Source of the DNA: Escherichia phage vB_EcoM_EC001 | Sequence record: MN445185.1 | Length of the DNA stretch: 64,000 bases | Direction: 5' to 3' (one strand) | Shown: in pieces, positions 1-64,000 of the stretch | How the letters are laid out: each line of letters starts with the position of its first letter | Numbering within the stretch: position 1 is the stretch's first letter | Program-made: the position numbers and the translations under genes | Notes under the pieces: generated by a model | Database searches by the model: none | Seen by the model: the letters and a program-made list of their open reading frames with translations, nothing else | Told to the model about the DNA's origin: nothing

Positions 1-60
1 TTGATTCATGGCCAGAAGGCATTGAGGAAAAATCGAAAACGCGAGTTGACTTCTAAGTAA
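1..60 (+). CDS. 3' end of an upstream gene (partial)
   Basis: Frame-1 reading ends at TAA 58-60 and is followed directly by a terminator hairpin. Confidence 0.3.
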   Translation: MIHGQKALRKNRKRELTSK

Positions 61-63
61 GCT

Positions 64-97
64 AGGCACTCTTCGGAGTGCCTATTATTTTTTTTCT
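64..97 (+). terminator. Rho-independent terminator
   Basis: Stem aggcactc / gagtgcct with ttcg loop, then a T-run. Confidence 0.7.
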
Positions 98-159
98 TTA
101 CGTATGCTCGCTATATTGTGACACCACTACAATTAATTAAACTTTTGGGGAAGAATAAA

Positions 160-783
160 ATGTTAAACTCAGTGGCGCTGGATGGTCCAGATTTTTCTGG
201 CAAATCAACACTCGCGAAAATGATTCAAGCGATGTTGCGCTCCGCTGGCGTTAATGTCATCATCGTCAATCACCCGACGAATACCACTGAAGCCGGTATT
301 AGTGCACGTTCTCTGGTTATCCAGCACGCTTCTAACGAACGCATTGCTAAAGCGATGTGTCTGGATTTCCAATACACGATGGATTTCGTTGTACCAGAGC
401 ACGATGTCGTTATTTTTGACCGTTTTTGTCAATCGACTATTGTCTACCAGGGCGTCGATGGTAAAGGGGAAGTTTTCCGTTCGCGGGTATTAGACCACAT
501 TAACGCACCAAAGCTTTACGTGGCAACCGATGTATCTTACGAAACCGCCACAGAACGCTTTAAGAAGCGCGTAGAGGCACAAGGTAAGAACTGGGATGAT
601 GAGGTACTGACAGCGAAGTATCTGCGCTCACAGACCGATTGGGACGCCTTACGCGACCATTACCGTTTTGCTTTCCACATCACCACAGATGGCGGCGATA
701 AGTTCCCGCTGATGCGTGTTACGGCTGACGACGATATAGCGTTACAAGCCGCGCGTATCGTTGAACGTATTCTGGCAGGTTAG
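160..783 (+). CDS. P-loop nucleotide/nucleoside kinase-like protein
   Basis: Walker A-like DGPDFSGKST near the N-terminus; ATG 160 has a GGGGA SD; track ORF begins at GTG 118. Confidence 0.6.
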   Translation: MLNSVALDGPDFSGKSTLAKMIQAMLRSAGVNVIIVNHPTNTTEAGISARSLVIQHASNERIAKAMCLDFQYTMDFVVPEHDVVIFDRFCQSTIVYQGVDGKGEVFRSRVLDHINAPKLYVATDVSYETATERFKKRVEAQGKNWDDEVLTAKYLRSQTDWDALRDHYRFAFHITTDGGDKFPLMRVTADDDIALQAARIVERILAG

Positions 784-788
784 TTGTA

Positions 789-827
789 CCCCTCTTACCT
801 TCGGGTAAGAGGGTATTGTCTTTTTTT
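789..827 (+). terminator. Rho-independent terminator
   Basis: Stem cccctcttacc / ggtaagaggg with ttcg loop, then a T-run. Confidence 0.75.
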
Positions 828-871
828 ACAGATCAGAACAGTCTTATGCTTTTTGCTTCCACTCCACTAAA

Positions 872-902
872 TTTCAGATATATATTACTTAGGTGAGAGT
901 TA
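872..902 (+). promoter_or_regulatory. Conserved 31-bp promoter-like motif, class 1
   Basis: tttcagatatatattacttaggtgagagtta is identical at 20662-20692; both copies sit after a terminator and about 45 bp before a start codon. Confidence 0.4.
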
Positions 903-947
903 CTACTAAACTCTCTAATCGACTATTAATCTAAAAGGAGTATTCTA

Positions 948-1313
948 ATGCGTTTTAAACATCAAACCGTTGTGTTGGCAAAGAAAGCGTTTTTGGTTCG
1001 TCTTTCTTACATTATTACTCGTGTCACTGCGAAGGACGTTACGCAGAAAGACATTGCGTTATTAGTAGGCTGCTCACCGTCACAAATATCTGCGATTAAA
1101 AATGAACGTGAGAAGGCCGTGACTATCGAAACATTGATGCGGGTTGCTGATACACTGCGCCTGAATTACGAAATCGTCTACCGTTCCATCAACGGCAAAT
1201 GCCGCCATAGCTTTAAAATTGAATCATGCATCGATTACATGAACAACTGTCCTATCCGGGTACGAGAAACAGGACTTAAAGTCATGGCACGTAAACCTTC
1301 TGCAGTAATGTAG
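948..1313 (+). CDS. Putative HTH (XRE/Cro-like) transcriptional regulator
   Basis: Helix-turn-helix-like segment QKDIALLVGCSPSQISAIKNE; AAGGAG SD. Confidence 0.6.
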   Translation: MRFKHQTVVLAKKAFLVRLSYIITRVTAKDVTQKDIALLVGCSPSQISAIKNEREKAVTIETLMRVADTLRLNYEIVYRSINGKCRHSFKIESCIDYMNNCPIRVRETGLKVMARKPSAVM

Positions 1314-1324
1314 GGAGCAAACGT

Positions 1325-1711
1325 ATGAATTGGTTTGTAAATGGTATCACCCGTCGCGTGATGACGGAAGAGGATGATCGATGTAAACATCTTAAAGTGG
1401 GCTCTATAGCCCCGCGCTATACGGCAGAGTGCGACCCATGGGGCCGCGAAACGTATTACATGTGCGAAGACTGCTGGGAAAAACTGCAGGCTGCAATTGC
1501 GGCGGAAGAAGTGGTCTGCGACGACTGCAAAGGTACCTTCCCGAAACGGGATACCGTTGAGTGGAAATGGTACGACTTTGACCCCAGTCAAGGGGATAAA
1601 GAACTCTGTATCTGTAATAACTGTGTGTCGTTACCGGTACATTTAAACCGTGTAGAGAATGACCGTCGGGCATTTGAACACGACTTTCCAGAAGCAACTT
1701 TCTGGGATTAA
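1325..1711 (+). CDS. Cys-rich zinc-ribbon-like hypothetical protein
   Basis: Paired CxxC motifs (CEDC, CDDC, CICNNC); GGGAG SD. Confidence 0.6.
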   Translation: MNWFVNGITRRVMTEEDDRCKHLKVGSIAPRYTAECDPWGRETYYMCEDCWEKLQAAIAAEEVVCDDCKGTFPKRDTVEWKWYDFDPSQGDKELCICNNCVSLPVHLNRVENDRRAFEHDFPEATFWD

Positions 1712-2243
1712 CTAGTGTAAACCTTAAGGAGTATATCATGGCGAAGGCCCCTAAAACTGTAGCAAAAGATTCAACGGCAAGCACCGCGACTAAATCTGCA
1801 AAAACGTCTACTACAGAATTTCCACGTTCACCTACCATTCCTAAACCGGATGTAATTGTACCAATCAGTGAACGTCTGAAAACGATTCACATCGAACGTG
1901 AATTTCCGATTGACCTTGGTCAGGAAATCGTTGCGGTTAATCTTGGTAGTGATGTCCGCTTTACTATCTACAAGGGATTAACTAGTGTAAACCTTAAGGA
2001 GTATATCATGGCGAAGGCCCCTAAAACTGTAGCAAAAGATTCAACGGCAAGCACCGCGACTAAATCTGCAAAAACGTCTACTACAGAATTTCCACGTTCA
2101 CCTACCATTCCTAAACCGGATGTAATTGTACCAATCAGTGAACGTCTGAAAACGATTCACATCGAACGTGAATTTCCGATTGACCTTGGTCAGGAAATCG
2201 TTGCGGTTAATCTTGGTAGTGATGTCCGCTTTACTATCTACAA
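1704..2243. repeat. Perfect tandem direct repeat, 2 x 270 bp
   Basis: 1704-1973 is identical base for base to 1974-2243, including the RBS, ATG and first 79 codons of the gene. Confidence 0.95.
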
Positions 2244-2664
2244 AGGCGCGCATCTGAACAACATGGTGCTAACCCGCGGTGATGAAGTTATCGGTCTGTC
2301 TCGTTACGACACGCAAATCGAAAACATCTATCCGGTGTTTGCAGTAGCGATGTTGCGTTTGTTCATGCAGGATAAAGCCGACCTTTGTGGTCAGCTTGCG
2401 GGTATGGCGGATCGTGTTGGTCATATTCTGCCGACGCTGGTGAAACTGTACCCAGTTACGATTGACGTGGCGTTTACTACTGTAGACAACAACCACGGTT
2501 ATATCGTGCTGACCAAAGACGGTAAAGTTATCGCTGGCAATCTGACTGATAACGAAGTGCAGAAACATATGGACAAATTTGCGTTCATGGTGAATCGCTT
2601 AGCGCACGTCAGTGTCAAACATTCCGAAACTTGGACGGCGCTTGCCTCCAAACCGGAACTGTAA
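1738..2664 (+). CDS. Hypothetical protein with duplicated N-terminal module (alternative start 2008)
   Basis: ORF reads through both repeat copies in frame; identical RBS and ATG at 1738 and 2008. Confidence 0.6.
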   Translation: MAKAPKTVAKDSTASTATKSAKTSTTEFPRSPTIPKPDVIVPISERLKTIHIEREFPIDLGQEIVAVNLGSDVRFTIYKGLTSVNLKEYIMAKAPKTVAKDSTASTATKSAKTSTTEFPRSPTIPKPDVIVPISERLKTIHIEREFPIDLGQEIVAVNLGSDVRFTIYKGAHLNNMVLTRGDEVIGLSRYDTQIENIYPVFAVAMLRLFMQDKADLCGQLAGMADRVGHILPTLVKLYPVTIDVAFTTVDNNHGYIVLTKDGKVIAGNLTDNEVQKHMDKFAFMVNRLAHVSVKHSETWTALASKPEL

Positions 2665-2667
2665 TCA

Positions 2668-2705
2668 TTAAGGGGTCTTCGGACCCCTTAATTTTTTGTC
2701 TTTTT
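2668..2705 (+). terminator. Rho-independent terminator
   Basis: Stem ttaaggggtc / gaccccttaa with ttcg loop, then a T-run. Confidence 0.75.
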
Positions 2706-2753
2706 ACGCATTATCCTCATGTTGTGACAGCAATACCTTTTGAGGGCATTACA

Positions 2754-3752
2754 ATGAAAACTGTGGCTAAATTGTTTCGCACCAGCATCCGCACTGCCGA
2801 GTTCCGAAATAACGTCGGTACCGATACTGTACGAGCACGCCGCCTAAAAGAGTTTCTAAAGGACGAGACTTATTCTGTTTACGTGGTGAAGAATAAAGAA
2901 ACCTGGGAGGGTTATTTAGTGGCCACCTATCGACACGGTGACCCTACACTAACCTGTCACTATTTTGAGGAGTTTGTACCTGGGGCGTTCGATAAAGTTG
3001 GTTTGGCCCTTGTGCTCGACCATACCGGATTCGAATATATGTCGTGCCCAGCACCTACTGACGATGTTGAACAAAAACTGGTCGAAAAAGGGTTTGTTCT
3101 TTCAGATATCGTTTGGGCATGTCATTCCAAACTGTTTGACAAAGTAATAACCGCACCGGAAATCAAGATTATTTCTGGTGATGCATACGCAGAACTTACC
3201 AAGGATGATAAAGACGTTATCCTGAATTTGATTAGCGGTGCAATTTGCGAAGAGCTAGAATACGATATGCGTGGCTACTATACGCACATTGGTCCGTTAG
3301 CAGAAACAGTAATAGCAAGAATTCAGCACGCTAATGTGGAGACTGCAATTTGGCGAGACGGTCATGATATCGTCGGTATTGCCCAGATGCGCTTGGTTAC
3401 ACCAGGCGTCGTTGAACTTTCTGGTTTAACCGTTGCACCCACGCACCGTAAACGTGGCATTGGTCGCCGGCTAATGGGCGCGCTATTCGATTTCGCACAA
3501 CGTCATTCCGACCAAGTCTATATTGAAACAGCTGCTGATAATAATCCAGCAAATCACCTGTATGGCAACATCTTACGTTGCAAGCAGGTACTGCGTACAC
3601 TAACGTTGAAACGCGATCCTGAACTTATTAGCTGGAAACGGGTGAATGGAAACCGCGCCGATCGTGTGCTGAAAGAAGAACCTAGCTTTCCGGTGGAGAC
3701 TACAACCAGGCTGACTATTAGTGATATGTTTCAATCTGGCATGAGAGGATGA
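2754..3752 (+). CDS. GNAT-family N-acetyltransferase domain protein
   Basis: C-terminal acetyl-CoA motif HRKRGIGRRLMG; GAGGG SD before ATG 2754; the track 5' extension from 2631 runs through the terminator. Confidence 0.7.
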   Translation: MKTVAKLFRTSIRTAEFRNNVGTDTVRARRLKEFLKDETYSVYVVKNKETWEGYLVATYRHGDPTLTCHYFEEFVPGAFDKVGLALVLDHTGFEYMSCPAPTDDVEQKLVEKGFVLSDIVWACHSKLFDKVITAPEIKIISGDAYAELTKDDKDVILNLISGAICEELEYDMRGYYTHIGPLAETVIARIQHANVETAIWRDGHDIVGIAQMRLVTPGVVELSGLTVAPTHRKRGIGRRLMGALFDFAQRHSDQVYIETAADNNPANHLYGNILRCKQVLRTLTLKRDPELISWKRVNGNRADRVLKEEPSFPVETTTRLTISDMFQSGMRG

Positions 3753-3758
3753 TAACGG

Positions 3759-4577
3759 GTGATAAGACCAATTTTAAAATGGATGGGTGGTAAGAGTCGT
3801 GTACTGCCCGAGCTGCTACAGGTGTTTCCGGATGCTGAGTATTTCGTTGAACCTTTTGTGGGCGCAGGGTCAGTGTTTTTAAACACTAAATACCCGAACT
3901 ATATTCTCGGCGACACGAACCCGGACTTAATCGAGTTACTGACCATGGCGCGCGATCGTCCGGAAGCGCTGATTCTGGAAGCAAAGGCGCTCTTTGCAAA
4001 TGGGACGGACCGCGGTCTGTACATGAAACGGCGTGAGGAATTTAACAGCGAGACAACCACGGGGAAACCTAATCTCCAGCGCGCCGCGATGTTCCTGTAT
4101 CTTACACGTCATGGTTACAATGGTTTGTGCAGATACAATCAGTCGGGTGGGTTTAACGTGCCCTATGGTCAACACCCGAACGGTGTCTATTTCCCTGAAG
4201 AGGAAATTCTGGCGTGGGCAAAACGTTGTTCGGAAACCAACGTCGAGCTGCTCTGCGCGGACTTCCGCGATATCCTAAATAAATGCCCATCTAACGCTGT
4301 GATATACGCTGACCCGCCCTATATCCCTCTTTCGGATACGGCTAAACACGCGCAGTATCACAGCAAAGAATTTTCACAAGCTGACCACCGCGAGTTAGCG
4401 AAACTTTTAAAACAACAAGCTGCCGATGGCAATAAGGTCGTTCTGTCAAACGCAGATACGTTACTCACACGCGATATTTATTACGGCTTTACTTGGCGCG
4501 AAGTTCAGGTAGGTCGATATATGTCTGCGGATGCGAATAAGCGTAAAGCGGTGACGGAGCTAATCGGCACCTTATAA
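3759..4577 (+). CDS. dam: DNA N6-adenine methyltransferase (Dam-like, D12 class)
   Basis: KWMGGK N-terminus, motif I FVGAGSVF and motif IV DPPY; GTG start. Confidence 0.85.
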   Translation: MIRPILKWMGGKSRVLPELLQVFPDAEYFVEPFVGAGSVFLNTKYPNYILGDTNPDLIELLTMARDRPEALILEAKALFANGTDRGLYMKRREEFNSETTTGKPNLQRAAMFLYLTRHGYNGLCRYNQSGGFNVPYGQHPNGVYFPEEEILAWAKRCSETNVELLCADFRDILNKCPSNAVIYADPPYIPLSDTAKHAQYHSKEFSQADHRELAKLLKQQAADGNKVVLSNADTLLTRDIYYGFTWREVQVGRYMSADANKRKAVTELIGTL

Positions 4578-4586
4578 GGTACCAAC

Positions 4587-5390
4587 ATGCAACTATTTAA
4601 TCTATACGGTATGGACAAAAATGACCTGACCGTAGAGTTTAGTGGTCGATTGACCACCTTGGGGCAACTCCGTGAACGGATTCAAGATTTGCGACCCGTC
4701 GCAGACCAAGAAGACGATCATTGGTTAGTGTTGAGCAATAGCGGTCGTGCGCAAATGTATTTTCGTGGATGTCGTTCAGGTATTGTTTACTACATCTACG
4801 AGTTGCACGTGCTTTCCGAGCCCCTGTTCCACGAGTGGAAGCGTTTAACGCGACTCCTGGAAGTGCAGATGCTCGATATTACCTGCTTTCCGCATGACAC
4901 TGAGCACGCAGCACTATACCAGCGCCTGGGGTTCGAAGCTGTAACGAAGCGTGTGGAGATTACTGTCAGTCCGAAATACGGCTTTACGTCAGACCCATCA
5001 GTTGTCCCGTTGGAGACATTGTCATTAGAACAAACCCAGGATGTTTGCTATCTGATGCGACCTACGCTAAAAGACGCAGGAACGCGTGAGATGTTGGGTG
5101 AATTAGCAAATGGTTTTGTCTCTGCGTTCGTGGGGTTGCACGGCCAGAAACCGTTTTCATTAATGCTTTATAAGGAATTCCCGAAGTGCATCATTACTGA
5201 GCAATTCTGCTGCCAAACTTTTGACCCGGTTGCTTACTCGGTAGAGTTTCTAAAACACTACCACGCTATTTTGCATTTGGCGGGACAGAAAGGTAAGAAG
5301 GTCAACATGGGTGTTGCGATAGAGCACGAGTTTCCTTCTATCGAAGGGTTAGAGTATCGTGTAATCACGCACCACTACACCCTTGCGTAA
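4587..5390 (+). CDS. Hypothetical protein
   Basis: Long ORF, tight spacing, AAGG SD. Confidence 0.6.
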   Translation: MQLFNLYGMDKNDLTVEFSGRLTTLGQLRERIQDLRPVADQEDDHWLVLSNSGRAQMYFRGCRSGIVYYIYELHVLSEPLFHEWKRLTRLLEVQMLDITCFPHDTEHAALYQRLGFEAVTKRVEITVSPKYGFTSDPSVVPLETLSLEQTQDVCYLMRPTLKDAGTREMLGELANGFVSAFVGLHGQKPFSLMLYKEFPKCIITEQFCCQTFDPVAYSVEFLKHYHAILHLAGQKGKKVNMGVAIEHEFPSIEGLEYRVITHHYTLA

Positions 5391-5399
5391 GGAGAGAAT

Positions 5400-6212
5400 A
5401 TGCTGAGAGTTATCGAACGCACGGAGAGGATTCTGGACCGAACGTGGTTGGAAGACCGTAAGGCGTTATCGTTGTTAAATGATATCGATCCTTCCACGTT
5501 ACAAGATGAACGTCGTCTTTACTACCGAATCTTTGAAGTGTTCAGTCGGGACACGGTTGAGCCTGACGCGATCGTGCTCTGTCTGGACCACGGATACATG
5601 TTAGAAGTTATCAATATGGTTCGTGCTTTAGACGCCCAGTTAACCTCGCTTGCGGATTCCTTACTTCGTGCAGCTGGGCGTAACTACGCGATGCATTTTA
5701 CTCGTTCTGAAGGGGACGAATATGCACGCATGGGCTTTTGTTGCGAAACGATAAACTACCGCAAAATTAATACATTGGTGCCTAGCCACGATGAGGATTT
5801 CTGTGGGGATGTCAGTTCGTTGTTCGATAGTAAGAAAGCGTTCTTGGATTGGGTTAGAATGCTTTACGGTAAAAGCTCTATCTACTCAACGCTCGTTACG
5901 GGCGGGAGGCTGATGTCGTGGCGAAACGCTGATAGCTACAAGTTGACAGTGCTTTCGCACCGTGGGCATCGCTGGGTTATCGGTGGATGGTTTACCGCAG
6001 AAGGGGTGGTTACTCTAAGCCGAGAGGAGTTCGGGCTGTTGATGCACTGTATCCAGTCTGAATTACCAGTGGGGGATGAACTGATTTACACCTACCACCA
6101 ATATACTGGGGGGCCTGCCGCAATGTGGTTATTAGAAAACGGTTGGCTACCCGAAAGTTATGTCTACGGACGTGCCCTGAAAACTACTAATGGAGAAAAT
6201 AATGCAAATTAA
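5400..6212 (+). CDS. Hypothetical protein
   Basis: Long ORF, AAGGAGAG SD. Confidence 0.6.
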   Translation: MLRVIERTERILDRTWLEDRKALSLLNDIDPSTLQDERRLYYRIFEVFSRDTVEPDAIVLCLDHGYMLEVINMVRALDAQLTSLADSLLRAAGRNYAMHFTRSEGDEYARMGFCCETINYRKINTLVPSHDEDFCGDVSSLFDSKKAFLDWVRMLYGKSSIYSTLVTGGRLMSWRNADSYKLTVLSHRGHRWVIGGWFTAEGVVTLSREEFGLLMHCIQSELPVGDELIYTYHQYTGGPAAMWLLENGWLPESYVYGRALKTTNGENNAN

Positions 6213-6480
6213 TCGTACAGTGTCGAAGTCTAAAGAAGTCGTTTACAACGTTGAAGACGGTGATGTAATGCAGTTCCGTGCCGTTATTGACGAACAGCAC
6301 GTACTCCAAGTTGTTTATTCGAAAGAAGAGATGACTCGTGCACATAGTCGCGTGTTGGAAAAACTCGTCGCGAAAGCCAAACAGCGCGACGGTATTAAAT
6401 CCTACAACGTCATGTACGGTTATCAGTTACGTGAGGTGGAAGGGGAGCTGTTAATCACCCCTGTTCCGGTAACGGCATAA
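6202..6480 (+). CDS. Hypothetical protein
   Basis: ATG 6202 with GGAG SD; track start 6190 is upstream in frame. Confidence 0.55.
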   Translation: MQINRTVSKSKEVVYNVEDGDVMQFRAVIDEQHVLQVVYSKEEMTRAHSRVLEKLVAKAKQRDGIKSYNVMYGYQLREVEGELLITPVPVTA

Positions 6481-6520
6481 TTCGCCATTGTATGACCCTT
6501 AAATACCGTTGAGGTTAACT

Positions 6521-7003
6521 ATGGATATGATCGAATTAGGTCAGCTCCCTCAGCACGATTTTGATTTAGGCGTGCGTCATGAGGAAGGGGCCGACGCGAA
6601 CACACTAATGGCCCGCTACTACGAGCTACTGACCGGTCAACCGTTGGACGATGAACACATCAACCGTTTTGAAAAACTGTTGGCACAACTCATCACCTCT
6701 AACGCAGAACGCATTGGCATGTTAAACGAAATGAACTTTGCTGATGTGGAGCCGTCTGACGCTCAGAAGATTCTTATCGATGGTCCTGTACCAAGCGATG
6801 AGGTACAAGACCTTCTGGCAGGTATCCGTGCAGGCTTCGATGAAGCTGCTGAGAAATACGCGGAAGAGCTGGCAGATGTCGATTTGGCTGCGCCGGTTGA
6901 CCCGAATCCGTCTGCAGAGGAGACTGCAGCTGCGAAATTGAAACTCGCACGCTTTATCTGTGCTGCTGTCCTGACAGACGACCGCGAAGAAAACCAACTG
7001 TAA
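6521..7003 (+). CDS. Hypothetical acidic protein
   Basis: ATG 6521 with GAGG SD; track used TTG 6509. Confidence 0.6.
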   Translation: MDMIELGQLPQHDFDLGVRHEEGADANTLMARYYELLTGQPLDDEHINRFEKLLAQLITSNAERIGMLNEMNFADVEPSDAQKILIDGPVPSDEVQDLLAGIRAGFDEAAEKYAEELADVDLAAPVDPNPSAEETAAAKLKLARFICAAVLTDDREENQL

Positions 7004-7008
7004 GGTCT

Positions 7009-7044
7009 ACCTCCTTGCCCATGGGTAAGGAGGTCCCTTTTTAT
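7009..7044 (+). terminator. Rho-independent terminator
   Basis: Stem acctccttgccc / ggtaaggaggt, then a T-run. Confidence 0.6.
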
Positions 7045-7099
7045 TTACATCAGTCCACTAACTTATGTGAAACAACCCACGTAATGAGGAATTAAGAGA

Positions 7100-7417
7100 A
7101 TGTGGTTAAGTGCTATTCATCGTGACCTGCCAAAACGTGAAGTGACTCTTTCTGTCGATGCGGAACCGATTACCGTTGGTGTCGCAAACTTCGACCGTAT
7201 GGAAGAAGGACAGTATGTCGTGGTGGACAACGATGAAAACGAATTCATGTTATTCCATCCCGAAGTTGATGCGTCTGAAATCCGCGAGGGTTCTATCTTG
7301 TTTTCTTGGCAAGACAAAGAAACTAAACAGTGGATGTGGTGCGTTGCTAACACAACCAATGAAAAAGGTACCGCGTATGCCCCAGGACAGCTTCATGTCG
7401 AACCTAAACCCCATTGA
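7100..7417 (+). CDS. Hypothetical protein
   Basis: GAGGA SD; protein-like composition. Confidence 0.55.
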   Translation: MWLSAIHRDLPKREVTLSVDAEPITVGVANFDRMEEGQYVVVDNDENEFMLFHPEVDASEIREGSILFSWQDKETKQWMWCVANTTNEKGTAYAPGQLHVEPKPH

Positions 7418-7709
7418 GCCCACGCTGACGCACCAGGAACTGCACGTCCGTTTTATTCGGGCGTTCACACCCCCGTTAGGTGGTGAGGTACACGATCGTT
7501 CCGTGGTTGCAGAAGTTAAAGGTATCGGCGAAGAACTAATGACACTGTCTAATATTGTGACGGGTGTTGAGTTCACGTTACCGTTAAACGTATTTCGGTT
7601 TATTCCGCGCGTAAACGAAACGCTGCTCATCGACCGTGTACATCATCGGATTATGGCGCAGGTACATCCTAGCCGTAAAGAGTATGTGCGCTTAGAGATG
7701 ATGGTCTAA
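7377..7709 (+). CDS. Hypothetical protein
   Basis: Protein-like C-terminal part of track ORF 7158-7709; start chosen at an internal ATG overlapping the end of the previous gene. Confidence 0.5.
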   Translation: MPQDSFMSNLNPIEPTLTHQELHVRFIRAFTPPLGGEVHDRSVVAEVKGIGEELMTLSNIVTGVEFTLPLNVFRFIPRVNETLLIDRVHHRIMAQVHPSRKEYVRLEMMV

Positions 7710-7717
7710 CGCACGAC

Positions 7718-7747
7718 TTTTCAGATAGATGTTATTTTACTGAACCT
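7718..7747 (+). promoter_or_regulatory. Conserved promoter-like motif, class 2
   Basis: tttcagatagatgttat then 5 nt then tgaacct, repeated at 16118-16146; extended -10-like TGnTATTTT. Confidence 0.4.
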
Positions 7748-7771
7748 AACTGTAAAGAAAGGAAAAAGTAG

Positions 7772-8077
7772 ATGGCTAAACAATACATAATTGTTAAACG
7801 CGCAGGTACGACTCTGCTGTACGTGGAGAAAGGTTGTGAGAACACTGCAACCGCCAAGAAACTGAATCTGCAAGGGTTTCTGTATCAAGGTCTCCGCGCG
7901 GGTTTGACCATCACTTTTAAAGGCTTACCACAGGCGAAGAATCTGCGCGTCGTACGTGCAGACGGTGTAGAGCGTGCCTTGGTAGCCGACACCCCGGTTG
8001 ATACTATCCCTGCCAGTAAGAAGGCAGCGAAAGCAACCAAGAAAGTCGACGATAAACGCAAACGCGTTGTCGCTTAA
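7772..8077 (+). CDS. Hypothetical protein with basic Lys-rich tail
   Basis: AAGGAAAAAG SD; ORF ends at a terminator. Confidence 0.6.
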   Translation: MAKQYIIVKRAGTTLLYVEKGCENTATAKKLNLQGFLYQGLRAGLTITFKGLPQAKNLRVVRADGVERALVADTPVDTIPASKKAAKATKKVDDKRKRVVA

Positions 8078-8083
8078 GTAGTC

Positions 8084-8124
8084 CCCTACCTAACTTCGGT
8101 TAGGTAGGGTTCTTTTTATTTTTA
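8084..8124 (+). terminator. Rho-independent terminator
   Basis: Stem ccctacctaac / gttaggtaggg with ttcg loop, then a T-run. Confidence 0.75.
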
Positions 8125-8143
8125 ACCCTCTGAGGGATATACC

Positions 8144-8596
8144 GTGTTTCAATGTTCAGTCGTCAATGATGCGGAATTGGCCGTGTACAAGCAGCGCACA
8201 ATCCGGGCGCTGGATGCTGAAAAACCAGTCGATGTTAAAACGCGTGCAATCATTAGGGCATTTAGCGAATGGCCGAACATCGCAACCGTTTGGGCATTCA
8301 CGGGAGAAGTTCGCAAAGACGGAGACAAGCTTCGTACACGTAGACACCACAGCTTAACATTTGTGGCAACCGAGGCGGGTCTTAAAGACATTAACCATTT
8401 ATTAGAAGGATGGCAGCCGCACGAGTACGGGAAACGTTTTCAGTTAAACTTTACTTGGCTGCGTCAAGAAGGCAATGCGAATCTCTGTTATCCAAGCTGG
8501 ACGTTTAGACTCAACTATCGACCCGACCCAGATGTGGTGGAAAGTGTGATGGAGCACTGGCTCGCACTCGCAATTTTTACAGAACACAACCATTAA
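8144..8596 (+). CDS. Hypothetical protein
   Basis: GTG start with GAGGG SD. Confidence 0.55.
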   Translation: MFQCSVVNDAELAVYKQRTIRALDAEKPVDVKTRAIIRAFSEWPNIATVWAFTGEVRKDGDKLRTRRHHSLTFVATEAGLKDINHLLEGWQPHEYGKRFQLNFTWLRQEGNANLCYPSWTFRLNYRPDPDVVESVMEHWLALAIFTEHNH

Positions 8597-8624
8597 ATGA
8601 AGACACCCTTAAGGAGAATTAAAG

Positions 8625-9095
8625 ATGCCAGTTTTATACGGCGGCGTGGACCTGGATGTTCTGGGTCGGTTTAAACTACGAACGTCTAAGGCGCTCGTAA
8701 ACGGTTGGGTTGAGAAAGGCGTACGGGATGCGTGTGAGGTCATTTGTAGTTATCCTGGTGCCACGACAATGTGGTCGTGTCATGGACACGGACCATATTC
8801 TAAAAAGAACACACCGGGGGAATTTCATGTGGTGTTCGTTCTTGGCATCGGCTTTGAACACAAAGCACATGAGCTTGTCGCTGAGTTAATGAAAGCGGAT
8901 ATTCCGCCACTGTGGGATTTGTGCATGGCGAGACTCTTGTACCCTGATGAGGATTTCGTCTACGACCTCAGCGAGATCACCCTGAAGAACACGTATAACG
9001 CATGGAAAATAACGTATCGGCATCTGCATACCGAACAAACTCTTCGCGAAATTCGTAAAGTATTCCACACTGTCTGTAAAAAGGTTTTTAACTAA
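8625..9095 (+). CDS. Hypothetical protein
   Basis: AAGGAG SD. Confidence 0.6.
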   Translation: MPVLYGGVDLDVLGRFKLRTSKALVNGWVEKGVRDACEVICSYPGATTMWSCHGHGPYSKKNTPGEFHVVFVLGIGFEHKAHELVAELMKADIPPLWDLCMARLLYPDEDFVYDLSEITLKNTYNAWKITYRHLHTEQTLREIRKVFHTVCKKVFN

Positions 9096-9793
9096 TGGCT
9101 AAGCAAAAGAAACCCCGTAACAAAAAGTATAACCCAAAAGCTGCTACAGAGCGTACAGCGCACACCATCGCTGAAAACGCGCTGAACCGCATCACCTTTA
9201 TTGGCAGCTCCATTCGTCGCCTCGGACCGTACGCGGGCCGTGGTTTTCACTTTACGGCAAGTCCTCGTATTCGTGCTATCGCCACAGATATGTTAGTCGG
9301 TGGGCTGTTCGACCAACCGCGACCATGGCATCTTTGGGTGATGCACCTCACTGAACTCGACACCGGTGAAATTGTAACAGAAACCGCAGTTGCCACACTT
9401 GACGATTATACTTTGGCGGACTTCTGTGAACACGCTGAGAAGTTAGTTAAATCGCTACGTCCTGAACAGGAAGAAGGGAAATATTTCGGTTATGCGTTTG
9501 TGGCCGCCCCGAACGAGCGGTACGACTTCAAAGCGGAAGAAGACCAACTCATTGAAAACTTCATGCATTCTGGACTACTTGATACGTCGTTACATCTGTC
9601 GGAAGAACAACAGTTCGTTAGTCGTGCAGAAATGGCCAACCTGCTCGTTGGTTATACTCGGAAGTTTGACGTGACCGTTGAACACGTCAAAGAAGTACCA
9701 GAGATTGTGAGCAAGAAAGACGAGGTGGTGCTTCCGGTTGACGAGGTTGTCAGTAAAGTAGCGACTGCGATAGGGGCAACGGGGGATTACTGA
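9095..9793 (+). CDS. Hypothetical protein
   Basis: ATG overlaps the upstream stop (translational coupling). Confidence 0.6.
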   Translation: MAKQKKPRNKKYNPKAATERTAHTIAENALNRITFIGSSIRRLGPYAGRGFHFTASPRIRAIATDMLVGGLFDQPRPWHLWVMHLTELDTGEIVTETAVATLDDYTLADFCEHAEKLVKSLRPEQEEGKYFGYAFVAAPNERYDFKAEEDQLIENFMHSGLLDTSLHLSEEQQFVSRAEMANLLVGYTRKFDVTVEHVKEVPEIVSKKDEVVLPVDEVVSKVATAIGATGDY

Positions 9794-10002
9794 TGAATCT
9801 ACGTTGGCCGATCGCGGCTGCTGTGTTGTTTTGTATTTATATCGCCATCAGCACCAGTACCCGCACTGCAGAACGTCGCGAGACCGCAACCAGTACGTTT
9901 AGGATGTGCATTGACCGCGTAGACCCGAACAGTACCACTTATCCTGACGCGGTGAACGCGTGTCGCAAAGCGGTTGCTGAGATATTGAAAGAGGAAAAAT
10001 AA
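9793..10002 (+). CDS. Small hypothetical protein with N-terminal hydrophobic helix
   Basis: ATGA start/stop overlap; hydrophobic segment PIAAAVLFCIYIAIS. Confidence 0.5.
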   Translation: MNLRWPIAAAVLFCIYIAISTSTRTAERRETATSTFRMCIDRVDPNSTTYPDAVNACRKAVAEILKEEK

Positions 10003-10229
10003 TGGAAAACCTTACGCCGATTGAGATAGTGGCGCTATTCGACCGTTACGTATACGGACAAACGCAGGCAAAGAAAATGCTGGCGATTGCGCTACGTAAT
10101 CGATATCGTGCCAATAAACTCAACGTAGTGGACCGTATGTCGGTCCACAAACAGAACCTTTTAATAGAAGGTCCAACAGGCACGGGTAAAACGGCGTTGA
10201 TGCGTGAAGAAAAACAGAAACAAAAGTGA
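10002..10229 (+). CDS. Truncated HslU/ClpX-like AAA+ N-terminal fragment (75 aa)
   Basis: LTPIEIV..GQ..AKK.LAIALRNRYR and Walker A GPTGTGKT resemble the HslU N-terminus; ORF stops just after the P-loop. Confidence 0.6.
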   Translation: MENLTPIEIVALFDRYVYGQTQAKKMLAIALRNRYRANKLNVVDRMSVHKQNLLIEGPTGTGKTALMREEKQKQK

Positions 10230-10237
10230 GGTAAAGG

Positions 10238-11245
10238 ATGGCGAAGCTCGTTTCGTTTTCAGCAGGGTTGGATTCCACCTGGATAATGTATCAGCTGCTA
10301 TGCAAAGCACCGGCCAATGAAGCACGACATGTCCGTCCTGCGTATTTCTCCATGTGGAATGGAGGTAACGCGAACTTCATGGAAATTCTTTGTAGCGTGG
10401 CCATTGTTGAACGGTTGATGGATAGACACCATGCACAAACCGAACATGTTACATGGGCGGTGCTCGGGGAAGAGAACTTCCAGCCTGTCGTTACCGCTGG
10501 ATATGCTAACGGCTGGTCGCCTCTGGTTCAGCAGGGCAATGTTGTTAACGGTCTCGCTAAACTGATGTGTGGTATTACGCGCAAACAGCACCACGCCTAT
10601 GCAGTTGTTGGTTGGAATAAGCTAGATGCGTTGGAGAATAGTCTAGAGCTGGGAGATTGGACATTAGACGAGTACGCTCGCTTAAAGAACCTCTATAGCG
10701 AATTGATGTATTTCCAAGATCATGCCGGTCGCGTTCCACCGCTTCTAACACCTGCGTGGGATAAAGAGAAACTGGAAATGTGGCAGGAGTTGCCGGAAGA
10801 TATTCGTAGGTTGGTACAGGTCAGTAACAACAACAACTACGAATTCGCGATAGACCGTGAGAATAACGTGCTCATCGTTTATGCCCATCCGTCGGCAAAG
10901 TCGCAGAATTATCGTAGTCTTGGTATTACACCGTCAGTGGGATGGGAGATTAAAATCAACGATGCTTACAGACGGGTATGGTGTTCTGCTCTCGGTAGTG
11001 CTATTTCTGCTATGGGTTTGGGCGTACCGGCTTTTGCTAACTTTAAGGACCCGGAAAGAAACCACACGACCTTTACGGTAAGTGAAGATACTAACCGGTT
11101 ATGTATCACATCGTTTACCGCGGAAGAGTGGTGCGCGTATGCGCCACATTTTAAAGCGCTTCAGGAGAAAGAAAAAGAGATAGCGAAAAATGCCAAAGCA
11201 AGTAAAGCTGTGGACGCTCCAACTGGCGAAGTGGCGGATAGCTGA
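10238..11245 (+). CDS. Hypothetical protein with divergent PP-loop-like motif
   Basis: N-terminal SFSAGLDST resembles the SGGxDS PP-loop; GAGG SD. Confidence 0.55.
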   Translation: MAKLVSFSAGLDSTWIMYQLLCKAPANEARHVRPAYFSMWNGGNANFMEILCSVAIVERLMDRHHAQTEHVTWAVLGEENFQPVVTAGYANGWSPLVQQGNVVNGLAKLMCGITRKQHHAYAVVGWNKLDALENSLELGDWTLDEYARLKNLYSELMYFQDHAGRVPPLLTPAWDKEKLEMWQELPEDIRRLVQVSNNNNYEFAIDRENNVLIVYAHPSAKSQNYRSLGITPSVGWEIKINDAYRRVWCSALGSAISAMGLGVPAFANFKDPERNHTTFTVSEDTNRLCITSFTAEEWCAYAPHFKALQEKEKEIAKNAKASKAVDAPTGEVADS

Positions 11246-11573
11246 AAAACGGAATTTGCCAAAGCTGGATATAACGGTTAAGTCGGGGCTGAAATATTTG
11301 GCACCCGACTGGGACTTTCTGATGGACTACAAGAAGTCTGACAAAGGCCCCGACGCAGAAGCTGCGTATACCAAACGCTACCTGCAGAAACTTAGTCGGT
11401 TGTTTGATGAAGACACTGATAAGTTGATAGAGATTCTCCGCCAGGGCGAGGTCGTACTAATGTGCTATTGCCCACCGGGGAAATTCTGTCATCGCCACTT
11501 GCTAGTTTCTTACCTTATTGAAATCGGTGAGTGGTTCGGTTATGAAGTAATTTACATGGGCGAGTTATCGTAA
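11190..11573 (+). CDS. DUF488-like hypothetical protein
   Basis: C-terminal MCYCPPGKFCHRHLL resembles the DUF488 signature; overlaps the upstream gene by 56 bp. Confidence 0.5.
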   Translation: MPKQVKLWTLQLAKWRIAEKRNLPKLDITVKSGLKYLAPDWDFLMDYKKSDKGPDAEAAYTKRYLQKLSRLFDEDTDKLIEILRQGEVVLMCYCPPGKFCHRHLLVSYLIEIGEWFGYEVIYMGELS

Positions 11574-11584
11574 GGAGAGTCCTC

Positions 11585-11980
11585 GTGAAATTGATTATGC
11601 CTAAAACCGTTCCTAATCAGGATATGGTTACGACTACACTGTTTTCTGAATCATTACGCAACTCTGTACGTCAGACCGCTTCACGTCTAGACGTGGCAGT
11701 TGAAGAACTCGACCCAGAAGTCTTCATGAAGTATGCGTTTATTGCAGAAGGTTACGCGATCGCCCTGAGTTATGCGCGGTATGTCGATGACGTGACAGAA
11801 GCTAAACGTTATTTAGAAGGCTGTTGTCAAGTTTTCCGTGAAGAAATCACCGAGATGGAGATGGTTGACCGTGGCTTACCTGAATTTGTAAAGGTGGGTT
11901 ACGATAAGCTGTTGCAATCCATCGCGGATGAGATCAAACGTCGCGGGTTAACTGTTGTGCACAGTGCTACACTGCACTAA
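11585..11980 (+). CDS. Hypothetical protein
   Basis: GTG start with AAGGAGAG SD. Confidence 0.55.
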   Translation: MKLIMPKTVPNQDMVTTTLFSESLRNSVRQTASRLDVAVEELDPEVFMKYAFIAEGYAIALSYARYVDDVTEAKRYLEGCCQVFREEITEMEMVDRGLPEFVKVGYDKLLQSIADEIKRRGLTVVHSATLH

Positions 11981-11993
11981 CAGCGTACGAGTA

Positions 11994-12035
11994 GGCTACC
12001 ACACGATCATATGTGTGGTAGCTTATTTTTTTGTT
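11994..12035 (+). terminator. Rho-independent terminator
   Basis: Stem ggctaccacac / gtgtggtagc, then a T-run. Confidence 0.65.
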
Positions 12036-12048
12036 TCTGGAGGCGTTA

Positions 12049-12588
12049 ATGGCAGACCGCTATCAGCCCGACCTAACACTGAGTTCAAAAGCGCTAGTCT
12101 TAGCGCTTATCAATCATGACAATAATCTGTCACTTACTGATAAAGAGATTGTGATTAGGGATATTGATGCGAACGCTTCACCAGACATCATCCCGAAGAA
12201 CACACAGGCAAGCGTGGCCAAAGCACGTAAGCCAAATGGGAAAACCGTGACAGTCTATTATGACCGGTTAAGTGCGTCTACCGTGCTAGACAGTTTTCAG
12301 CCGCTATTGGTGTCCTTAGACGGAACCGAAACGGACATTCAGCAAATTGCCAGTGTGATTAACGGTTACTGCGGTACAAACTTGTCAGCAGCAGACTTAC
12401 AGTCTGCGCCAATCGTGGTCAGCGACGATTTTACCCTGGTGAATATCACTGGCGATTCCCCAGCATGGCTTGGGACATTTATCGCAACCCTGTTTACCAA
12501 AAATGAGTACGTTCTTTCAACTGACACTGACACGGTGCTGTGTCTGGATGAGAACACTGTGCTCGTACTGACTGACGAGGAAGAGTAA
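12049..12588 (+). CDS. Hypothetical protein
   Basis: ATG 12049 with GGAGG SD; track TTG start 12031 lies in the terminator T-run. Confidence 0.6.
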   Translation: MADRYQPDLTLSSKALVLALINHDNNLSLTDKEIVIRDIDANASPDIIPKNTQASVAKARKPNGKTVTVYYDRLSASTVLDSFQPLLVSLDGTETDIQQIASVINGYCGTNLSAADLQSAPIVVSDDFTLVNITGDSPAWLGTFIATLFTKNEYVLSTDTDTVLCLDENTVLVLTDEEE

Positions 12589-13073
12589 TGGCCAGCCCAG
12601 TTAAAAAGCAAACATTTGAGAGCTTACCATTTTATACCGATATCACCAACGTGAAAGATGGGATGTTCTTGTTTATCAAAGATGGGAAAGCGTATCAGTA
12701 CCCGCTCGAGATGTTGGGTGTCCAGAAGGTTGCTCAGGGTGTCGTTATTCGTGATGCGGCGTATGAGTTGGAAGCGGCAGCAGCCACTGATTGGTACCTA
12801 GGACTGTCGCAACCGGAAACCGATCTCACTATTAAACCTGATGGAGTATTGGGGGCATTTCGGTACACGCTCAACCTGACTATTCTTCAGGGAACGGGAG
12901 CCAACAAAATTAACTGGCCTTCCAACGTGAAGTTCCCCCATGATGCATACCCGGTGCTGTCGTACCAGAAAGGGAAATCGGACATGATTACCCTGACTAC
13001 AATCGACGGCGGTTACACCTGGAAAGGTGGCGTTAGTGGAACAGGATATACAGAATGGGTAGAAACTCCTTAA
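12588..13073 (+). CDS. Hypothetical protein
   Basis: ATG overlaps the upstream stop. Confidence 0.6.
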   Translation: MASPVKKQTFESLPFYTDITNVKDGMFLFIKDGKAYQYPLEMLGVQKVAQGVVIRDAAYELEAAAATDWYLGLSQPETDLTIKPDGVLGAFRYTLNLTILQGTGANKINWPSNVKFPHDAYPVLSYQKGKSDMITLTTIDGGYTWKGGVSGTGYTEWVETP

Positions 13074-16072
13074 TCGCAGTACGGACAGGGATTAACAATG
13101 CCCTGTCGATGGCCTACGGTCATCAGGACTTCGTTCGTCGAAATACCGGCTTAACTAACGACGCCCACAATGACCATTATCTGATTAACCCAGAAGGGGT
13201 GCTATCTAATAACCGGCATTTCATTGCTGACTCCATGGCAGTGTATCAACCTAATGGTGACGCCACCACAGAAGGTCAATCGTTGCTGATTATTGGGTAT
13301 TGCCACATGTACATCGCTACCAAAAACCAGATGTGGTTAGATGCGGCGATTCGTGCATGGGAAGCGTACGCTACCTACTATTACGCAGGTCAGGCCATTC
13401 CTGAGTCACCGCAACGTTGGATTTGTAACTGGCTAGTTAACGGTAAAGAACCGGTGCTGTCAGACTATCCAGTGCATCCGTCCGAGCCAACCCACGGTGG
13501 TTACAAGTGTGTACCGGTGACGTTTACGAACGGGCGTTGCCAGATACCCCAAGGCGCACCATTCTTTGGTGAATATCTGAACAATTTCTTTTCTGCGCAT
13601 CGTGGCCATCCTACTTGGGGTGCGGTTAATGCCGACGTACAGAAAATTAAGGAATCGGAAGACGGGTTAATTGACTGGTCTAAAGTCCCTGATTACTTAA
13701 TCGTCAATCCAGAGAAACCTTACGATGTAAAAGCGTGGGTGGACTGGAACACGATGCTAAACGACCCAACCGGATATACACCAATGTGGGGCGGTTCTAC
13801 CTCGAAAGGTCCGTTGTACGAGCCTGACTGGTTTGTTGTGTGGACAGGTGAGAAGGTTCAGGATGGCGAGGTCATTGAATCTGGGTTGCCTGATGCCCAG
13901 AAAGGAACCGTACAATTAAAGGACACCAGTATCAACGGTGTGTATTTGATTAACTACGCTTCCCAGGTGCCAGTAGAGCACGGCGGGTATTTGTTTGGCC
14001 GTAATGAGCCATGGCACAACCGTCCTGTGCACACACCGTTAAAAGGCTCTGTCAACCAAATGGGTAACGCGGCAGATGCGGAAGTGTGGTTTATTGATGC
14101 CTGTTATCTGCTCTGGCGTATCACAGGTGAACCGCGCTATAAAGCCGCACTAGACTCTGTGTTCTATACAGCGCATGAATACACGTATATCGATGCGAAG
14201 GACAAGTTTTTCCGACGTTCTAAGCTAGCCGAAACACCATTTACAGATGGTATCTCGTACGACTATAAATACCCCAGCACTGTTGAGGTCGCTTACAGTC
14301 GTGATGAAAATGGTGATATTGTGTTCCGTTCTGAGAAAGCTGTGCAGAACTTTATGGAACAGCAAGCCGTGCGTTTCAGGATAAACAGTCAATCGAAGTT
14401 ACGTGTGACGTATGGCGGTGTTTGCGACAACGGTGATGCGCTTGCGTGTAAAGTGATGGTGGATATCAACCCCGTTAAAGCGGATACTGAAGAAGTAAAC
14501 TGGTACGGCTGTACGCTTCCAGGATCAACATCGATGGAAGTAAAACAGCATGACATCGGTTTAGGGCATCTGGCCAGAATGACTAATCCGGCCAACGGCG
14601 AAGATTACATCATTGCCGATGCGCGAGCATGTTCAGATTACGGTGGGTGTACGTGGCAGGAGAAGTTTGAGAGCAACATCTACGATGGTCGTTCAGGCAC
14701 AATCGTAGAAGCGTTATTCCCGAACGACGATGCGGGTTTCATTATCGGTTTCTGGTTAACCGATGCCGGTGTTGCACCCCCACAGTCAATTGTCTATCGT
14801 GCCGATGGTGATTTCAACTTCCGTTTCGAAGATACCGACAAGTGGCGTTGGTGGTGGATGTTGCCCGCGACTAACGGGGAATGGAAACAGGTTATTATTC
14901 GCCCTGAAGACGCAACACTCTCGGGCTATCAACCCGACCACGATACCGACGTCGAACCAAAACCGGCTGCGCCAAACTATACAACTATCGATCGGGTAAC
15001 CATACTGCCCGATTCGGCTGTGGAGAATGCGCACTTTAGCTGGTATTGCGTAAACGATGTTCCGCCACTGTTTAATGGAGACGATGGTTGGACGTTAACG
15101 TTCCGTATTGTAATTCGGGGAGGTTCTGCATTTACGGGTAAAGTGGGCGATTGTACGATAAAAGATTACCGTCTTGACTCGCTCGCGTATTGTCCAGGAA
15201 CGATACCGTTCTCGAACATTTATTCGGAAGGAACGTATCAGCTAGGTGCATGGCACGGGATGCCGTATCCTGGCTATCAGTATCCGTTTATGTACACCAT
15301 ACACACCGATGATCGCTACAAAGTCTGGCTCTTAAATCAGATTCGGTTTATGCACGATTCACAAACCAACTACCAGGCGCAGCTAGGTGAGTTAGGTCCA
15401 GGTTGTGCGGCGTATATTTGGAACCGTTGGGATAACTACTCTTACGGCCCGGCAGATACGTGGACAACGTTCCATTGGGGAGATGGACATCCGTGGGCAG
15501 GTTATCAGCCGCGCGCGTATAACGCCGCTGCGCGTTGTTGGTACGAATTAGTTGTGCGTGGTAAAGAGGTTCCACCTGAGCTAGTAGTGTACGTTGAAAA
15601 TTGGGCTAAGTGGCTCGTAGGGTTCTTAGACCGCTTTGACAACCACACTCCGAATGAATTCCCTACAGCACCAAATAAACCGGTATGGGTAGAGAACGAT
15701 TTCACAGCACATATGTGTGCGCTCTGGATAGCAGGCAGCGCTTATGCGGCAATGGCTGGCTGTACAGTGGAAGGGTTGAGCCGTATTATGGATATGGGGA
15801 TGAAAGAGATGGGTGACAACTTCACCGTCACAGACATTCCAGGAAAAGCCATTAACGGTGCCTGGTCTCCGTGGGCAAACCCTACCACGGATAACGGTCA
15901 GGCTTTTGGGTTTTATACTGGAGAAGCGATGCGTGCAATCGGGTTGTATCTCCTCTATAAAGAACACGGCCCAGGACATGATATTTATCGTGACTTGGCA
16001 ATACCCGACCACACAACAGCTTCACTCGATATAACGTTTACTATCCCAGACGATCCGCTCGAAACTAATTAA
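13055..16072 (+). CDS. Large Trp/Tyr-rich hypothetical protein (1005 aa), possible glycan-acting or structural protein
   Basis: 3-kb uninterrupted ORF; aromatic-rich composition; no motif recognised. Confidence 0.7.
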   Translation: MGRNSLIAVRTGINNALSMAYGHQDFVRRNTGLTNDAHNDHYLINPEGVLSNNRHFIADSMAVYQPNGDATTEGQSLLIIGYCHMYIATKNQMWLDAAIRAWEAYATYYYAGQAIPESPQRWICNWLVNGKEPVLSDYPVHPSEPTHGGYKCVPVTFTNGRCQIPQGAPFFGEYLNNFFSAHRGHPTWGAVNADVQKIKESEDGLIDWSKVPDYLIVNPEKPYDVKAWVDWNTMLNDPTGYTPMWGGSTSKGPLYEPDWFVVWTGEKVQDGEVIESGLPDAQKGTVQLKDTSINGVYLINYASQVPVEHGGYLFGRNEPWHNRPVHTPLKGSVNQMGNAADAEVWFIDACYLLWRITGEPRYKAALDSVFYTAHEYTYIDAKDKFFRRSKLAETPFTDGISYDYKYPSTVEVAYSRDENGDIVFRSEKAVQNFMEQQAVRFRINSQSKLRVTYGGVCDNGDALACKVMVDINPVKADTEEVNWYGCTLPGSTSMEVKQHDIGLGHLARMTNPANGEDYIIADARACSDYGGCTWQEKFESNIYDGRSGTIVEALFPNDDAGFIIGFWLTDAGVAPPQSIVYRADGDFNFRFEDTDKWRWWWMLPATNGEWKQVIIRPEDATLSGYQPDHDTDVEPKPAAPNYTTIDRVTILPDSAVENAHFSWYCVNDVPPLFNGDDGWTLTFRIVIRGGSAFTGKVGDCTIKDYRLDSLAYCPGTIPFSNIYSEGTYQLGAWHGMPYPGYQYPFMYTIHTDDRYKVWLLNQIRFMHDSQTNYQAQLGELGPGCAAYIWNRWDNYSYGPADTWTTFHWGDGHPWAGYQPRAYNAAARCWYELVVRGKEVPPELVVYVENWAKWLVGFLDRFDNHTPNEFPTAPNKPVWVENDFTAHMCALWIAGSAYAAMAGCTVEGLSRIMDMGMKEMGDNFTVTDIPGKAINGAWSPWANPTTDNGQAFGFYTGEAMRAIGLYLLYKEHGPGHDIYRDLAIPDHTTASLDITFTIPDDPLETN

Positions 16073-16077
16073 GTGTA

Positions 16078-16115
16078 TACCAGCTATCCTTCGGGGTGGC
16101 TGGTACGCTTTATTT
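16078..16115 (+). terminator. Rho-independent terminator
   Basis: Stem accagc..cc / gg..gctggt with ttcg loop, then a T-run. Confidence 0.55.
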
Positions 16116-16117
16116 TA

Positions 16118-16146
16118 TTTCAGATAGATGTTATCTCAGTGAACCT
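16118..16146 (+). promoter_or_regulatory. Conserved promoter-like motif, class 2
   Basis: Same 17-mer tttcagatagatgttat plus tgaacct as at 7718-7747. Confidence 0.4.
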
Positions 16147-16199
16147 CTGAAATTTACGTTTCAATCAGAGCTTATGTCATGTATTAAGGAGCACTTAAA

Positions 16200-16532
16200 A
16201 TGTCTAAAGTCTATCACATTGCGGTATTGCGTCAGGCAACTGACCTTGAAAGCGACCGTGAACTTCGAATGCAGGAAGCCATTCTGAGCACTGTTAAAGA
16301 ACTTAACCAAGCAAACAATTTCGATGCACGCTTCGAAGCGTTACCAGTAAGCCGCAGTGCTTTCTACGGCAGTCAAATACTGGCAACCCAGTATGCGATG
16401 GCTTTAAGTGACTTGCGCAATAACCCTAGCCCAGAGACCGCGGCGAAGATGAACAAACTGTCGCTATGGATGAATAACCTGGATGTCCCCGCAGCATCCA
16501 CTGTAAGCGGTTTGGGGGTGGTCAATGGGTAG
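16200..16532 (+). CDS. Hypothetical protein
   Basis: AAGGAG SD. Confidence 0.6.
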   Translation: MSKVYHIAVLRQATDLESDRELRMQEAILSTVKELNQANNFDARFEALPVSRSAFYGSQILATQYAMALSDLRNNPSPETAAKMNKLSLWMNNLDVPAASTVSGLGVVNG

Positions 16533-16860
16533 AGTAATCCGTGTTGCCAGACCAATGCGTCTCAATAGGACACCAATGATAAATCGTGATATCGGTGAAG
16601 CTGTAAAACAGTTGTCGAATATCGACGGTTACACCTTTAAAGTGATAACACTGTACGACTACCCAGAAGGCAAAGTTCCGCAAGAGGCGCTGGATAAATT
16701 CGTTAATGTATTAGACGATTGCCTTAAGAGCCCAACGGACGTAAATCTTATCAAACTAAACACCATGTCCCTTGAACTGTACCGGCTGCGTAAAATGGGC
16801 ATTCATGCTCGCATCGGTAAAGGTGACCAAACGTTGGCCGAATACTGGGCTAAACAATAA
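16525..16860 (+). CDS. Hypothetical protein
   Basis: Overlapping start, translational coupling. Confidence 0.6.
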   Translation: MGRVIRVARPMRLNRTPMINRDIGEAVKQLSNIDGYTFKVITLYDYPEGKVPQEALDKFVNVLDDCLKSPTDVNLIKLNTMSLELYRLRKMGIHARIGKGDQTLAEYWAKQ

Positions 16861-16887
16861 GCTATTTTAAATCCTAAGGAGCATTAA

Positions 16888-17406
16888 GTGAATATTATCA
16901 TGAACCTGTATACCAAACGGGAACGTAACGTTTTAGAATCTGGCGTTGCCCCGGAAGTATTGGCTGCGGGGGATATTAGTATCGACCCATTGAAAGTGAA
17001 AGTCGCAGAACTGTTCCCTCGCGACGAATGGGACATCTGGTATTTCCGTTGTTCGTCGGTATTGAATGCAATCAAACAACTGTCTGATTATCAACCTGGT
17101 CCGTATATCGGTACTTGGCACTGGTACGTTCCACGCACACCAAACTTCCTTTACCTGCACGACGATGATAAACGTACTCATATTCGCACTGTAGCGACGC
17201 CTGCGCGTTTGGAGCGTTATCTGGAGCTAATCCACGACCGGCCTCGTAACGAGCTGCAAAGCATCGTAGAGGTGCTCAGACAGGTACCTTTAGACGGTAT
17301 CCTGGAACTGGACATGAAAATCGCCGATCGTCCGAGACATTACTGGGAATTTTCCTGGGTAGACGCGAAGTACGAAAACCATAACGTTATCTATCTGAAG
17401 CGTTAA
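16888..17406 (+). CDS. Hypothetical protein
   Basis: GTG start with AAGGAG SD. Confidence 0.6.
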   Translation: MNIIMNLYTKRERNVLESGVAPEVLAAGDISIDPLKVKVAELFPRDEWDIWYFRCSSVLNAIKQLSDYQPGPYIGTWHWYVPRTPNFLYLHDDDKRTHIRTVATPARLERYLELIHDRPRNELQSIVEVLRQVPLDGILELDMKIADRPRHYWEFSWVDAKYENHNVIYLKR

Positions 17407-17416
17407 GGGGGACAGG

Positions 17417-17737
17417 ATGTTGAACCGGTTACTTGCGCTGATTAACAAGCGACAAAAACAACTGTACGAAGAAAATCGAGAATTAGCTGCCGCTATCCGT
17501 CGTGTACAGGCCGATAACTTGCAGTTAAGACACGACCTCGCGAAACTAGGTGTTAACGCGAGTAGGCTTTGCACGCACATTAGCCGCTGCCACGATATCA
17601 TCGAACGTATTGGACACTACCATCTTACGTCTCCTGCGCGTCGCGTCTATGACGCGGCCGTCCAGGGATTAAAAGATACCAGGAATGCGTACGACGAGAT
17701 GTTAGAAGAGTTTAGCAAACGTGAGGATAAATACTAA
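17417..17737 (+). CDS. Hypothetical protein
   Basis: GGGGGA SD. Confidence 0.6.
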   Translation: MLNRLLALINKRQKQLYEENRELAAAIRRVQADNLQLRHDLAKLGVNASRLCTHISRCHDIIERIGHYHLTSPARRVYDAAVQGLKDTRNAYDEMLEEFSKREDKY

Positions 17738-18120
17738 TGGAAATGCCAACGAACACCGACTTAGCACTGGCAATCGAACACATGAAAAACCATCAGCTGA
17801 CGTTACTGAATGCAGGCACAGAAGGGCAACGTCAAGGGTATGCGCTCGTTGCAAAAGCAGCGTTAGAACTTAACAAGATTCTACTCGCTAAACTTTACGG
17901 GCTGGAAAACAGCGTGCTCCATGCGTCGCACCTGGGCGAAGCCAGCGAGTTAGTTACGAATGTGCGGCTGTATGCAAGTCGTGAAATGGAACGTTTAACC
18001 AACGAATGGAATGTCCAGTGTAACGGCGAGCGTGCTGATAAAGATCCGCGTAAAGTCGCACTGACGCCGGGCGTGTACATCAAAGACGGCACCATTGACG
18101 AATACAGCGGATTTAACTGA
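17737..18120 (+). CDS. Hypothetical protein
   Basis: ATG overlaps the upstream stop. Confidence 0.6.
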   Translation: MEMPTNTDLALAIEHMKNHQLTLLNAGTEGQRQGYALVAKAALELNKILLAKLYGLENSVLHASHLGEASELVTNVRLYASREMERLTNEWNVQCNGERADKDPRKVALTPGVYIKDGTIDEYSGFN

Positions 18121-18143
18121 TCGGCGGATAAGGGTGATTGTGA

Positions 18144-18569
18144 ATGGTAACCATAGACGTAGCTATCTCTATCGAGCTTCAACGCATCGGTGTAGGTACA
18201 CTAAAACTTCGTTATCGTGATTTACCGCATTACAACAAGATGTTTGATGTTGGGGTGATAAAGTTTTATAACCGGTACGGGCCAAGAGAACTATGTCTAT
18301 GGTTTGTCGAGTTAGCGATAACTTATGGCGAGTTTTATCATCCTAATGTACCGCATGTCGAACATGTGTCAAGAGGGCACCTGGAAACTTCCAGAGAGTT
18401 CTATCAGCGATTGTATGGCGCGATGGAGGAGTCCGCACCCATCGACTACGACGTACCACCTGAACTGTTATTAATCGACCATGAAGGAGAAGCCGGTGTC
18501 TATTTCATTACGGGGACTGACTATTCACGAGATTCAGAAATATTTACTCGAGGGCGGGAAACTGACTGA
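18144..18569 (+). CDS. Hypothetical protein
   Basis: ORF with weak SD. Confidence 0.55.
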   Translation: MVTIDVAISIELQRIGVGTLKLRYRDLPHYNKMFDVGVIKFYNRYGPRELCLWFVELAITYGEFYHPNVPHVEHVSRGHLETSREFYQRLYGAMEESAPIDYDVPPELLLIDHEGEAGVYFITGTDYSRDSEIFTRGRETD

Positions 18570-18801
18570 CGACTATCAAACCGCAGATATGTTGCTACAG
18601 TCATTTGTACCGTTACGTGCTGAGTATTACGAAATCGCGTTCCTGGGCGATGAATATTGTGTCCGCACGCAAGGGCGTGAATACGAAGCAGTACGCGTTC
18701 CACGCACACTCGGTGGGGTGATGATGCTCATCGCTAATATCGAAGCACTCAATGCGAAATGTGCGTTATACATCGCACAGGGAGGCCGCAATGGATTTTA
18801 A
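18481..18801 (+). CDS. Hypothetical protein overlapping the upstream gene by 89 bp in another frame
   Basis: Protein-like translation; start uncertain. Confidence 0.4.
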   Translation: MKEKPVSISLRGLTIHEIQKYLLEGGKLTDDYQTADMLLQSFVPLRAEYYEIAFLGDEYCVRTQGREYEAVRVPRTLGGVMMLIANIEALNAKCALYIAQGGRNGF

Positions 18802-18866
18802 GTGGGAAGTGTTATCGTTAGCAGAAGTTCGTAACAGAATCGATAGAGCTATTGCAAGGAGAAAAC

Positions 18867-19268
18867 ATGTTCGGCCTGTTTCAGGAGAAAAAACAGTTGC
18901 GTCGCCAATTAGAAATACTGGAATTGGAACTCAGCCTATCAAAGACTGAGTTGGAAATTTCGAAAGAAGCGTGGAAAAGAAATCTTGATGAATCTTTCGA
19001 AGAACGCCGTAAGCTTACACGACTACTTTCTGAGGAACAGTCTAAGAACCGGAAACTCGAAGATGAGCTACGAGATGCCCGACGAGATGCGGATCTGCGT
19101 GACAAGATGTTAGGACGGAACCTGGGTGCCCTAATCTATTTCATAGAGCAACGTTGGGAACCAAAAACACTCCTTGAGTTGCTCTATGAAAAACTCTCCT
19201 GTGTAGGTAAACGTTCTGCGGCCATCGAGTATTTCCGTAGTCACGGTTTCGAGGTAAAAGATGAGTAA
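18867..19268 (+). CDS. Coiled-coil hypothetical protein
   Basis: ATG 18867 with AAGGAGAAAAC SD; charged heptad-like composition. Confidence 0.6.
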   Translation: MFGLFQEKKQLRRQLEILELELSLSKTELEISKEAWKRNLDESFEERRKLTRLLSEEQSKNRKLEDELRDARRDADLRDKMLGRNLGALIYFIEQRWEPKTLLELLYEKLSCVGKRSAAIEYFRSHGFEVKDE

Positions 19269-19346
19269 ATTAGAGGTTGGCAGGCTGTTCGTTAATCCTT
19301 AAAAAACAACAGTTTCAAATTAGTTACGACCATAAGGAGTATTAAA

Positions 19347-20150
19347 ATGTTAAAGCCACGCAAACAGAAAAGATTACAGTTTGTCAAAATAGTACATCCA
19401 CAGTCCCGTCGTGTTACAGGTGGACGTCTCTACGTGGGTAAACACCGTAGTCGTCTTATCACCTGGTCGGCAATGGCCAACGTAGCCACCCAACTCCAGG
19501 CAATGGTTGAAGACCGTTGCCAGTTAAAAGGGGATTTCTTTCAAGAGAAGAAACCCTATCGTGATATCTTCCGTACACTAAAAGCGTGCTGGGTACTCAG
19601 CTGGGTGCCTGGCCGCGAACAACTTTATTTTCTGCGTAAGTTCCCACGCCCTATGCCGAAGGAAAACATTAGCGTTTTCTTAGACAAACTAAAACGCTTT
19701 AATGACATCGGCATAAACGCTAATAAAGAGCAGGTTTCTGCTACAGTAGCAGCCCGAAAACACTTACGCGATTATGTGGCCGATCGAGATGTTGAGTTCG
19801 CTTATATGACGCCGACTGTACCGCTGCTAAACGGTGATGCATCGAAAGCGAAGATGGAAGAGATCGCGTTGAAGTTTCCTAACATCAGACACATCGCACC
19901 AGACGCGGTACTACAGCTGAACACTGAAGGCTGCACGCGTTTACCGACAGTCTCTGACACGGTGTTAGTATCAACACCTGATGTTCCTGATGGAAAGTCG
20001 TTCCTTGAAATGATAAAGAAACGTACAGAGGGTGGATATCAACCGATCTTTCTGGATTCCCTTTCACAACATCCTGAAGTAGAACAAGAATTTAACATGA
20101 ACACTAACAGCCCTTACGACTCCCTATACAAGGACGATAATGATGCTTAA
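19347..20150 (+). CDS. Hypothetical protein
   Basis: AAGGAG SD. Confidence 0.6.
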   Translation: MLKPRKQKRLQFVKIVHPQSRRVTGGRLYVGKHRSRLITWSAMANVATQLQAMVEDRCQLKGDFFQEKKPYRDIFRTLKACWVLSWVPGREQLYFLRKFPRPMPKENISVFLDKLKRFNDIGINANKEQVSATVAARKHLRDYVADRDVEFAYMTPTVPLLNGDASKAKMEEIALKFPNIRHIAPDAVLQLNTEGCTRLPTVSDTVLVSTPDVPDGKSFLEMIKKRTEGGYQPIFLDSLSQHPEVEQEFNMNTNSPYDSLYKDDNDA

Positions 20151-20532
20151 GCCTAAGAAACGTAAAGATGGTGCGGTCATTTTCTCTCCGAGAATCGCTG
20201 TAGCAGTTGGTAAGAAATTACTGGTCCAGGACGGTAAGTGGGTCAGTGACGGATTCAGTCAGTACACCTCGCTATGCATCTCTTCCGAGATGAATCAGAT
20301 GCACGGGAAGAAAGTACGTGACCGACGATCTCAGATGCCAAAAGTTATCCGTGTTGTGGCCGGCTGGTATAAGCGATACATGAAAAAGAACTTCCCACAC
20401 GCAGCGCCGCCGTTTGAAGAAGGGTCTTTTGTTCGTACAGAACCCACCGAAGCGGGTGGCGAATTACCGGTGCGTACCGGCACGGCGTATTCGACGCTGA
20501 CTTCCTTGTGTCGTCAGTCGTACGAAAAGTAG
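20140..20532 (+). CDS. Hypothetical protein
   Basis: Start overlaps the upstream gene. Confidence 0.55.
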   Translation: MMLKPKKRKDGAVIFSPRIAVAVGKKLLVQDGKWVSDGFSQYTSLCISSEMNQMHGKKVRDRRSQMPKVIRVVAGWYKRYMKKNFPHAAPPFEEGSFVRTEPTEAGGELPVRTGTAYSTLTSLCRQSYEK

Positions 20533-20604
20533 AAGGCGTTGAAGGACACTCTACTCCACATCAACTAGGATGACGCTTATCCCAAGGGTAGCGAATAAAG
20601 CAGT

Positions 20605-20641
20605 ACCCTACTCCTTCGGGAGTAGGGTTTCTTCTTTTTTG
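20605..20641 (+). terminator. Rho-independent terminator
   Basis: Stem accctactcc / ggagtagggt with ttcg loop, then a T-run. Confidence 0.75.
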
Positions 20642-20661
20642 CCTAGTCCGATTACAATTAT

Positions 20662-20692
20662 TTTCAGATATATATTACTTAGGTGAGAGTTA
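20662..20692 (+). promoter_or_regulatory. Conserved 31-bp promoter-like motif, class 1
   Basis: Identical to 872-902. Confidence 0.4.
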
Positions 20693-20738
20693 ACAATTAA
20701 CTCTTATCTAATCGACCATTATCTTAAGGAGTTTTAAC

Positions 20739-21185
20739 ATGTACATTCTGAATAACGAACTTACTAAATACGCTAGCAAAAACCCGATTATGGTTTCTTT
20801 CCTAATCGTGATGGCGGCCAACAAACAAGACCCTAGCGAATTCACTACTGAGGACTTCGAAGAGATTATCGCCAACGCCAAAGAAGCCACGTTCCAGACT
20901 ACGGAACCCACACGTGACGAGTTCCCTCTAGGTGAAGCCGGTGACGTAATGTTTAACGACATGGTTGCTTCGTATTACATCAGTAGACGTGGTATGGAAA
21001 TCGAATACGACGAACTTCCTACTAGCAGCTTTGCTGAAATGATTCGTGATTATCGTCGTCAAGTTGTCTCTGACGATGTTGTAAAGAAATACATGGCACA
21101 AATCAGTCCATTCAGTCTTGAATTCGAAAACCGCGCGGTTGCCTTAGCGACGCATCGCCTGCGTTTAGAAAAAGAAGTACACTAA
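20739..21185 (+). CDS. Hypothetical acidic protein
   Basis: AAGGAG SD. Confidence 0.6.
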   Translation: MYILNNELTKYASKNPIMVSFLIVMAANKQDPSEFTTEDFEEIIANAKEATFQTTEPTRDEFPLGEAGDVMFNDMVASYYISRRGMEIEYDELPTSSFAEMIRDYRRQVVSDDVVKKYMAQISPFSLEFENRAVALATHRLRLEKEVH

Positions 21186-21246
21186 TAATAACCCGGCGGG
21201 CAAAGTCCCGCCAATTCACCCGCAATCTACAAAAAAGGAATATCCC

Positions 21247-21465
21247 ATGCGCAACCTGTTCTCCAAATCTGAAATCAAACCTGTTGTTGAAACCGCAGCC
21301 AAACGTAAGCCCGACATGATTGACCTGCTGCTGAAAATGTCTGCAGCAGAAGCCAAAGCTTTCATGAATACAATGAAAGACGACGAAAAAAAGATTGACA
21401 ATGTTGAAGTAACCTATGGTGTTAAAGACCGCCCAAAGAATAACGACCTTGTGTGGGTCTGTTAA
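21247..21465 (+). CDS. Small hypothetical protein
   Basis: AAAGGAA SD. Confidence 0.55.
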   Translation: MRNLFSKSEIKPVVETAAKRKPDMIDLLLKMSAAEAKAFMNTMKDDEKKIDNVEVTYGVKDRPKNNDLVWVC

Positions 21466-21494
21466 TCGACGATTGAGGATATAGTCGTGAAGAA

Positions 21495-21525
21495 AAGGGA
21501 GCTTCGGCTCCCCTTCTTTTTTTGT
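21495..21525 (+). terminator. Rho-independent terminator
   Basis: Stem aagggagc / gctcccctt with ttcg loop, then a long T-rich tract. Confidence 0.65.
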
Positions 21526-21643
21526 TTCCTTTTCTTTTTTGTTTGCTCTTGTTCAGATTCTGGTACGCGCTACGCTTTTAATATGCTGGCAGGAGGTCTA
21601 AAAATCTTACGACCTCAATAATCCCTTAACTCGAGTTAACGCG

Positions 21644-22441
21644 ATGTCTTTTACTTCAAAACAGAATCTGCTAAAACTCATCAACGAAGAGAATAAGATA
21701 AGCCCACCGCTTACCTTTGACGATGTTGATATCGGACTGCCGGAGGTTGTGTCAGTAGACGGTCGTGATTCGGAGGTGGTACTAACCTCGAAAATGCGCG
21801 GTGATGAAGGTACGCAAGTGATTGTGGACTACCATCGTCGTCCATTAGAGGACTACCTTACAGGCGATGTTGCCTTTGGCGATGAAGATGTGCATACCAC
21901 GCACGACTTACTCGCGGCGATTAACGAGCGTTTTAATCTGTCTATCTTACCTGAGGATATCGAAGATAACCCCATTGAAGGACAGACGCACACAGTCGTT
22001 GCTGTTGAAACTTCCCACGAGTGGAGAAGTCAAGCGGTCATCGAGCTGAAACCTGCTACACCTCTGGCAGAAGTAATAACCAATACAGAGTTGAGCGGTC
22101 TTCTGTACCCGGATCACCAGGACATCCAGTTGGGTCAGGCGTATATCTATTCGCGCGACATCGATTGTAGCCACATCTCTCGTTTCCTGAGCCTCTTAGC
22201 GGTCGGTATCGAAGTAGATGACACGGCGTTAGCAATCGAACTCAACAAATGTGTTCCTGAGATTTGGGTGGCTGAAGATACCCCATCCCCGTATAACTTG
22301 CGTGGTGCTACTGTCGTATTCGACGGCGTACCTGCAGACTTACCGGGAGCAAATACGGCGTTCGCGAAAGTCGTGTCAGTGCAACTGACCGATAAATGTA
22401 CGAACTTCCAGGGCAGCCTCAACTTACACTTTAACAACTAG
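21644..22441 (+). CDS. Paralog-family protein 1 (putative fibre/receptor-binding protein)
   Basis: Shares the family N-terminal domain and a C-terminal LHFNN-type ending with downstream paralogs. Confidence 0.65.
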   Translation: MSFTSKQNLLKLINEENKISPPLTFDDVDIGLPEVVSVDGRDSEVVLTSKMRGDEGTQVIVDYHRRPLEDYLTGDVAFGDEDVHTTHDLLAAINERFNLSILPEDIEDNPIEGQTHTVVAVETSHEWRSQAVIELKPATPLAEVITNTELSGLLYPDHQDIQLGQAYIYSRDIDCSHISRFLSLLAVGIEVDDTALAIELNKCVPEIWVAEDTPSPYNLRGATVVFDGVPADLPGANTAFAKVVSVQLTDKCTNFQGSLNLHFNN

Positions 22442-22451
22442 GAGGGTATAG

Positions 22452-23294
22452 GTGTCTATTTACGATAAGCCCTCGAAAGAGATGTTGTTAGATGCTATTA
22501 ACCGACAGAACGGATTAACGGCCAATCCACTCACATGGGAGCAGGTTGCAACTGGCTTCCCTGAGTCTGTCCAAACGCCTGGCGCTGACCGGAATACACG
22601 TGTACTCTTATACGGGTTGAACGGCAAGGGCTACAAAGGCAACGTTACGCTCGAATACGACCGTATCGAAATGGAAATTCTGTTCAGGAACGTAATACCG
22701 GTAGTCGTTGCCGACCCGGTAAATAAACTCTCTGAGTTGTTGCCGTTTCTGAATGCGAAATACGGCTTGTCTTTAGTTGCCGATGATATCGTTGACCAGT
22801 CAGTAAAAGATTTGGGAGAAAGCTGGTTAATCGATGTGACTATTAAGCCCGGTTGCTTGGCCTGGCAAGGTGGTTTCCGTTTACGCTTTGCGAAGTTCTT
22901 CCCGAACCTGGCGGATGTGGTGACGGATGTTGACCTCAGCGCAATTATCGCACCGTTCGTGGTTGCTAGTAAACCGCAGGCTGAATATGTGGCGTATGGT
23001 TACGATTGGACTGAACTGCAAAAACAGTTCACTACCGATTGGGCTTACAACCGTGCAATCACTGCAGCGGATGTTGAGTTGTTGAATGAAGTGGTGCCAT
23101 TAAAGTTTGCATATGTGACGGGGGCGAATGCGCAACCTGAACAAATTGCACTCCAAGGTGCACGATTTATGGGGATAACTTCAGTCACACCGAACGATAG
23201 TTACAACCCCGATTATCAGCGTGTGGCGATTATCAAGCTAGCTGCGGACAGCAACTACGCCGGTAATCTCATCCTTCATTATCTCCCGATATAA
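22452..23294 (+). CDS. Paralog-family protein 2
   Basis: GTG start with GGAGGG SD; family N-terminal domain (DRNT..Y.R). Confidence 0.65.
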   Translation: MSIYDKPSKEMLLDAINRQNGLTANPLTWEQVATGFPESVQTPGADRNTRVLLYGLNGKGYKGNVTLEYDRIEMEILFRNVIPVVVADPVNKLSELLPFLNAKYGLSLVADDIVDQSVKDLGESWLIDVTIKPGCLAWQGGFRLRFAKFFPNLADVVTDVDLSAIIAPFVVASKPQAEYVAYGYDWTELQKQFTTDWAYNRAITAADVELLNEVVPLKFAYVTGANAQPEQIALQGARFMGITSVTPNDSYNPDYQRVAIIKLAADSNYAGNLILHYLPI

Positions 23295-23304
23295 GGATTT
23301 TGAC

Positions 23305-24150
23305 ATGCCACTTTTAGCCACAGCTGAAAAGATTATTATCGCGGAGGTTAACGTCGAAAACAATCTCGACTTAAAAGTCGAGGATGTTGTTTTTGGTGTC
23401 CCTGCGATTCCAACGTCTGACGAAGACTTGGCAAAAGCTAACGGTCACAACGCGATGGTGCGTATTCAGGCATTGGCCACGGCTAATGCTATCGGTGCCA
23501 CTACCGTGTACTACGATCGTGTTGACTTCGCAGACATGTTTACCGATCCGGACGGGATTCAACCTTTACGTGTTCCTGCACGTCTCGATGCTGTTTACCA
23601 GATGCATGACGTGGTCGGGTTAATTAACCAGTATTACGGTCTCAGCCTTAAACCTGCAGATGTGGTGAATACCGAAATCGACAGGAAGACATGGCGTGTG
23701 GATCTGATTGCCACGCCCTCTTCTTTAGGTTGGATAGGGCAACAACAGGTACAGCTGTTACCAGGCGATGCGTTGCTTCCTGCAAACTTCGAACCCTTAA
23801 CAGTGATGCCTTACGAGTATCCGTATTTCAACATCAAGGTCGGTCAAGGTGCAGTTTATTCGTATCCCTGGCGCTTTGATAATTTCGCGGAGGAATTTCA
23901 ACGACTAGGTGCTGCGATAACCACAGAACGTCTGGCACAGATTCTCAAAACGGTCACCGGTGATAACTGGACAACATACCGTAACCCTATCGACTTTAAC
24001 CTTCGTGAAGCCGTCGTCGTCTATAACGGGCGTAACAAAGCGGAATTACCAACCAACCCAGCAGTCGACAACGTGCTGATTGTGGAGCTGTCGTTGTACT
24101 GTCTGAATTTTGGCGGGCGTTTGTATTTGCATTACAACGACCCTGATTAA
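23305..24150 (+). CDS. Paralog-family protein 3
   Basis: AAGGA SD; ends LYLHYNDPD. Confidence 0.65.
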   Translation: MPLLATAEKIIIAEVNVENNLDLKVEDVVFGVPAIPTSDEDLAKANGHNAMVRIQALATANAIGATTVYYDRVDFADMFTDPDGIQPLRVPARLDAVYQMHDVVGLINQYYGLSLKPADVVNTEIDRKTWRVDLIATPSSLGWIGQQQVQLLPGDALLPANFEPLTVMPYEYPYFNIKVGQGAVYSYPWRFDNFAEEFQRLGAAITTERLAQILKTVTGDNWTTYRNPIDFNLREAVVVYNGRNKAELPTNPAVDNVLIVELSLYCLNFGGRLYLHYNDPD

Positions 24151-24171
24151 TCCTGAGTAAAGGAAGTAAGA

Positions 24172-25083
24172 ATGAAACCTTTAAACAAAACGTCCGATAA
24201 GCTGGTTCTGGATTTTATTAATGAGAAAAACCCAGACGCAGAACTGGAACTTTCTAAAATAACGCTCGGCACACCGACCCCTATTACCGATGAAGGTGCT
24301 GATCGCAATACCAGCATGACCCTGACTGCGAAAAAGAACTCCGGGTACATCGGTACTCAGGACGTGACTTATAATCGCCTGGAAGGCGGTGCGCTGTTCC
24401 GTAATGTAACCGCATACCTCGACGTTAAACTGCCGAAAACCACCACCGACCTGCTGACGACCCTGAACACCCAATACGGATTGAAGCTGACCGAAGACGA
24501 TATCGTTCCGGCGGCTATTCCGGAAAATACCAACCCGCCGCTGACTAACCCGAACGATCCGGACCCAGCACCGGTTGACCACGTCATTACCTTCAAAGAA
24601 GACTGCTACGCTTATCTGGGCAGCATCCCGGTTAAAATCGGTGCTAAGCCTCAGGTTGGTGAACGTCTGAGTCTGGTGGTAACACAAACCAAGCTCGACG
24701 GCTTGGTTTACCCAGATGGTCCAAGCGAAGCGAAGGGTCAGGGCTACATCTACTCTTACGGTGTAGACTGCACAGCAATCGCAGCATTCCTGAAAGTACA
24801 GGCGAAAGGTGTTATCGCTGGCGACTCTGCATTCCCGGTTGAGCTGAATAAAGTTGTGCCGGAACTGTGGGTTGCATCTGATGAGCCTGCGGATTATAAC
24901 CTGAAAGGCGCTAACGTGTTGTACGTTGGTTCTACTACTGACGATGGCACTGCTTCAGGCGACGAACCTAAGAAACCGGTTGAAGGTGCAAACACTGCTT
25001 ACAACCAGGTTCTGCTGCTGCAGCTGGATGACACTCTGTGCACCAACTTCCAGGGTATCATGTACCTGCACTTTAATGCCTAA
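24172..25083 (+). CDS. Paralog-family protein 4
   Basis: AAGGAAG SD; ends MYLHFNA. Confidence 0.65.
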   Translation: MKPLNKTSDKLVLDFINEKNPDAELELSKITLGTPTPITDEGADRNTSMTLTAKKNSGYIGTQDVTYNRLEGGALFRNVTAYLDVKLPKTTTDLLTTLNTQYGLKLTEDDIVPAAIPENTNPPLTNPNDPDPAPVDHVITFKEDCYAYLGSIPVKIGAKPQVGERLSLVVTQTKLDGLVYPDGPSEAKGQGYIYSYGVDCTAIAAFLKVQAKGVIAGDSAFPVELNKVVPELWVASDEPADYNLKGANVLYVGSTTDDGTASGDEPKKPVEGANTAYNQVLLLQLDDTLCTNFQGIMYLHFNA

Positions 25084-25096
25084 TTAGGCCTCGCTG

Positions 25097-25136
25097 GGAG
25101 GAGGAAATCCTCCTCCTGGCTACTCCTTTCTTTTTT
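25097..25136 (+). terminator. Putative terminator
   Basis: Stem ggaggagg / cctcctcc, T-run about 10 nt downstream. Confidence 0.5.
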
Positions 25137-25152
25137 GGCCGAGGAGGCTATT

Positions 25153-25992
25153 ATGGCTTTATATAGTCTGTCTCAGCGACAATATCTGTACGATGCGATT
25201 AATGCCGAAAACCCGGATGCTGTGCTACCGATGGGTTTAGACAATGCTATCATCGGCACGCCGAAAGCAATCACACCGACAGCAAGCGGTGCCAATACTG
25301 AGATTATCATTCGTGGTCGTCAAGGTCGTGGCTATATCGGTCCTCAGACGTTCCGTTATAAGCGCTTGTCGCTGAACGACTTATTTAAGAACATGACACC
25401 TCAGGTAACTGCACCGAATGCCTACGGTTGGTTGAACGTGGAGTCGAAACGTACTGCGTTTGCGCAGAACCTGAACGGTCGTTATGGATTAAACCTGGTT
25501 GCAGATGATATCCCAGAACAATACGTTTATCTGAACGTAAACAACACGATGCGTATTAACGCTAGCTGTATCCAATACACTGGCAGCATCACCTTTATGT
25601 CTATCCGGGGTAAGAATAGCCTCGAAGACCTCGTGGTAAACGACATCTTGTTGGCTTTGAACCACCCTGCAGCAGCAAGCACTGGTAAGAAATACATGGG
25701 CTTCTTGACGTACGGGGAAGACTTTACTGACGAAGTGCAGGTTATGGCCTCGTTTAAGAACGGGCGAATGGACGTAGGAAGTAACTTTGATTTGGGTTAC
25801 ACGTCCAATCTGATGGCCACATTGGTCGCACGTGGGGTACCGTCGTTTGATCCGACGAACTGCACAATTACCCGCTACAAAACGAGTGAGTTGGCGACCG
25901 CCAATAAAGCGTACGATAACGTATTGCTGATTACCGGCATTCAGAACGACCCGAAAGTAATCGGCGAGTGTATGTTGCACTACAACAACTAG
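25153..25992 (+). CDS. Paralog-family protein 5
   Basis: ATG 25153 with GAGGAGG SD; track used TTG 25135; ends MLHYNN. Confidence 0.65.
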   Translation: MALYSLSQRQYLYDAINAENPDAVLPMGLDNAIIGTPKAITPTASGANTEIIIRGRQGRGYIGPQTFRYKRLSLNDLFKNMTPQVTAPNAYGWLNVESKRTAFAQNLNGRYGLNLVADDIPEQYVYLNVNNTMRINASCIQYTGSITFMSIRGKNSLEDLVVNDILLALNHPAAASTGKKYMGFLTYGEDFTDEVQVMASFKNGRMDVGSNFDLGYTSNLMATLVARGVPSFDPTNCTITRYKTSELATANKAYDNVLLITGIQNDPKVIGECMLHYNN

Positions 25993-26002
25993 GAATTAGC
26001 GA

Positions 26003-26890
26003 ATGGCTATTTATCAACCTTCTAAAGACGTCCTGTTGGCAGCAGTGAACGCACAGAACTCGCTTGCTGTTAAGATGACTGACATCATCTGGTCCTCGCC
26101 AAAGGACATCCGTGGTACGGAGAAGGAAACGCTGACTAACCGTAACACGCAAATTAAAATTACGGCAGATGGGGTAACGGGCTCTACCTGGTCGGGTAAG
26201 AAAAATGTCTTCTACAACCGCATGAAAGTCGAAGACTTGTTAGTGCTGATCGGTGACACGTTGGCGATCGGCCCATCCAACGAAACCTTGTATGCGGCCA
26301 TTCCTGGACTGAACCAACGTTACGGTTTTGTTCTGGAAGAAGCTGACCTGCAGGACGCAGATATCGAATGGAACGGTGATAAGACCGAAGGAACTGTGCG
26401 CGTTGTTGCACATCCGGAGTCTATCGGTTGGGTTGGACAGGCGACATTTAAAGTCGTGAAAGGTGATGAGTCGTTAGTCTCTGCAGTCACCACTAACGTC
26501 CTGACCGGTCTGAAATACCCGAACGGTCAGATGGGTTCCGAAAATGTTACTGCGGTCATTGCAGAGGTTTATTCCTACCCGTACAACTTCACCAAATACC
26601 GTGATACTCTGCTGGCATACACGCCAGGTATTCTGTCCGGACAGCCGTTGACGGATATGGTTAACATGCTGAAATATATTACGGGTACGGCATGGGTAGC
26701 GACCACCTCCGCTTCCTACGGTTTGGCGGGTGCGGAGGTTATCAGCGTTGGTCTGAATGACCCTGTTGCAATGCCGACAAACGCGAAGTACAAGTATGCG
26801 CTGGTGTTGAAACTGCCTGTTACCTGTACCACCATCGTCGGAACGTTGTATCTCCAGTTCAACGATCTGGACGATCCAAGCGAGGTATAA
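26003..26890 (+). CDS. Paralog-family protein 6
   Basis: Family N-terminal domain; ends LQFNDLDDPSEV. Confidence 0.65.
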   Translation: MAIYQPSKDVLLAAVNAQNSLAVKMTDIIWSSPKDIRGTEKETLTNRNTQIKITADGVTGSTWSGKKNVFYNRMKVEDLLVLIGDTLAIGPSNETLYAAIPGLNQRYGFVLEEADLQDADIEWNGDKTEGTVRVVAHPESIGWVGQATFKVVKGDESLVSAVTTNVLTGLKYPNGQMGSENVTAVIAEVYSYPYNFTKYRDTLLAYTPGILSGQPLTDMVNMLKYITGTAWVATTSASYGLAGAEVISVGLNDPVAMPTNAKYKYALVLKLPVTCTTIVGTLYLQFNDLDDPSEV

Positions 26891-26893
26891 TTG

Positions 26894-27721
26894 ATGATCA
26901 ACTATGCTAAGCCGTCAAACGAGTTGGTCTTTGACCTCATTAACCGGGATAACCCAAACCTACCTATTAAAGCGTCGCCGGCAAACTGCTACGTGGAGAA
27001 AGTGACGCAGGTTCCCGTTAATGCAGCTTCCAACAACCGCAATACGTCGGCACGCTTGCGCGGTATTCAGGGTTCCGGATTTCGAGACGCAATCACCGTT
27101 TACTACGACCGTGTGAACTTAGCGCGGTTATTGCCGTGGGGTCCTTCTGTTCAGGCGCAGTTCGTCACGTTTGACGCGCCCAACCTCCACTCAGCCTTTT
27201 CGGTGCTCTTGGATACTTACGGAGTAAACTTCTCTGCAATCGATATCTATAACCTCCCACTGGCGGGTCCCAATACCCCAAATTACACCAATACACAGAA
27301 CATCGTAGCGCTATCGACATCTCCGGCTTATATCGGTTCTGCGACGTTGCGTTATAACCGTGGTTTACCGGTACTAGATACTTCGGTGAAAACGGATGTC
27401 TTGAATGCGATTCAAGAGCCTATTTCACCGTCTCTCGGTAAGAAGTGTATTGATTTGTTGACGTACGGTATTGACTTTACCGCGTATAAAAACCTACTGA
27501 CAGTAGATGCTTCTGGCCTACCGCAGTGGGCTGGTTTGCGTAAGGTGTTGGATGACCTGGGTATTCCGAACTACGCGGGGCCACTGAACAGTAACACCGT
27601 TCAGGATGTGCCGACATCCACCGCTCAGTTCGCTAACAAATCGTACGACCGCGTGGTTGTCCAAACGGGTATCGATGAGGAAGGCGTGAAAGGCGTGGCG
27701 TACTACCACTATAACAGCTAA
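26894..27721 (+). CDS. Paralog-family protein 7
   Basis: GAGG SD; ends YYHYNS. Confidence 0.65.
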   Translation: MINYAKPSNELVFDLINRDNPNLPIKASPANCYVEKVTQVPVNAASNNRNTSARLRGIQGSGFRDAITVYYDRVNLARLLPWGPSVQAQFVTFDAPNLHSAFSVLLDTYGVNFSAIDIYNLPLAGPNTPNYTNTQNIVALSTSPAYIGSATLRYNRGLPVLDTSVKTDVLNAIQEPISPSLGKKCIDLLTYGIDFTAYKNLLTVDASGLPQWAGLRKVLDDLGIPNYAGPLNSNTVQDVPTSTAQFANKSYDRVVVQTGIDEEGVKGVAYYHYNS

Positions 27722-27726
27722 GTGTA

Positions 27727-27752
27727 GGGGCTCTTCGGAGCCCCCTCTTTTG
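27727..27752 (+). terminator. Rho-independent terminator
   Basis: Stem ggggctc / gagcccc with ttcg loop, then a T-rich tract. Confidence 0.6.
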
Positions 27753-27768
27753 GCGATGCGGAGTCCCT

Positions 27769-29181
27769 ATGCTATTTTACTCGAAGGAGTCGGCACTGCT
27801 TGTATACGACCAAGTCAATCGGGATAACCCTGATTTAGTTGTTAAGCTGACGCCGGCTATCGCTGCTTTAACCAGTGGCCCAACTTCAGTTACGTTAAAC
27901 CAACGTAACACCAAAGCTGTTTTCACCGGGTATCCAGGGACAGGTGTACAAGGTAATGTTACCGTGTACTACGACCGGATTAACCTGGCCTCTTTATTTA
28001 ATTTTGTGCCGACTGTGGCTATCAAAGATACAGTCTTAACGGTACGAGACGCGCTACCTGCAATAAACAACGCTTTGGGGCTTACATTAGTTGCTTCTGA
28101 TTTGCAGTCACCTGACGCAAGTTTACCTAAACCGAGCGCTTCGCCGCAGACGTTGAAATTAAATATCTCAGGTAATTGCCCTGCGTTTACAGGCAGCTTA
28201 ACGATACGTTATACCGTCCCGAGCGGTGCAATTTACCCCGATTCTGGACCTGGCCCTAAAACGTTGCTGCAAGGTAACACTATCGCGGGTTATTTCGGAA
28301 CAACCACAATTGCAGAGTTGTTTACACACTCTCAACTTCTTAATGCCACTATATCGGCCGGTGCGTTACCACCGGTACATTCTGGTGCCGAAGGTTGGTA
28401 CAAGTTCTTTTACCAGGGTAGGGTTATTTACCTTCCGATCAGTCCTGTCGCTAGCTCCATCTCCTGGAATACGTTATATACAAACGGACTCGTTTACGGA
28501 ACAGATGATAATGGTAAATACCCTGCGGCGACGCCCGTTAACCAGGGACGCATCATTAGCTTTACAGGCGCAGACAACAAAAGGTTTTACTTCCGTGTTC
28601 GTCTACCTAGTGCCGGGAAAGACCCATACGTCAGCGGCACCCCAACTGCCGCTGAGTTAGCAGGTAGTGAGTTTGAGATGTTCAACTTTCTGTATAATGG
28701 AACGTGGGACAAACCGATTAACAGTTACTGGACGCTGTTCTGTTTATTGAAAGATACACTGAAGACCAACGTCGCCAATCATCGCATGGCGACGTTGTCT
28801 GGAGCAAGTTGGACAAACTTAGAAAAATCATCGAGTGCGGGCAACTACTACTGGTTCCCGGTGCTGGAGTTGGTGGATAAGTCCACAGTTACCTTGGGTT
28901 TAGAAGATATCCATGGTGCGGTAGATTACAGTCTCCAACCGTGCAGCGTGTCCGCAGAAAACACATTTAGTCTCAAGCCGTTAGTGCTCGGTAATCCGGA
29001 TACTACCGATTTCGAACCGGTAGTTGTTACTTCAGAAAACAGTTTCGCACTGCATCCGCCTGCTTTAATGCTGCCGAAGACAGTCGACTTCCAACCTATT
29101 GCGGCTACCGCTGAAATGTATACGCCCCCTGACAAGACAACGTTAACGTCTCTTAACGGTGAACTGGACGGCTTTAAGTAG
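27769..29181 (+). CDS. Fibre-module protein A1 (family N-domain, GPGP motif, C-terminal NGELDGF)
   Basis: GGAG SD; paralog of 31138-32634. Confidence 0.65.
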   Translation: MLFYSKESALLVYDQVNRDNPDLVVKLTPAIAALTSGPTSVTLNQRNTKAVFTGYPGTGVQGNVTVYYDRINLASLFNFVPTVAIKDTVLTVRDALPAINNALGLTLVASDLQSPDASLPKPSASPQTLKLNISGNCPAFTGSLTIRYTVPSGAIYPDSGPGPKTLLQGNTIAGYFGTTTIAELFTHSQLLNATISAGALPPVHSGAEGWYKFFYQGRVIYLPISPVASSISWNTLYTNGLVYGTDDNGKYPAATPVNQGRIISFTGADNKRFYFRVRLPSAGKDPYVSGTPTAAELAGSEFEMFNFLYNGTWDKPINSYWTLFCLLKDTLKTNVANHRMATLSGASWTNLEKSSSAGNYYWFPVLELVDKSTVTLGLEDIHGAVDYSLQPCSVSAENTFSLKPLVLGNPDTTDFEPVVVTSENSFALHPPALMLPKTVDFQPIAATAEMYTPPDKTTLTSLNGELDGFK

Positions 29182-29192
29182 AGGTATCATCT

Positions 29193-30191
29193 ATGTCTTT
29201 TACTTTGCGTTGGAAAAATCCAAACGTAATCCCTACGGTAGTAAAAATCTACCGTGACGTTAAAGATATCACACCAAGCGCTTTGCCTGAACCGATTGCA
29301 ACGCTCTCAAATGGCGAGACAGAATGGCGTGATGCCACCGCCAAACCAGGCGCAATCTATTATTACCTTCTAACGGTAACCGCCAACGGTAAAACAGTAG
29401 CGTCGTCTAGCCAGAAATATACTGTTGAGGTAAAACGCGGGATAGGCCCAATGACTATTCTAAACGGTAACGACCGTTTAGGGTTTATGGGTGAGGTTCC
29501 TTACGACGAACAATGGCTTCCGTCGCAAATGCCACCTGCATTTTTGGCGATGTTCCCTAATCTATTAACCGATCGCGTGGCGTTGTATAAATTTACCCGA
29601 AACGGGAAGATCTATTACATGCTATCTAACACGTCGCAGTTCCCGAATACGCCTGTGGACTGGGCTTCCCTCTATCAAGCTGGTTTAGTCTATGGTACGG
29701 GCGATGCTGGCCCAGAGAACGGCCATGGAACGCTACCGGCCACTCCACAAGACGCTAAGATAGTCCACAAAGGGGATACGTACATCATGCGTCTTCCTCG
29801 CGGCCTGACGATGTCTAGCGAGCCTCCTGCGTATCCTTTCGTAGCTGACTATAATGGGAAAACCCATGATGAAATCGCTTCTCTAACCAACCCGTGTGAG
29901 TATAACGATTTACTTTACACGATGGTTAACGAGGTGCCGTGGAAACAGCGTTGGGCTAACTGGGCAACGAACAGTTATACTTTTCTGGGGCAGGGTACTT
30001 TGGGAACCTCGGCAACGTATTTCGGCGGTGGTGTTCTCTGTATGGAACACGACACCACGGAAGACCGTGTGCTCCATCGTGGTATTTTTAACAATGCCGG
30101 CGGAACACCCGTATCCGCGATTCAGCGTATAAACTATTTATCACCCACCACGAAAGGGCGTTACTACCCTATCTTTGAACTGGTCGAGTAA
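29193..30191 (+). CDS. Fibre-module protein B1 (beta-sandwich-like N-terminus)
   Basis: GAGG SD; paralog of 32647-33636. Confidence 0.65.
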   Translation: MSFTLRWKNPNVIPTVVKIYRDVKDITPSALPEPIATLSNGETEWRDATAKPGAIYYYLLTVTANGKTVASSSQKYTVEVKRGIGPMTILNGNDRLGFMGEVPYDEQWLPSQMPPAFLAMFPNLLTDRVALYKFTRNGKIYYMLSNTSQFPNTPVDWASLYQAGLVYGTGDAGPENGHGTLPATPQDAKIVHKGDTYIMRLPRGLTMSSEPPAYPFVADYNGKTHDEIASLTNPCEYNDLLYTMVNEVPWKQRWANWATNSYTFLGQGTLGTSATYFGGGVLCMEHDTTEDRVLHRGIFNNAGGTPVSAIQRINYLSPTTKGRYYPIFELVE

Positions 30192-30200
30192 GGGGCAGTC

Positions 30201-31124
30201 ATGACTATACGGTTAAGCTGGCCGTCCCAAGCCAGCAAAGGTCTTACCGCGATTGAAATCTACCGCAAGGAAGGTTGGAACGCAACAATCGACGTTTACA
30301 ATCCAGGCGCACCCCACGCAACTTTATCGGGCAACGCGGTAGAGTTCGTAGATAATATCGATACCCTGACGAAGAACACAACCTATCGTTATTGGGTAGC
30401 TGCTGTGAAGGACAGTGAACGACTTATCGGCAATCCGATTACGCAAGGATTCTATCCGGACACCGGGCCGGGTCCGCAAACTATTTTGCGTGGTGACTGG
30501 GCTTCAGGTTATTTCGGTACAGTACCGAATACAGAGTTCTTTAATACTGCCGAGTTAAAACTCATGTTAACTGCGCAGCAGGGAAACATGTTTGTCTACG
30601 ACCCTCAGGAATGGCACAAGTTTATTTTCCGTGGGAGAATTGTCTTCTTCCCAGCGACGATGCATTCGAAAACCAACTCGGTACAAATGGCGTATCAGTA
30701 CGGTATGATGTACGGGACCGATGATGTCGGAAGTATTGTTCCGCAGGGAGCCACAGCGACTAAACAAGATTGTAAGGTCACGAAGGATGGTCGTACGTAC
30801 CGTATCCGATTACCTTACGCAGTCCCGTACGACGCTGTTCTCTCAGGACAGGATTACAACAACGGTGAATGGCGAAACACAATGGGCCGTTTGTATCCTG
30901 TCGCTGCACAGTTCGCAGCCCTCGGTCTTGGTGCGATTGACTCACTTGCAAGACAAGGCGCGACTGCGCAGCCGAATGAGTCAGGTGCCGCTGTATTAGC
31001 TCCTTTGTGGAGCAACAATATATTCGCTTATGCGTATGGCACCGTGCCTATGGGGATTAGTAACACCGCAGGTGTCGGGAACTCGGCCACGATATTCTTT
31101 GCTTTTGAATTAGTCTTACCGTAA
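30201..31124 (+). CDS. Fibre-module protein C1
   Basis: AGGGG SD; paralog of 33639-34538; shares the DTGPGPQ..GYFG motif with A-type proteins. Confidence 0.65.
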   Translation: MTIRLSWPSQASKGLTAIEIYRKEGWNATIDVYNPGAPHATLSGNAVEFVDNIDTLTKNTTYRYWVAAVKDSERLIGNPITQGFYPDTGPGPQTILRGDWASGYFGTVPNTEFFNTAELKLMLTAQQGNMFVYDPQEWHKFIFRGRIVFFPATMHSKTNSVQMAYQYGMMYGTDDVGSIVPQGATATKQDCKVTKDGRTYRIRLPYAVPYDAVLSGQDYNNGEWRNTMGRLYPVAAQFAALGLGAIDSLARQGATAQPNESGAAVLAPLWSNNIFAYAYGTVPMGISNTAGVGNSATIFFAFELVLP

Positions 31125-31137
31125 CGGAGTAAAAGCC

Positions 31138-32634
31138 ATGGGGTTGTATACAGAACCTTCAATGGAACTGCTCTGCCAACAAATTGTGCGTGACAATCCC
31201 GGTTTAGCAGGAAAAATCACCGCTGACTCCATTGGGGTCAGGGGTGTTCCTGTTGCGAGAAACGTTAACGGACGAAACACACAGATTACGTTGGTAGGAA
31301 AACCCGGTAAAGGATTTGCTGGGGAAATAACGGTATATTACGACCGGTTGAATCTGGCCAGTCTGTTCAAGTCTGGCCCGAATATGGTGAGTATTCCACG
31401 TAGCGCACAAACCCATGCGGAAGCGTTACCGGCGTTCAATGAATTGAACGGGTTGAACTTAACCGCGAGTGATATCACCAGTCCAAACGTTGCATTAATG
31501 AAATACGCTACGCCGGAAACTGTAACTCTGACGGCGCACGCTAACTCCTTGTGCTATACCGGGTCATGCAAGATGACCTATGTTTACGAACCGATTGCGA
31601 TGTATCCGAAGTCGGGTCCTGGGCCAAAAGGATTAATGGCTGGTAATGAGTTATACGGATTCTTTGGGCTGGTAAGCGCGGAAGAGTTATTCACATCTGA
31701 TGAAATGGTGTATGCACTCTATAACGGCACCAACTGGCCTAACCGCTACGCTATCAAGTGGCTCAAATTCTTTCTGAATGGGGCGGTAGTGTTTGTTCCG
31801 ACCCGTGCGATTTGCAACGTTACCTGGGCAGACCTGTACAACAATGGTGCAATATTTGATTCCGGAGACGCAGGACCTCGCCCGAAGTCGACTTACACAC
31901 CTGTCGATGTTGAACAGTTGAAATACATGGTAAAACGGGATGATGAAGGAACGCATTATTTCAGAATGTCTATCCCGTATTACACCGAGAACGCCGCCGC
32001 GCCTGATTGGAGTAAACCGCCGTCAATCACCTCTATCCTGTCACTGACCAGCAAATTGGGGTCGGTGAACGTATATGGGGAGTGGGGAACTCTTAGCACG
32101 ACTGATGCTAACTTCCTGGATTACGTGTGGTTACGACACCAGTTCGGTGCCGACCAAGCGTATTACCAGTCTATCAGTGGGAGCTATCGTTCATACACCT
32201 ACATCTACACCTCTTCTGGCTTTTGGCCAATCCTGGAGATGTTTGATGTTGCCAATGAACCTGTGCCGTTGATTGACGAAGGTGCAGAACTGACATGGGC
32301 ACCGTCCGTGGTTACTCTGACGGACATCTACCAAAATGAATCGCTTCGTGTGGTGCCTATTACGGAAACCTCCGCTGCAGCGAATCCACGTCCGTTAGTT
32401 TTCAACACCGACAACACCGAAACTGCCACCCCTGCCTGGCTGCGGGAAGCGTCATCAGACTCACCACGTCCTCTGCTTGCCACGACGGACAATGATGAAC
32501 GTGCATATTCCGTCGCGGTAACAGGCATGGCTAGCGTTAAGATTAGACCGATTATTCTCACGACTGACCAAATCGCCCAACCTTCAAAAATTACTCTGGG
32601 CGATACTAACGGTGAGTTGGATGGATTCCAATAA
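31138..32634 (+). CDS. Fibre-module protein A2
   Basis: GGAG SD; ends NGELDGFQ. Confidence 0.65.
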   Translation: MGLYTEPSMELLCQQIVRDNPGLAGKITADSIGVRGVPVARNVNGRNTQITLVGKPGKGFAGEITVYYDRLNLASLFKSGPNMVSIPRSAQTHAEALPAFNELNGLNLTASDITSPNVALMKYATPETVTLTAHANSLCYTGSCKMTYVYEPIAMYPKSGPGPKGLMAGNELYGFFGLVSAEELFTSDEMVYALYNGTNWPNRYAIKWLKFFLNGAVVFVPTRAICNVTWADLYNNGAIFDSGDAGPRPKSTYTPVDVEQLKYMVKRDDEGTHYFRMSIPYYTENAAAPDWSKPPSITSILSLTSKLGSVNVYGEWGTLSTTDANFLDYVWLRHQFGADQAYYQSISGSYRSYTYIYTSSGFWPILEMFDVANEPVPLIDEGAELTWAPSVVTLTDIYQNESLRVVPITETSAAANPRPLVFNTDNTETATPAWLREASSDSPRPLLATTDNDERAYSVAVTGMASVKIRPIILTTDQIAQPSKITLGDTNGELDGFQ

Positions 32635-32646
32635 GAGGTAACGACA

Positions 32647-33636
32647 ATGGCTTTTACAATTCGTTGGACGAACAATAACCCTGGGGCTTCGACCGTGAAG
32701 CTGTACCGCGACACCAAACCTCTGGTGCGTACAGCATTACCTGAACCTCTGGCAACGTTCACTAACGGGGAAACTGAGTATACTGACCGAACAGCGATAC
32801 TGGGGACAACGTATTACTACATGACCACTGTGACAGTGGGAAGCCGAACACTGTTCAGTCCGCAGAAATCAATTCTGATTCAGAACCGTCGCGGTATCGG
32901 CATCGTGGCTCCACAGTACGGTGATGACCGCTTTGCGTATTACGGGTACGTGGCGTACGGTGAATTACCTAGCGCGGGTGATTATCCGCCAGGGTTTATG
33001 GCCCTTTCTGGATATGACCCAACTGTTAAGCCGGGCTTGATGAAGTTCCAGCTAGACGGTAAAATTCTGTATCTGTTTAGTGGTCTTCGTGTGAACGGCA
33101 ACACACCGTATAGCCGTGATGCGATTTATAACGCGTGTTTGCTGTACGGTGTGGCGGGACCTGGTCCGGAAGGCGGTCATGGCGATTTACCTGACGTTGA
33201 CCAGGCTGGGGAGTTTACGTGGTTGGGTGACCGCTATCGGATGCGCCTGCTGCGCGGTTTAACACTCGACAGTGAAAGCCCGGTCATGACACTCGACGCA
33301 CAGTGGAACGGTAAACTCCATGACGAGTCGCCGTATACTGCCGATAGCGAATACAACCGACTCATCTATGGGATAAGTAGCTGGTTCCCAGAAAAGAAAA
33401 AAGTGATGTCCCTGATAAAGTGGTCGAACACCAGCATATTCGGAAGTGGATCGCTGGTGGCAGGCCGTGGGGCGCATTGTCAGGAGTTTGACCCAGACAG
33501 TAAGTTGGGGCTGACGCGCGGATGGGCGGCGGCGGATTCCACTGATACCGTGGATAACCTCCAGCGTATACAACATGTCCCTGGTGCGACCGTGGGCGGT
33601 ATTTGGATTCCAGTAATCGAGCTTATCGAGGATTAA
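32647..33636 (+). CDS. Fibre-module protein B2
   Basis: GAGG SD. Confidence 0.65.
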   Translation: MAFTIRWTNNNPGASTVKLYRDTKPLVRTALPEPLATFTNGETEYTDRTAILGTTYYYMTTVTVGSRTLFSPQKSILIQNRRGIGIVAPQYGDDRFAYYGYVAYGELPSAGDYPPGFMALSGYDPTVKPGLMKFQLDGKILYLFSGLRVNGNTPYSRDAIYNACLLYGVAGPGPEGGHGDLPDVDQAGEFTWLGDRYRMRLLRGLTLDSESPVMTLDAQWNGKLHDESPYTADSEYNRLIYGISSWFPEKKKVMSLIKWSNTSIFGSGSLVAGRGAHCQEFDPDSKLGLTRGWAAADSTDTVDNLQRIQHVPGATVGGIWIPVIELIED

Positions 33637-33638
33637 TC

Positions 33639-34538
33639 ATGCCTATTACATTACACTTTGCACAACGGAAGCCACAGGCGCTCGATAACATCGAAATCTA
33701 TCGCAAGACGCCGGGCAACGCCACCATTGATGTTAATGCACCGGGAACGCCTCTGGCAACCCTTCCGGGTGACGCTACATCGTACGAAGACAACGCTGTG
33801 GAAAACAACACCACTTACCGTTATTGGATAGCTGCGGTTAAAGACGGTGAGCGTGTCTTCAACACCCCTACCGCCCAAGGGTTCTTTTTAGACACCGGGC
33901 CTGGCCCCCAGAAGCTGTTATACGGCGACTGGCACGCTGGATACTTTGGAACAGTAACGCCAGCAGAGTTATTCACTAACACGGAACTGAACAGCCTCGT
34001 GGTGAATATGTTCAGTTCCGCCGTTGGTGCCTGGCATAAGTTCATTTACAAAAACCGTATTCTGTTTATGTCCGATAACTCGATAATATACGCTAGCCCG
34101 CAGTTCATTTATAACCAGGGGCTGATGTACGGCCAGGATGGCAACGGATATGTACCGGGCTGGGCTACTGCACGTAACCAACGCCGCACGGTGACGAAAA
34201 ACGGTTACGAATACGTGGTGCGCTTGCCGTATTTGTTCGACTACAAATTCTGGACGTCTTACGTTGGAAGCGGTAACACTGAGTTGTATCTCGACGGTGA
34301 GTGGTTTAACACCTTCGCGCGCCTGTACAACTACAGTGGGCAGTTTCCGCGCTTTGACGACATTCCGGTCGGTCCAATCGATTCGGTTACTGCCCAACAA
34401 TCTGCATTCTTTGCGGCTATGAATAACACGTCCAGTCAGTGGTACAACCGTCCACCTTACCCTGAGTCGCCGTCGTGGAGTAACTACGGTACCACTACAA
34501 TACGCTCCATTGCGGTACTTGAACTCGTTCTGCCTTAA
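33639..34538 (+). CDS. Fibre-module protein C2
   Basis: ATG 33639 with GAGGA SD; track start 33603 overlaps B2. Confidence 0.65.
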   Translation: MPITLHFAQRKPQALDNIEIYRKTPGNATIDVNAPGTPLATLPGDATSYEDNAVENNTTYRYWIAAVKDGERVFNTPTAQGFFLDTGPGPQKLLYGDWHAGYFGTVTPAELFTNTELNSLVVNMFSSAVGAWHKFIYKNRILFMSDNSIIYASPQFIYNQGLMYGQDGNGYVPGWATARNQRRTVTKNGYEYVVRLPYLFDYKFWTSYVGSGNTELYLDGEWFNTFARLYNYSGQFPRFDDIPVGPIDSVTAQQSAFFAAMNNTSSQWYNRPPYPESPSWSNYGTTTIRSIAVLELVLP

Positions 34539-34586
34539 CAGGAGACTTCATGGGGTTGTATAGCGCACTTTACCATAACAGCTAAA

Positions 34587-34617
34587 AATAGGCCCTTCGG
34601 GGCCTATTTTCTTTTTT
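34587..34617 (+). terminator. Rho-independent terminator
   Basis: Stem aataggccc / gggcctatt with ttcg loop, then a T-run. Confidence 0.75.
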
Positions 34618-34628
34618 AGGACGTTGCA

Positions 34629-35948
34629 ATGATCAACTATAACAAACCTGTCATGCAACTGGTTTGGGATCAGATTAATCGTGATAACCCGCAGCTCAAG
34701 AAACCGCTCAACGCAACCAACGTGGCGTTATTACAAGGTCCTTTAACCAATGCCTTGCGCGATGGCCGCAACAGCCGTATCGTGGTAAACGGATTACAGG
34801 GTGGTGGTTACAGCGGTAAGATGGACATCTACTACGACCGCTTAAACCTTTCGCAGTATTTTAAAGGCGTCAGCGTACCGGTTAAAGTACCTTATCGGGC
34901 GACGGTCTACCGCGACATCATCGACCGAATTTCCGCAGCTTGTGGGTTGGTGCTTACTGCTGACGATTTAACGTATCCTGACAGCCAGTTTGCAATGATC
35001 ACTGTGGCAACGGGCGATCGGACGGTGGCGATTAAATCGGATAACCCCGCATTCACGGGTTACATTCCTATTAGCTTTATTCGTGAAGAGCCCAGCTTCG
35101 CCGACTTGTACCACATCACCGAAACTGGGGCTTGGGAACCCATGGATGTTTACAGCACGGTCTATCGACTCGACTGGAGCATGTACACCCAACAGATAAT
35201 CAATATCCCAATGGGTACCCCGCTGCGACTAAACAGTAACTCGTACATGACCCAGTTTATCGCGGCGCTGTCGGCATGGTCGGGCATCCCGTTCACTATC
35301 GGTAATGCTGCTACTGATAACCCGTATGACCTCTATGGGTATGTCGCTACACGCAATAACAACCCAGGCTTAGACCCTGATATGCGTGGGGAGTACAAAT
35401 ACTGCGTGAAGTTGACGCCGCCTGAGGATATGGGTAATCTCCGCCGTCCGTTCTTCTTGCACTTTGGTCCGAAAAATAACGTGGCCTATTTGGCGCAGGA
35501 AGAGGACGTCGAACGTTATGCGCGTTACATGAGGTTCCGGGAAACCAGCCCAAATTCGATGAGCGTCACGTTGTATCAAAACGAGTACGTGTTGACTCGG
35601 GCAGAATCGCCTGAAACAGCGGATGATTTAACGGGTTCCCCGTATGGCACTCGATACTGTACCGGGAGTATTCGACGGCTGATGCAACACGCGTTTCCGA
35701 CCGAAGAGATGTTCCAAGAAAGTATTGCTAACCGGCGTCGGGTACTGTACCACACTGCTTACACCACCACGACATCAGCTACTACTTACCAGGGACTATA
35801 CCGTAACGGATACCAATCCAAACAAATGACGAGCCTCTACTCGAATTACTGTAACTATTTCATCTATTACGACCCAAGCAAAGGCGGCTATATGGTCTAC
35901 AGTCCATATAGCAAAACTGCCCCGGTCCCTTGGTATCCAGCGCTATAG
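34629..35948 (+). CDS. Paralog-family protein (A-type N-domain, distinct C-terminal module)
   Basis: N-terminus MINYNKP..INRDNP as in 26894; C-terminal YYD..Y.K.AP.PW shared with 35963. Confidence 0.65.
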   Translation: MINYNKPVMQLVWDQINRDNPQLKKPLNATNVALLQGPLTNALRDGRNSRIVVNGLQGGGYSGKMDIYYDRLNLSQYFKGVSVPVKVPYRATVYRDIIDRISAACGLVLTADDLTYPDSQFAMITVATGDRTVAIKSDNPAFTGYIPISFIREEPSFADLYHITETGAWEPMDVYSTVYRLDWSMYTQQIINIPMGTPLRLNSNSYMTQFIAALSAWSGIPFTIGNAATDNPYDLYGYVATRNNNPGLDPDMRGEYKYCVKLTPPEDMGNLRRPFFLHFGPKNNVAYLAQEEDVERYARYMRFRETSPNSMSVTLYQNEYVLTRAESPETADDLTGSPYGTRYCTGSIRRLMQHAFPTEEMFQESIANRRRVLYHTAYTTTTSATTYQGLYRNGYQSKQMTSLYSNYCNYFIYYDPSKGGYMVYSPYSKTAPVPWYPAL

Positions 35949-35962
35949 ACTAAGGTGTCACC

Positions 35963-38131
35963 ATGTCATACACTCCCGATTTAGTGGCGACCGTGATTCG
36001 GTCGCTCAACCGTAAAAACGCGGTCGCCAAAGCAGTAGACCCCGCTAACGTACGCCTGGTGTCCGTGGCGCATCGTGACGAAAAAACCCTAGACGTCACA
36101 CTGACAGGGGGTCCGGGGTATTCAAGTTACGGTCAAATTACGGCCCAAGTCACGAAGCAAAATATTGCTGATTATTTCGCCAAGGTTAAGTTGGATGCCA
36201 TTCCCACTTGTGCGTCCATCCACGAACTGTTGCCGCATTTAGACACTCTACTAGGGATTACCTTTTTAACCGACGACTTTGAAGACCTGCCTATCACTTG
36301 GACAAACAATGCTGCGCGCGTCACGTTCCAGGCGAAACAGACAAGTCTTATCTGGTACGGCAGCCAAACGCTAGATGTGATAAACGGTGACGTGGATATC
36401 AACACTGTCTACACTGTTACCAATATCATTCTCACGCTAAAGGCTGCGAATAAACAGCAGTGGATTAACTTCTACTCTAATGCAACCAAACGGATCGTGG
36501 ATCTTGATAAAGTCGATGTCAGCGCCCCGATGTCCCCGGAGGATATAGGCCAAACCTCTGCGTATAACAGCGTCGTAGCATTGACCGCTAGACCGGGGAG
36601 CGGGATGTTTGGAACGAAGTATGTGTTCTTCTCACGTAACAAACTCGAGACATATGCAGGCAAAACCACATACGTCCCGGATGATTTCACCGGTAGCCTG
36701 CACGATGCTCTGGCCATCGAGACACTCGGCATTCGGAGCGTTTTTGATGTAAACGAAATTGCTCCTGTAGAGAACCTGGCAGGCGAGTGGCCAAGACAAG
36801 TGCAATTGGCACCCGTAGAGGGTTCGTACAAAGTCATGGGCAACGCCACGTTGAATGTGGCACGCTATCAAGATAACGAGCAAACCCTTAACCTGAACTA
36901 CACAACTACGTCGCAACTTTCGGACAGCTACTGGGCCACAACGTTGATCAACCATGCGGCGTGCGGGCGTTTGTTTGTTAACGTGACCGTAGATGCAGGG
37001 GCTTTCGTTTATCGCGACAGCAACCTGAAACCGACGTTCGTTATCGACGAATTGCCGCAAATTGGCGAGGTGGTTTGGAACTTCGTTAACCGGGGAACCA
37101 TTCTTGGTCGTGGTGGTTCTGGTATGGTCTACTCTATGCCTGCGAACACATCAGCGGACGGAGCTGACGCAATCCACATTAGCGATACCTTCCGTGGCAA
37201 AGTCACCATCGAAAACTACGGCACCATCGCCGGTGGTGGGGGTGGGGGCGACTACTATGCGTTTAGCACCACCAAGATCGGTGGAGCTGGTGGTGCGCCT
37301 CTCGGGCCAGGCGCGGCGGTGCCCAGCGGCACCAATAACCGTAACGGCTTAGCTGGGTCCCGTGACAAAGGCGGTGCTACCCAGTTAGTCGTCGAGCAAT
37401 TTACCGGCTACCAGAGTCGCTACTATGGCGGTCCGGGTGGGGATTGGGGCCAGCCGGGACGATATACAGCGTTCGAGCAATGGAACACCCCGGCTACCGG
37501 CTCGCCAGTCTATGTCTACGGTCGTGAAGACGGGATGTCATGGACTCGCCCTGGGATGGCAGGCGAAGCTGTCGGTGGGAATAAAAGTATCGTCAACTGG
37601 GTATCCGTCGGAACGGTGAAACCGAATGTTACCGACGAGTACCAAGAGTTCCTCGACTACCTCGCAGTTTTAGATGCCAATCGACTGGCCAGTGCGGATG
37701 GGATAGATAAAGTCACCGACCCAACCAAGCCTGTAGTTGTGGAGTTCTTAGGTACGATTATTTCAGGTACGCTGTTCAAAAAGCAAAACATACCCGGCGG
37801 TTTGGTGGGAACACCATACGGCGATGCTATAGCCAATTTACCGAGCACCACATTGTTTGGTATCATGGCACACAGTGTATCTGAGTTTGATATTGTGCAC
37901 GACACTTGGCGTTACAACCGTGCGGTAATGTTCACGCTAAAACCCGCGCCTACCGGGACGATTAACCTCGCTGTGGAACGCAACCGGGTGAAATCGGCTA
38001 CCAGTAGTGCACCGGTGGAGAAGTTCTATGTCGATCGCTTCGTGTATTACGATGCGTATCTCGGTAAGATGATGGAATGTAATCCGTATACCAAATCCGC
38101 CCCTAAACCGTGGGTGCGGCCAAAGAAATAG
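35963..38131 (+). CDS. Paralog-family protein with Gly-rich region (722 aa)
   Basis: AAGGTG SD; family N-domain; GGGGGDYY..GGAGGAPLGPG tract. Confidence 0.65.
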   Translation: MSYTPDLVATVIRSLNRKNAVAKAVDPANVRLVSVAHRDEKTLDVTLTGGPGYSSYGQITAQVTKQNIADYFAKVKLDAIPTCASIHELLPHLDTLLGITFLTDDFEDLPITWTNNAARVTFQAKQTSLIWYGSQTLDVINGDVDINTVYTVTNIILTLKAANKQQWINFYSNATKRIVDLDKVDVSAPMSPEDIGQTSAYNSVVALTARPGSGMFGTKYVFFSRNKLETYAGKTTYVPDDFTGSLHDALAIETLGIRSVFDVNEIAPVENLAGEWPRQVQLAPVEGSYKVMGNATLNVARYQDNEQTLNLNYTTTSQLSDSYWATTLINHAACGRLFVNVTVDAGAFVYRDSNLKPTFVIDELPQIGEVVWNFVNRGTILGRGGSGMVYSMPANTSADGADAIHISDTFRGKVTIENYGTIAGGGGGGDYYAFSTTKIGGAGGAPLGPGAAVPSGTNNRNGLAGSRDKGGATQLVVEQFTGYQSRYYGGPGGDWGQPGRYTAFEQWNTPATGSPVYVYGREDGMSWTRPGMAGEAVGGNKSIVNWVSVGTVKPNVTDEYQEFLDYLAVLDANRLASADGIDKVTDPTKPVVVEFLGTIISGTLFKKQNIPGGLVGTPYGDAIANLPSTTLFGIMAHSVSEFDIVHDTWRYNRAVMFTLKPAPTGTINLAVERNRVKSATSSAPVEKFYVDRFVYYDAYLGKMMECNPYTKSAPKPWVRPKK

Positions 38132-38185
38132 TTATCATAATTTAACGAGGAACTTGACGGGGTTAAAGCCTGAGAATAACCCATG

Positions 38186-38219
38186 CCCTCTTCCCCACGG
38201 GGAAGAGGCTTTCTTTTTA
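38186..38219 (+). terminator. Rho-independent terminator
   Basis: Stem cctcttcccc / gggaagagg, then a T-run. Confidence 0.7.
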
Positions 38220-38245
38220 TGACCCTATCAACGCAGGAGGTTATC

Positions 38246-38836
38246 GTGGTCGATCGTTGGAGTAAAGAGGGCATTATTCGTGCCAAAGTAAACATCGAAG
38301 CCGGTTACGTTAATAACCCGAAAGATTTGGGCAAAGCAACGAACCGCGGTGTCACTGAACTCACAGCGCGTGAATATGGCTATAAAGGGGATATGCGTGA
38401 CCTGAGCCTAGAAACCGCGTTAGACATTTACAACAAGCTCTGGTGGCAGCGGATGCGCTTAGACCAGATTATGAAAATGAATGTCCTGCTAGCTGACCGG
38501 ATGTTTGATTTCGGCATCAACGCAGGTCGCGGTAACTGTATCAAGTCCCTGCAGCGCATTCTGAACGTATTAAACCGTCAGGGTAAACTGTACGACGACA
38601 TCGAAGCAGATGGCGGTATTGGGCCACGTACGTTAACAGCGTTAGAAGGCTTTATCAAAGCCCGTGGGGAAGAGGGCCTGAATCGACTGATATTCGCTTT
38701 AACCTGTCATCAGGTTGCGTACTACACGGAAATCAGTGAAGGGCGTGAGGATAACGAAGAGTTTACTTACGGCTGGTATGGCCGCGTCTATCAGGAAATG
38801 CCAGACTACGTGGCTAAGTTGGGGATGTGTAAATGA
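38246..38836 (+). CDS. Putative endolysin: GH108-like muramidase with peptidoglycan-binding domain
   Basis: EAGYVNNPKDLG..T..GVT matches the GH108 signature; C-terminal DGGIGPRTLTAL; GTG start with AGGAGG SD. Confidence 0.7.
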   Translation: MVDRWSKEGIIRAKVNIEAGYVNNPKDLGKATNRGVTELTAREYGYKGDMRDLSLETALDIYNKLWWQRMRLDQIMKMNVLLADRMFDFGINAGRGNCIKSLQRILNVLNRQGKLYDDIEADGGIGPRTLTALEGFIKARGEEGLNRLIFALTCHQVAYYTEISEGREDNEEFTYGWYGRVYQEMPDYVAKLGMCK

Positions 38837-38934
38837 AACAGAATTGGTTTGCTGCCTTAATGAAAGCTATCTGGCGCGCCCTTGTTTTTGCCGCAAGGAG
38901 AAAACGTAATGACCCACCGTCCAACTCCGCCTAA
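38833..38934 (+). CDS. Small hydrophobic/basic peptide (33 aa), possible lysis accessory
   Basis: ATGA overlap with the lysin stop; not in the ORF track (below 60 aa). Confidence 0.3.
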   Translation: MKQNWFAALMKAIWRALVFAARRKRNDPPSNSA

Positions 38935-39023
38935 GTTCCCCGAAGTACAAACCGTTCCGGAAACGTATTACGATTCTGGGTTCTTCAAACTATTACGCGC
39001 GATTTTGTGTCGGAGAGTAAAGC

Positions 39024-39116
39024 CATGCAATACGACAACGACGACTGGCCGAAAGGCTTAATGCCCATTTTACTGGGATTAATGGTCCTCACGATGTTCG
39101 TGCGTTATATGACGTG
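39024..39116 (+). CDS. Small membrane peptide (30 aa)
   Basis: Single hydrophobic helix LMPILLGLMVLTMFV; hand-translated. Confidence 0.3.
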
Positions 39117-39124
39117 AGGCCAGT

Positions 39125-39766
39125 ATGGAAGCACTTAAGTATAAGTTGTTAGAGAAGCCGTGGTTTATTCTCACGGATGATTTCCATTTCGAGTTTACGT
39201 TGCGCAGCCTCTATCGTGAACAGACCGGAATGGATGCGATGGTAGCATTATCAGGTGTACATCCGGATACTCCGTTATGGGTAACGGTGCCGAAAGGATT
39301 TGTAACGGACCTGGCAAGCATTCCAGAAGCGTTACGTCCTATCCTGCATCCGGATGGCCCTTGGGCTGCTGCCGCTTGTGTGCATGATTTGTTTTACCAG
39401 AAACGTTCATCGGTAGGCTTTTACCCTGACACCGTTGAAGGTAATCTATCTCGTGCTTGCGACAAAACATTCGCTGACTTGATGTTCTTACGCATCATGG
39501 AGGCATTAGGCGTTGACACCTTTATTCGTAAGTCCTTCTACCATGCCGTTCACGAGTTTGGTTGGCCGTCCTATGTAGACGATAACTCTAAGGTGGTTTA
39601 TAGCCGGCCGGTAGAAAAGACGTTGTCCTATAATCGCAACTACCTGTTCTTTAGAACGTCGCGTACGTTAGCGATTCCTGAACACGAACGTGTTGACATC
39701 ACTAATGGGCAACCGGTAAACGTGCAGTATTTGAATATCAAACGTGCGTTCCTGACTGCCCCTTAA
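39125..39766 (+). CDS. DUF1353-like hypothetical protein
   Basis: GFVTDLASIP motif; GAGG SD. Confidence 0.55.
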   Translation: MEALKYKLLEKPWFILTDDFHFEFTLRSLYREQTGMDAMVALSGVHPDTPLWVTVPKGFVTDLASIPEALRPILHPDGPWAAAACVHDLFYQKRSSVGFYPDTVEGNLSRACDKTFADLMFLRIMEALGVDTFIRKSFYHAVHEFGWPSYVDDNSKVVYSRPVEKTLSYNRNYLFFRTSRTLAIPEHERVDITNGQPVNVQYLNIKRAFLTAP

Positions 39767-39775
39767 GGAGAGAAA

Positions 39776-48349: not shown

Positions 48350-51300
48350 TTAGGTACGGAACATAAGATTGACCTGGATAATATCAGGCTGTTGCCATCC
48401 TCTCTCGTTCACCCAATCGTGCGCAATCGTTAACGTAAGATCATCGCCATCCCACGCCACGATCGGTGGTGGGAATAAACCCTGAGCGCCCGTGGTAACA
48501 ACCGGAATTGCACCCGCCACATCCACAAACGTGTAGCTACGGCTGTTCAAAACAACTGGTGTGCCGTAGGTCTCTCCCCCCAATGGTAAGATTTGAATCT
48601 TACTATCCGAAAGATCGGTGGTGATTGGTAGTCCCCCCGCGTCCGTGAAAAGCCAAGAGCAAATATGCTGGTTGGCCATCTCAAGCGCTGGGGAACTCAA
48701 CACAGCAGCGAAAGTAAACGTACATGGCACGCCTGCGGGCAGAGAATGCTGTTTGTGATACACGGTATGTGGTGTCGGCATTAACACTTCTGGATTTTCA
48801 TCAATGTTAACATCCTTACCTTCCGCCTCGACGTTGTAGAGAAATCTATCTACCGTATCCCATGGGGCGATGTTGACATTAAAGGTCGTTTCTACTCCCG
48901 GTGTACCTGGGACGACGAATTTACTTTGTATCACCACTATCATCATTCCTGAGGTCGGAGAGAAAGCAGGCGTAGGGATACCCACCCACTCCATTCCCAA
49001 CGATGCCGCTTCACCGTTCTCATCGGCCGTTACCGTCGCAATTGTTGTAGGATGTTTCCAAAACGCCCCCGACTTGTTTGCCTGAGTAAACGCCGGCAAA
49101 GTTTTCAAGCCTTCGAAACGTTTGGAGACCATCGGTTTACCGCGACGCTGTGCGTCAGATACGGTATAAAGCAACTGACTATCCAGATAGCCTTTCGTAG
49201 CATCGATCGACAAAGGACCCATCGCTTCTTTACGCAATGGTGCCAGTCTGCCCGTTGCCGCATCCCTTCCCACTTCCACATCATGCTTATTCTCAACCGC
49301 CGCATGTTCCAACAGTTGTTTCACCGCACCCAATCGCTTAGCATGTTCGACGTTAGTCTCGACGACTCGCGACGAGCCCGTTTTAACATACCCGATATAG
49401 AGTTCCGTTTCAGTGTCTGGATGTTGAACCACGTCCATTACGTACTTCGGTGTACCATTTTCTACCTTGGCGTGCAGGTAGAATGTCCGGTTCTGATGGT
49501 TTGTTGGAAATGCTGCGCTGAGGTCAATATACCACGTAGGCAGCTTATAAGTGCTCGAGCCGAAACGCAGGTCAACTTCCTCAGTCACATATACCAGCCA
49601 ACCTTCAGCTGTTTCCACACCAGCAATGACGACCGATTCAGTCGGGCCACTAAAATTAGGAGCCGCGACAAAATCTCTCGACGACGTTGCGATACCACCA
49701 CAATAGACGTAGTCGAGAGATGAGTTGTGTAACATCACTTGATCGCGATGTGCCAGATAAGCTGGACTGACTGGAGTGTGTGACGGTGCCATACGTCCAA
49801 CGCCGTGTGCGGCAGAAGAACGCGTCCAAGTACCATTAGACAGCGTAAGACCAACAGCGTAGTTAAGCGCACCCAAGTCGCCAATCAGGCGCAAGGTTAA
49901 CGTGTGTGGAAGATACAACCCGAACTGCGTACCATCTACCGACACCATGGTAGGTTGTCCCGGCCGGCGTGTTTTTCCTCCCGTTATCTCTCCCAACGTA
50001 GCATAGTTCAAGCCATAGTCGAGGTTGTTATAGAAGTCAAACAATGCCAATATCGCTGCCGGGAATGTTACCTGCCCGTTGCTGATTGTTGGTTTCAGTG
50101 TAAAGTAGTAGATATCCAACACGTTAACGTTGTTCACAGTACGCGTACATGCTACTTGTGCTAACGTGAGCGGTGTGGCCGTACCAATGCCGATGAACCA
50201 AACAGAGAACAGTGCCTTTCCTGCGTTATTTGCGGCAAGGATATATTCCGAAGCATAACCATTCGCAGCGCCTGCCGGTGCTCCGTCGATGATCATCTGC
50301 TTCATCTTATTCCATTCAGCTTGTGACAGCGTCAACCGATCGGCATGAATCGTGAAAGTGCCAGAAACGTTGTGGTAAGGGAATGTTTCTGGCCCTGTGC
50401 AATACCAGCCGTTTAACTCTGTACCAGGCGACGCCGGTGTAACAATGTGGCACATCTGCGACAGATTCTCGTACGTGGTAGAATCCACTACACGACGATT
50501 GTTAGTTGGTCCATACCCCACTTTACCTGAGTAAGTGGTGTTCGGATCAAACTCAACCTCAATTGCCAAACGGGAACGTGGCTGTGACAACCAGATAAGT
50601 CTGGAATTCGCTCCCAGAGTCAGTGGATACGCCATACCCAGCTCGTAGATAGAACCACGACCTTGGTTTAACGTTACCGCACTAAACCTTCTGGCAGTGA
50701 AGTTGTAGTCGCACGACAGGTACTCGTACCAACTCACACCGTCGTCTAACGTGGTAATCGTGACAATTGGCATTAGGTCACGATCGCTGGCATGTCCTTG
50801 CGAAACGATATATTTGTCTTGCGATGTTGCAAAGGTTTGGTTATTAGCTTGACCTTCGCCCCACTTCCGGCTCGGAATCCCAATCTCAGCACCACCGTTA
50901 TAACGAACCGCGGTAAGATCAGCCACAATAGGGAATCGATCAGCCCCTTCCAGCGTTACCGTCATTGAACTGCAATCAACAACAAAGCTTGACACCCATT
51001 GTTTAAAGCTAATCGTCTGCCCTGTGCTGGAGGCAAACCAGACTGTTGGCGTTAAACCAACACGAAAGTTCAGCCCATCAACACCAATCGCGTGATTACA
51101 CTCAGGACCATGTACAAAGTTAGTTGCATTGTTCCACTTCGCTAACGCGTCTGCGTAGATCTGTGTAACTGGTGCTGGGAGCGCATCGGAAGGTGCACGT
51201 TTCTGTCCCTGTCGCAGATAAACGTTTTCACCCGACGTTAATATCCCGCCTGTTAACGCATCCGCCACAAACGTGTTGCTACCACCCGGATTAAGTTCGT

Positions 51301-53533
51301 TGAGTGCGATGCTACGCATACTCACGAAATAGTTACCGGAGGTAAGCACCGTACGCAACAGGTAGACACGTTCATTACAAACAATCAAATCGTCTGTAGA
51401 AGCGTTTGGAGCCCACGGTGCTGTCGTTACTGTGCCCGCACCATTACCGTTCTTGTAATCACCCAACACCACTTTAACAACACGATGATGTTTTGCATGG
51501 TCAATCGTCCCATCGAAGATGACCAGGTAGTACGCACCGTCACTGCCTAAGCAGATCATTGCATCGGTACCGGTAATCACAATAGCAACCAGATTCACCC
51601 CAGGATACGCCGACATTCCAGCGGGTCGATAGCGTACGGACGTCTGCTGCATATTTTCCAGCGTATTGCTTGGCGACACATCAGCATAGGCGTAATAGAT
51701 AGCCCAGTCACCTGGTGGATTCCCGTTAGAACCGTTACGGAGCGAGTAAACCTTACCAGACTCGTAACGCGCCAAACCTTTCTGCCAGGTTTGGTTTTTG
51801 GTGTACCCTTCGTAGTTCCCCTGGACAGGTATAGGCAAGAAGTTATTGTTGCCGTACGATGATCCGCCAACGGTCCATGCTGGCAACAACGTAGCAATCT
51901 TGTCGTTCAGTGTACCGATTTTCTGTTCGAGCAAGAAACCCTGGCGGGCAGTAACCATCTTATCTGTTGTGGTGTCAATAGCGTCCCACAGTTTAGCCAA
52001 ACCTGTAACAGACGTGGATGCGTACGGCACGTTATCGAGATCGGCAATGGTGTGGGTGTGCGTTGAGAGTGCCTTGCCTGATAGCACGGTGCGCAACGCA
52101 TTAGTAACCGGTTTCTCCAGCGGTCCGGTATTGTTCATCTTCTCAATACCGAAATCCGACGCGGTTAAGGTTAAATGCATTTGCCCGTTTTCGTCTAACA
52201 CAAACCCTTTACCATTGACCGTATACGTGTCGTCCACATATCCGTCGAGTTTGTTCTTCAAGTCAGTAACAGCTTTTTGGGAAATCGCTGTGGACGCCGC
52301 GGCGGACGCCGAAAGGTTAGTAATCGCAAACAAGCCCTGCACAGTTGTGGTTGCTGCAGGCAGCTCCGCATTCATGTAAACTTTGTTTGTTTCTTTACCA
52401 GAGCCGTAAATCTTCAACGTGTCGCTGGATTTGAAGTAGGCGTTTGCTGGAAGTATCTTCACCGAGGTCAAGTACATCTTAACCATATCCGGTGTAACGA
52501 GATACACGCCGTTATACACAGGTGCAAGCACACCCGCATCATAATCGCCCCATTTGTCACCTGCTTTACCCGAGTGAACCCAAAGCGTGTTCAGACCAGC
52601 GCTGAACTCCGTAGCGATACCCGGTTCGTTGTTATCCTGATCAGCTTTTAATACCAGCGGTTTTGTCGAGGTGATAATGAACTTCTCACCTTTCATGCTG
52701 ATAACGTGACCGGATGTTGTTTGGAACGTAATCGCGTCGTTATTCAGAACACGCATACGGCCCAGTAAATCACCCAGGGTATTATCCAGAAGCATGTCAA
52801 CGTGTTTTTGTTGGATGCCGCTGGTAGACATTAACGTCACTAACTCTGCCAGGGTACGTCCAAACGCCTTGGTCGCATCTACGGCCTTGCCGAGTACCGG
52901 GAGTGCGCCAATGTCACCGCAGGTGTAACCATGTGCATTTTTAATCAGATGGTGTTGATACATTTCGTCATCAAACACCTGCTTACCGTTCTGATAAATC
53001 AAATCGGTAACTTCGGCAAATGCCTCATCCAGTTCGTGGGCACGTTCTAAAATGCCCAGTCGGATATCTTCCAGCGCCTTTACAATCTCATCGCGAAGGA
53101 TGGCTTCTTCGAGATCTTTTGGCGGATCGATTGGTGAAATGATCGGCGGATATTTCATCAACTCAGACCAATCGCAGTTACGCGGGTCTTTCATATCCGT
53201 CTTAACCAGATACTTGCCGATTTCAGAAGCAGGGATGCGATACTGTCGACCAACCGACAACAACTCGTATTCTAGCTCTGTGGCGTTCAGCAGCATTATG
53301 CTGCCGTATATTGCATCGTTCTCAGCCTCGGCTAATTCCTGGAAGTAATGTCCTAAGAAATAATCAAGACCTTCTATTAACTTGCGTTTGGTTCCGGTTG
53401 TTTTATCGGTAACGGTTAACGTTAACCCGATGCGATAGAACGGTGCTTCGACGGGAATGACCGTCGAATAACGGTTCGGGTAAGTAGCGGTACTGAGGGT
53501 ACCGTTAAACTGCGCCGCATCTTCTCTCGGCAT
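48350..53533 (-). CDS. Giant tail-fibre-like structural protein (about 1727 aa)
   Basis: ATG 53533 with AGGAG SD; track TTG start 53578 lies in a hairpin region; shared fibre N-domain. Confidence 0.75.
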   Translation of the reverse strand: MPREDAAQFNGTLSTATYPNRYSTVIPVEAPFYRIGLTLTVTDKTTGTKRKLIEGLDYFLGHYFQELAEAENDAIYGSIMLLNATELEYELLSVGRQYRIPASEIGKYLVKTDMKDPRNCDWSELMKYPPIISPIDPPKDLEEAILRDEIVKALEDIRLGILERAHELDEAFAEVTDLIYQNGKQVFDDEMYQHHLIKNAHGYTCGDIGALPVLGKAVDATKAFGRTLAELVTLMSTSGIQQKHVDMLLDNTLGDLLGRMRVLNNDAITFQTTSGHVISMKGEKFIITSTKPLVLKADQDNNEPGIATEFSAGLNTLWVHSGKAGDKWGDYDAGVLAPVYNGVYLVTPDMVKMYLTSVKILPANAYFKSSDTLKIYGSGKETNKVYMNAELPAATTTVQGLFAITNLSASAAASTAISQKAVTDLKNKLDGYVDDTYTVNGKGFVLDENGQMHLTLTASDFGIEKMNNTGPLEKPVTNALRTVLSGKALSTHTHTIADLDNVPYASTSVTGLAKLWDAIDTTTDKMVTARQGFLLEQKIGTLNDKIATLLPAWTVGGSSYGNNNFLPIPVQGNYEGYTKNQTWQKGLARYESGKVYSLRNGSNGNPPGDWAIYYAYADVSPSNTLENMQQTSVRYRPAGMSAYPGVNLVAIVITGTDAMICLGSDGAYYLVIFDGTIDHAKHHRVVKVVLGDYKNGNGAGTVTTAPWAPNASTDDLIVCNERVYLLRTVLTSGNYFVSMRSIALNELNPGGSNTFVADALTGGILTSGENVYLRQGQKRAPSDALPAPVTQIYADALAKWNNATNFVHGPECNHAIGVDGLNFRVGLTPTVWFASSTGQTISFKQWVSSFVVDCSSMTVTLEGADRFPIVADLTAVRYNGGAEIGIPSRKWGEGQANNQTFATSQDKYIVSQGHASDRDLMPIVTITTLDDGVSWYEYLSCDYNFTARRFSAVTLNQGRGSIYELGMAYPLTLGANSRLIWLSQPRSRLAIEVEFDPNTTYSGKVGYGPTNNRRVVDSTTYENLSQMCHIVTPASPGTELNGWYCTGPETFPYHNVSGTFTIHADRLTLSQAEWNKMKQMIIDGAPAGAANGYASEYILAANNAGKALFSVWFIGIGTATPLTLAQVACTRTVNNVNVLDIYYFTLKPTISNGQVTFPAAILALFDFYNNLDYGLNYATLGEITGGKTRRPGQPTMVSVDGTQFGLYLPHTLTLRLIGDLGALNYAVGLTLSNGTWTRSSAAHGVGRMAPSHTPVSPAYLAHRDQVMLHNSSLDYVYCGGIATSSRDFVAAPNFSGPTESVVIAGVETAEGWLVYVTEEVDLRFGSSTYKLPTWYIDLSAAFPTNHQNRTFYLHAKVENGTPKYVMDVVQHPDTETELYIGYVKTGSSRVVETNVEHAKRLGAVKQLLEHAAVENKHDVEVGRDAATGRLAPLRKEAMGPLSIDATKGYLDSQLLYTVSDAQRRGKPMVSKRFEGLKTLPAFTQANKSGAFWKHPTTIATVTADENGEAASLGMEWVGIPTPAFSPTSGMMIVVIQSKFVVPGTPGVETTFNVNIAPWDTVDRFLYNVEAEGKDVNIDENPEVLMPTPHTVYHKQHSLPAGVPCTFTFAAVLSSPALEMANQHICSWLFTDAGGLPITTDLSDSKIQILPLGGETYGTPVVLNSRSYTFVDVAGAIPVVTTGAQGLFPPPIVAWDGDDLTLTIAHDWVNERGWQQPDIIQVNLMFRT

Positions 53534-53628
53534 TGCAAACACTCCTAATCTGTAATAAAACGGAGACCGCCCTCCCAATAACGGAAGGGCGGTTTACCTA
53601 CGGACTACCCGCCCGTAGGCAGTCCGTC

Positions 53629-56600
53629 CTAAGAGGCCCACTCACCCGAGTTGTTGCCTTCGTTTCTACGTTCAGTATCCAACGTTTGTAAAATCCAATC
53701 CCATGTCCTGGTGGGGATGTGGAATGGATTACGCTTCTCAATGAGAATCGTCTCGCCACCCGTGCGAAGTTCCACCGGTGTCGTTTCAGTAATCACGAAC
53801 ATCGGATTACCACTACTACCCACACCGTTAATAGTGAACTTCGCTTGTAGCGGCGGCACAGAACCTTCCGGAGGCACGAACACGATGTGAATTGGCTGCA
53901 TCGGTTTCGTGCGGGCAAGAGTCCCAGATATCTGAACAGCTGTTGTCGATGCACTGAAAGGTATAACATTACCCGGAATTTTCTCACTACCCACGACGAT
54001 ATATCCAGGGTAGTTAGAGAGCATTGTCCCATTTACCGACACAAAACGCTCAGTTTGAGTTGGGCGATAAGCCCGCATAAAGCCGTACTTCCATTCACCA
54101 CCGTTAGACGTATAGTCTGCAGGAGCCGACTCAAGTAGCGGAGCACCACGTTTCTGCAGCCCTTTATAAAACGGCGCTGGGAGTTTACCGTTCGGTGCAA
54201 GTTCCGGATAACCCTCACTTGCAGCAGACATCGTGATGTATTCCGTAACCGGGTGATCAACGTTATCTCCAAATGACGCAAAAGGTACCGTTGTTACTGT
54301 CATCTCCTCGTGGCCGGAAGACTGTCTATCTGGTGTCCTTTCAATATACGACTCAAACAGTGAACGTAAATAATGGAAACGATTTATATCCACATCTGAG
54401 ATGATCGGCTGCATCAAACCGTGGTTAATAGTCACGTTGTCTCCAGTTTCAATACCGGAAACGTGGATGGCTAGCGCCCCACCTTTAAAGTAATCGATCG
54501 CATCAAACGGAATGTCGTATTCCATTTCGTAAACCTGCACCAGCGGATTGGCTATCAACTTAGAAACCATTGAGATGCGCAGTACCTGCGTATCAACAAT
54601 GTATCGATAACGTACAAGCCAACGATCTCCAAGCGGCGCAAGCTCACTATCGGTATGAACCGAAAGAAAATCTAAACACTCGGTAGATTGGCTCGTCAGG
54701 TTTTTAATTACCCTCGGATTTTCAAGCACCTTATTTGTAACACTGCCCTGCGTGGTCGAGATGATGCCTCCAGTTGCTTGGTTATAAGGAGACGTGATGA
54801 AGCCACAATTCAATTCTGGACGATTGCCACTCCATCTCAGTACCCTAGTCTTGCTTTTATCATCTGCAGACGGGGCCATGAAGTTTAATGTGATATCGCG
54901 ATCGCGAACAGTTTGCGCTTCCGACAAATCAACATCGACCACCACAGAACCTTCAAACGTCGCCATCCCTTTTTCTTTCGGGTTGCTTGGTGTAAACCAG
55001 CAGTACGGTGATGCGCTTTCTGTGGAGACAACCGCTCCAACAAACACTAGGCTTGAAATGGTGCTATCAAATTTATAATCGAATAACCCTCGGTCTAATC
55101 GAATATAGTGGTTACCAGAAACTGGACTATTAGGGTACGCATAAAGCCACTGTTTAGGCAACGGATCGACTTTGTTTAGCGGTAACATTTTTGGGTTATC
55201 CGTCAACGACCAGTCGGCATTACTCACTCCGTGTGCCAGACGTGTTTCGAAGTGCCGTTTAAGTTCGGACGCCATGCCAAAATCAAACGTCGTTTCAAAC
55301 TCGTAAGTCGTACCTGCAACCAATCCCGTCTCTGGTACATCAATATGTCCGATATAGCCGCGTTCCAAGTTAATACCTTCCGTGTCCACAATAGGTTCGG
55401 CGCGCGAATATAACGCATCGGTTATCATGTTCACATAGAGGTAATGCCTTAAACCATTCGGCGTCTTAACAAACTCCTGCAGGCGGGCAACTTTGGTGTT
55501 TTTATCCGAGGCCCCAACCGCAAAGTCACCGTCGTAAATTGTGAAACGAATTGCGGCTGCTTTAGCGCTATCGTTACACTCGGCACGGAATGCTAAGCAG
55601 TGTTGCTTCCACCCCTCCTTGACAGTCGCCTCCAGATACCCCGCTTCTGTAATACCCGCACCGATAATTTCACCGTCCAGATAAACAGAAACAGCACCAC
55701 CGCCACGAACCCAAATCCGCAGCTTACCAGAGTCGCAACGAACCCACGTTTTCGCCAAGAGGTTAACGACTGACAAATCACCCATTCCGGTTGTCGTTAA
55801 ACCAATCTGCGCACCGTAGTTCGTTTCCGGGACGGCAACCTCAAACCCACTAAAATCAATACCGGCACCGGTATTAATTACCGCGTTCTGCCACGTTCTT
55901 TCCATACGGTTATCTGGAGAGAACCACTGGAACATCGGTGTGGTTTGCAGGTCTATCGAACCAGATACCGTCCCCTCTTTACGTGCGCCATTTAACAGAT
56001 AGAAATAATTCAAATCCGTTATGGCGAGTGTGGTACGTGCTGACCCCACAGTCCAAGTCTTACCACGCACAGCGGCAAAATCGGTCACGGAATCCTCTTT
56101 CGCGTTTGCTAGCGCAGCTGCAACTACGTCTAAACGTTTTGACAAATCGTTCAGAACGTTCGGGGTAACGCCGCGATTACCCGACAAGCCGTTTAGGTTG
56201 GTAGAATATCGAGCGATACCGGGAACTGTTTGAGAAGCCGTTGGGATCTGTAAATCGGCGAAGTTGTGATGATGGCCTTTATCGCTAAGACCGGTAACTG
56301 CTTCTGCCAACGCATCAGAAAGTGGTTTATCGACGTCAGCTGTGTTATCAGCCAAGTCCAGACCCAAATCCTTTTTCGTTAGCGTTCGGCTACCAGTGTC
56401 CATCGGCTGGTTATTCAGCAGCGTTGTCTTCCTGACGTACGAAGACAGATCACCCTCGTACGGTAAGAGCGAAGCTGGGGTGGCTGCTTGTCCTTTGACT
56501 ACATCGCTCGGCTTATCAGTCAGCGTCACAACGCCGGGTTCAGAGGTCGTGGCGGGTTTGGCTGTAACCTTCCCGGTGACGGGATCGGCTTTTGACCCTT

Positions 56601-57759
56601 TGCCCGTGAAAGTAATACCGTTCACCCCGCTAATGTACAGTTTGTTGTCATCCGGGTCAACGGTACCGCCGCCGGTACCAGGGTCTTGTTGATAGCCCAT
56701 GAGAGCGGTGGTGGTCAGCAACGTTGTTCCGTTAAGTGTCAGCTTATCCATCCCCAAGGCACTGCCGGTTGACTCAATACGTAACGTATTGATGCCTGCT
56801 TTCCACTCCATAAACCGGACGGTTCCAGTAGTGTCAGCATACCCACACGCCAGCACGACAGAGCCATTAGATTTAAGAGTGAATGCCTCAGCAGAGAACA
56901 CAATTTCGGATTCGCCAGCAGGAGAACGGAACAGGGCACGAGTACCAGATATCGTCGCGTTAAACACCCCTTTGGATTCTTTCGATACCCATTTAGAAAT
57001 GTACTTGTCGATATCCGATTGTTGCAGGCCCAGTGCACGGACCTCGCTGGTTAATTGACGCAACGTCTTTCCATACGCCAGGAAAGTATCTGGCGTTTTC
57101 AGGTTGACAGGATGCGCCCCGGCCTGCGCCGCGGTAGTCCCATGAGGGTTAGTGGACGCAATGTGTCCGGGGTAGTTAAATGTGGCGATTTCAGTTCCTA
57201 AGCCCAGAACCGTATCTTTCAGCTCGGTAAGCTTTTCACGAATCTGCTCGTTGGCCGCCCCGGCATCTAACTCCACATCATGCACTGCAGAGGCAACATA
57301 CTTTTTATTCAGCATGTCTGACCAAGCTACCGCTGCGGGGGTGGCTGGGTACAGGGAAGGTCGATTACCTAAAAGCAGCCAATCTGCAGCCGTTGGATTG
57401 TTGAGAGCCTTAATTAACTCATCCAACATCTCAATCAGACCACTGTAAAACGTACCCCCGAGCATCTGGCCTTCAAAGACCACTGCACCACGCAGTTTAG
57501 GGTTAATAAGATGCACCCCACAGAACACCGGGGTCGTCACCGAGTCGTCCAACGGCGTTAAAGCATACTCCAGCTCATAGTCCGTCCCGCGGGTAAGCGG
57601 TATGGTCGAGCCGGCGAGCATTACCACCAATCCTTCGAAAAATGGGCGATGATCTAGCATCACCACCCGATCGTTAGGATTGTCGGAGTCGATGATACGT
57701 TCCTCGATGAAGTGACACTCGGGATTTACACCCCGAGGATCGTAAGGATACGTTTTCAT
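53629..57759 (-). CDS. Giant tail-fibre-like structural protein (1376 aa)
   Basis: AAGGAG SD; N-domain with PFF..GTDYELEY. Confidence 0.75.
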   Translation of the reverse strand: MKTYPYDPRGVNPECHFIEERIIDSDNPNDRVVMLDHRPFFEGLVVMLAGSTIPLTRGTDYELEYALTPLDDSVTTPVFCGVHLINPKLRGAVVFEGQMLGGTFYSGLIEMLDELIKALNNPTAADWLLLGNRPSLYPATPAAVAWSDMLNKKYVASAVHDVELDAGAANEQIREKLTELKDTVLGLGTEIATFNYPGHIASTNPHGTTAAQAGAHPVNLKTPDTFLAYGKTLRQLTSEVRALGLQQSDIDKYISKWVSKESKGVFNATISGTRALFRSPAGESEIVFSAEAFTLKSNGSVVLACGYADTTGTVRFMEWKAGINTLRIESTGSALGMDKLTLNGTTLLTTTALMGYQQDPGTGGGTVDPDDNKLYISGVNGITFTGKGSKADPVTGKVTAKPATTSEPGVVTLTDKPSDVVKGQAATPASLLPYEGDLSSYVRKTTLLNNQPMDTGSRTLTKKDLGLDLADNTADVDKPLSDALAEAVTGLSDKGHHHNFADLQIPTASQTVPGIARYSTNLNGLSGNRGVTPNVLNDLSKRLDVVAAALANAKEDSVTDFAAVRGKTWTVGSARTTLAITDLNYFYLLNGARKEGTVSGSIDLQTTPMFQWFSPDNRMERTWQNAVINTGAGIDFSGFEVAVPETNYGAQIGLTTTGMGDLSVVNLLAKTWVRCDSGKLRIWVRGGGAVSVYLDGEIIGAGITEAGYLEATVKEGWKQHCLAFRAECNDSAKAAAIRFTIYDGDFAVGASDKNTKVARLQEFVKTPNGLRHYLYVNMITDALYSRAEPIVDTEGINLERGYIGHIDVPETGLVAGTTYEFETTFDFGMASELKRHFETRLAHGVSNADWSLTDNPKMLPLNKVDPLPKQWLYAYPNSPVSGNHYIRLDRGLFDYKFDSTISSLVFVGAVVSTESASPYCWFTPSNPKEKGMATFEGSVVVDVDLSEAQTVRDRDITLNFMAPSADDKSKTRVLRWSGNRPELNCGFITSPYNQATGGIISTTQGSVTNKVLENPRVIKNLTSQSTECLDFLSVHTDSELAPLGDRWLVRYRYIVDTQVLRISMVSKLIANPLVQVYEMEYDIPFDAIDYFKGGALAIHVSGIETGDNVTINHGLMQPIISDVDINRFHYLRSLFESYIERTPDRQSSGHEEMTVTTVPFASFGDNVDHPVTEYITMSAASEGYPELAPNGKLPAPFYKGLQKRGAPLLESAPADYTSNGGEWKYGFMRAYRPTQTERFVSVNGTMLSNYPGYIVVGSEKIPGNVIPFSASTTAVQISGTLARTKPMQPIHIVFVPPEGSVPPLQAKFTINGVGSSGNPMFVITETTPVELRTGGETILIEKRNPFHIPTRTWDWILQTLDTERRNEGNNSGEWAS

Positions 57760-57771
57760 TCAAAAATCTCC

Positions 57772-60700
57772 TTAATCACGAATAATAAGTGTTCGACCTG
57801 ACGTGTTTTGCGGATTGAACGTCATCATCTTGGATGGGTGTGTCGCCAGCGGAATTTTACCTGTATCCACTGGTCGGAACGAACTGTATGAATAGTTGCA
57901 CATCGCGCTGTTCATCTCATTAATCGTTGAACCTGCTTCCACCACGCCAGTAAAGAATCTTGCGCGGTTTAAGCCGGAATAGTTAATCGCATAGTCAAGG
58001 AACGTGGCGTAATAACGATTCTTTATCGGCATCGTGTTCAGGTTAGCGTAAGTCAAACGCGCTTCTGTGTCGGAACTAAACAAACCACCCGCGCCGTGAT
58101 AAATCGGCGTACTCGGATCGGTAATCAGTTTCGTCAAGTCGATATAATCAGGACGGAGACGGGTAGACAAATCCTCAGTCCACGACTCGCCGGTCGACTG
58201 CAAGGTGTATCTCAGCGTCTTTGTTGTCGCGGTTAGCGTCAGCTCAAAGTTGATCGTTTTGGAATCGATGTTAATCGTTCCCTCGAACGAAATACCGTCC
58301 GCTGTTCGCGTGTGGCTGAAACGCACCGACGGATTAAGTGCCGTCCAGTCATGGCCGGAACCAGTAACACCATTCAAGCCAATAACAACCTGCGCAGCAC
58401 GTCCGTAGTTAACCGCGATTCCCGCATACGTGCTCACGCCGCCTGGAGTGGTAATACGCCCTGCGGTGCGTGCGACGAGTACAGAAATACGGTGCATGAA
58501 CGTGGCCGAGTGATGGCAACACCCAATTACCGTTTCTAGCACACTGTCCGCTGTTGCGGTTAAAGGTGTCCACGTTGCGGTAATGCCGTTATTCTGGAAC
58601 ATCGGGAATGTGTTGTGGACAAAACGATAATCGGTTACAGATAAACTGGTTGTTTTAAACGTCCATTTATCAGCAGCCGGATCGTAGTCCGCTTTCAACA
58701 TAGGCGTATAGCTGCTAGCCTGCGCGTAACGCCAATCAGCATCTATACGTTTTGTACCCGGTGCGCCCGTGGACCACACAGGCCCGCCTGTACCGTAAGT
58801 AAATCCGAATTCAGCTTGCGTCATGCTCCGTCGAATATGGGCGTTATCATCCTCGATATGCTCGCCTAATTCACGAAACTCACCTAAACGCGTCACGTTG
58901 CGGATTTCTACAAAAACCACACCGGTTTCACTGGTGATGATGGAACCTATTTTGGTCATCGTCTCAGTTTCTGCCGTGTTTGGATTTTCGTAGATAATGT
59001 ACTTGCCATCATCGCCCGCCGCGTCAACATACACGCCAAACTCAGCATCTTCGTGCGTCGCTGGGAATAGCTCCGCCAAGTTAAATGTGGAGAGAGGTAC
59101 TTTGTACTCGCGACCAACGAAATAATCGTTCGCTTTAATAGTAACCATCCAGTCGGTGTAAGTGATGCCGTTTTCAATGATATCCGTGCCGGGTAAACCG
59201 TAACGAATAATGTTGATTGAAGCACCAGAGTCGACTGTCTTCGCAACCTTCTCTATCTCTGTGATAGCGTCCGCCTGTCGGATGACCACACCGCCGTCTA
59301 ATGCCAGCGTGGCATCGTCAACCACGGTGCCGAACTGTACTAAACCGAACTCCGTCGTTGTTGCACGCTTAATCCCGAACGCAGCAGAAGTGTGTTTGTG
59401 ACCGACGACTGCATACTTGTCCAGCTCAGCTTGTTGGAGCGGGGAAATCGGCAATTGCACATCTGGGATGTTCTGTACGTTCGATAAGCCGAAGTTAGTT
59501 TTATCGATGTAAATAGAACTCGTCAGTGGCATGTCGTTGATGTACGATTTAACGGCAACCAACTTGCCCGTAAACTGCTGATCCAATTTCTTGATGAGTG
59601 CCGGCGTTGCGGCCAAGTCCTCACGATCACCGAATTCAGTAGCCAACAAACGGACAGCCATCAGGCCAAGGTCGTCGGACTCCGGTGGAACAAAAGTACA
59701 AATGAACGGAACAGACTGAATACCGTTACCGTTAATAGTTACAGTAGCTGTGGATGTTCCGTAAAACAGTCCATCACCACCTGACTCGTTACCCGGCAAA
59801 TACGGCCCGACCGTAGTAGGGTCCAACAGTTTCTTACCGTTGAACTCCAATCCACGGGAATCCGGATAAAGGATGAGTTGGTTAGCACCGCCTTGCCATG
59901 TGATCGGGTTGTTCCCGGCGTTAACGGTTTGCGAATCGCGTCCAATAAAACGGATAACCCTCGGGTCAACCGTGAATTGTGCACCCACGCCTTCAGACTC
60001 ATCGGTACCCACTGCCGACGTTATCGAAGTCAGGCCAGGCTTCATACCGAACGTGCCGTTGATAGACTGTGCAGCCGCCGGTAAACGTAAAAGCTTATTC
60101 GCCAGCGTTGACAGTTTCGGCAACAGATTGTTAACGTAATCTGTCAGCTGCGGTTGCGTTTTTCCGTATACCAGTGTCGCGTCCGAAGCAATACCGTTAT
60201 TCTCCAAAGCACGGATTGCGCCCCACGAATCGCGATGTGGGTTATCCTTGCGCGGCACGTGCGCATGTGCCGGCGCATCACGGTACAGTTTATCGACAAT
60301 CTGGTGATATTTTACCAGCAGCTGGTACACGTCATTGTTAACGTCAGGTGCCGGTGCGCCTGGTAATGAACGAATCTGGACGTAATCGTTCTCACCTGCC
60401 CACCAGTTTAGGTTGACGCCCGATTTAAACTTCAACCATTTTGCGACATCAGTTTTCTGATACCCTGGTGCAAATTCGCTCGGTGGGTTGTCAACGTTAA
60501 AGCTGTAGTTAACGGTTTGCTTACTTGTTTTAACGATAATGTCGTAAACGCCGTTACCTTCGCGTCTGACCACGCTAAGCTCAATATCACCCGCCAACTC
60601 GGTATCGGTCAGGCCAGTCGTCAACGTATAGCTGTAATTAGACGAACCAGAACCAATCGCCGTCGTTAAGGTAAGATAAATCGCGCGTTGCTTCAACTGA

Positions 60701-64000: not shown

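Follow-up and report, generated by a model that had tools for sequence, protein, structure and literature searches.

The stretch of DNA analysed here, referred to as the window, comprises 64,000 nucleotides of Escherichia phage vB_EcoM_EC001 (MN445185.1). Over its full length the window is 95-97% identical to the SPN3US-like jumbo phages of the genus Seoulvirus (96% to SPN3US itself), and positions 96001-160000 of Escherichia phage vB_EcoM_Lh1B (OK428535.1) are collinear with it base for base. The Lh1B record differs from the window by approximately 3.5% substitutions and by scattered Ns, a pattern which suggests that it is a reference-guided consensus, mapped onto a reference with the sequence of the window. 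Gene coordinates were taken from the Lh1B annotation, which coincides with the open reading frames of the window, and from the RefSeq annotation of complete SPN3US. SPN3US is among the phages shown to form a phage nucleus (PMC13282480; PMC7598289), and eight of its genes are annotated as RNA polymerase beta-type subunits, which together represent split virion and non-virion polymerases. A tRNA scan of the window found no tRNA, and Rfam covariance models gave 0 matches above the gathering score across the whole window.

We examined a hairpin at 20603-20641 that lies 5' of a conserved promoter-like motif and leader hairpin (20662-20704). The plus strand at 20603-20630 reads GTACCCTACTCC-TTCG-GGAGTAGGGTTT, followed by CTTCTTTTTTG, and folds with -21.1 kcal/mol (z = -4.7). 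The hairpin and the motif that follows it are the best-conserved part of their neighbourhood. Indeed, a BLAST search with the intergenic module at 20605 (approximately 115 nt) matched Erwinia Machinavirus phages, Salmonella phage pSal-SNUABM-04 and Cronobacter phage CR5, with the flanking genes unmatched. We found that the hairpin is kept in three genera (Seoulvirus, Machinavirus and that of Cronobacter phage CR5) with wobble and compensatory changes, and that the UUCG loop is present in 7 of the 8 phages aligned. The changes, read directly off an alignment with few variable sequences, comprise a U.G change in Caitlin, a paired one-base deletion in both arms in pEa_SNUABM_4 and a re-paired stem in CR5.

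The sequence-only reading had proposed at least ten terminators with a ttcg loop, and we counted exactly ten plus-strand C(TTCG)G hairpins in the window that have a T-rich tail, starting at 61, 790, 2667, 8084, 16075, 20603, 21494, 27727, 34585 and 41621. All ten have the C-G closing pair, with CTTCGG on the sense strand of the gene, and each starts 2-70 nt past the stop codon of a gene in the same orientation. When both strands were searched and stems down to 6 bp were admitted, the number of C(TTCG)G hairpins was 11; in a scan without a tail condition, 9 of these have 6 T or more among the 10 nt directly 3' of the stem. The corresponding number in 200 dinucleotide-preserving shuffles of the window was 0.24 on average and 3 at most, which rules out a chance origin, and the CTTCGG hexamer alone is not enriched in the window (36 observed vs 29). 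Eight more terminator-like hairpins have other loops, which brings the total to 18 sites (Table 1). The eight sites that were folded have minimum free energies of -21 to -33 kcal/mol and z scores of -4.5 to -6.5. The shared stems that had been pointed out earlier are present, as ACCCTACTCC at 20605, ACCCTACTCCC at 62823, CCTACCTCCC at 41621 and CCCTACCTAAC at 8084; the hairpin at 62823 has the stem of 20605 but a GTT triloop, and its earlier inclusion among the UUCG-looped members did not hold. A search of the window with the fixed-spacing pattern CCTAC-N12-GTAGG gave no matches because stem lengths differ.

Table 1. Predicted terminators of the window, with strand (a point marks bidirectional sites) and with the fold, conservation or differences in related phages.
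Position	Strand	Feature	Fold, conservation and differences
61-86	+	C(UUCG)G terminator after gene ending at 56, tail ATTTTTTTTCTT	two compensatory pairs vs SPN3US orthologue (93423)
790-813	+	C(UUCG)G terminator after thymidylate kinase gene (ends 783), stem CCCTCTTACC	SPAsTU: T-A to C-G
2667-2692	+	C(UUCG)G terminator, 2 nt after stop at 2664	SPAsTU: two compensatory pairs, loop UUUU
7009-7034	+	terminator hairpin, CAUG loop, tail CCCTTTTTATTT	
8084-8109	+	C(UUCG)G terminator, stem CCCTACCTAAC	SPAsTU: loop UCCG
11987-12030	+	long-stem terminator, 8-nt loop	
16075-16108	+	C(UUCG)G terminator after tail-protein gene (ends 16072)	SPAsTU: whole stem replaced, UUCG retained
20603-20641	+	C(UUCG)G terminator, stem CCCTACTCC, and T-tract	-21.1 kcal/mol (z = -4.7); kept across three genera
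21494-21515	+	C(UUCG)G terminator inside 44-aa Lh1B ORF	SPAsTU: two compensatory pairs
25091-25122	+	strong hairpin GGGAGGAGG-AAAU-CCUCCUCC, T-tract distant	
27727-27744	+	C(UUCG)G hairpin 5 nt past stop, weak U-tract CUCUUUUGG	SPAsTU: two compensatory pairs
34585-34610	+	C(UUCG)G terminator	loop TTCA in Lh1B, TGAA in SPN3US
38185-38210	+	terminator, CACG loop, stem CCCTCTTCCC	SPAsTU orthologue: UUCG
40384-40414	.	palindromic bidirectional terminator between convergent genes 39776-40291 (+) and 40417-40908 (-)	
41621-41644	.	bidirectional terminator between convergent genes 41033-41581 (+) and 41662-42333 (-); UUCG on plus transcript	
47059-47088	-	terminator after gene 47100-48302	SPAsTU: about three compensatory pairs
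53564-53595	-	terminator ACCGCCCUUCC-loop-GGGAGGGCGGU, tail CCGUUUUAUUAC; second hairpin precedes	
62823-62847	.	bidirectional terminator between convergent genes 61553-62815 (+) and 62878-63087 (-); 20605 stem, GUU/AAC triloop	SPAsTU: compensatory change

Position, polarity and conservation of the hairpins

A genome-wide scan for the stem-loop had been suggested as a check, and we ran it on the window and on whole SPN3US, where the C(UUCG)G hairpin family was borne out. With no condition on tail or position, SPN3US contains 32 C(UUCG)G hairpins. A co-oriented annotated gene lies upstream of 31 of the 32, and 26 have 6 or more T within the 10 nt downstream, while six lack a good U-tract. The hairpins are polar, with a mean of 7.0 T in the 10 nt downstream vs 4.0 A upstream. 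A broader scan of SPN3US, for a hairpin and a T-tail after a co-oriented open reading frame, gave 62 strand-specific terminators at 52 sites, and the median distance from stop codon to hairpin is approximately 7 nt. UUCG loops are present in 27 of these 62 strong terminators and in 25 of the 55 perfect tetraloop hairpins of SPN3US, and G.U outnumbers A.C by 24 to 6 in unidirectional stems; the loop statistics of the 62 terminators and the wobble count are conditioned on the rules of the terminator scan, which required a T-rich tail and allowed G.U. An excess of G.U over A.C is expected if selection acts on the sense RNA and not on the DNA. The stem at 16075, since it contains two G.U pairs, is stable only in the sense RNA.

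We found that the structure is conserved where the sequence is not. Salmonella phage SPAsTU, which is 78% identical to the window, has a hairpin at the corresponding place for 16 of the 18 sites. Between the stems of the two phages there are about 12 compensatory changes of a pair and a few single changes that wobble pairing tolerates, and zero disruptive changes. At 96% identity, SPN3US already differs from the window by two compensatory pairs at site 61. The loops drift among UUCG, UCCG, UUUU and UUAG between the window and SPAsTU, and UCCG, present in some orthologues, also belongs to the UNCG class. What the compared sequences show directly is the anatomy of the hairpins, their position and polarity, and their conservation and covariation.

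All three convergent junctions of the window, and about 15 of the 18 in SPN3US, contain exactly one palindrome, and each palindromic hairpin at the junctions of the window is flanked by A- and T-tracts. Two bidirectional hairpins between convergent genes had been described earlier. Both of these (41621 and 62823) stand, but the count does not, as 40384-40414 is a third. Taken as a whole, the earlier proposal of an intrinsic-terminator family is supported by position, the sense-strand loop, the polar T-tract, wobble pairs, compensatory substitutions and the convergent palindromes, and the comparison of sequences confirmed that the hairpin family is real and conserved.

Exact inversions of the 4-nt loop were seen at two sites, where the palindromes are otherwise identical between strains. 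At the 41621 palindrome, TTCG in the window (41631-41634) corresponds to CGAA in SPN3US (138817-138820), and at this bidirectional site the flip moves UUCG from the plus to the minus transcript. BLAST identities point to the SPN3US orientation in at least five other strains. At 34585 (window 34596-34599), TTCA in Lh1B corresponds to TGAA in SPN3US. Two further arrangements were observed. On the minus strand at 53534-53628, two strong hairpins stand in succession after a gene for a 1376-aa virion protein, with a U-tract only at the second. At SPN3US 67343-67425, back-to-back UUCG terminators of opposite orientation share an intergenic region, and the annotation has no minus-strand gene close to it.

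The hairpins as candidate terminators of phage transcripts

We hold it to be likely that the hairpins are intrinsic terminators of an SPN3US-like nucleus-forming jumbo phage, that is, factor-independent elements which end transcripts made by the phage's own multisubunit RNA polymerases and protect their 3' ends. Termination itself, the identity of the polymerase and its independence of a factor are what we infer here. Just past the stop codon, a G+C-rich stem of 7-13 bp would form in the RNA that emerges from the polymerase, and its fast folding would, at roughly half the sites, be nucleated by the extra-stable C(UUCG)G tetraloop. Formation of the stem while the polymerase is on a weak rU:dA hybrid would release the transcript, and the 3' hairpin left on the mRNA would protect it from 3' exonucleases. 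Perfect palindromes flanked by an A-tract and a T-tract would serve both transcripts at convergent junctions. Like phiKZ, the phage probably does not depend on the host RNA polymerase. Since the phage encodes its own polymerases and probably does without the host enzyme, these signals are most likely read by the phage polymerases. According to the literature, the polymerase that presumably reads these terminators lacks the alpha and omega subunits and acts in a phage nucleus from which host factors are shut out.

The hairpins resemble bacterial Rho-independent terminators, with which they share a G+C-rich hairpin of 7-13 bp, a loop of 3-8 nt, a U-tract of 6-9 nt and the A-tract/U-tract symmetry of bidirectional sites. 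Unlike bacterial terminators, they have a strong bias in the orientation of the C-G closing pair and a pyrimidine-rich 5' arm. A second resemblance is to the C(UUCG)G hairpins that are plentiful between the genes of T4 and of other phages (Tuerk et al. 1988, PNAS 85:1364, as cited in PMC8948821 and PMC4371310). The loop and closing pair are identical, both sets are enriched between the genes of a large virulent enterobacterial phage, and both are associated with transcript ends and mRNA stability. However, T4 uses the host RNA polymerase while the phage of the window very probably uses its own, and, unlike the T4 hairpins, those of the window type nearly all have U-tracts and form subfamilies by stem sequence.

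An alternative is that the hairpins are mainly 3'-end stabilisers or processing barriers, such that transcripts read through and are trimmed by exonucleases back to a UUCG hairpin, which sets the half-life of the mRNA. Stabilisation of mRNA by UUCG hairpins is known from T4 (cited in PMC8948821), and several conserved members of the family have a weak U-tract or none (27727 in the window, where only 5 of 10 tail nucleotides are T, and 2156, 92501 and 234327 in SPN3US). Furthermore, many hairpins lie between tightly packed co-directional genes, where complete termination would silence the downstream genes unless a promoter follows. Several hairpins do have promoter-like motifs after them, and this argues against the stabiliser reading, as does the run of at least 6 T in 10 nt after 26 of 32 hairpins, which a pure exonuclease barrier would not need. 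The A-tract/palindrome/T-tract symmetry of the convergent junctions and the termination brought about by equivalent phiKZ and 201phi2-1 elements in reporter assays point the same way, and we regard stabilisation as an unlikely main function. Within a family of terminators, the hairpin at 27727 may be a leaky terminator or a stabiliser, and some other members without a good U-tract may likewise be stabilisers, processing barriers or leaky sites.

Stem sequences and the terminators of phiKZ and 201phi2-1

We questioned whether the stems are alike beyond their fold. Among the SPN3US terminator sites, whatever the loop, the pair that closes the loop is 5'-C...G-3' in 94% and position -2 on the 5' side is C in 65%. 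The 5' arm is pyrimidine-rich at 43 sites and purine-rich at 14. Twelve pairs of terminators have a common 8-mer or longer in the 5' arm vs 1.2 expected, an approximately tenfold excess (each arm shuffled internally, 300 shuffles, maximum 6). The stems that recur in SPN3US include CCCTCTTACC, that of the 790 terminator, with three copies, as well as CCCTACTCC and CCTACCTACTCC, and CCCTCTCC. The similarity of the stem sequences exceeds the needs of a generic terminator. Copies with the same stem have dissimilar flanks, and recent duplication as the source of the common stems is therefore unsupported. On the sequence comparison, the common stems would derive either from old duplication with decay of the flanks or from a sequence preference.

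Transcript ends have been mapped in two related phages. In phiKZ, ONT-cappable-seq mapped 133 transcript ends or termination regions (Putzeys et al. 2024, PMC10914365), and a motif made up of a C-rich/G-rich stem-loop and TTAT, BCCYCCCCHWWDGGGRRGGBYTTATKYYGT, is common to 61 predicted intrinsic terminators (PMC10914365). For 201phi2-1 the mapping gave 132 transcript ends, of which 15 are bidirectional, and eight of the terminators were confirmed in vivo; its main motif (motif A) resembles that of phiKZ (PMC11512511). Our own scan of the first 50 kb of phiKZ found six UUCG-looped hairpins of like style, such as CCCTCCC-TTCG-GGGAGGG-CTTTATTTTC. The two phages belong to the same virus group as the phage of the window and have homologous phage-encoded multisubunit RNA polymerases. 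Their terminators also have a C/Y-rich 5' arm, a G/R-rich 3' arm, CC/GG beside a 4-nt loop and a U-rich tail, and they lie just after genes, with a bidirectional subset. Frequent UUAU in the tail is a possible further likeness: TTAT is present in the tail of 30 of the 62 SPN3US terminators and is common at bidirectional and minus-strand sites, a raw count in tails that are T-rich to begin with.

There are differences as well. The Seoulvirus stems are more varied and, at 9-13 bp vs about 7, longer, and their dominant loop is UUCG vs HWWD in the phiKZ consensus; furthermore, the phiKZ sites were mapped experimentally while the Seoulvirus sites are predicted from sequence. On the sites of the window, the 30-nt phiKZ consensus reaches at best 18-23 of 30, against a background mean of 16.7 and a 99th percentile of 20, and no position of the window scores 24 or more. 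Scores this marginal led us not to file the sites as matches to the published motif. By these comparisons, the hairpins of the window can be classed as the same kind of element as the phiKZ terminators, but not as matches to the phiKZ motif.

We considered that the stems might be a sequence-specific signal (C-rich 5' arm, CC/GG closing pairs, UUAU tail) for the phage RNA polymerases or for an RNA-binding factor, either a termination factor or the ChmC/Imp6 mRNA-binding protein tied to export from the phage nucleus. Such a signal would account for the preference for C-G and -2 C irrespective of the loop, the excess of pyrimidine-rich 5' arms and of common 8-mers, and the occurrence of the same bias in phiKZ, and ChmC is known to bind phage mRNA (review PMC13282480). 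It would fit poorly, however, with the many unrelated stems (e.g., TAGGCACTC, AAGGGGTC and ACCAGCTATCC), with the free replacement of orthologous stems while the structure is kept, with the weak scores of the strict phiKZ consensus on the window sites, and with the function of 201phi2-1 terminators with host polymerase in uninfected cells. We therefore regard a signal of this type as improbable. Similarly doubtful is a chimallivirus-specific 3'-end code, in which the stem bias would be more than a side effect of stability, the C-rich arm, the C-G closing pair and 8-11-mers such as CCCTACTCC, CCCTCTTACC and ACCCACTCC(C) would be read by the polymerases or a ChmC-like factor, and termination would be coupled to the marking of transcripts for exit from the nucleus.

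With the hairpins taken as intrinsic terminators, the 18 sites constitute a comparatively validated terminator map of a Seoulvirus segment, which sets the limits of transcription units and reveals at least one open reading frame that is probably spurious. This is the 44-aa frame at 21487-21621 of the Lh1B annotation, which starts 7 nt before the UUCG hairpin at 21494-21515 and spans it; it is probably not a gene. SPN3US-like phages are genetic models for giant phages, and our literature searches found no transcript-boundary maps for them; searches on SPN3US terminators, promoters and RNA-seq found no transcript-end mapping or in vitro termination for any Seoulvirus. The bias in stem sequence held in common with phiKZ hints at family-wide, testable sequence preferences of terminators for phage multisubunit polymerases, and the terminators of the window are compact and, as predicted, strong parts for engineering. 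Apart from the stem bias and the map, our observations describe expected biology.

Promoter-like motifs and variable gene modules

A promoter-like repeat, TTTCAGATATATATTAC(T/C)TAGGTGAGAG, is present at 872-915 and 20662-20704, after the terminators at 790 and 20605, and a variant motif, TTTCAGATAGATGTTAT, at 7719-7747 and 16118-16146. Eight phages from three genera have the 17-mer TTTCAGATATATATTAC without any change. SPN3US contains six copies of the TTTCAGATATATATTAC type and about nine of the TTTCAGATAGATGTTAT type. By its sequence, the repeat fits the AT-rich early (virion polymerase) promoter class of jumbo phages (PMC7598289). A short leader hairpin (892-915 and 20684-20706) lies directly 3' of the promoter-like motif and begins inside the conserved GGTGAGAG. 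Its arms covary between copies and phages (GAGAGTTA/TAACTCTC, GAGCGTTA/TAACGCTT and GAGATTAG/TAATCTT), and it may be a stabiliser of the 5' leader or a regulatory stem. At SPN3US 165692-165746, the distance from a promoter-like motif to the UUCG terminator downstream is only about 37 nt; this arrangement could be an attenuator or could define a very short transcript.

The cassette of terminator and promoter-like motif is repeated and is more conserved than the genes that flank it. PeSL (promoter-early stem-loop) regulatory cassettes were reportedly described in T4-type phages by Arbiol and colleagues in 2010. The pairing of a repeated intergenic stem-loop with an early-type promoter is seen in the window at 790 with 872, 16075 with 16118 and 20605 with 20662. 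A further likeness is the location of the cassettes of the window at borders of variable gene content, where three of six indel borders abut a terminator. Relative to SPN3US, the window has six large indels or replacements, and these three (19787-20576, 21483-21491 and 34560-34568 in the window) end within 30 nt upstream of UUCG terminators. They correspond to an extra 790 nt in the window, the loss of SPN3US gp129 and the loss of gp115-gp113, the last being about 3.4 kb of paralogous virion genes. Since these indels end near UUCG terminators, the terminators mark borders of variable gene modules. Selection to keep the terminator of an operon, combined with unequal crossing-over among paralogous genes, can explain the indels without recombination mediated by the cassette.

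It is very improbable that the hairpins are elements of the DNA itself, such as protein-binding or recombination palindromes or small mobile REP-like or MITE-like repeats: the same stems do occur at several loci, the loop inversions between strains are hairpin-mediated events at DNA palindromes, and half of the large indels end close to a hairpin, but the loop is strictly sense-oriented and the T-tract polar, substitutions that G.U pairing allows would give mismatches in DNA, the hairpins keep fixed orthologous places after stop codons in different genera, and the repeated stems have dissimilar flanks. The REP/MITE assignment was rejected for hairpins that occupy orthologous positions, are oriented with genes and differ in their flanks.

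We also observed repeats within the coding sequence of the window. At 21644-34538, about a dozen paralogous genes for virion structural proteins (265-500 aa) stand in an array and have internal repeats in common, such as ACCGTNTACTACGACCG, and this array is likely to be the substrate for unequal crossing-over relative to SPN3US. At 1704-2243, a perfect 270-nt tandem duplication in the gene at 1738-2664 gives an in-frame repeat of 90 aa. The duplication is absent from SPN3US, where gp163 is 270 nt shorter.

Follow-up and report, generated by a model that had tools for sequence, protein, structure and literature searches.

Why does a phage genome carry three related genes twice in the same order, and what do their products do for the virion? 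The question is raised by six genes in the window, that is, the whole 64,000-nucleotide stretch of Escherichia phage vB_EcoM_EC001 (MN445185.1) that was analysed. A sequence-only reading had described them as a segmental duplication of a three-gene fibre module, A-B-C. Salmonella jumbo phage SPN3US shares 98.9% identity with the window, and its gp145-150 correspond to A1-C2 with 98.1-99.3% identity; vB_EcoM_EC001 is an SPN3US-type giant phage, Chimalliviridae-like, of the genus Seoulvirus. The paralogy itself has been known since it was published in 2016-2017, and the work described here refines that known feature.

The locus

The genes and signals of the array are as follows.

21644..27721, + strand: seven consecutive genes for short proteins (~265-303 aa) with a DUF7941 N-domain, orthologs of SPN3US gp138-144
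27727..27744, + strand: terminator-like GC hairpin, GGGGCTCTTCGGAGCCCC then a T-rich tail (consensus scan, pattern match only)
27769..29181, + strand: A1, ortholog of SPN3US gp145, 470 aa; DUF7941 N-domain 1-150, putative lectin-like X domain ~155-376, predicted disordered tail 380-470 with two PKTVDF.PI-type repeats and the C-terminal end LTSLNGELDGFK
29193..30191, + strand: B1, ortholog of SPN3US gp146, 332 aa; FN3-like ~1-80, then lectin-like X
30201..31124, + strand: C1, ortholog of SPN3US gp147, 307 aa; FN3-like 1-81, lectin-like X 82-307
31138..32634, + strand: A2, ortholog of SPN3US gp148, 498 aa; after the DUF7941 N-domain and X comes a tail with three repeats of RP(L/I) type and the C-terminal end LGDTNGELDGFQ (Pfam, own HMMs, blastp to A1)
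32647..33636, + strand: B2, ortholog of SPN3US gp149, 329 aa; FN3 and X (blastp, phrog, own HMMs)
33639..34538, + strand: C2, ortholog of SPN3US gp150, 299 aa from the ATG at 33639; FN3 and X
34550..34585, + strand: A3 stub, the first 19 nt of A3 (ATGGGGTTGTATAGCGCAC, MGLYSA) fused to downstream sequence; an 11-codon dead ORF
34585..34620, + strand: terminator-like hairpin with T run, an 11-pair stem AAAATAGGCCC/GGGCCTATTTT then CTTTTTT
34629..38131, + strand: gp154 homolog (439 aa, DUF7941 N-domain and other domains) and gp155 homolog (722 aa)
41033..41581, + strand: gp160 homolog, a small DUF7941-like protein whose C-terminus has the A-tail motif (KFQPV...KTDLSTTNGELGGF)

All six cassette ORFs lie where the sequence-only reading had placed them, on the + strand, and agree with the annotated genes of SPN3US and of phages Lh1B and SPLA3. 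A TTG is present upstream of C2 at 33603, but the annotated relatives do not start there. The cassette units measure 3,356 and 3,401 bp. The first hairpin, which separates A1 from the last of the short DUF7941 genes, bounds the six-gene block upstream, and the second, 5' of the gp154 homolog and kept in SPN3US, Lh1B and SPLA3, bounds it downstream. Fifteen consecutive genes (21644-38131), those of the cassettes among them, each have a DUF7941 N-domain and/or a lectin-like domain; the SPN3US counterpart has 18 genes, gp138-155.

Evidence for a cassette duplication

It had been proposed that A-B-C occurs twice as pairwise paralogs, with formal pairwise alignment as the test. All three pairs are strongly significant by blastp: A1/A2 share 29.6% identity over 507 columns (E 1e-61), B1/B2 38.1% over 333 columns (E 6e-62) and C1/C2 46.0% over 261 columns (E 4e-63). 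Smith-Waterman scores of 514-540 compare with 37-42 (sd 5.5-6.6) in 200 shuffles, giving z = 75-87. Within the window every gene matches best the gene at the same position in the other cassette, and the A-B-C order is thus repeated.

Similarity also extends across types. Most cross-type pairs gave E values of 1e-5 to 1e-20 in the within-window blastp comparison, in which A2-B2 and B2-C1 had no significant similarity, and the X domain is homologous in all three types (z = 33 for A1-C1, 17 for A1-B1 and 21 for B1-C1). The sequence-only reading had noted a D[ST]GPGP...GYFG motif in the A- and C-type proteins. The segment is common to both and is the start of a domain of ~220 residues, but A2 has KSGPGP...GFFG, and the domain is carried by B as well. 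The other quoted motifs are present, although the gap between IEIYRK and NATIDV is 3 residues and not 2.

Just two DNA-level matches are found between the units, 68% over 172 nt and 74% over 62 nt, and the synonymous sites of the paralogs are saturated (pS 0.79-0.82; third-position identity 28-35% vs 25% expected). This scant DNA similarity and the saturation indicate that the duplication is old and not an assembly artefact; because of the saturation, dN/dS between the paralogs is not computable. All cassettes of the window, SPN3US, phiEaH2, Huxley and CR5 have the same domain order. In A, B and C gene trees built by neighbour-joining, a distance method, the cassette-1 orthologs of three genera group with SPN3US cassettes 2 and 3 at 99-100% bootstrap, and CR5 groups with Erwinia cassette 2 at 92% and 98% in a joint B/C tree. 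The three trees mirror one another, which argues that the cassette was duplicated en bloc, and more than once. In the joint tree the B clade (98%) and the C clade (95%) each include a gene of Pseudomonas phage Noxifer, and the split between B and C is placed before the cassette copies. Collinearity, strong homology and the mirrored trees uphold the earlier claim of an ancient, diverged duplication of a ~3.4-kb cassette, and at the level of sequence comparison the duplication is confirmed as real, old, tandem, segmental and en bloc.

Domain architecture of the A, B and C proteins

A1 and A2 match Pfam PF25613 (DUF7941) with 109.3 and 104.8 bits (gathering cut-off 27). They cover profile positions 1-153 of 276 alone, so the DUF7941 C-domain is absent. 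The N-domain is also common to the seven short proteins, and the single member scanned against Pfam matches the entire profile. Its fold in A is that of phiKZ gp127. No PF25613 match was found for B1, B2, C1 or C2; judged from their sequences, B and C are members of the published family B solely via the X domain in common with A. The N-terminus of B and C has an FN3 fold according to both structural and profile similarity. The C1 structure model (pLDDT 94) has FN3 matches, and B1 is matched by our own HMMs (FN3 3e-23; CLEC_BC 5e-42) and by phrog_1062 (1.7e-56).

No Pfam family, Lectin_C, FGE-sulfatase and DUF1566 among them, is matched by X in any of 132 members, a profile of X alone retrieves nothing from PDB at E up to 10, and no canonical sugar-binding motif was found in the domain. 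In large homologs, X is joined to Laminin_G_3, Kelch and bacterial Ig domains. X varies most in its C-terminal third, which is the variable part in C1. The best explanation is that X is a ligand-binding domain with a predicted C-type-lectin-like fold; taken jointly with the reading of the whole locus given below, this is probable.

The A tail ends in a motif, ...KT.L(S/T)..NGEL.GF, that is also present on gp160 and is common to four genera. B and C have neither an anchoring domain nor a docking motif. Distant relatives have a simpler set: in Ralstonia phage RSL2 a lectin-like protein with a tail is followed by two FN3 plus lectin-like genes, and in Pseudomonas phages PA1C and Noxifer the number is three.

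Virion location and proposed function

SPN3US paralog family B comprises gp83, gp138-154, gp160/161 and gp237 (Thomas et al. 2016, PMC5105663; Ali et al. 2017, PMC5694885). According to these papers, gp145-153 are all detected in virions by mass spectrometry, with PSM-per-mass values from ~1/3 of that of the 12-copy portal up to about equal, and gp160 is present at >300 copies per virion (PMC5694885). The same sources place gp138-155 and gp160 in CsCl-purified tailless heads of two mutants at a relative level like that of capsid and portal: head/wild-type ratios are 0.89-1.67 for family members including gp155 vs 0.004-0.05 for tail proteins, and the PSM ratio is 1.06-1.67 for gp145-153 vs 0.004-0.013 for the fibre candidates gp168-169. 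Structural work locates phiKZ gp127 on the outer baseplate, where the homologous N-domain was resolved, and has shown that Goslar gp22 by itself polymerises into long filaments (bioRxiv 10.64898/2026.04.21.720040; PMC13250141). The virion site is disputed between the baseplate (phiKZ and Goslar structures) and a head-associated position (SPN3US proteomics).

We favour, as probable though by no means assured, the reading that the window retains two copies of a cassette amplified in tandem, coding for low-copy virion proteins whose outward X domains bind host surface ligands. Within it, the cassette proteins are most likely low-copy surface adhesins on a DUF7941 polymer. A would be inserted in the polymer of DUF7941 proteins by its N-domain and its C-terminal docking motif, and the X domains would lie outside the virion, bound to glycans or proteins of the host surface. 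Amplification and divergence of the cassette would then widen the range of ligands that the virion can hold. That B and C are associated with A is a guess.

Next to the cassettes, the gp155 homolog combines a DUF7941 N-domain with a GP38 tail-fibre adhesin domain (Pfam, 68.6 bits, E 9e-19), which was counted as context for the adhesin reading.

The sequence-only reading had implied conventional baseplate tail fibres, each A-B-C set being one fibre type. The fibre name is plausible for the cassette proteins, given their adhesin-like domains and the DUF7941 filaments in Goslar, but the SPN3US orthologs occur in tailless heads at a relative level like that of the major capsid protein. The presence of the family there, at ratios of 0.89-1.67, fits poorly with a baseplate-anchored fibre; in SPN3US, gp145-153 are tail-independent and gp168-169 are not, and the recognised fibre/baseplate paralogs belong to another family, C (gp168-170) (PMC5694885). 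The cassette proteins have no predicted trimeric shaft, coiled coil or beta-helix, and baseplate fibres of this kind are unlikely. It is also conceivable, but doubtful, that A, B and C of one cassette form a single three-chain adhesin with three different lectin-like domains, held by the two polymerisation ends of A to a DUF7941 mesh that is borne on the head and not the tail, and that gain or loss of a cassette alters which hosts are caught. If true, this would be a modular host-capture system in nucleus-forming jumbo phages.

For abundant SPN3US family B members it was first suggested that they are internal head proteins, and gp141, gp143 and gp160 carry the label 'Head ejection?' (PMC5694885). 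The cassette proteins would then be packaged with the DNA and possibly ejected, and the duplication would diversify scaffold or ejection functions and not host binding. The capsid- and portal-like levels in the heads of both mutants agree with this. However, FN3, the predicted lectin-like fold and the GP38 domain of gp155 are extracellular or adhesive domain types, the structure of phiKZ gp127 shows the homologous N-domain outside, on the baseplate, and filaments such as those of Goslar gp22 could co-sediment with heads or stick to them. We regard an internal location as quite improbable.

Deposited annotations in Proteus phage 7 and phage MET_P1_082_240 name glycosyl hydrolases, and the FN3-like N-domain resembles FN3 modules of pectate lyases and xylanases, but a depolymerase set made of hydrolases B and C is very hard to credit: no catalytic domain of Pfam is matched in 132 family members, the enzyme similarity is confined to the non-catalytic FN3 module (PDB matches, residues 5-80), and the remainder of B and C is the X domain.

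Copy-number change and loss of the third cassette

That the cassette occurs twice holds for the window genome, but SPN3US and most relatives have three cassettes and the stub of a fourth A gene. Three are found in SPN3US, Proteus phage 7, phiEaH2 and Huxley and one in CR5, and among 33 matching records the two-cassette state is seen only in Lh1B and SPLA3.

Alignment with SPN3US, Lh1B and SPLA3, together with translations, defines the junction. A deletion of 3,456 bp, joined at the 9-bp microhomology ATAGCGCAC (34560-34568), has removed the third cassette of the window and leaves 6 codons of A3 (34550-34568) fused to what follows the fourth-A stub in SPN3US. Lh1B, an E. coli phage, has the same junction. 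SPLA3 lost the same cassette through another crossover, between the 5' end of A3 and the A4 stub. These junctions show that cassette copy number is still changing through deletion between copies. Comparison with four relatives gives dN/dS of 0.08-0.47 for the six cassette genes (0.04-0.51 over all 15 genes compared), and both remaining cassettes are under purifying selection.

Repeats may collapse in assemblies, but that a true three-cassette genome was collapsed here is next to impossible to maintain, since the cassettes have <70% DNA identity in short stretches only and could not collapse, the junction is clean, and Lh1B, with the identical one, was isolated and sequenced independently.

Significance

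These refinements may be useful for work on host recognition by chimalliviruses. What is repeated is a conserved set of genes, in the SPN3US group a triplet of one anchor-bearing lectin-like protein and two FN3 plus lectin-like proteins. This set is gained or lost as a block between near-identical phages, and the A proteins have the C-terminal motif of the most abundant family member. Natural two- and three-cassette phages, a candidate docking motif and soluble X domains are handles on the conflict between head proteins in SPN3US and a baseplate fibre cloud in Goslar and phiKZ.

Comparison with known systems

The closest system is SPN3US family B itself, which contains the same genes in a published 17-gene paralog array seen in virions by mass spectrometry, with three cassettes where the window genome has two. 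In the passages searched, the family is handled as a single group derived by PSI-BLAST, and the A-B-C substructure, the lectin-like and FN3 domains, the C-terminal motif and the copy-number variation are not described (PMC5105663; PMC5694885). The DUF7941 filament proteins, Goslar gp22/gp23 and phiKZ gp126/gp127, differ in that A lacks the DUF7941 C-domain and B and C lack DUF7941 altogether. Filaments have been seen for Goslar gp22, and the Goslar and phiKZ work puts the family at the baseplate; in SPN3US the orthologs are recovered with tailless heads.

Comparators with a C-type-lectin fold are Bordetella phage Mtd, Treponema TvpA, the Legionella Lcl C-domain (DUF1566), intimin/invasin and FGE-like proteins. 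X is larger (~220 aa) and has no sequence-level membership among them in Pfam or PDB. A search of 21000-42000 for a diversity-generating retroelement gave no template/variable repeat pair; what it did find were short repeats (37-44 nt) of conserved motifs. For SPN3US, Lh1B and SPLA3, the annotation of the homologous regions includes no reverse transcriptase. Diversity here comes from gene duplication and not from mutagenic retrohoming.

Tandem arrays of paralogous receptor-binding genes occur in other large phages, for example the multiple tailspikes of Vi01-like phages and the fibre arrays of Rak2-like phages. The present array differs in that its repeat unit is three genes and not one, and its proteins are small, apparently non-enzymatic, low in copy number and disputed in virion site. 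Like those arrays, it sets diverged proteins with a presumed binding role side by side, an arrangement that may widen host recognition.

Paralogy of the two cassettes

The sequence-only reading described a three-gene module, A-B-C, that is present twice, and all six open reading frames are found where it placed them, on the + strand and with intergenic gaps of just 2-13 nt. They are listed here by start position with the original numbering of their orthologs in the Salmonella jumbo phage SPN3US.

27769, + strand, A1 (gp145)
29193, + strand, B1 (gp146)
30201, + strand, C1 (gp147)
31138, + strand, A2 (gp148)
32647, + strand, B2 (gp149)
33639, + strand, C2 (gp150)

Formal alignment gives three collinear paralog pairs in the same gene order: A1 and A2 are 29.6% identical (blastp E 1e-61), B1 and B2 38.1% (6e-62) and C1 and C2 46.0% (4e-63), with Smith-Waterman scores 75-87 standard deviations over shuffled controls. 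The interpretation as an old, diverged pair of cassettes is right, and some of the motifs quoted for it need adjustment. IEIYRK and NATIDV are both present in the C proteins, but the spacer between them is three residues and not two. The GPGP motif quoted for the A type is real, although the A2 version reads KSGPGP...GFFG. Its sharing between A and C is also real but was understated, as a domain of ~220 residues that starts GPGP...GYFG and ends W.PVLELV is common to A, B and C.

Similarity between the units is nearly gone at the DNA level, with two short matches and a codon-aligned identity of 43-53%. Synonymous sites are saturated between the paralogs (pS 0.79-0.82), thus the duplication is old, and for the same reason the paralog dS is undefined and a paralog dN/dS is not computable. 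No long DNA repeats that could serve as a recombination substrate were found between the cassettes except at the 5' ends of the A genes.

Selection was assessed from comparisons with orthologs in SPN3US, Proteus phage 7, Lh1B and SPLA3. The dN/dS values are 0.04-0.51 across the 15 array genes compared and 0.08-0.47 in the six cassette genes, and both cassette copies are kept as coding genes. A local patch of high divergence separates Salmonella phage SPLA3 (locus L004, OR413581 ~2298-4585) from window positions 26894-29181. Identity there is 79% in the last of the short upstream DUF7941 genes and 88% in A1, compared with 96-99% in flanking genes and elsewhere, and dS reaches 0.5-1.3, which points to allelic exchange or recombinational replacement.

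Domains and the C-terminal motif of A

Residues 1-150 of the A proteins match Pfam DUF7941 with 105-109 bits, covering just profile positions 1-153 of 276. Residues 380-470 are predicted to be disordered (pLDDT <50). The tail carries two or three short repeats of the PKTVDF.PI type and ends in L(S/T)..NGEL.GF, an ending that almost every A-type protein keeps. The same motif is found at the C-terminus of a second protein.

41033-41581, + strand, homolog of gp160, a small DUF7941-like protein, with the A-tail motif (KTDLSTTNGELGGF)

The motif is kept in the gp160 orthologs of SPN3US, phiEaH2, Huxley and CR5. According to passages of PMC5694885, gp160 is among the most abundant virion proteins, with >300 copies. 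The window allele has an extra GGEGHAGM after the motif where SPN3US has a single V, and the protein is ~89% identical to that of SPN3US, below its neighbours. A tblastn search with the gp160 homolog gave no match in Goslar or phiKZ, nearly all matches being in the SPN3US/Erwinia/CR5 group, and any relation of NGEL.GF to the linker of Goslar is therefore unproven.

The ~220-residue domain, called X here and predicted to be lectin-like, follows an FN3-like domain in B and C. It matched no Pfam family in the six proteins or in 132 family members, and sequence searches of the PDB with a full B/C profile, A1 alone and an X-only profile returned FN3 matches or none. The family comprises 829 representative clusters (E <1e-3) and among phage records is nearly limited to phiKZ-like jumbo phages; large homologs add Laminin_G_3, Kelch and bacterial Ig-like domains. 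Phages PA1C, Noxifer and RSL2 have a similar gene set in which the first gene encodes an X protein that has a C-terminal tail and lacks DUF7941, and two or three FN3+X genes follow; the unit therefore predates its fusion to DUF7941. Variability in X is greatest in the C-terminal third. There was no sign of a diversity-generating retroelement, and diversification of that type was rejected, as a search of 21000-42000 gave no template/variable repeat pair.

B and C homologs in MT679221 (Proteus phage 7) and OQ383623 (MET_P1_082_240) are labelled 'glycosyl hydrolase', which is unsupported. A Pfam search found no catalytic domain in B/C-type proteins and their similarity to enzymes is confined to non-catalytic FN3 modules. 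The annotation probably arose from the FN3 module that pectate lyases and xylanases also have.

History and copy number of the cassettes

Three A-B-C cassettes are present in SPN3US, Proteus phage 7 and the Erwinia phages phiEaH2 and Huxley, and one in Cronobacter phage CR5. Neighbour-joining trees of A, B and C (Kimura distances, 300-500 bootstraps) agree in their groupings. Cassette 1 is orthologous among SPN3US, Huxley and phiEaH2 (bootstrap 97-100%). SPN3US cassettes 2 and 3 group with cassette 1 (99-100%) and are sisters at 94% in A, 99% in B and 52% in C, and Erwinia cassettes 2 and 3 form separate lineages. There is no one-to-one orthology between the three SPN3US cassettes and the three Erwinia ones. 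In a joint unrooted tree, B and C form clades (98% and 95%), each including one gene of Pseudomonas phage Noxifer, and the two clades mirror each other inside, with CR5 and Erwinia cassette 2 together at 92% and 98%. This grouping makes CR5 inappropriate as a root for the per-gene trees, and the conclusions rest on unrooted groupings only. The separate, mirrored clades indicate that the split between B and C is older than the cassette copies and that the cassette was copied en bloc more than once. The split of cassette 1 from cassettes 2 and 3 may be older than the genus split, or may appear so through faster evolution.

Cassettes have also been lost. Following its cassette 3, SPN3US retains an unannotated remnant of a fourth A gene, a stub of 30 codons (MGFYSSTALELLCRLIQRDNPQHAGRISWS*; locus L005, JN641803, 18150-18242), thus an earlier deletion had already shaped the reference array. 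In the window, the first 19 nt of A3, the first gene of the third cassette, follow C2 from position 34550 and are fused through a 9-bp microhomology (ATAGCGCAC, 34560-34568) to sequence 3' of the fourth A stub, a deletion of 3,456 bp relative to SPN3US. This junction is also found in E. coli phage vB_EcoM_Lh1B. SPLA3 has two cassettes too, but its junction is another one, where the first ~80 nt of A3 crossed over with the fourth A stub; there were therefore at least two independent losses of the third cassette. Collapse during assembly is excluded as the source of the two-cassette state because the cassettes are too unlike at the DNA level. The array is a case of birth-and-death evolution.

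The junction region matches 33 phage records, of which only Lh1B and SPLA3 cover it without a break. In about a dozen SPFM records (LR535901-LR535917), the match to the region is broken into 19-40 short pieces that are 97.5-99.6% identical and together cover 36-55% of the query, which looks like poor deposit sequence quality rather than biology.

Neighbourhood

27727-27744 and 34585-34610, terminator-like hairpins bracketing the six genes (pattern match)
35963-38131, + strand, gp155 homolog of 722 aa with a DUF7941 N-domain and a Pfam GP38 tail-fibre adhesin domain (68.6 bits, E 9e-19)
12031-12588, + strand, lone ORF far from the array with a DUF7941 N-domain (own HMM, 8e-11)
42838-45073, - strand, two adjoining ORFs syntenic with annotated radical SAM genes of Lh1B, SPLA3, phiEaH2, Huxley and CR5
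48350-61485, - strand, three very large ORFs of 1742, 1376 and 1237 aa, with sizes that fit SPN3US gp168, gp169 and gp170

The hairpins suggest that the six genes may form one transcription unit. The lone ORF may be the counterpart of SPN3US gp122, a proposed candidate for paralog family B that was undetected in wild-type virions. The three large ORFs are provisionally assigned, by size and synteny only, as counterparts of gp168-gp170 (published masses 188, 149 and 135 kDa), the phiKZ gp131-like 'paralog family C' of accepted baseplate and fibre candidates. The radical SAM pair keeps its place beside the structural array in different genera. Immediately 5' of the short DUF7941 genes, the Erwinia phages have a gene annotated as an EPS depolymerase (phiEaH2 locus L006 3513-5330; Huxley locus L008 3549-5351), a further host-interaction gene in the neighbourhood. 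SPN3US-type phages have no annotated EPS depolymerase at the matching position upstream of gp138, and gp134-137 there are small hypothetical ORFs.

Proposed mechanism and virion location

The cassette is a block-duplicated, selected unit encoding three virion proteins with one common domain. Published mass spectrometry found all nine SPN3US cassette proteins in the virion, with PSM per mass from ~1/3 of the value for the 12-copy portal up to about equal to it, and roughly alike within each cassette. DUF7941 proteins of Goslar polymerise head-to-tail into filaments, some of them bear carbohydrate-binding domains, and phiKZ gp127 is positioned at the outer baseplate (bioRxiv 10.64898/2026.04.21.720040; PMC13250141). 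A could be an adaptor whose N-domain and gp160-like C-terminal motif insert it into a DUF7941 polymer, so that its lectin-like domain is displayed there. B and C would contribute two more lectin-like domains, possibly by binding A, and duplication and divergence of the cassette would broaden the range of ligands.

Location poses the chief difficulty. In heads of an SPN3US tail-tube mutant, the cassette orthologs and gp155 have PSM ratios of tailless heads to wild-type virions of 0.89-1.67, compared with 1.39 for the major capsid protein and 0.004-0.05 for tail proteins. The sharpest single instance of the conflict between head and fibre is gp155, which is found in tailless heads (0.89) despite its GP38 domain. 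A DUF7941 mesh carried on the head is possible, and it is also possible that free filaments co-purify with heads. It is least likely that the cassette proteins are internal to the head, as their domain types and their lack of protease processing both count against it.

Relation to SPN3US

The six-gene region is 98.9% identical to SPN3US 121518-128287, and the six proteins are 98.1-99.3% identical to their orthologs. Passages of PMC5105663 and PMC5694885 describe "paralog family B" of SPN3US as a 17-gene run, gp138-154, that includes the cassette genes and is possibly the largest paralog family within one phage genome. Since the six genes lie within this family, their paralogy was already known, and as part of a published family in a well-studied phage the feature has low novelty. 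The passages searched in the literature on the SPN3US family describe neither the three-gene repeat unit nor its domains. The conflict in the literature over the virion site of these proteins is also spelled out here. What is added to the published family is the anatomy of the cassette, evidence that it was duplicated en bloc more than once and lost twice independently, the predicted lectin-like and FN3 folds, and the lead offered by a candidate docking motif.

Follow-up and report, generated by a model that had tools for sequence, protein, structure and literature searches.

The 95-nt spacer between the homologues of SPN3US gp169 and gp168 encodes, on the minus strand, a conserved and very stable RNA structure consisting of a first hairpin (hp1) and a second hairpin (hp2) followed by a U-rich tail. 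Judging from sequence and folding, hp2 with its tail is most likely a terminator-type element of the phage's own class, whereas termination itself is what we infer from this resemblance. Covariation indicates that hp1, upstream of this hairpin, keeps two alternative folds through evolution, a feature that was previously unreported. On balance, the spacer is probably a cis-acting RNA of a late baseplate/fibre operon (gp170-gp169 / element / gp168-gp167), in which it would serve as a leaky intra-operon terminator and 3'-end protector, with hp1 in an accessory role.

Genomic setting of the gp169-gp168 spacer

The window, i.e. the whole stretch of 64,000 nucleotides that was analysed (MN445185.1), comes from an SPN3US-like jumbo phage (Seoulvirus), which in this region shares 98% identity with Escherichia phage Lh1B and 93% with SPN3US. 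Four consecutive genes at 47100-61485 on the minus strand are homologues of SPN3US gp170, gp169, gp168 and gp167. They are paralogues with a common N-terminal domain (PHROG 2163), and all genes at the locus lie on this strand. The four proteins were published as low-abundance baseplate/tail-fibre candidates on the basis of virion proteomics, and gp168 as a homologue of phiKZ ORF145 (PMC5105663, PMC5694885). The term "fibre genes" in the original prediction was imprecise, as virion proteomics identifies the proteins as baseplate/fibre candidates and not as proven fibres. Spectral counts per mass in the virion were 1.41 for gp169, 1.08 for gp168 and 1.00 for gp170 (PMC5694885).

The spacer occupies positions 53534-53628 completely, from the stop codon of the gp169 homologue to the ATG of the gp168 homologue on the minus strand. 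The coordinates originally given for this spacer and for the gp168-gp167 spacer were exact, and the complementary segments listed were all present. The transcribed strand reads UAG-GACGGAC-[hp1]-A-[hp2]-CUCCG-UUUUAUUA-(N6)-AGGAG-(N8)-AUG, with only about 20 nt between the U-tract and the Shine-Dalgarno sequence of gp168. The stop codon adjoins the element in every relative. The features are as follows.

53629-57759, minus: gp169 homologue, 1376 aa (ORF list)
53629..53631, minus: UAG stop codon of the gp169 homologue, at which the structured element begins (ORF list and sequence)
53623..53631, minus: 5' strand of the basal helix, UAGGACGGA, which pairs with UCCGUUUUA (53564-53556) and closes a three-way junction (MFE folds)
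53595..53621, minus: hp1, fold A, 11-bp stem UGCCUACGGGC/GUCCGUAGGUA with loop GGGUA (folding, -18.2 kcal/mol)
53600..53627, minus: hp1, alternative fold B/C, ACGGACUGCCU (53627-53617) paired with GGGUAGUCCGU (53610-53600) (MFE of the isolated hp1 region, -19.0)
53566..53593, minus: hp2, terminator-type, 12-bp G+C-rich stem ACCGCCCUUCCG/UGGGAGGGCGGU with loop UUAU (-22.4 kcal/mol, z = -6.0)
53553..53565, minus: tail, 5-nt spacer CUCCG and U-rich tract UUUUAUUA (sequence and terminator scan)
53531..53546, minus: Shine-Dalgarno sequence AGGAG (53546-53542) and ATG (53533-53531) of the gp168 homologue, 1727 aa (start annotated in Lh1B and SPN3US; N-terminus conserved)

The junction between gp170 and gp169 (57760-57771, minus) comprises only 12 nt, and its stop codon UAA overlaps the Shine-Dalgarno sequence (UAAGGAG). 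This suggests translational coupling, unlike the 95-nt structured junction one gene downstream. Sequence identity along the locus is mosaic. The gp169 homologue is 100% identical to that of Lh1B and 87% to that of SPN3US, while gp168 is about 94-95% identical to both, which suggests recombination with a breakpoint near the spacer.

Stability and strand of the structure

Folding of the minus-strand RNA, which had been proposed as a check, yielded a very stable structure. The 116-nt RNA reached -54.2 kcal/mol (z = -4.5), a value equalled by none of 200 shuffles, and the 79-nt core from the UAG stop codon to the U-tract reached -50.0 kcal/mol (z = -7.3). The plus strand folded less well (-41.1 kcal/mol, z = -3.1) and contained neither a promoter-like site nor a U-tract; a function of the plus strand was rejected for these reasons. 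Many of the conserved pairs are G-U and would turn into A-C on the opposite strand, so that the selected structure is that of the transcribed minus strand.

The complementary segments had been regarded as a nested multi-stem element. The segments exist, but they form two hairpins and an alternative fold of hp1 instead of a nest. Both "ccgccctcc/gaagggcgg" and "gggcgg/ccgccc" represent the two arms of the single 12-bp hairpin hp2 (53593-53566). The pair "cctacgg/ccgtagg" corresponds to hp1 (53621-53595), while "ggact/agtcc" is a mutually exclusive alternative pairing of the same bases and is not nested with it. A pairing "gggcgg/ccgccc" of the hp1 loop with an hp2 arm occurred only in the SPN3US lineage and was taken as chance.

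A scan with Rfam covariance models of positions 40000-64000 on both strands gave no match at E <= 1, and ARAGORN detected 0 tRNA or tmRNA genes in positions 46000-64000. Stop-codon read-through or a frameshift fusing gp169 to gp168 was rejected, since both frames are closed and the spacer lengths of 87-97 nt are not frame-preserving. In frame with gp169 a second UAG follows the first after 7 sense codons, and the gp168 frame is closed by a UAA in the linker between hp1 and hp2.

Conservation across relatives

Compared with SPN3US the spacer showed 0 mismatches in 95 positions, although the flanking gp169 and gp168 genes were only 87% and 95% identical and 5-12 substitutions were expected. The identity of the spacer beside diverged genes indicates purifying selection. 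The element was detected by blastn (E <= 10) in 45 of 50,697 phage records, at one place per genome. The covariance model also gave one strong match per genome (54-86 bits), and no other TCCGTTTTATT or hp1-motif sites were present outside coding sequence. The search for further copies in the genome, which had been suggested originally, was thus carried out and showed a single copy per genome; a repeated element was rejected on the basis of blastn, motif search and covariance model.

Homologous spacers, 87-97 nt long and built in the same way, were found in Seoulvirus, Erskinevirus, Machinavirus and Wellingtonvirus and in uncultured contigs. The comparative set comprised 19 distinct spacer sequences, from which the covariance model was built, and a metagenome scan added only two slightly new variants. 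Compensatory changes were present in every helix across the four genera. The more distant Derbicusvirus phages CR5, Phobos and Derbicus (L030-L032, positions 640-644) possess the homologous gene pair with a junction of 3-4 nt and without the element. As these relatives manage without it, the element is not essential to the gp169-gp168 pair in general. In Vibrio phage pVa-21 (L033, 535-667), this place in the operon is taken by an unrelated spacer of 133 nt. Its 20-bp hairpin is nearly perfect and precedes a U-rich stretch, and it looks like a terminator-like arrangement that arose independently.

Hairpin 2, the tail and terminator-type hairpins of the phage

Hairpin 2 starts 35 nt past the gp169 UAG. 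Five distinct hp2 stems occurred in the relatives (ACCGCCCUUCC, ACCCCACCC, ACCCCUCCCU, ACCGCCC and GCCGUCCC), and all of them were perfectly paired. As MAFFT and covariance-model alignments misregister hp2 in some lineages, its covariation was taken from per-sequence folds, which revealed compensatory changes at 4 of 7 basal positions. Of the 19 aligned sequences of relatives, 12 had a UUCG loop and 1 had a UCCG loop. In the tail, UCC and UUUU were invariant among the first 14 sequences aligned. The tract UUUUAUUA begins 5 nt beyond the hp2 stem, i.e. past the canonical 0-2 nt, but inside the range of 0-6 nt observed for the other terminator hairpins of the phage. The basal helix ACGGA/UCCGU would adjoin this U-tract.

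In a scan of 18 kb, hp2 was the top terminator-like site. The strong intergenic hairpins of the window are single G+C stems, mostly with UUCG loops, and are followed 0-6 nt later by TTTAT-rich tracts. Of the 8 occurrences of TTTTATTW in the window, 6 lie just 3' of strong intergenic hairpins, most of which are UUCG-looped. With its tail TTTTATTA the element belongs to this class, a tetraloop hairpin with a TTTTATTW tail within 6 nt. Apart from the element itself, its covariance model gave only weak matches (10-20 bits), which were located at other terminators of the window. A search of the window for the published phiKZ terminator motif BCCYCCCCHWWDGGGRRGGBYTTAT gave 0 matches, even with 3 mismatches allowed, so that the likeness to phiKZ terminators is generic only. 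A literature search for transcription, terminator, RNA-seq/Term-seq or 3'-end data on the SPN3US clade found none.

Further hairpins were noticed in the scan. After gp167, positions 47035-47099 (minus) contain a 15-bp hairpin, ACGAGC-CGGACUAUGU ... ACAUAGUCCG-CUCGU, followed by UCUACUUUUUA (z = -4.5). Its stem is wholly different in sequence yet paired in other genera, i.e. covarying, and together with its U-rich tail this hairpin probably terminates the fibre operon. Its stem in the SPN3US lineage, CGGACU/AGUCCG, resembles the alternative fold of hp1. At 40384-40414, 41621-41644 and 62823-62847 (both strands), perfect hairpins with an A-tract at one flank and a T-tract at the opposite flank are located at strand switches and look like bidirectional terminators.

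Alternative folds of hairpin 1

Two mutually exclusive structures of hp1 were each backed by covariation. In fold A, 97.4% of cells were paired in the 19 sequences, and compensatory changes were found at 3 pairs (C-G/U-A; A-U/G-U/G-C; and G-C to A-U in pEa_SNUABM_9). Fold B excludes both fold A and the basal helix, the 5' strand of which also provides the bases for its outer helix. In this outer helix the stop-proximal GGAC(GG) pairs with GUCC of the hp1 3' arm, and it is rebuilt with other bases elsewhere (GGGUA/UACCC, ACGGG/CCCGU, GGACGG/CCGUCC). The inner helix pairs the linker and the start of the 5' arm with the "loop" of fold A and is capped by a UACG/UGCG-type loop; it was 86.8% paired, with compensatory changes in 5 of 6 pairs. 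Fold B overall had 80.7% of cells paired, compared with about 33-48% in slid controls, and compensatory changes affected 7 of its pairs. Fold A plus basal helix was 88.3% paired, compared with about 36-44% in slid controls.

The basal helix UAGGACGGA/UCCGUUUUA was paired in 78% of cells (19 sequences). One clear co-change, from ACGG/CCGU to AAGG/CCUU, was present in the pSal-SNUABM-04 group, in which the native duplex of flank and tail had -8.0 kcal/mol versus -0.8 to -6.1 kcal/mol with swapped partners. In this group the basal helix uses up the entire U-tract. It is weak in three lineages (L013 group, Caitlin and L022). In a distinct lineage of uncultured contigs of about 200-225 kb (L013-L017, L040-L044), the tail is changed from CCG to CCA and the flank from ACGG to ACAG, which is non-compensatory. 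Fold B is the predicted optimum in these contigs, and another upstream segment (GGAU) pairs with the tail.

The energies of fold A and of the alternatives were computed with soft constraints. For the hp1 region alone, the best A fold and the best non-A fold were at most 4.5 kcal/mol apart in all 19 sequences, and 10 of the 19 favoured the non-A fold. When the tail was included, the three-way junction containing fold A was optimal in 17 of the 19. Stepwise folding of growing transcripts gave fold B first, and the optimum changed to fold A plus basal helix only once UCCG(U) had emerged.

The hairpin in the gp168-gp167 spacer

A second G+C-rich hairpin had been pooled with the element. It lies in positions 48303-48349, which are the entire 47-nt spacer between gp168 and gp167 on the minus strand.

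48320..48337, minus: short hairpin UGGGGC-AAGGAA-GCCCCA, 9 nt upstream of the gp167 Shine-Dalgarno sequence AAGGAG (48315-48310) (folding, z = -2.3)

The stem covaries in five lineages (GGGGC/GCCCC, GGGACA/UGUCCU, GGGGGC/GCCCUC), the loop always holds GGA (AAGGAA, AUGGAC, ACGGAC, AGGA), and the spacer has no U-tract after the hairpin. Judging from the missing U-tract and the GGA loop, this hairpin is a real conserved feature of a different kind from the element at 53534-53628 and not a terminator, so that the two do not belong together. The GGA loop and the nearby Shine-Dalgarno sequence of gp167 are reminiscent of CsrA/RsmA two-site operators.

Proposed function

The original prediction that the spacer may modulate read-through or stabilise transcript segments appears to be of the right class for 53534-53628, given the anatomy of hp2 and tail, the position after the stop codon and the covariation, with termination as the inferred step. 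The core, hp2 and the U-rich tail, would be an intrinsic, factor-independent terminator of the type used throughout the phage genome, and would be recognised, within the phage nucleus, by the multisubunit RNA polymerase that the phage itself encodes. Acting as an intra-operon attenuator, it would produce the end of a gp170-gp169 transcript while a fraction of the polymerases continues. If it terminates, it must be leaky, because the level of gp168 in the virion is close to that of gp169 and there is no room downstream of the hairpin for a gp168 promoter of its own. During synthesis fold B would form first, as a long hairpin using bases adjacent to the stop codon. When the tail has been transcribed, the thermodynamic optimum would be fold A with the basal helix UAGGACGGA/UCCGUUUUA, and both stop codon and U-tract would be buried in the resulting three-way junction. 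A terminated RNA would then end in fully paired bases, which may protect it from 3' exonucleases. The efficiency of termination may depend on the partition between folds B and A during transcription, as this could determine the frequency with which the basal helix extends to the U-tract.

In SPN3US and Asesino, transcription is kept apart from translation by a phage nucleus (PMC13282480). Because of this separation, ribosome-coupled attenuation is unlikely, and signals consisting of structure only are to be expected. At hp1, a check for attenuators found neither a leader ORF nor a match to a ligand-type Rfam family. Several points count against the proposed role. The short U-tract UUUUAUUA, 5 nt off the hp2 stem, would be a weak terminator for a bacterial RNA polymerase, and the similar amounts of gp168 and gp169 in the virion show no large step in expression. 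The mismatch to the literal phiKZ motif, the weakness of the basal helix in three lineages and the element-free junction of the Derbicusvirus phages likewise speak against it.

A further reading of hp1, which we put forward tentatively and regard as rather unlikely, is that of a built-in, ribosome-independent RNA switch for the polymerase of the phage nucleus. Fold B would then be an anti-terminator sequestering GGACGGA, and refolding to fold A would allow GGACGGA to pair with UCCGU at the U-tract and so trigger termination. The kinetic partition between B and A would set the ratio of gp170/169 to gp168/167 transcripts, and a phage factor, temperature or polymerase speed might tune it.

Alternative explanations

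A purely post-transcriptional role was also considered, i.e. a barrier to 3'-5' exonucleases in the cytoplasm, or a site for RNase III or RNase E that splits the gp170-169 and gp168-167 segments, in the manner of the RNase III sites of T7, with different half-lives of the two segments. The very high stability (-50 kcal/mol) and the start of the element exactly at the stop codon in all lineages are compatible with this role, and the near-equal amounts of gp168 and gp169 in the virion suit processing better than strong termination (PMC5694885). A helix of nearly two turns could arise if the basal helix is stacked on hp1 (9 + 11 bp) or in an extended fold B, and a duplex of the RNase III type is predicted here only by such coaxial stacking or extended fold. 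However, no uninterrupted duplex of at least 20 bp is present, and the UUCG loop and the TTTTATT of hp2 and its tail recur in terminators of the phage; such features would be needless for a mere exonuclease barrier. A role of this kind without termination is considered unlikely.

It is improbable that gp168 is controlled through the element as a translational operator or as a binding site for a protein. In that case a phage or host RNA-binding protein would bind hp1 with its repeated GGAC/ACGG motifs and UNCG-type loop, or the free CUCC of the tail would pair with GGAG of the Shine-Dalgarno sequence when the basal helix is open, tuning gp168 translation. The conservation of the sequence itself and not just of the pairing, with GGACGG, CCGUAGG and UCCGUUUUAUU nearly invariant, would agree with this, as would the two alternative folds, which are typical of regulatory platforms, and the invariant UCC/GGA pairing of the tail with the Shine-Dalgarno sequence given by RNAalifold. 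This last pairing comprises just 3-4 bp, encloses about 17 nt of loop and lacks covariation; moreover, no candidate protein emerged, and hp2 is left unexplained.

Enterobacterial sRNAs derived from 3'UTRs consist of a conserved 5' segment, an internal hairpin and a terminator hairpin with a U tail. The architecture of the element would fit such an sRNA of 80-100 nt (hp1-hp2-U tail), released from the gp169 mRNA and acting in trans with GGACGG as seed and the terminator as Hfq-binding module, and phiKZ makes abundant short terminator-bounded RNAs of 71 and 141 nt (PMC10914365). This explanation is quite improbable, as no promoter-like site was found in the scan, the putative seed is paired in both folds, and no Rfam family matched.

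A chance palindrome or a DNA-level element (cruciform or recombination site) without RNA function was already disfavoured and is very improbable: G+C-rich inverted repeats can arise in spacers and the flanking paralogues show mosaic identity, but the compensatory changes in every helix across four genera, the conserved G-U pairs, which suit the transcribed strand only, the 0 of 95 substitutions where 5-12 were expected and the z-scores of -4.5 to -7.3 argue against it.

Comparison with known systems

In phages phiKZ and 201phi2-1, transcript 3' ends were mapped by ONT-cappable-seq at 133 and 132 sites, respectively (PMC10914365, PMC11512511). The intrinsic terminators among these sites consist of a stem-loop followed by TTAT, and many of them lie inside gene clusters and are read through (PMC10914365, PMC11512511). 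The element resembles these phiKZ-like terminators in its G+C hairpin with C-rich 5' arm and G-rich 3' arm and in the TTAT-containing U-rich tract a few bases further on; terminators of this kind are frequent, leaky, often located in co-directional clusters, and used by phage multisubunit RNA polymerases. It differs in that the literal motif is unmatched, the U-tract is 5 nt off the stem, a second conserved hairpin with two folds lies directly upstream, and the basal helix can enclose both hairpins.

Tandem-hairpin and A-tract/U-tract-extended terminators are recognised classes of bacterial terminators. The element shares with them two adjacent stem-loops before the U-tract and a sequence upstream of the hairpins whose pairing with the U-tract region leaves the 3' end fully paired. 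In the element, however, this upstream sequence reaches across two hairpins to form a three-way junction, includes part of the stop codon region, and is in competition with fold B of hp1.

As in attenuators and the expression platforms of riboswitches, two exclusive conserved folds lie next to a terminator, and the fold predicted to form first sequesters a strand of the helix that abuts the U-tract. In contrast to these systems, there is no leader peptide, ligand pocket or known binding protein, the element is located at the 3' end of a gene and not in a 5' leader, hp2 is disturbed by neither fold, and transcription takes place in a ribosome-free compartment. The RNase III sites between T7 genes are likewise conserved, stable, imperfect stems between late genes of a polycistronic transcript, and cleavage could leave a protective 3' hairpin. 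The element has no unbroken duplex of some 20 bp that carries the internal loop typical of such sites, and its U-tract and UUCG loop point to termination.

Significance

If the element merely stops or stabilises transcripts, it would be an ordinary feature. Small and highly stable, it is also a candidate terminator for use in the synthetic biology of enterobacteria, and the Derbicusvirus phages would provide a natural loss-of-element control for its contribution. To our knowledge, no termination factors are known for the polymerases of nucleus-forming jumbo phages, whose promoters are minimal and to whose transcription ribosomes cannot couple. A conserved terminator-type element at a fixed place in the operon would be a concrete cis-element with which to study termination and mRNA stability in these phages. 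The switch reading of hp1, if true, would be considerably more interesting. It would give the non-canonical RNA polymerases of the Chimalliviridae their first described attenuator.
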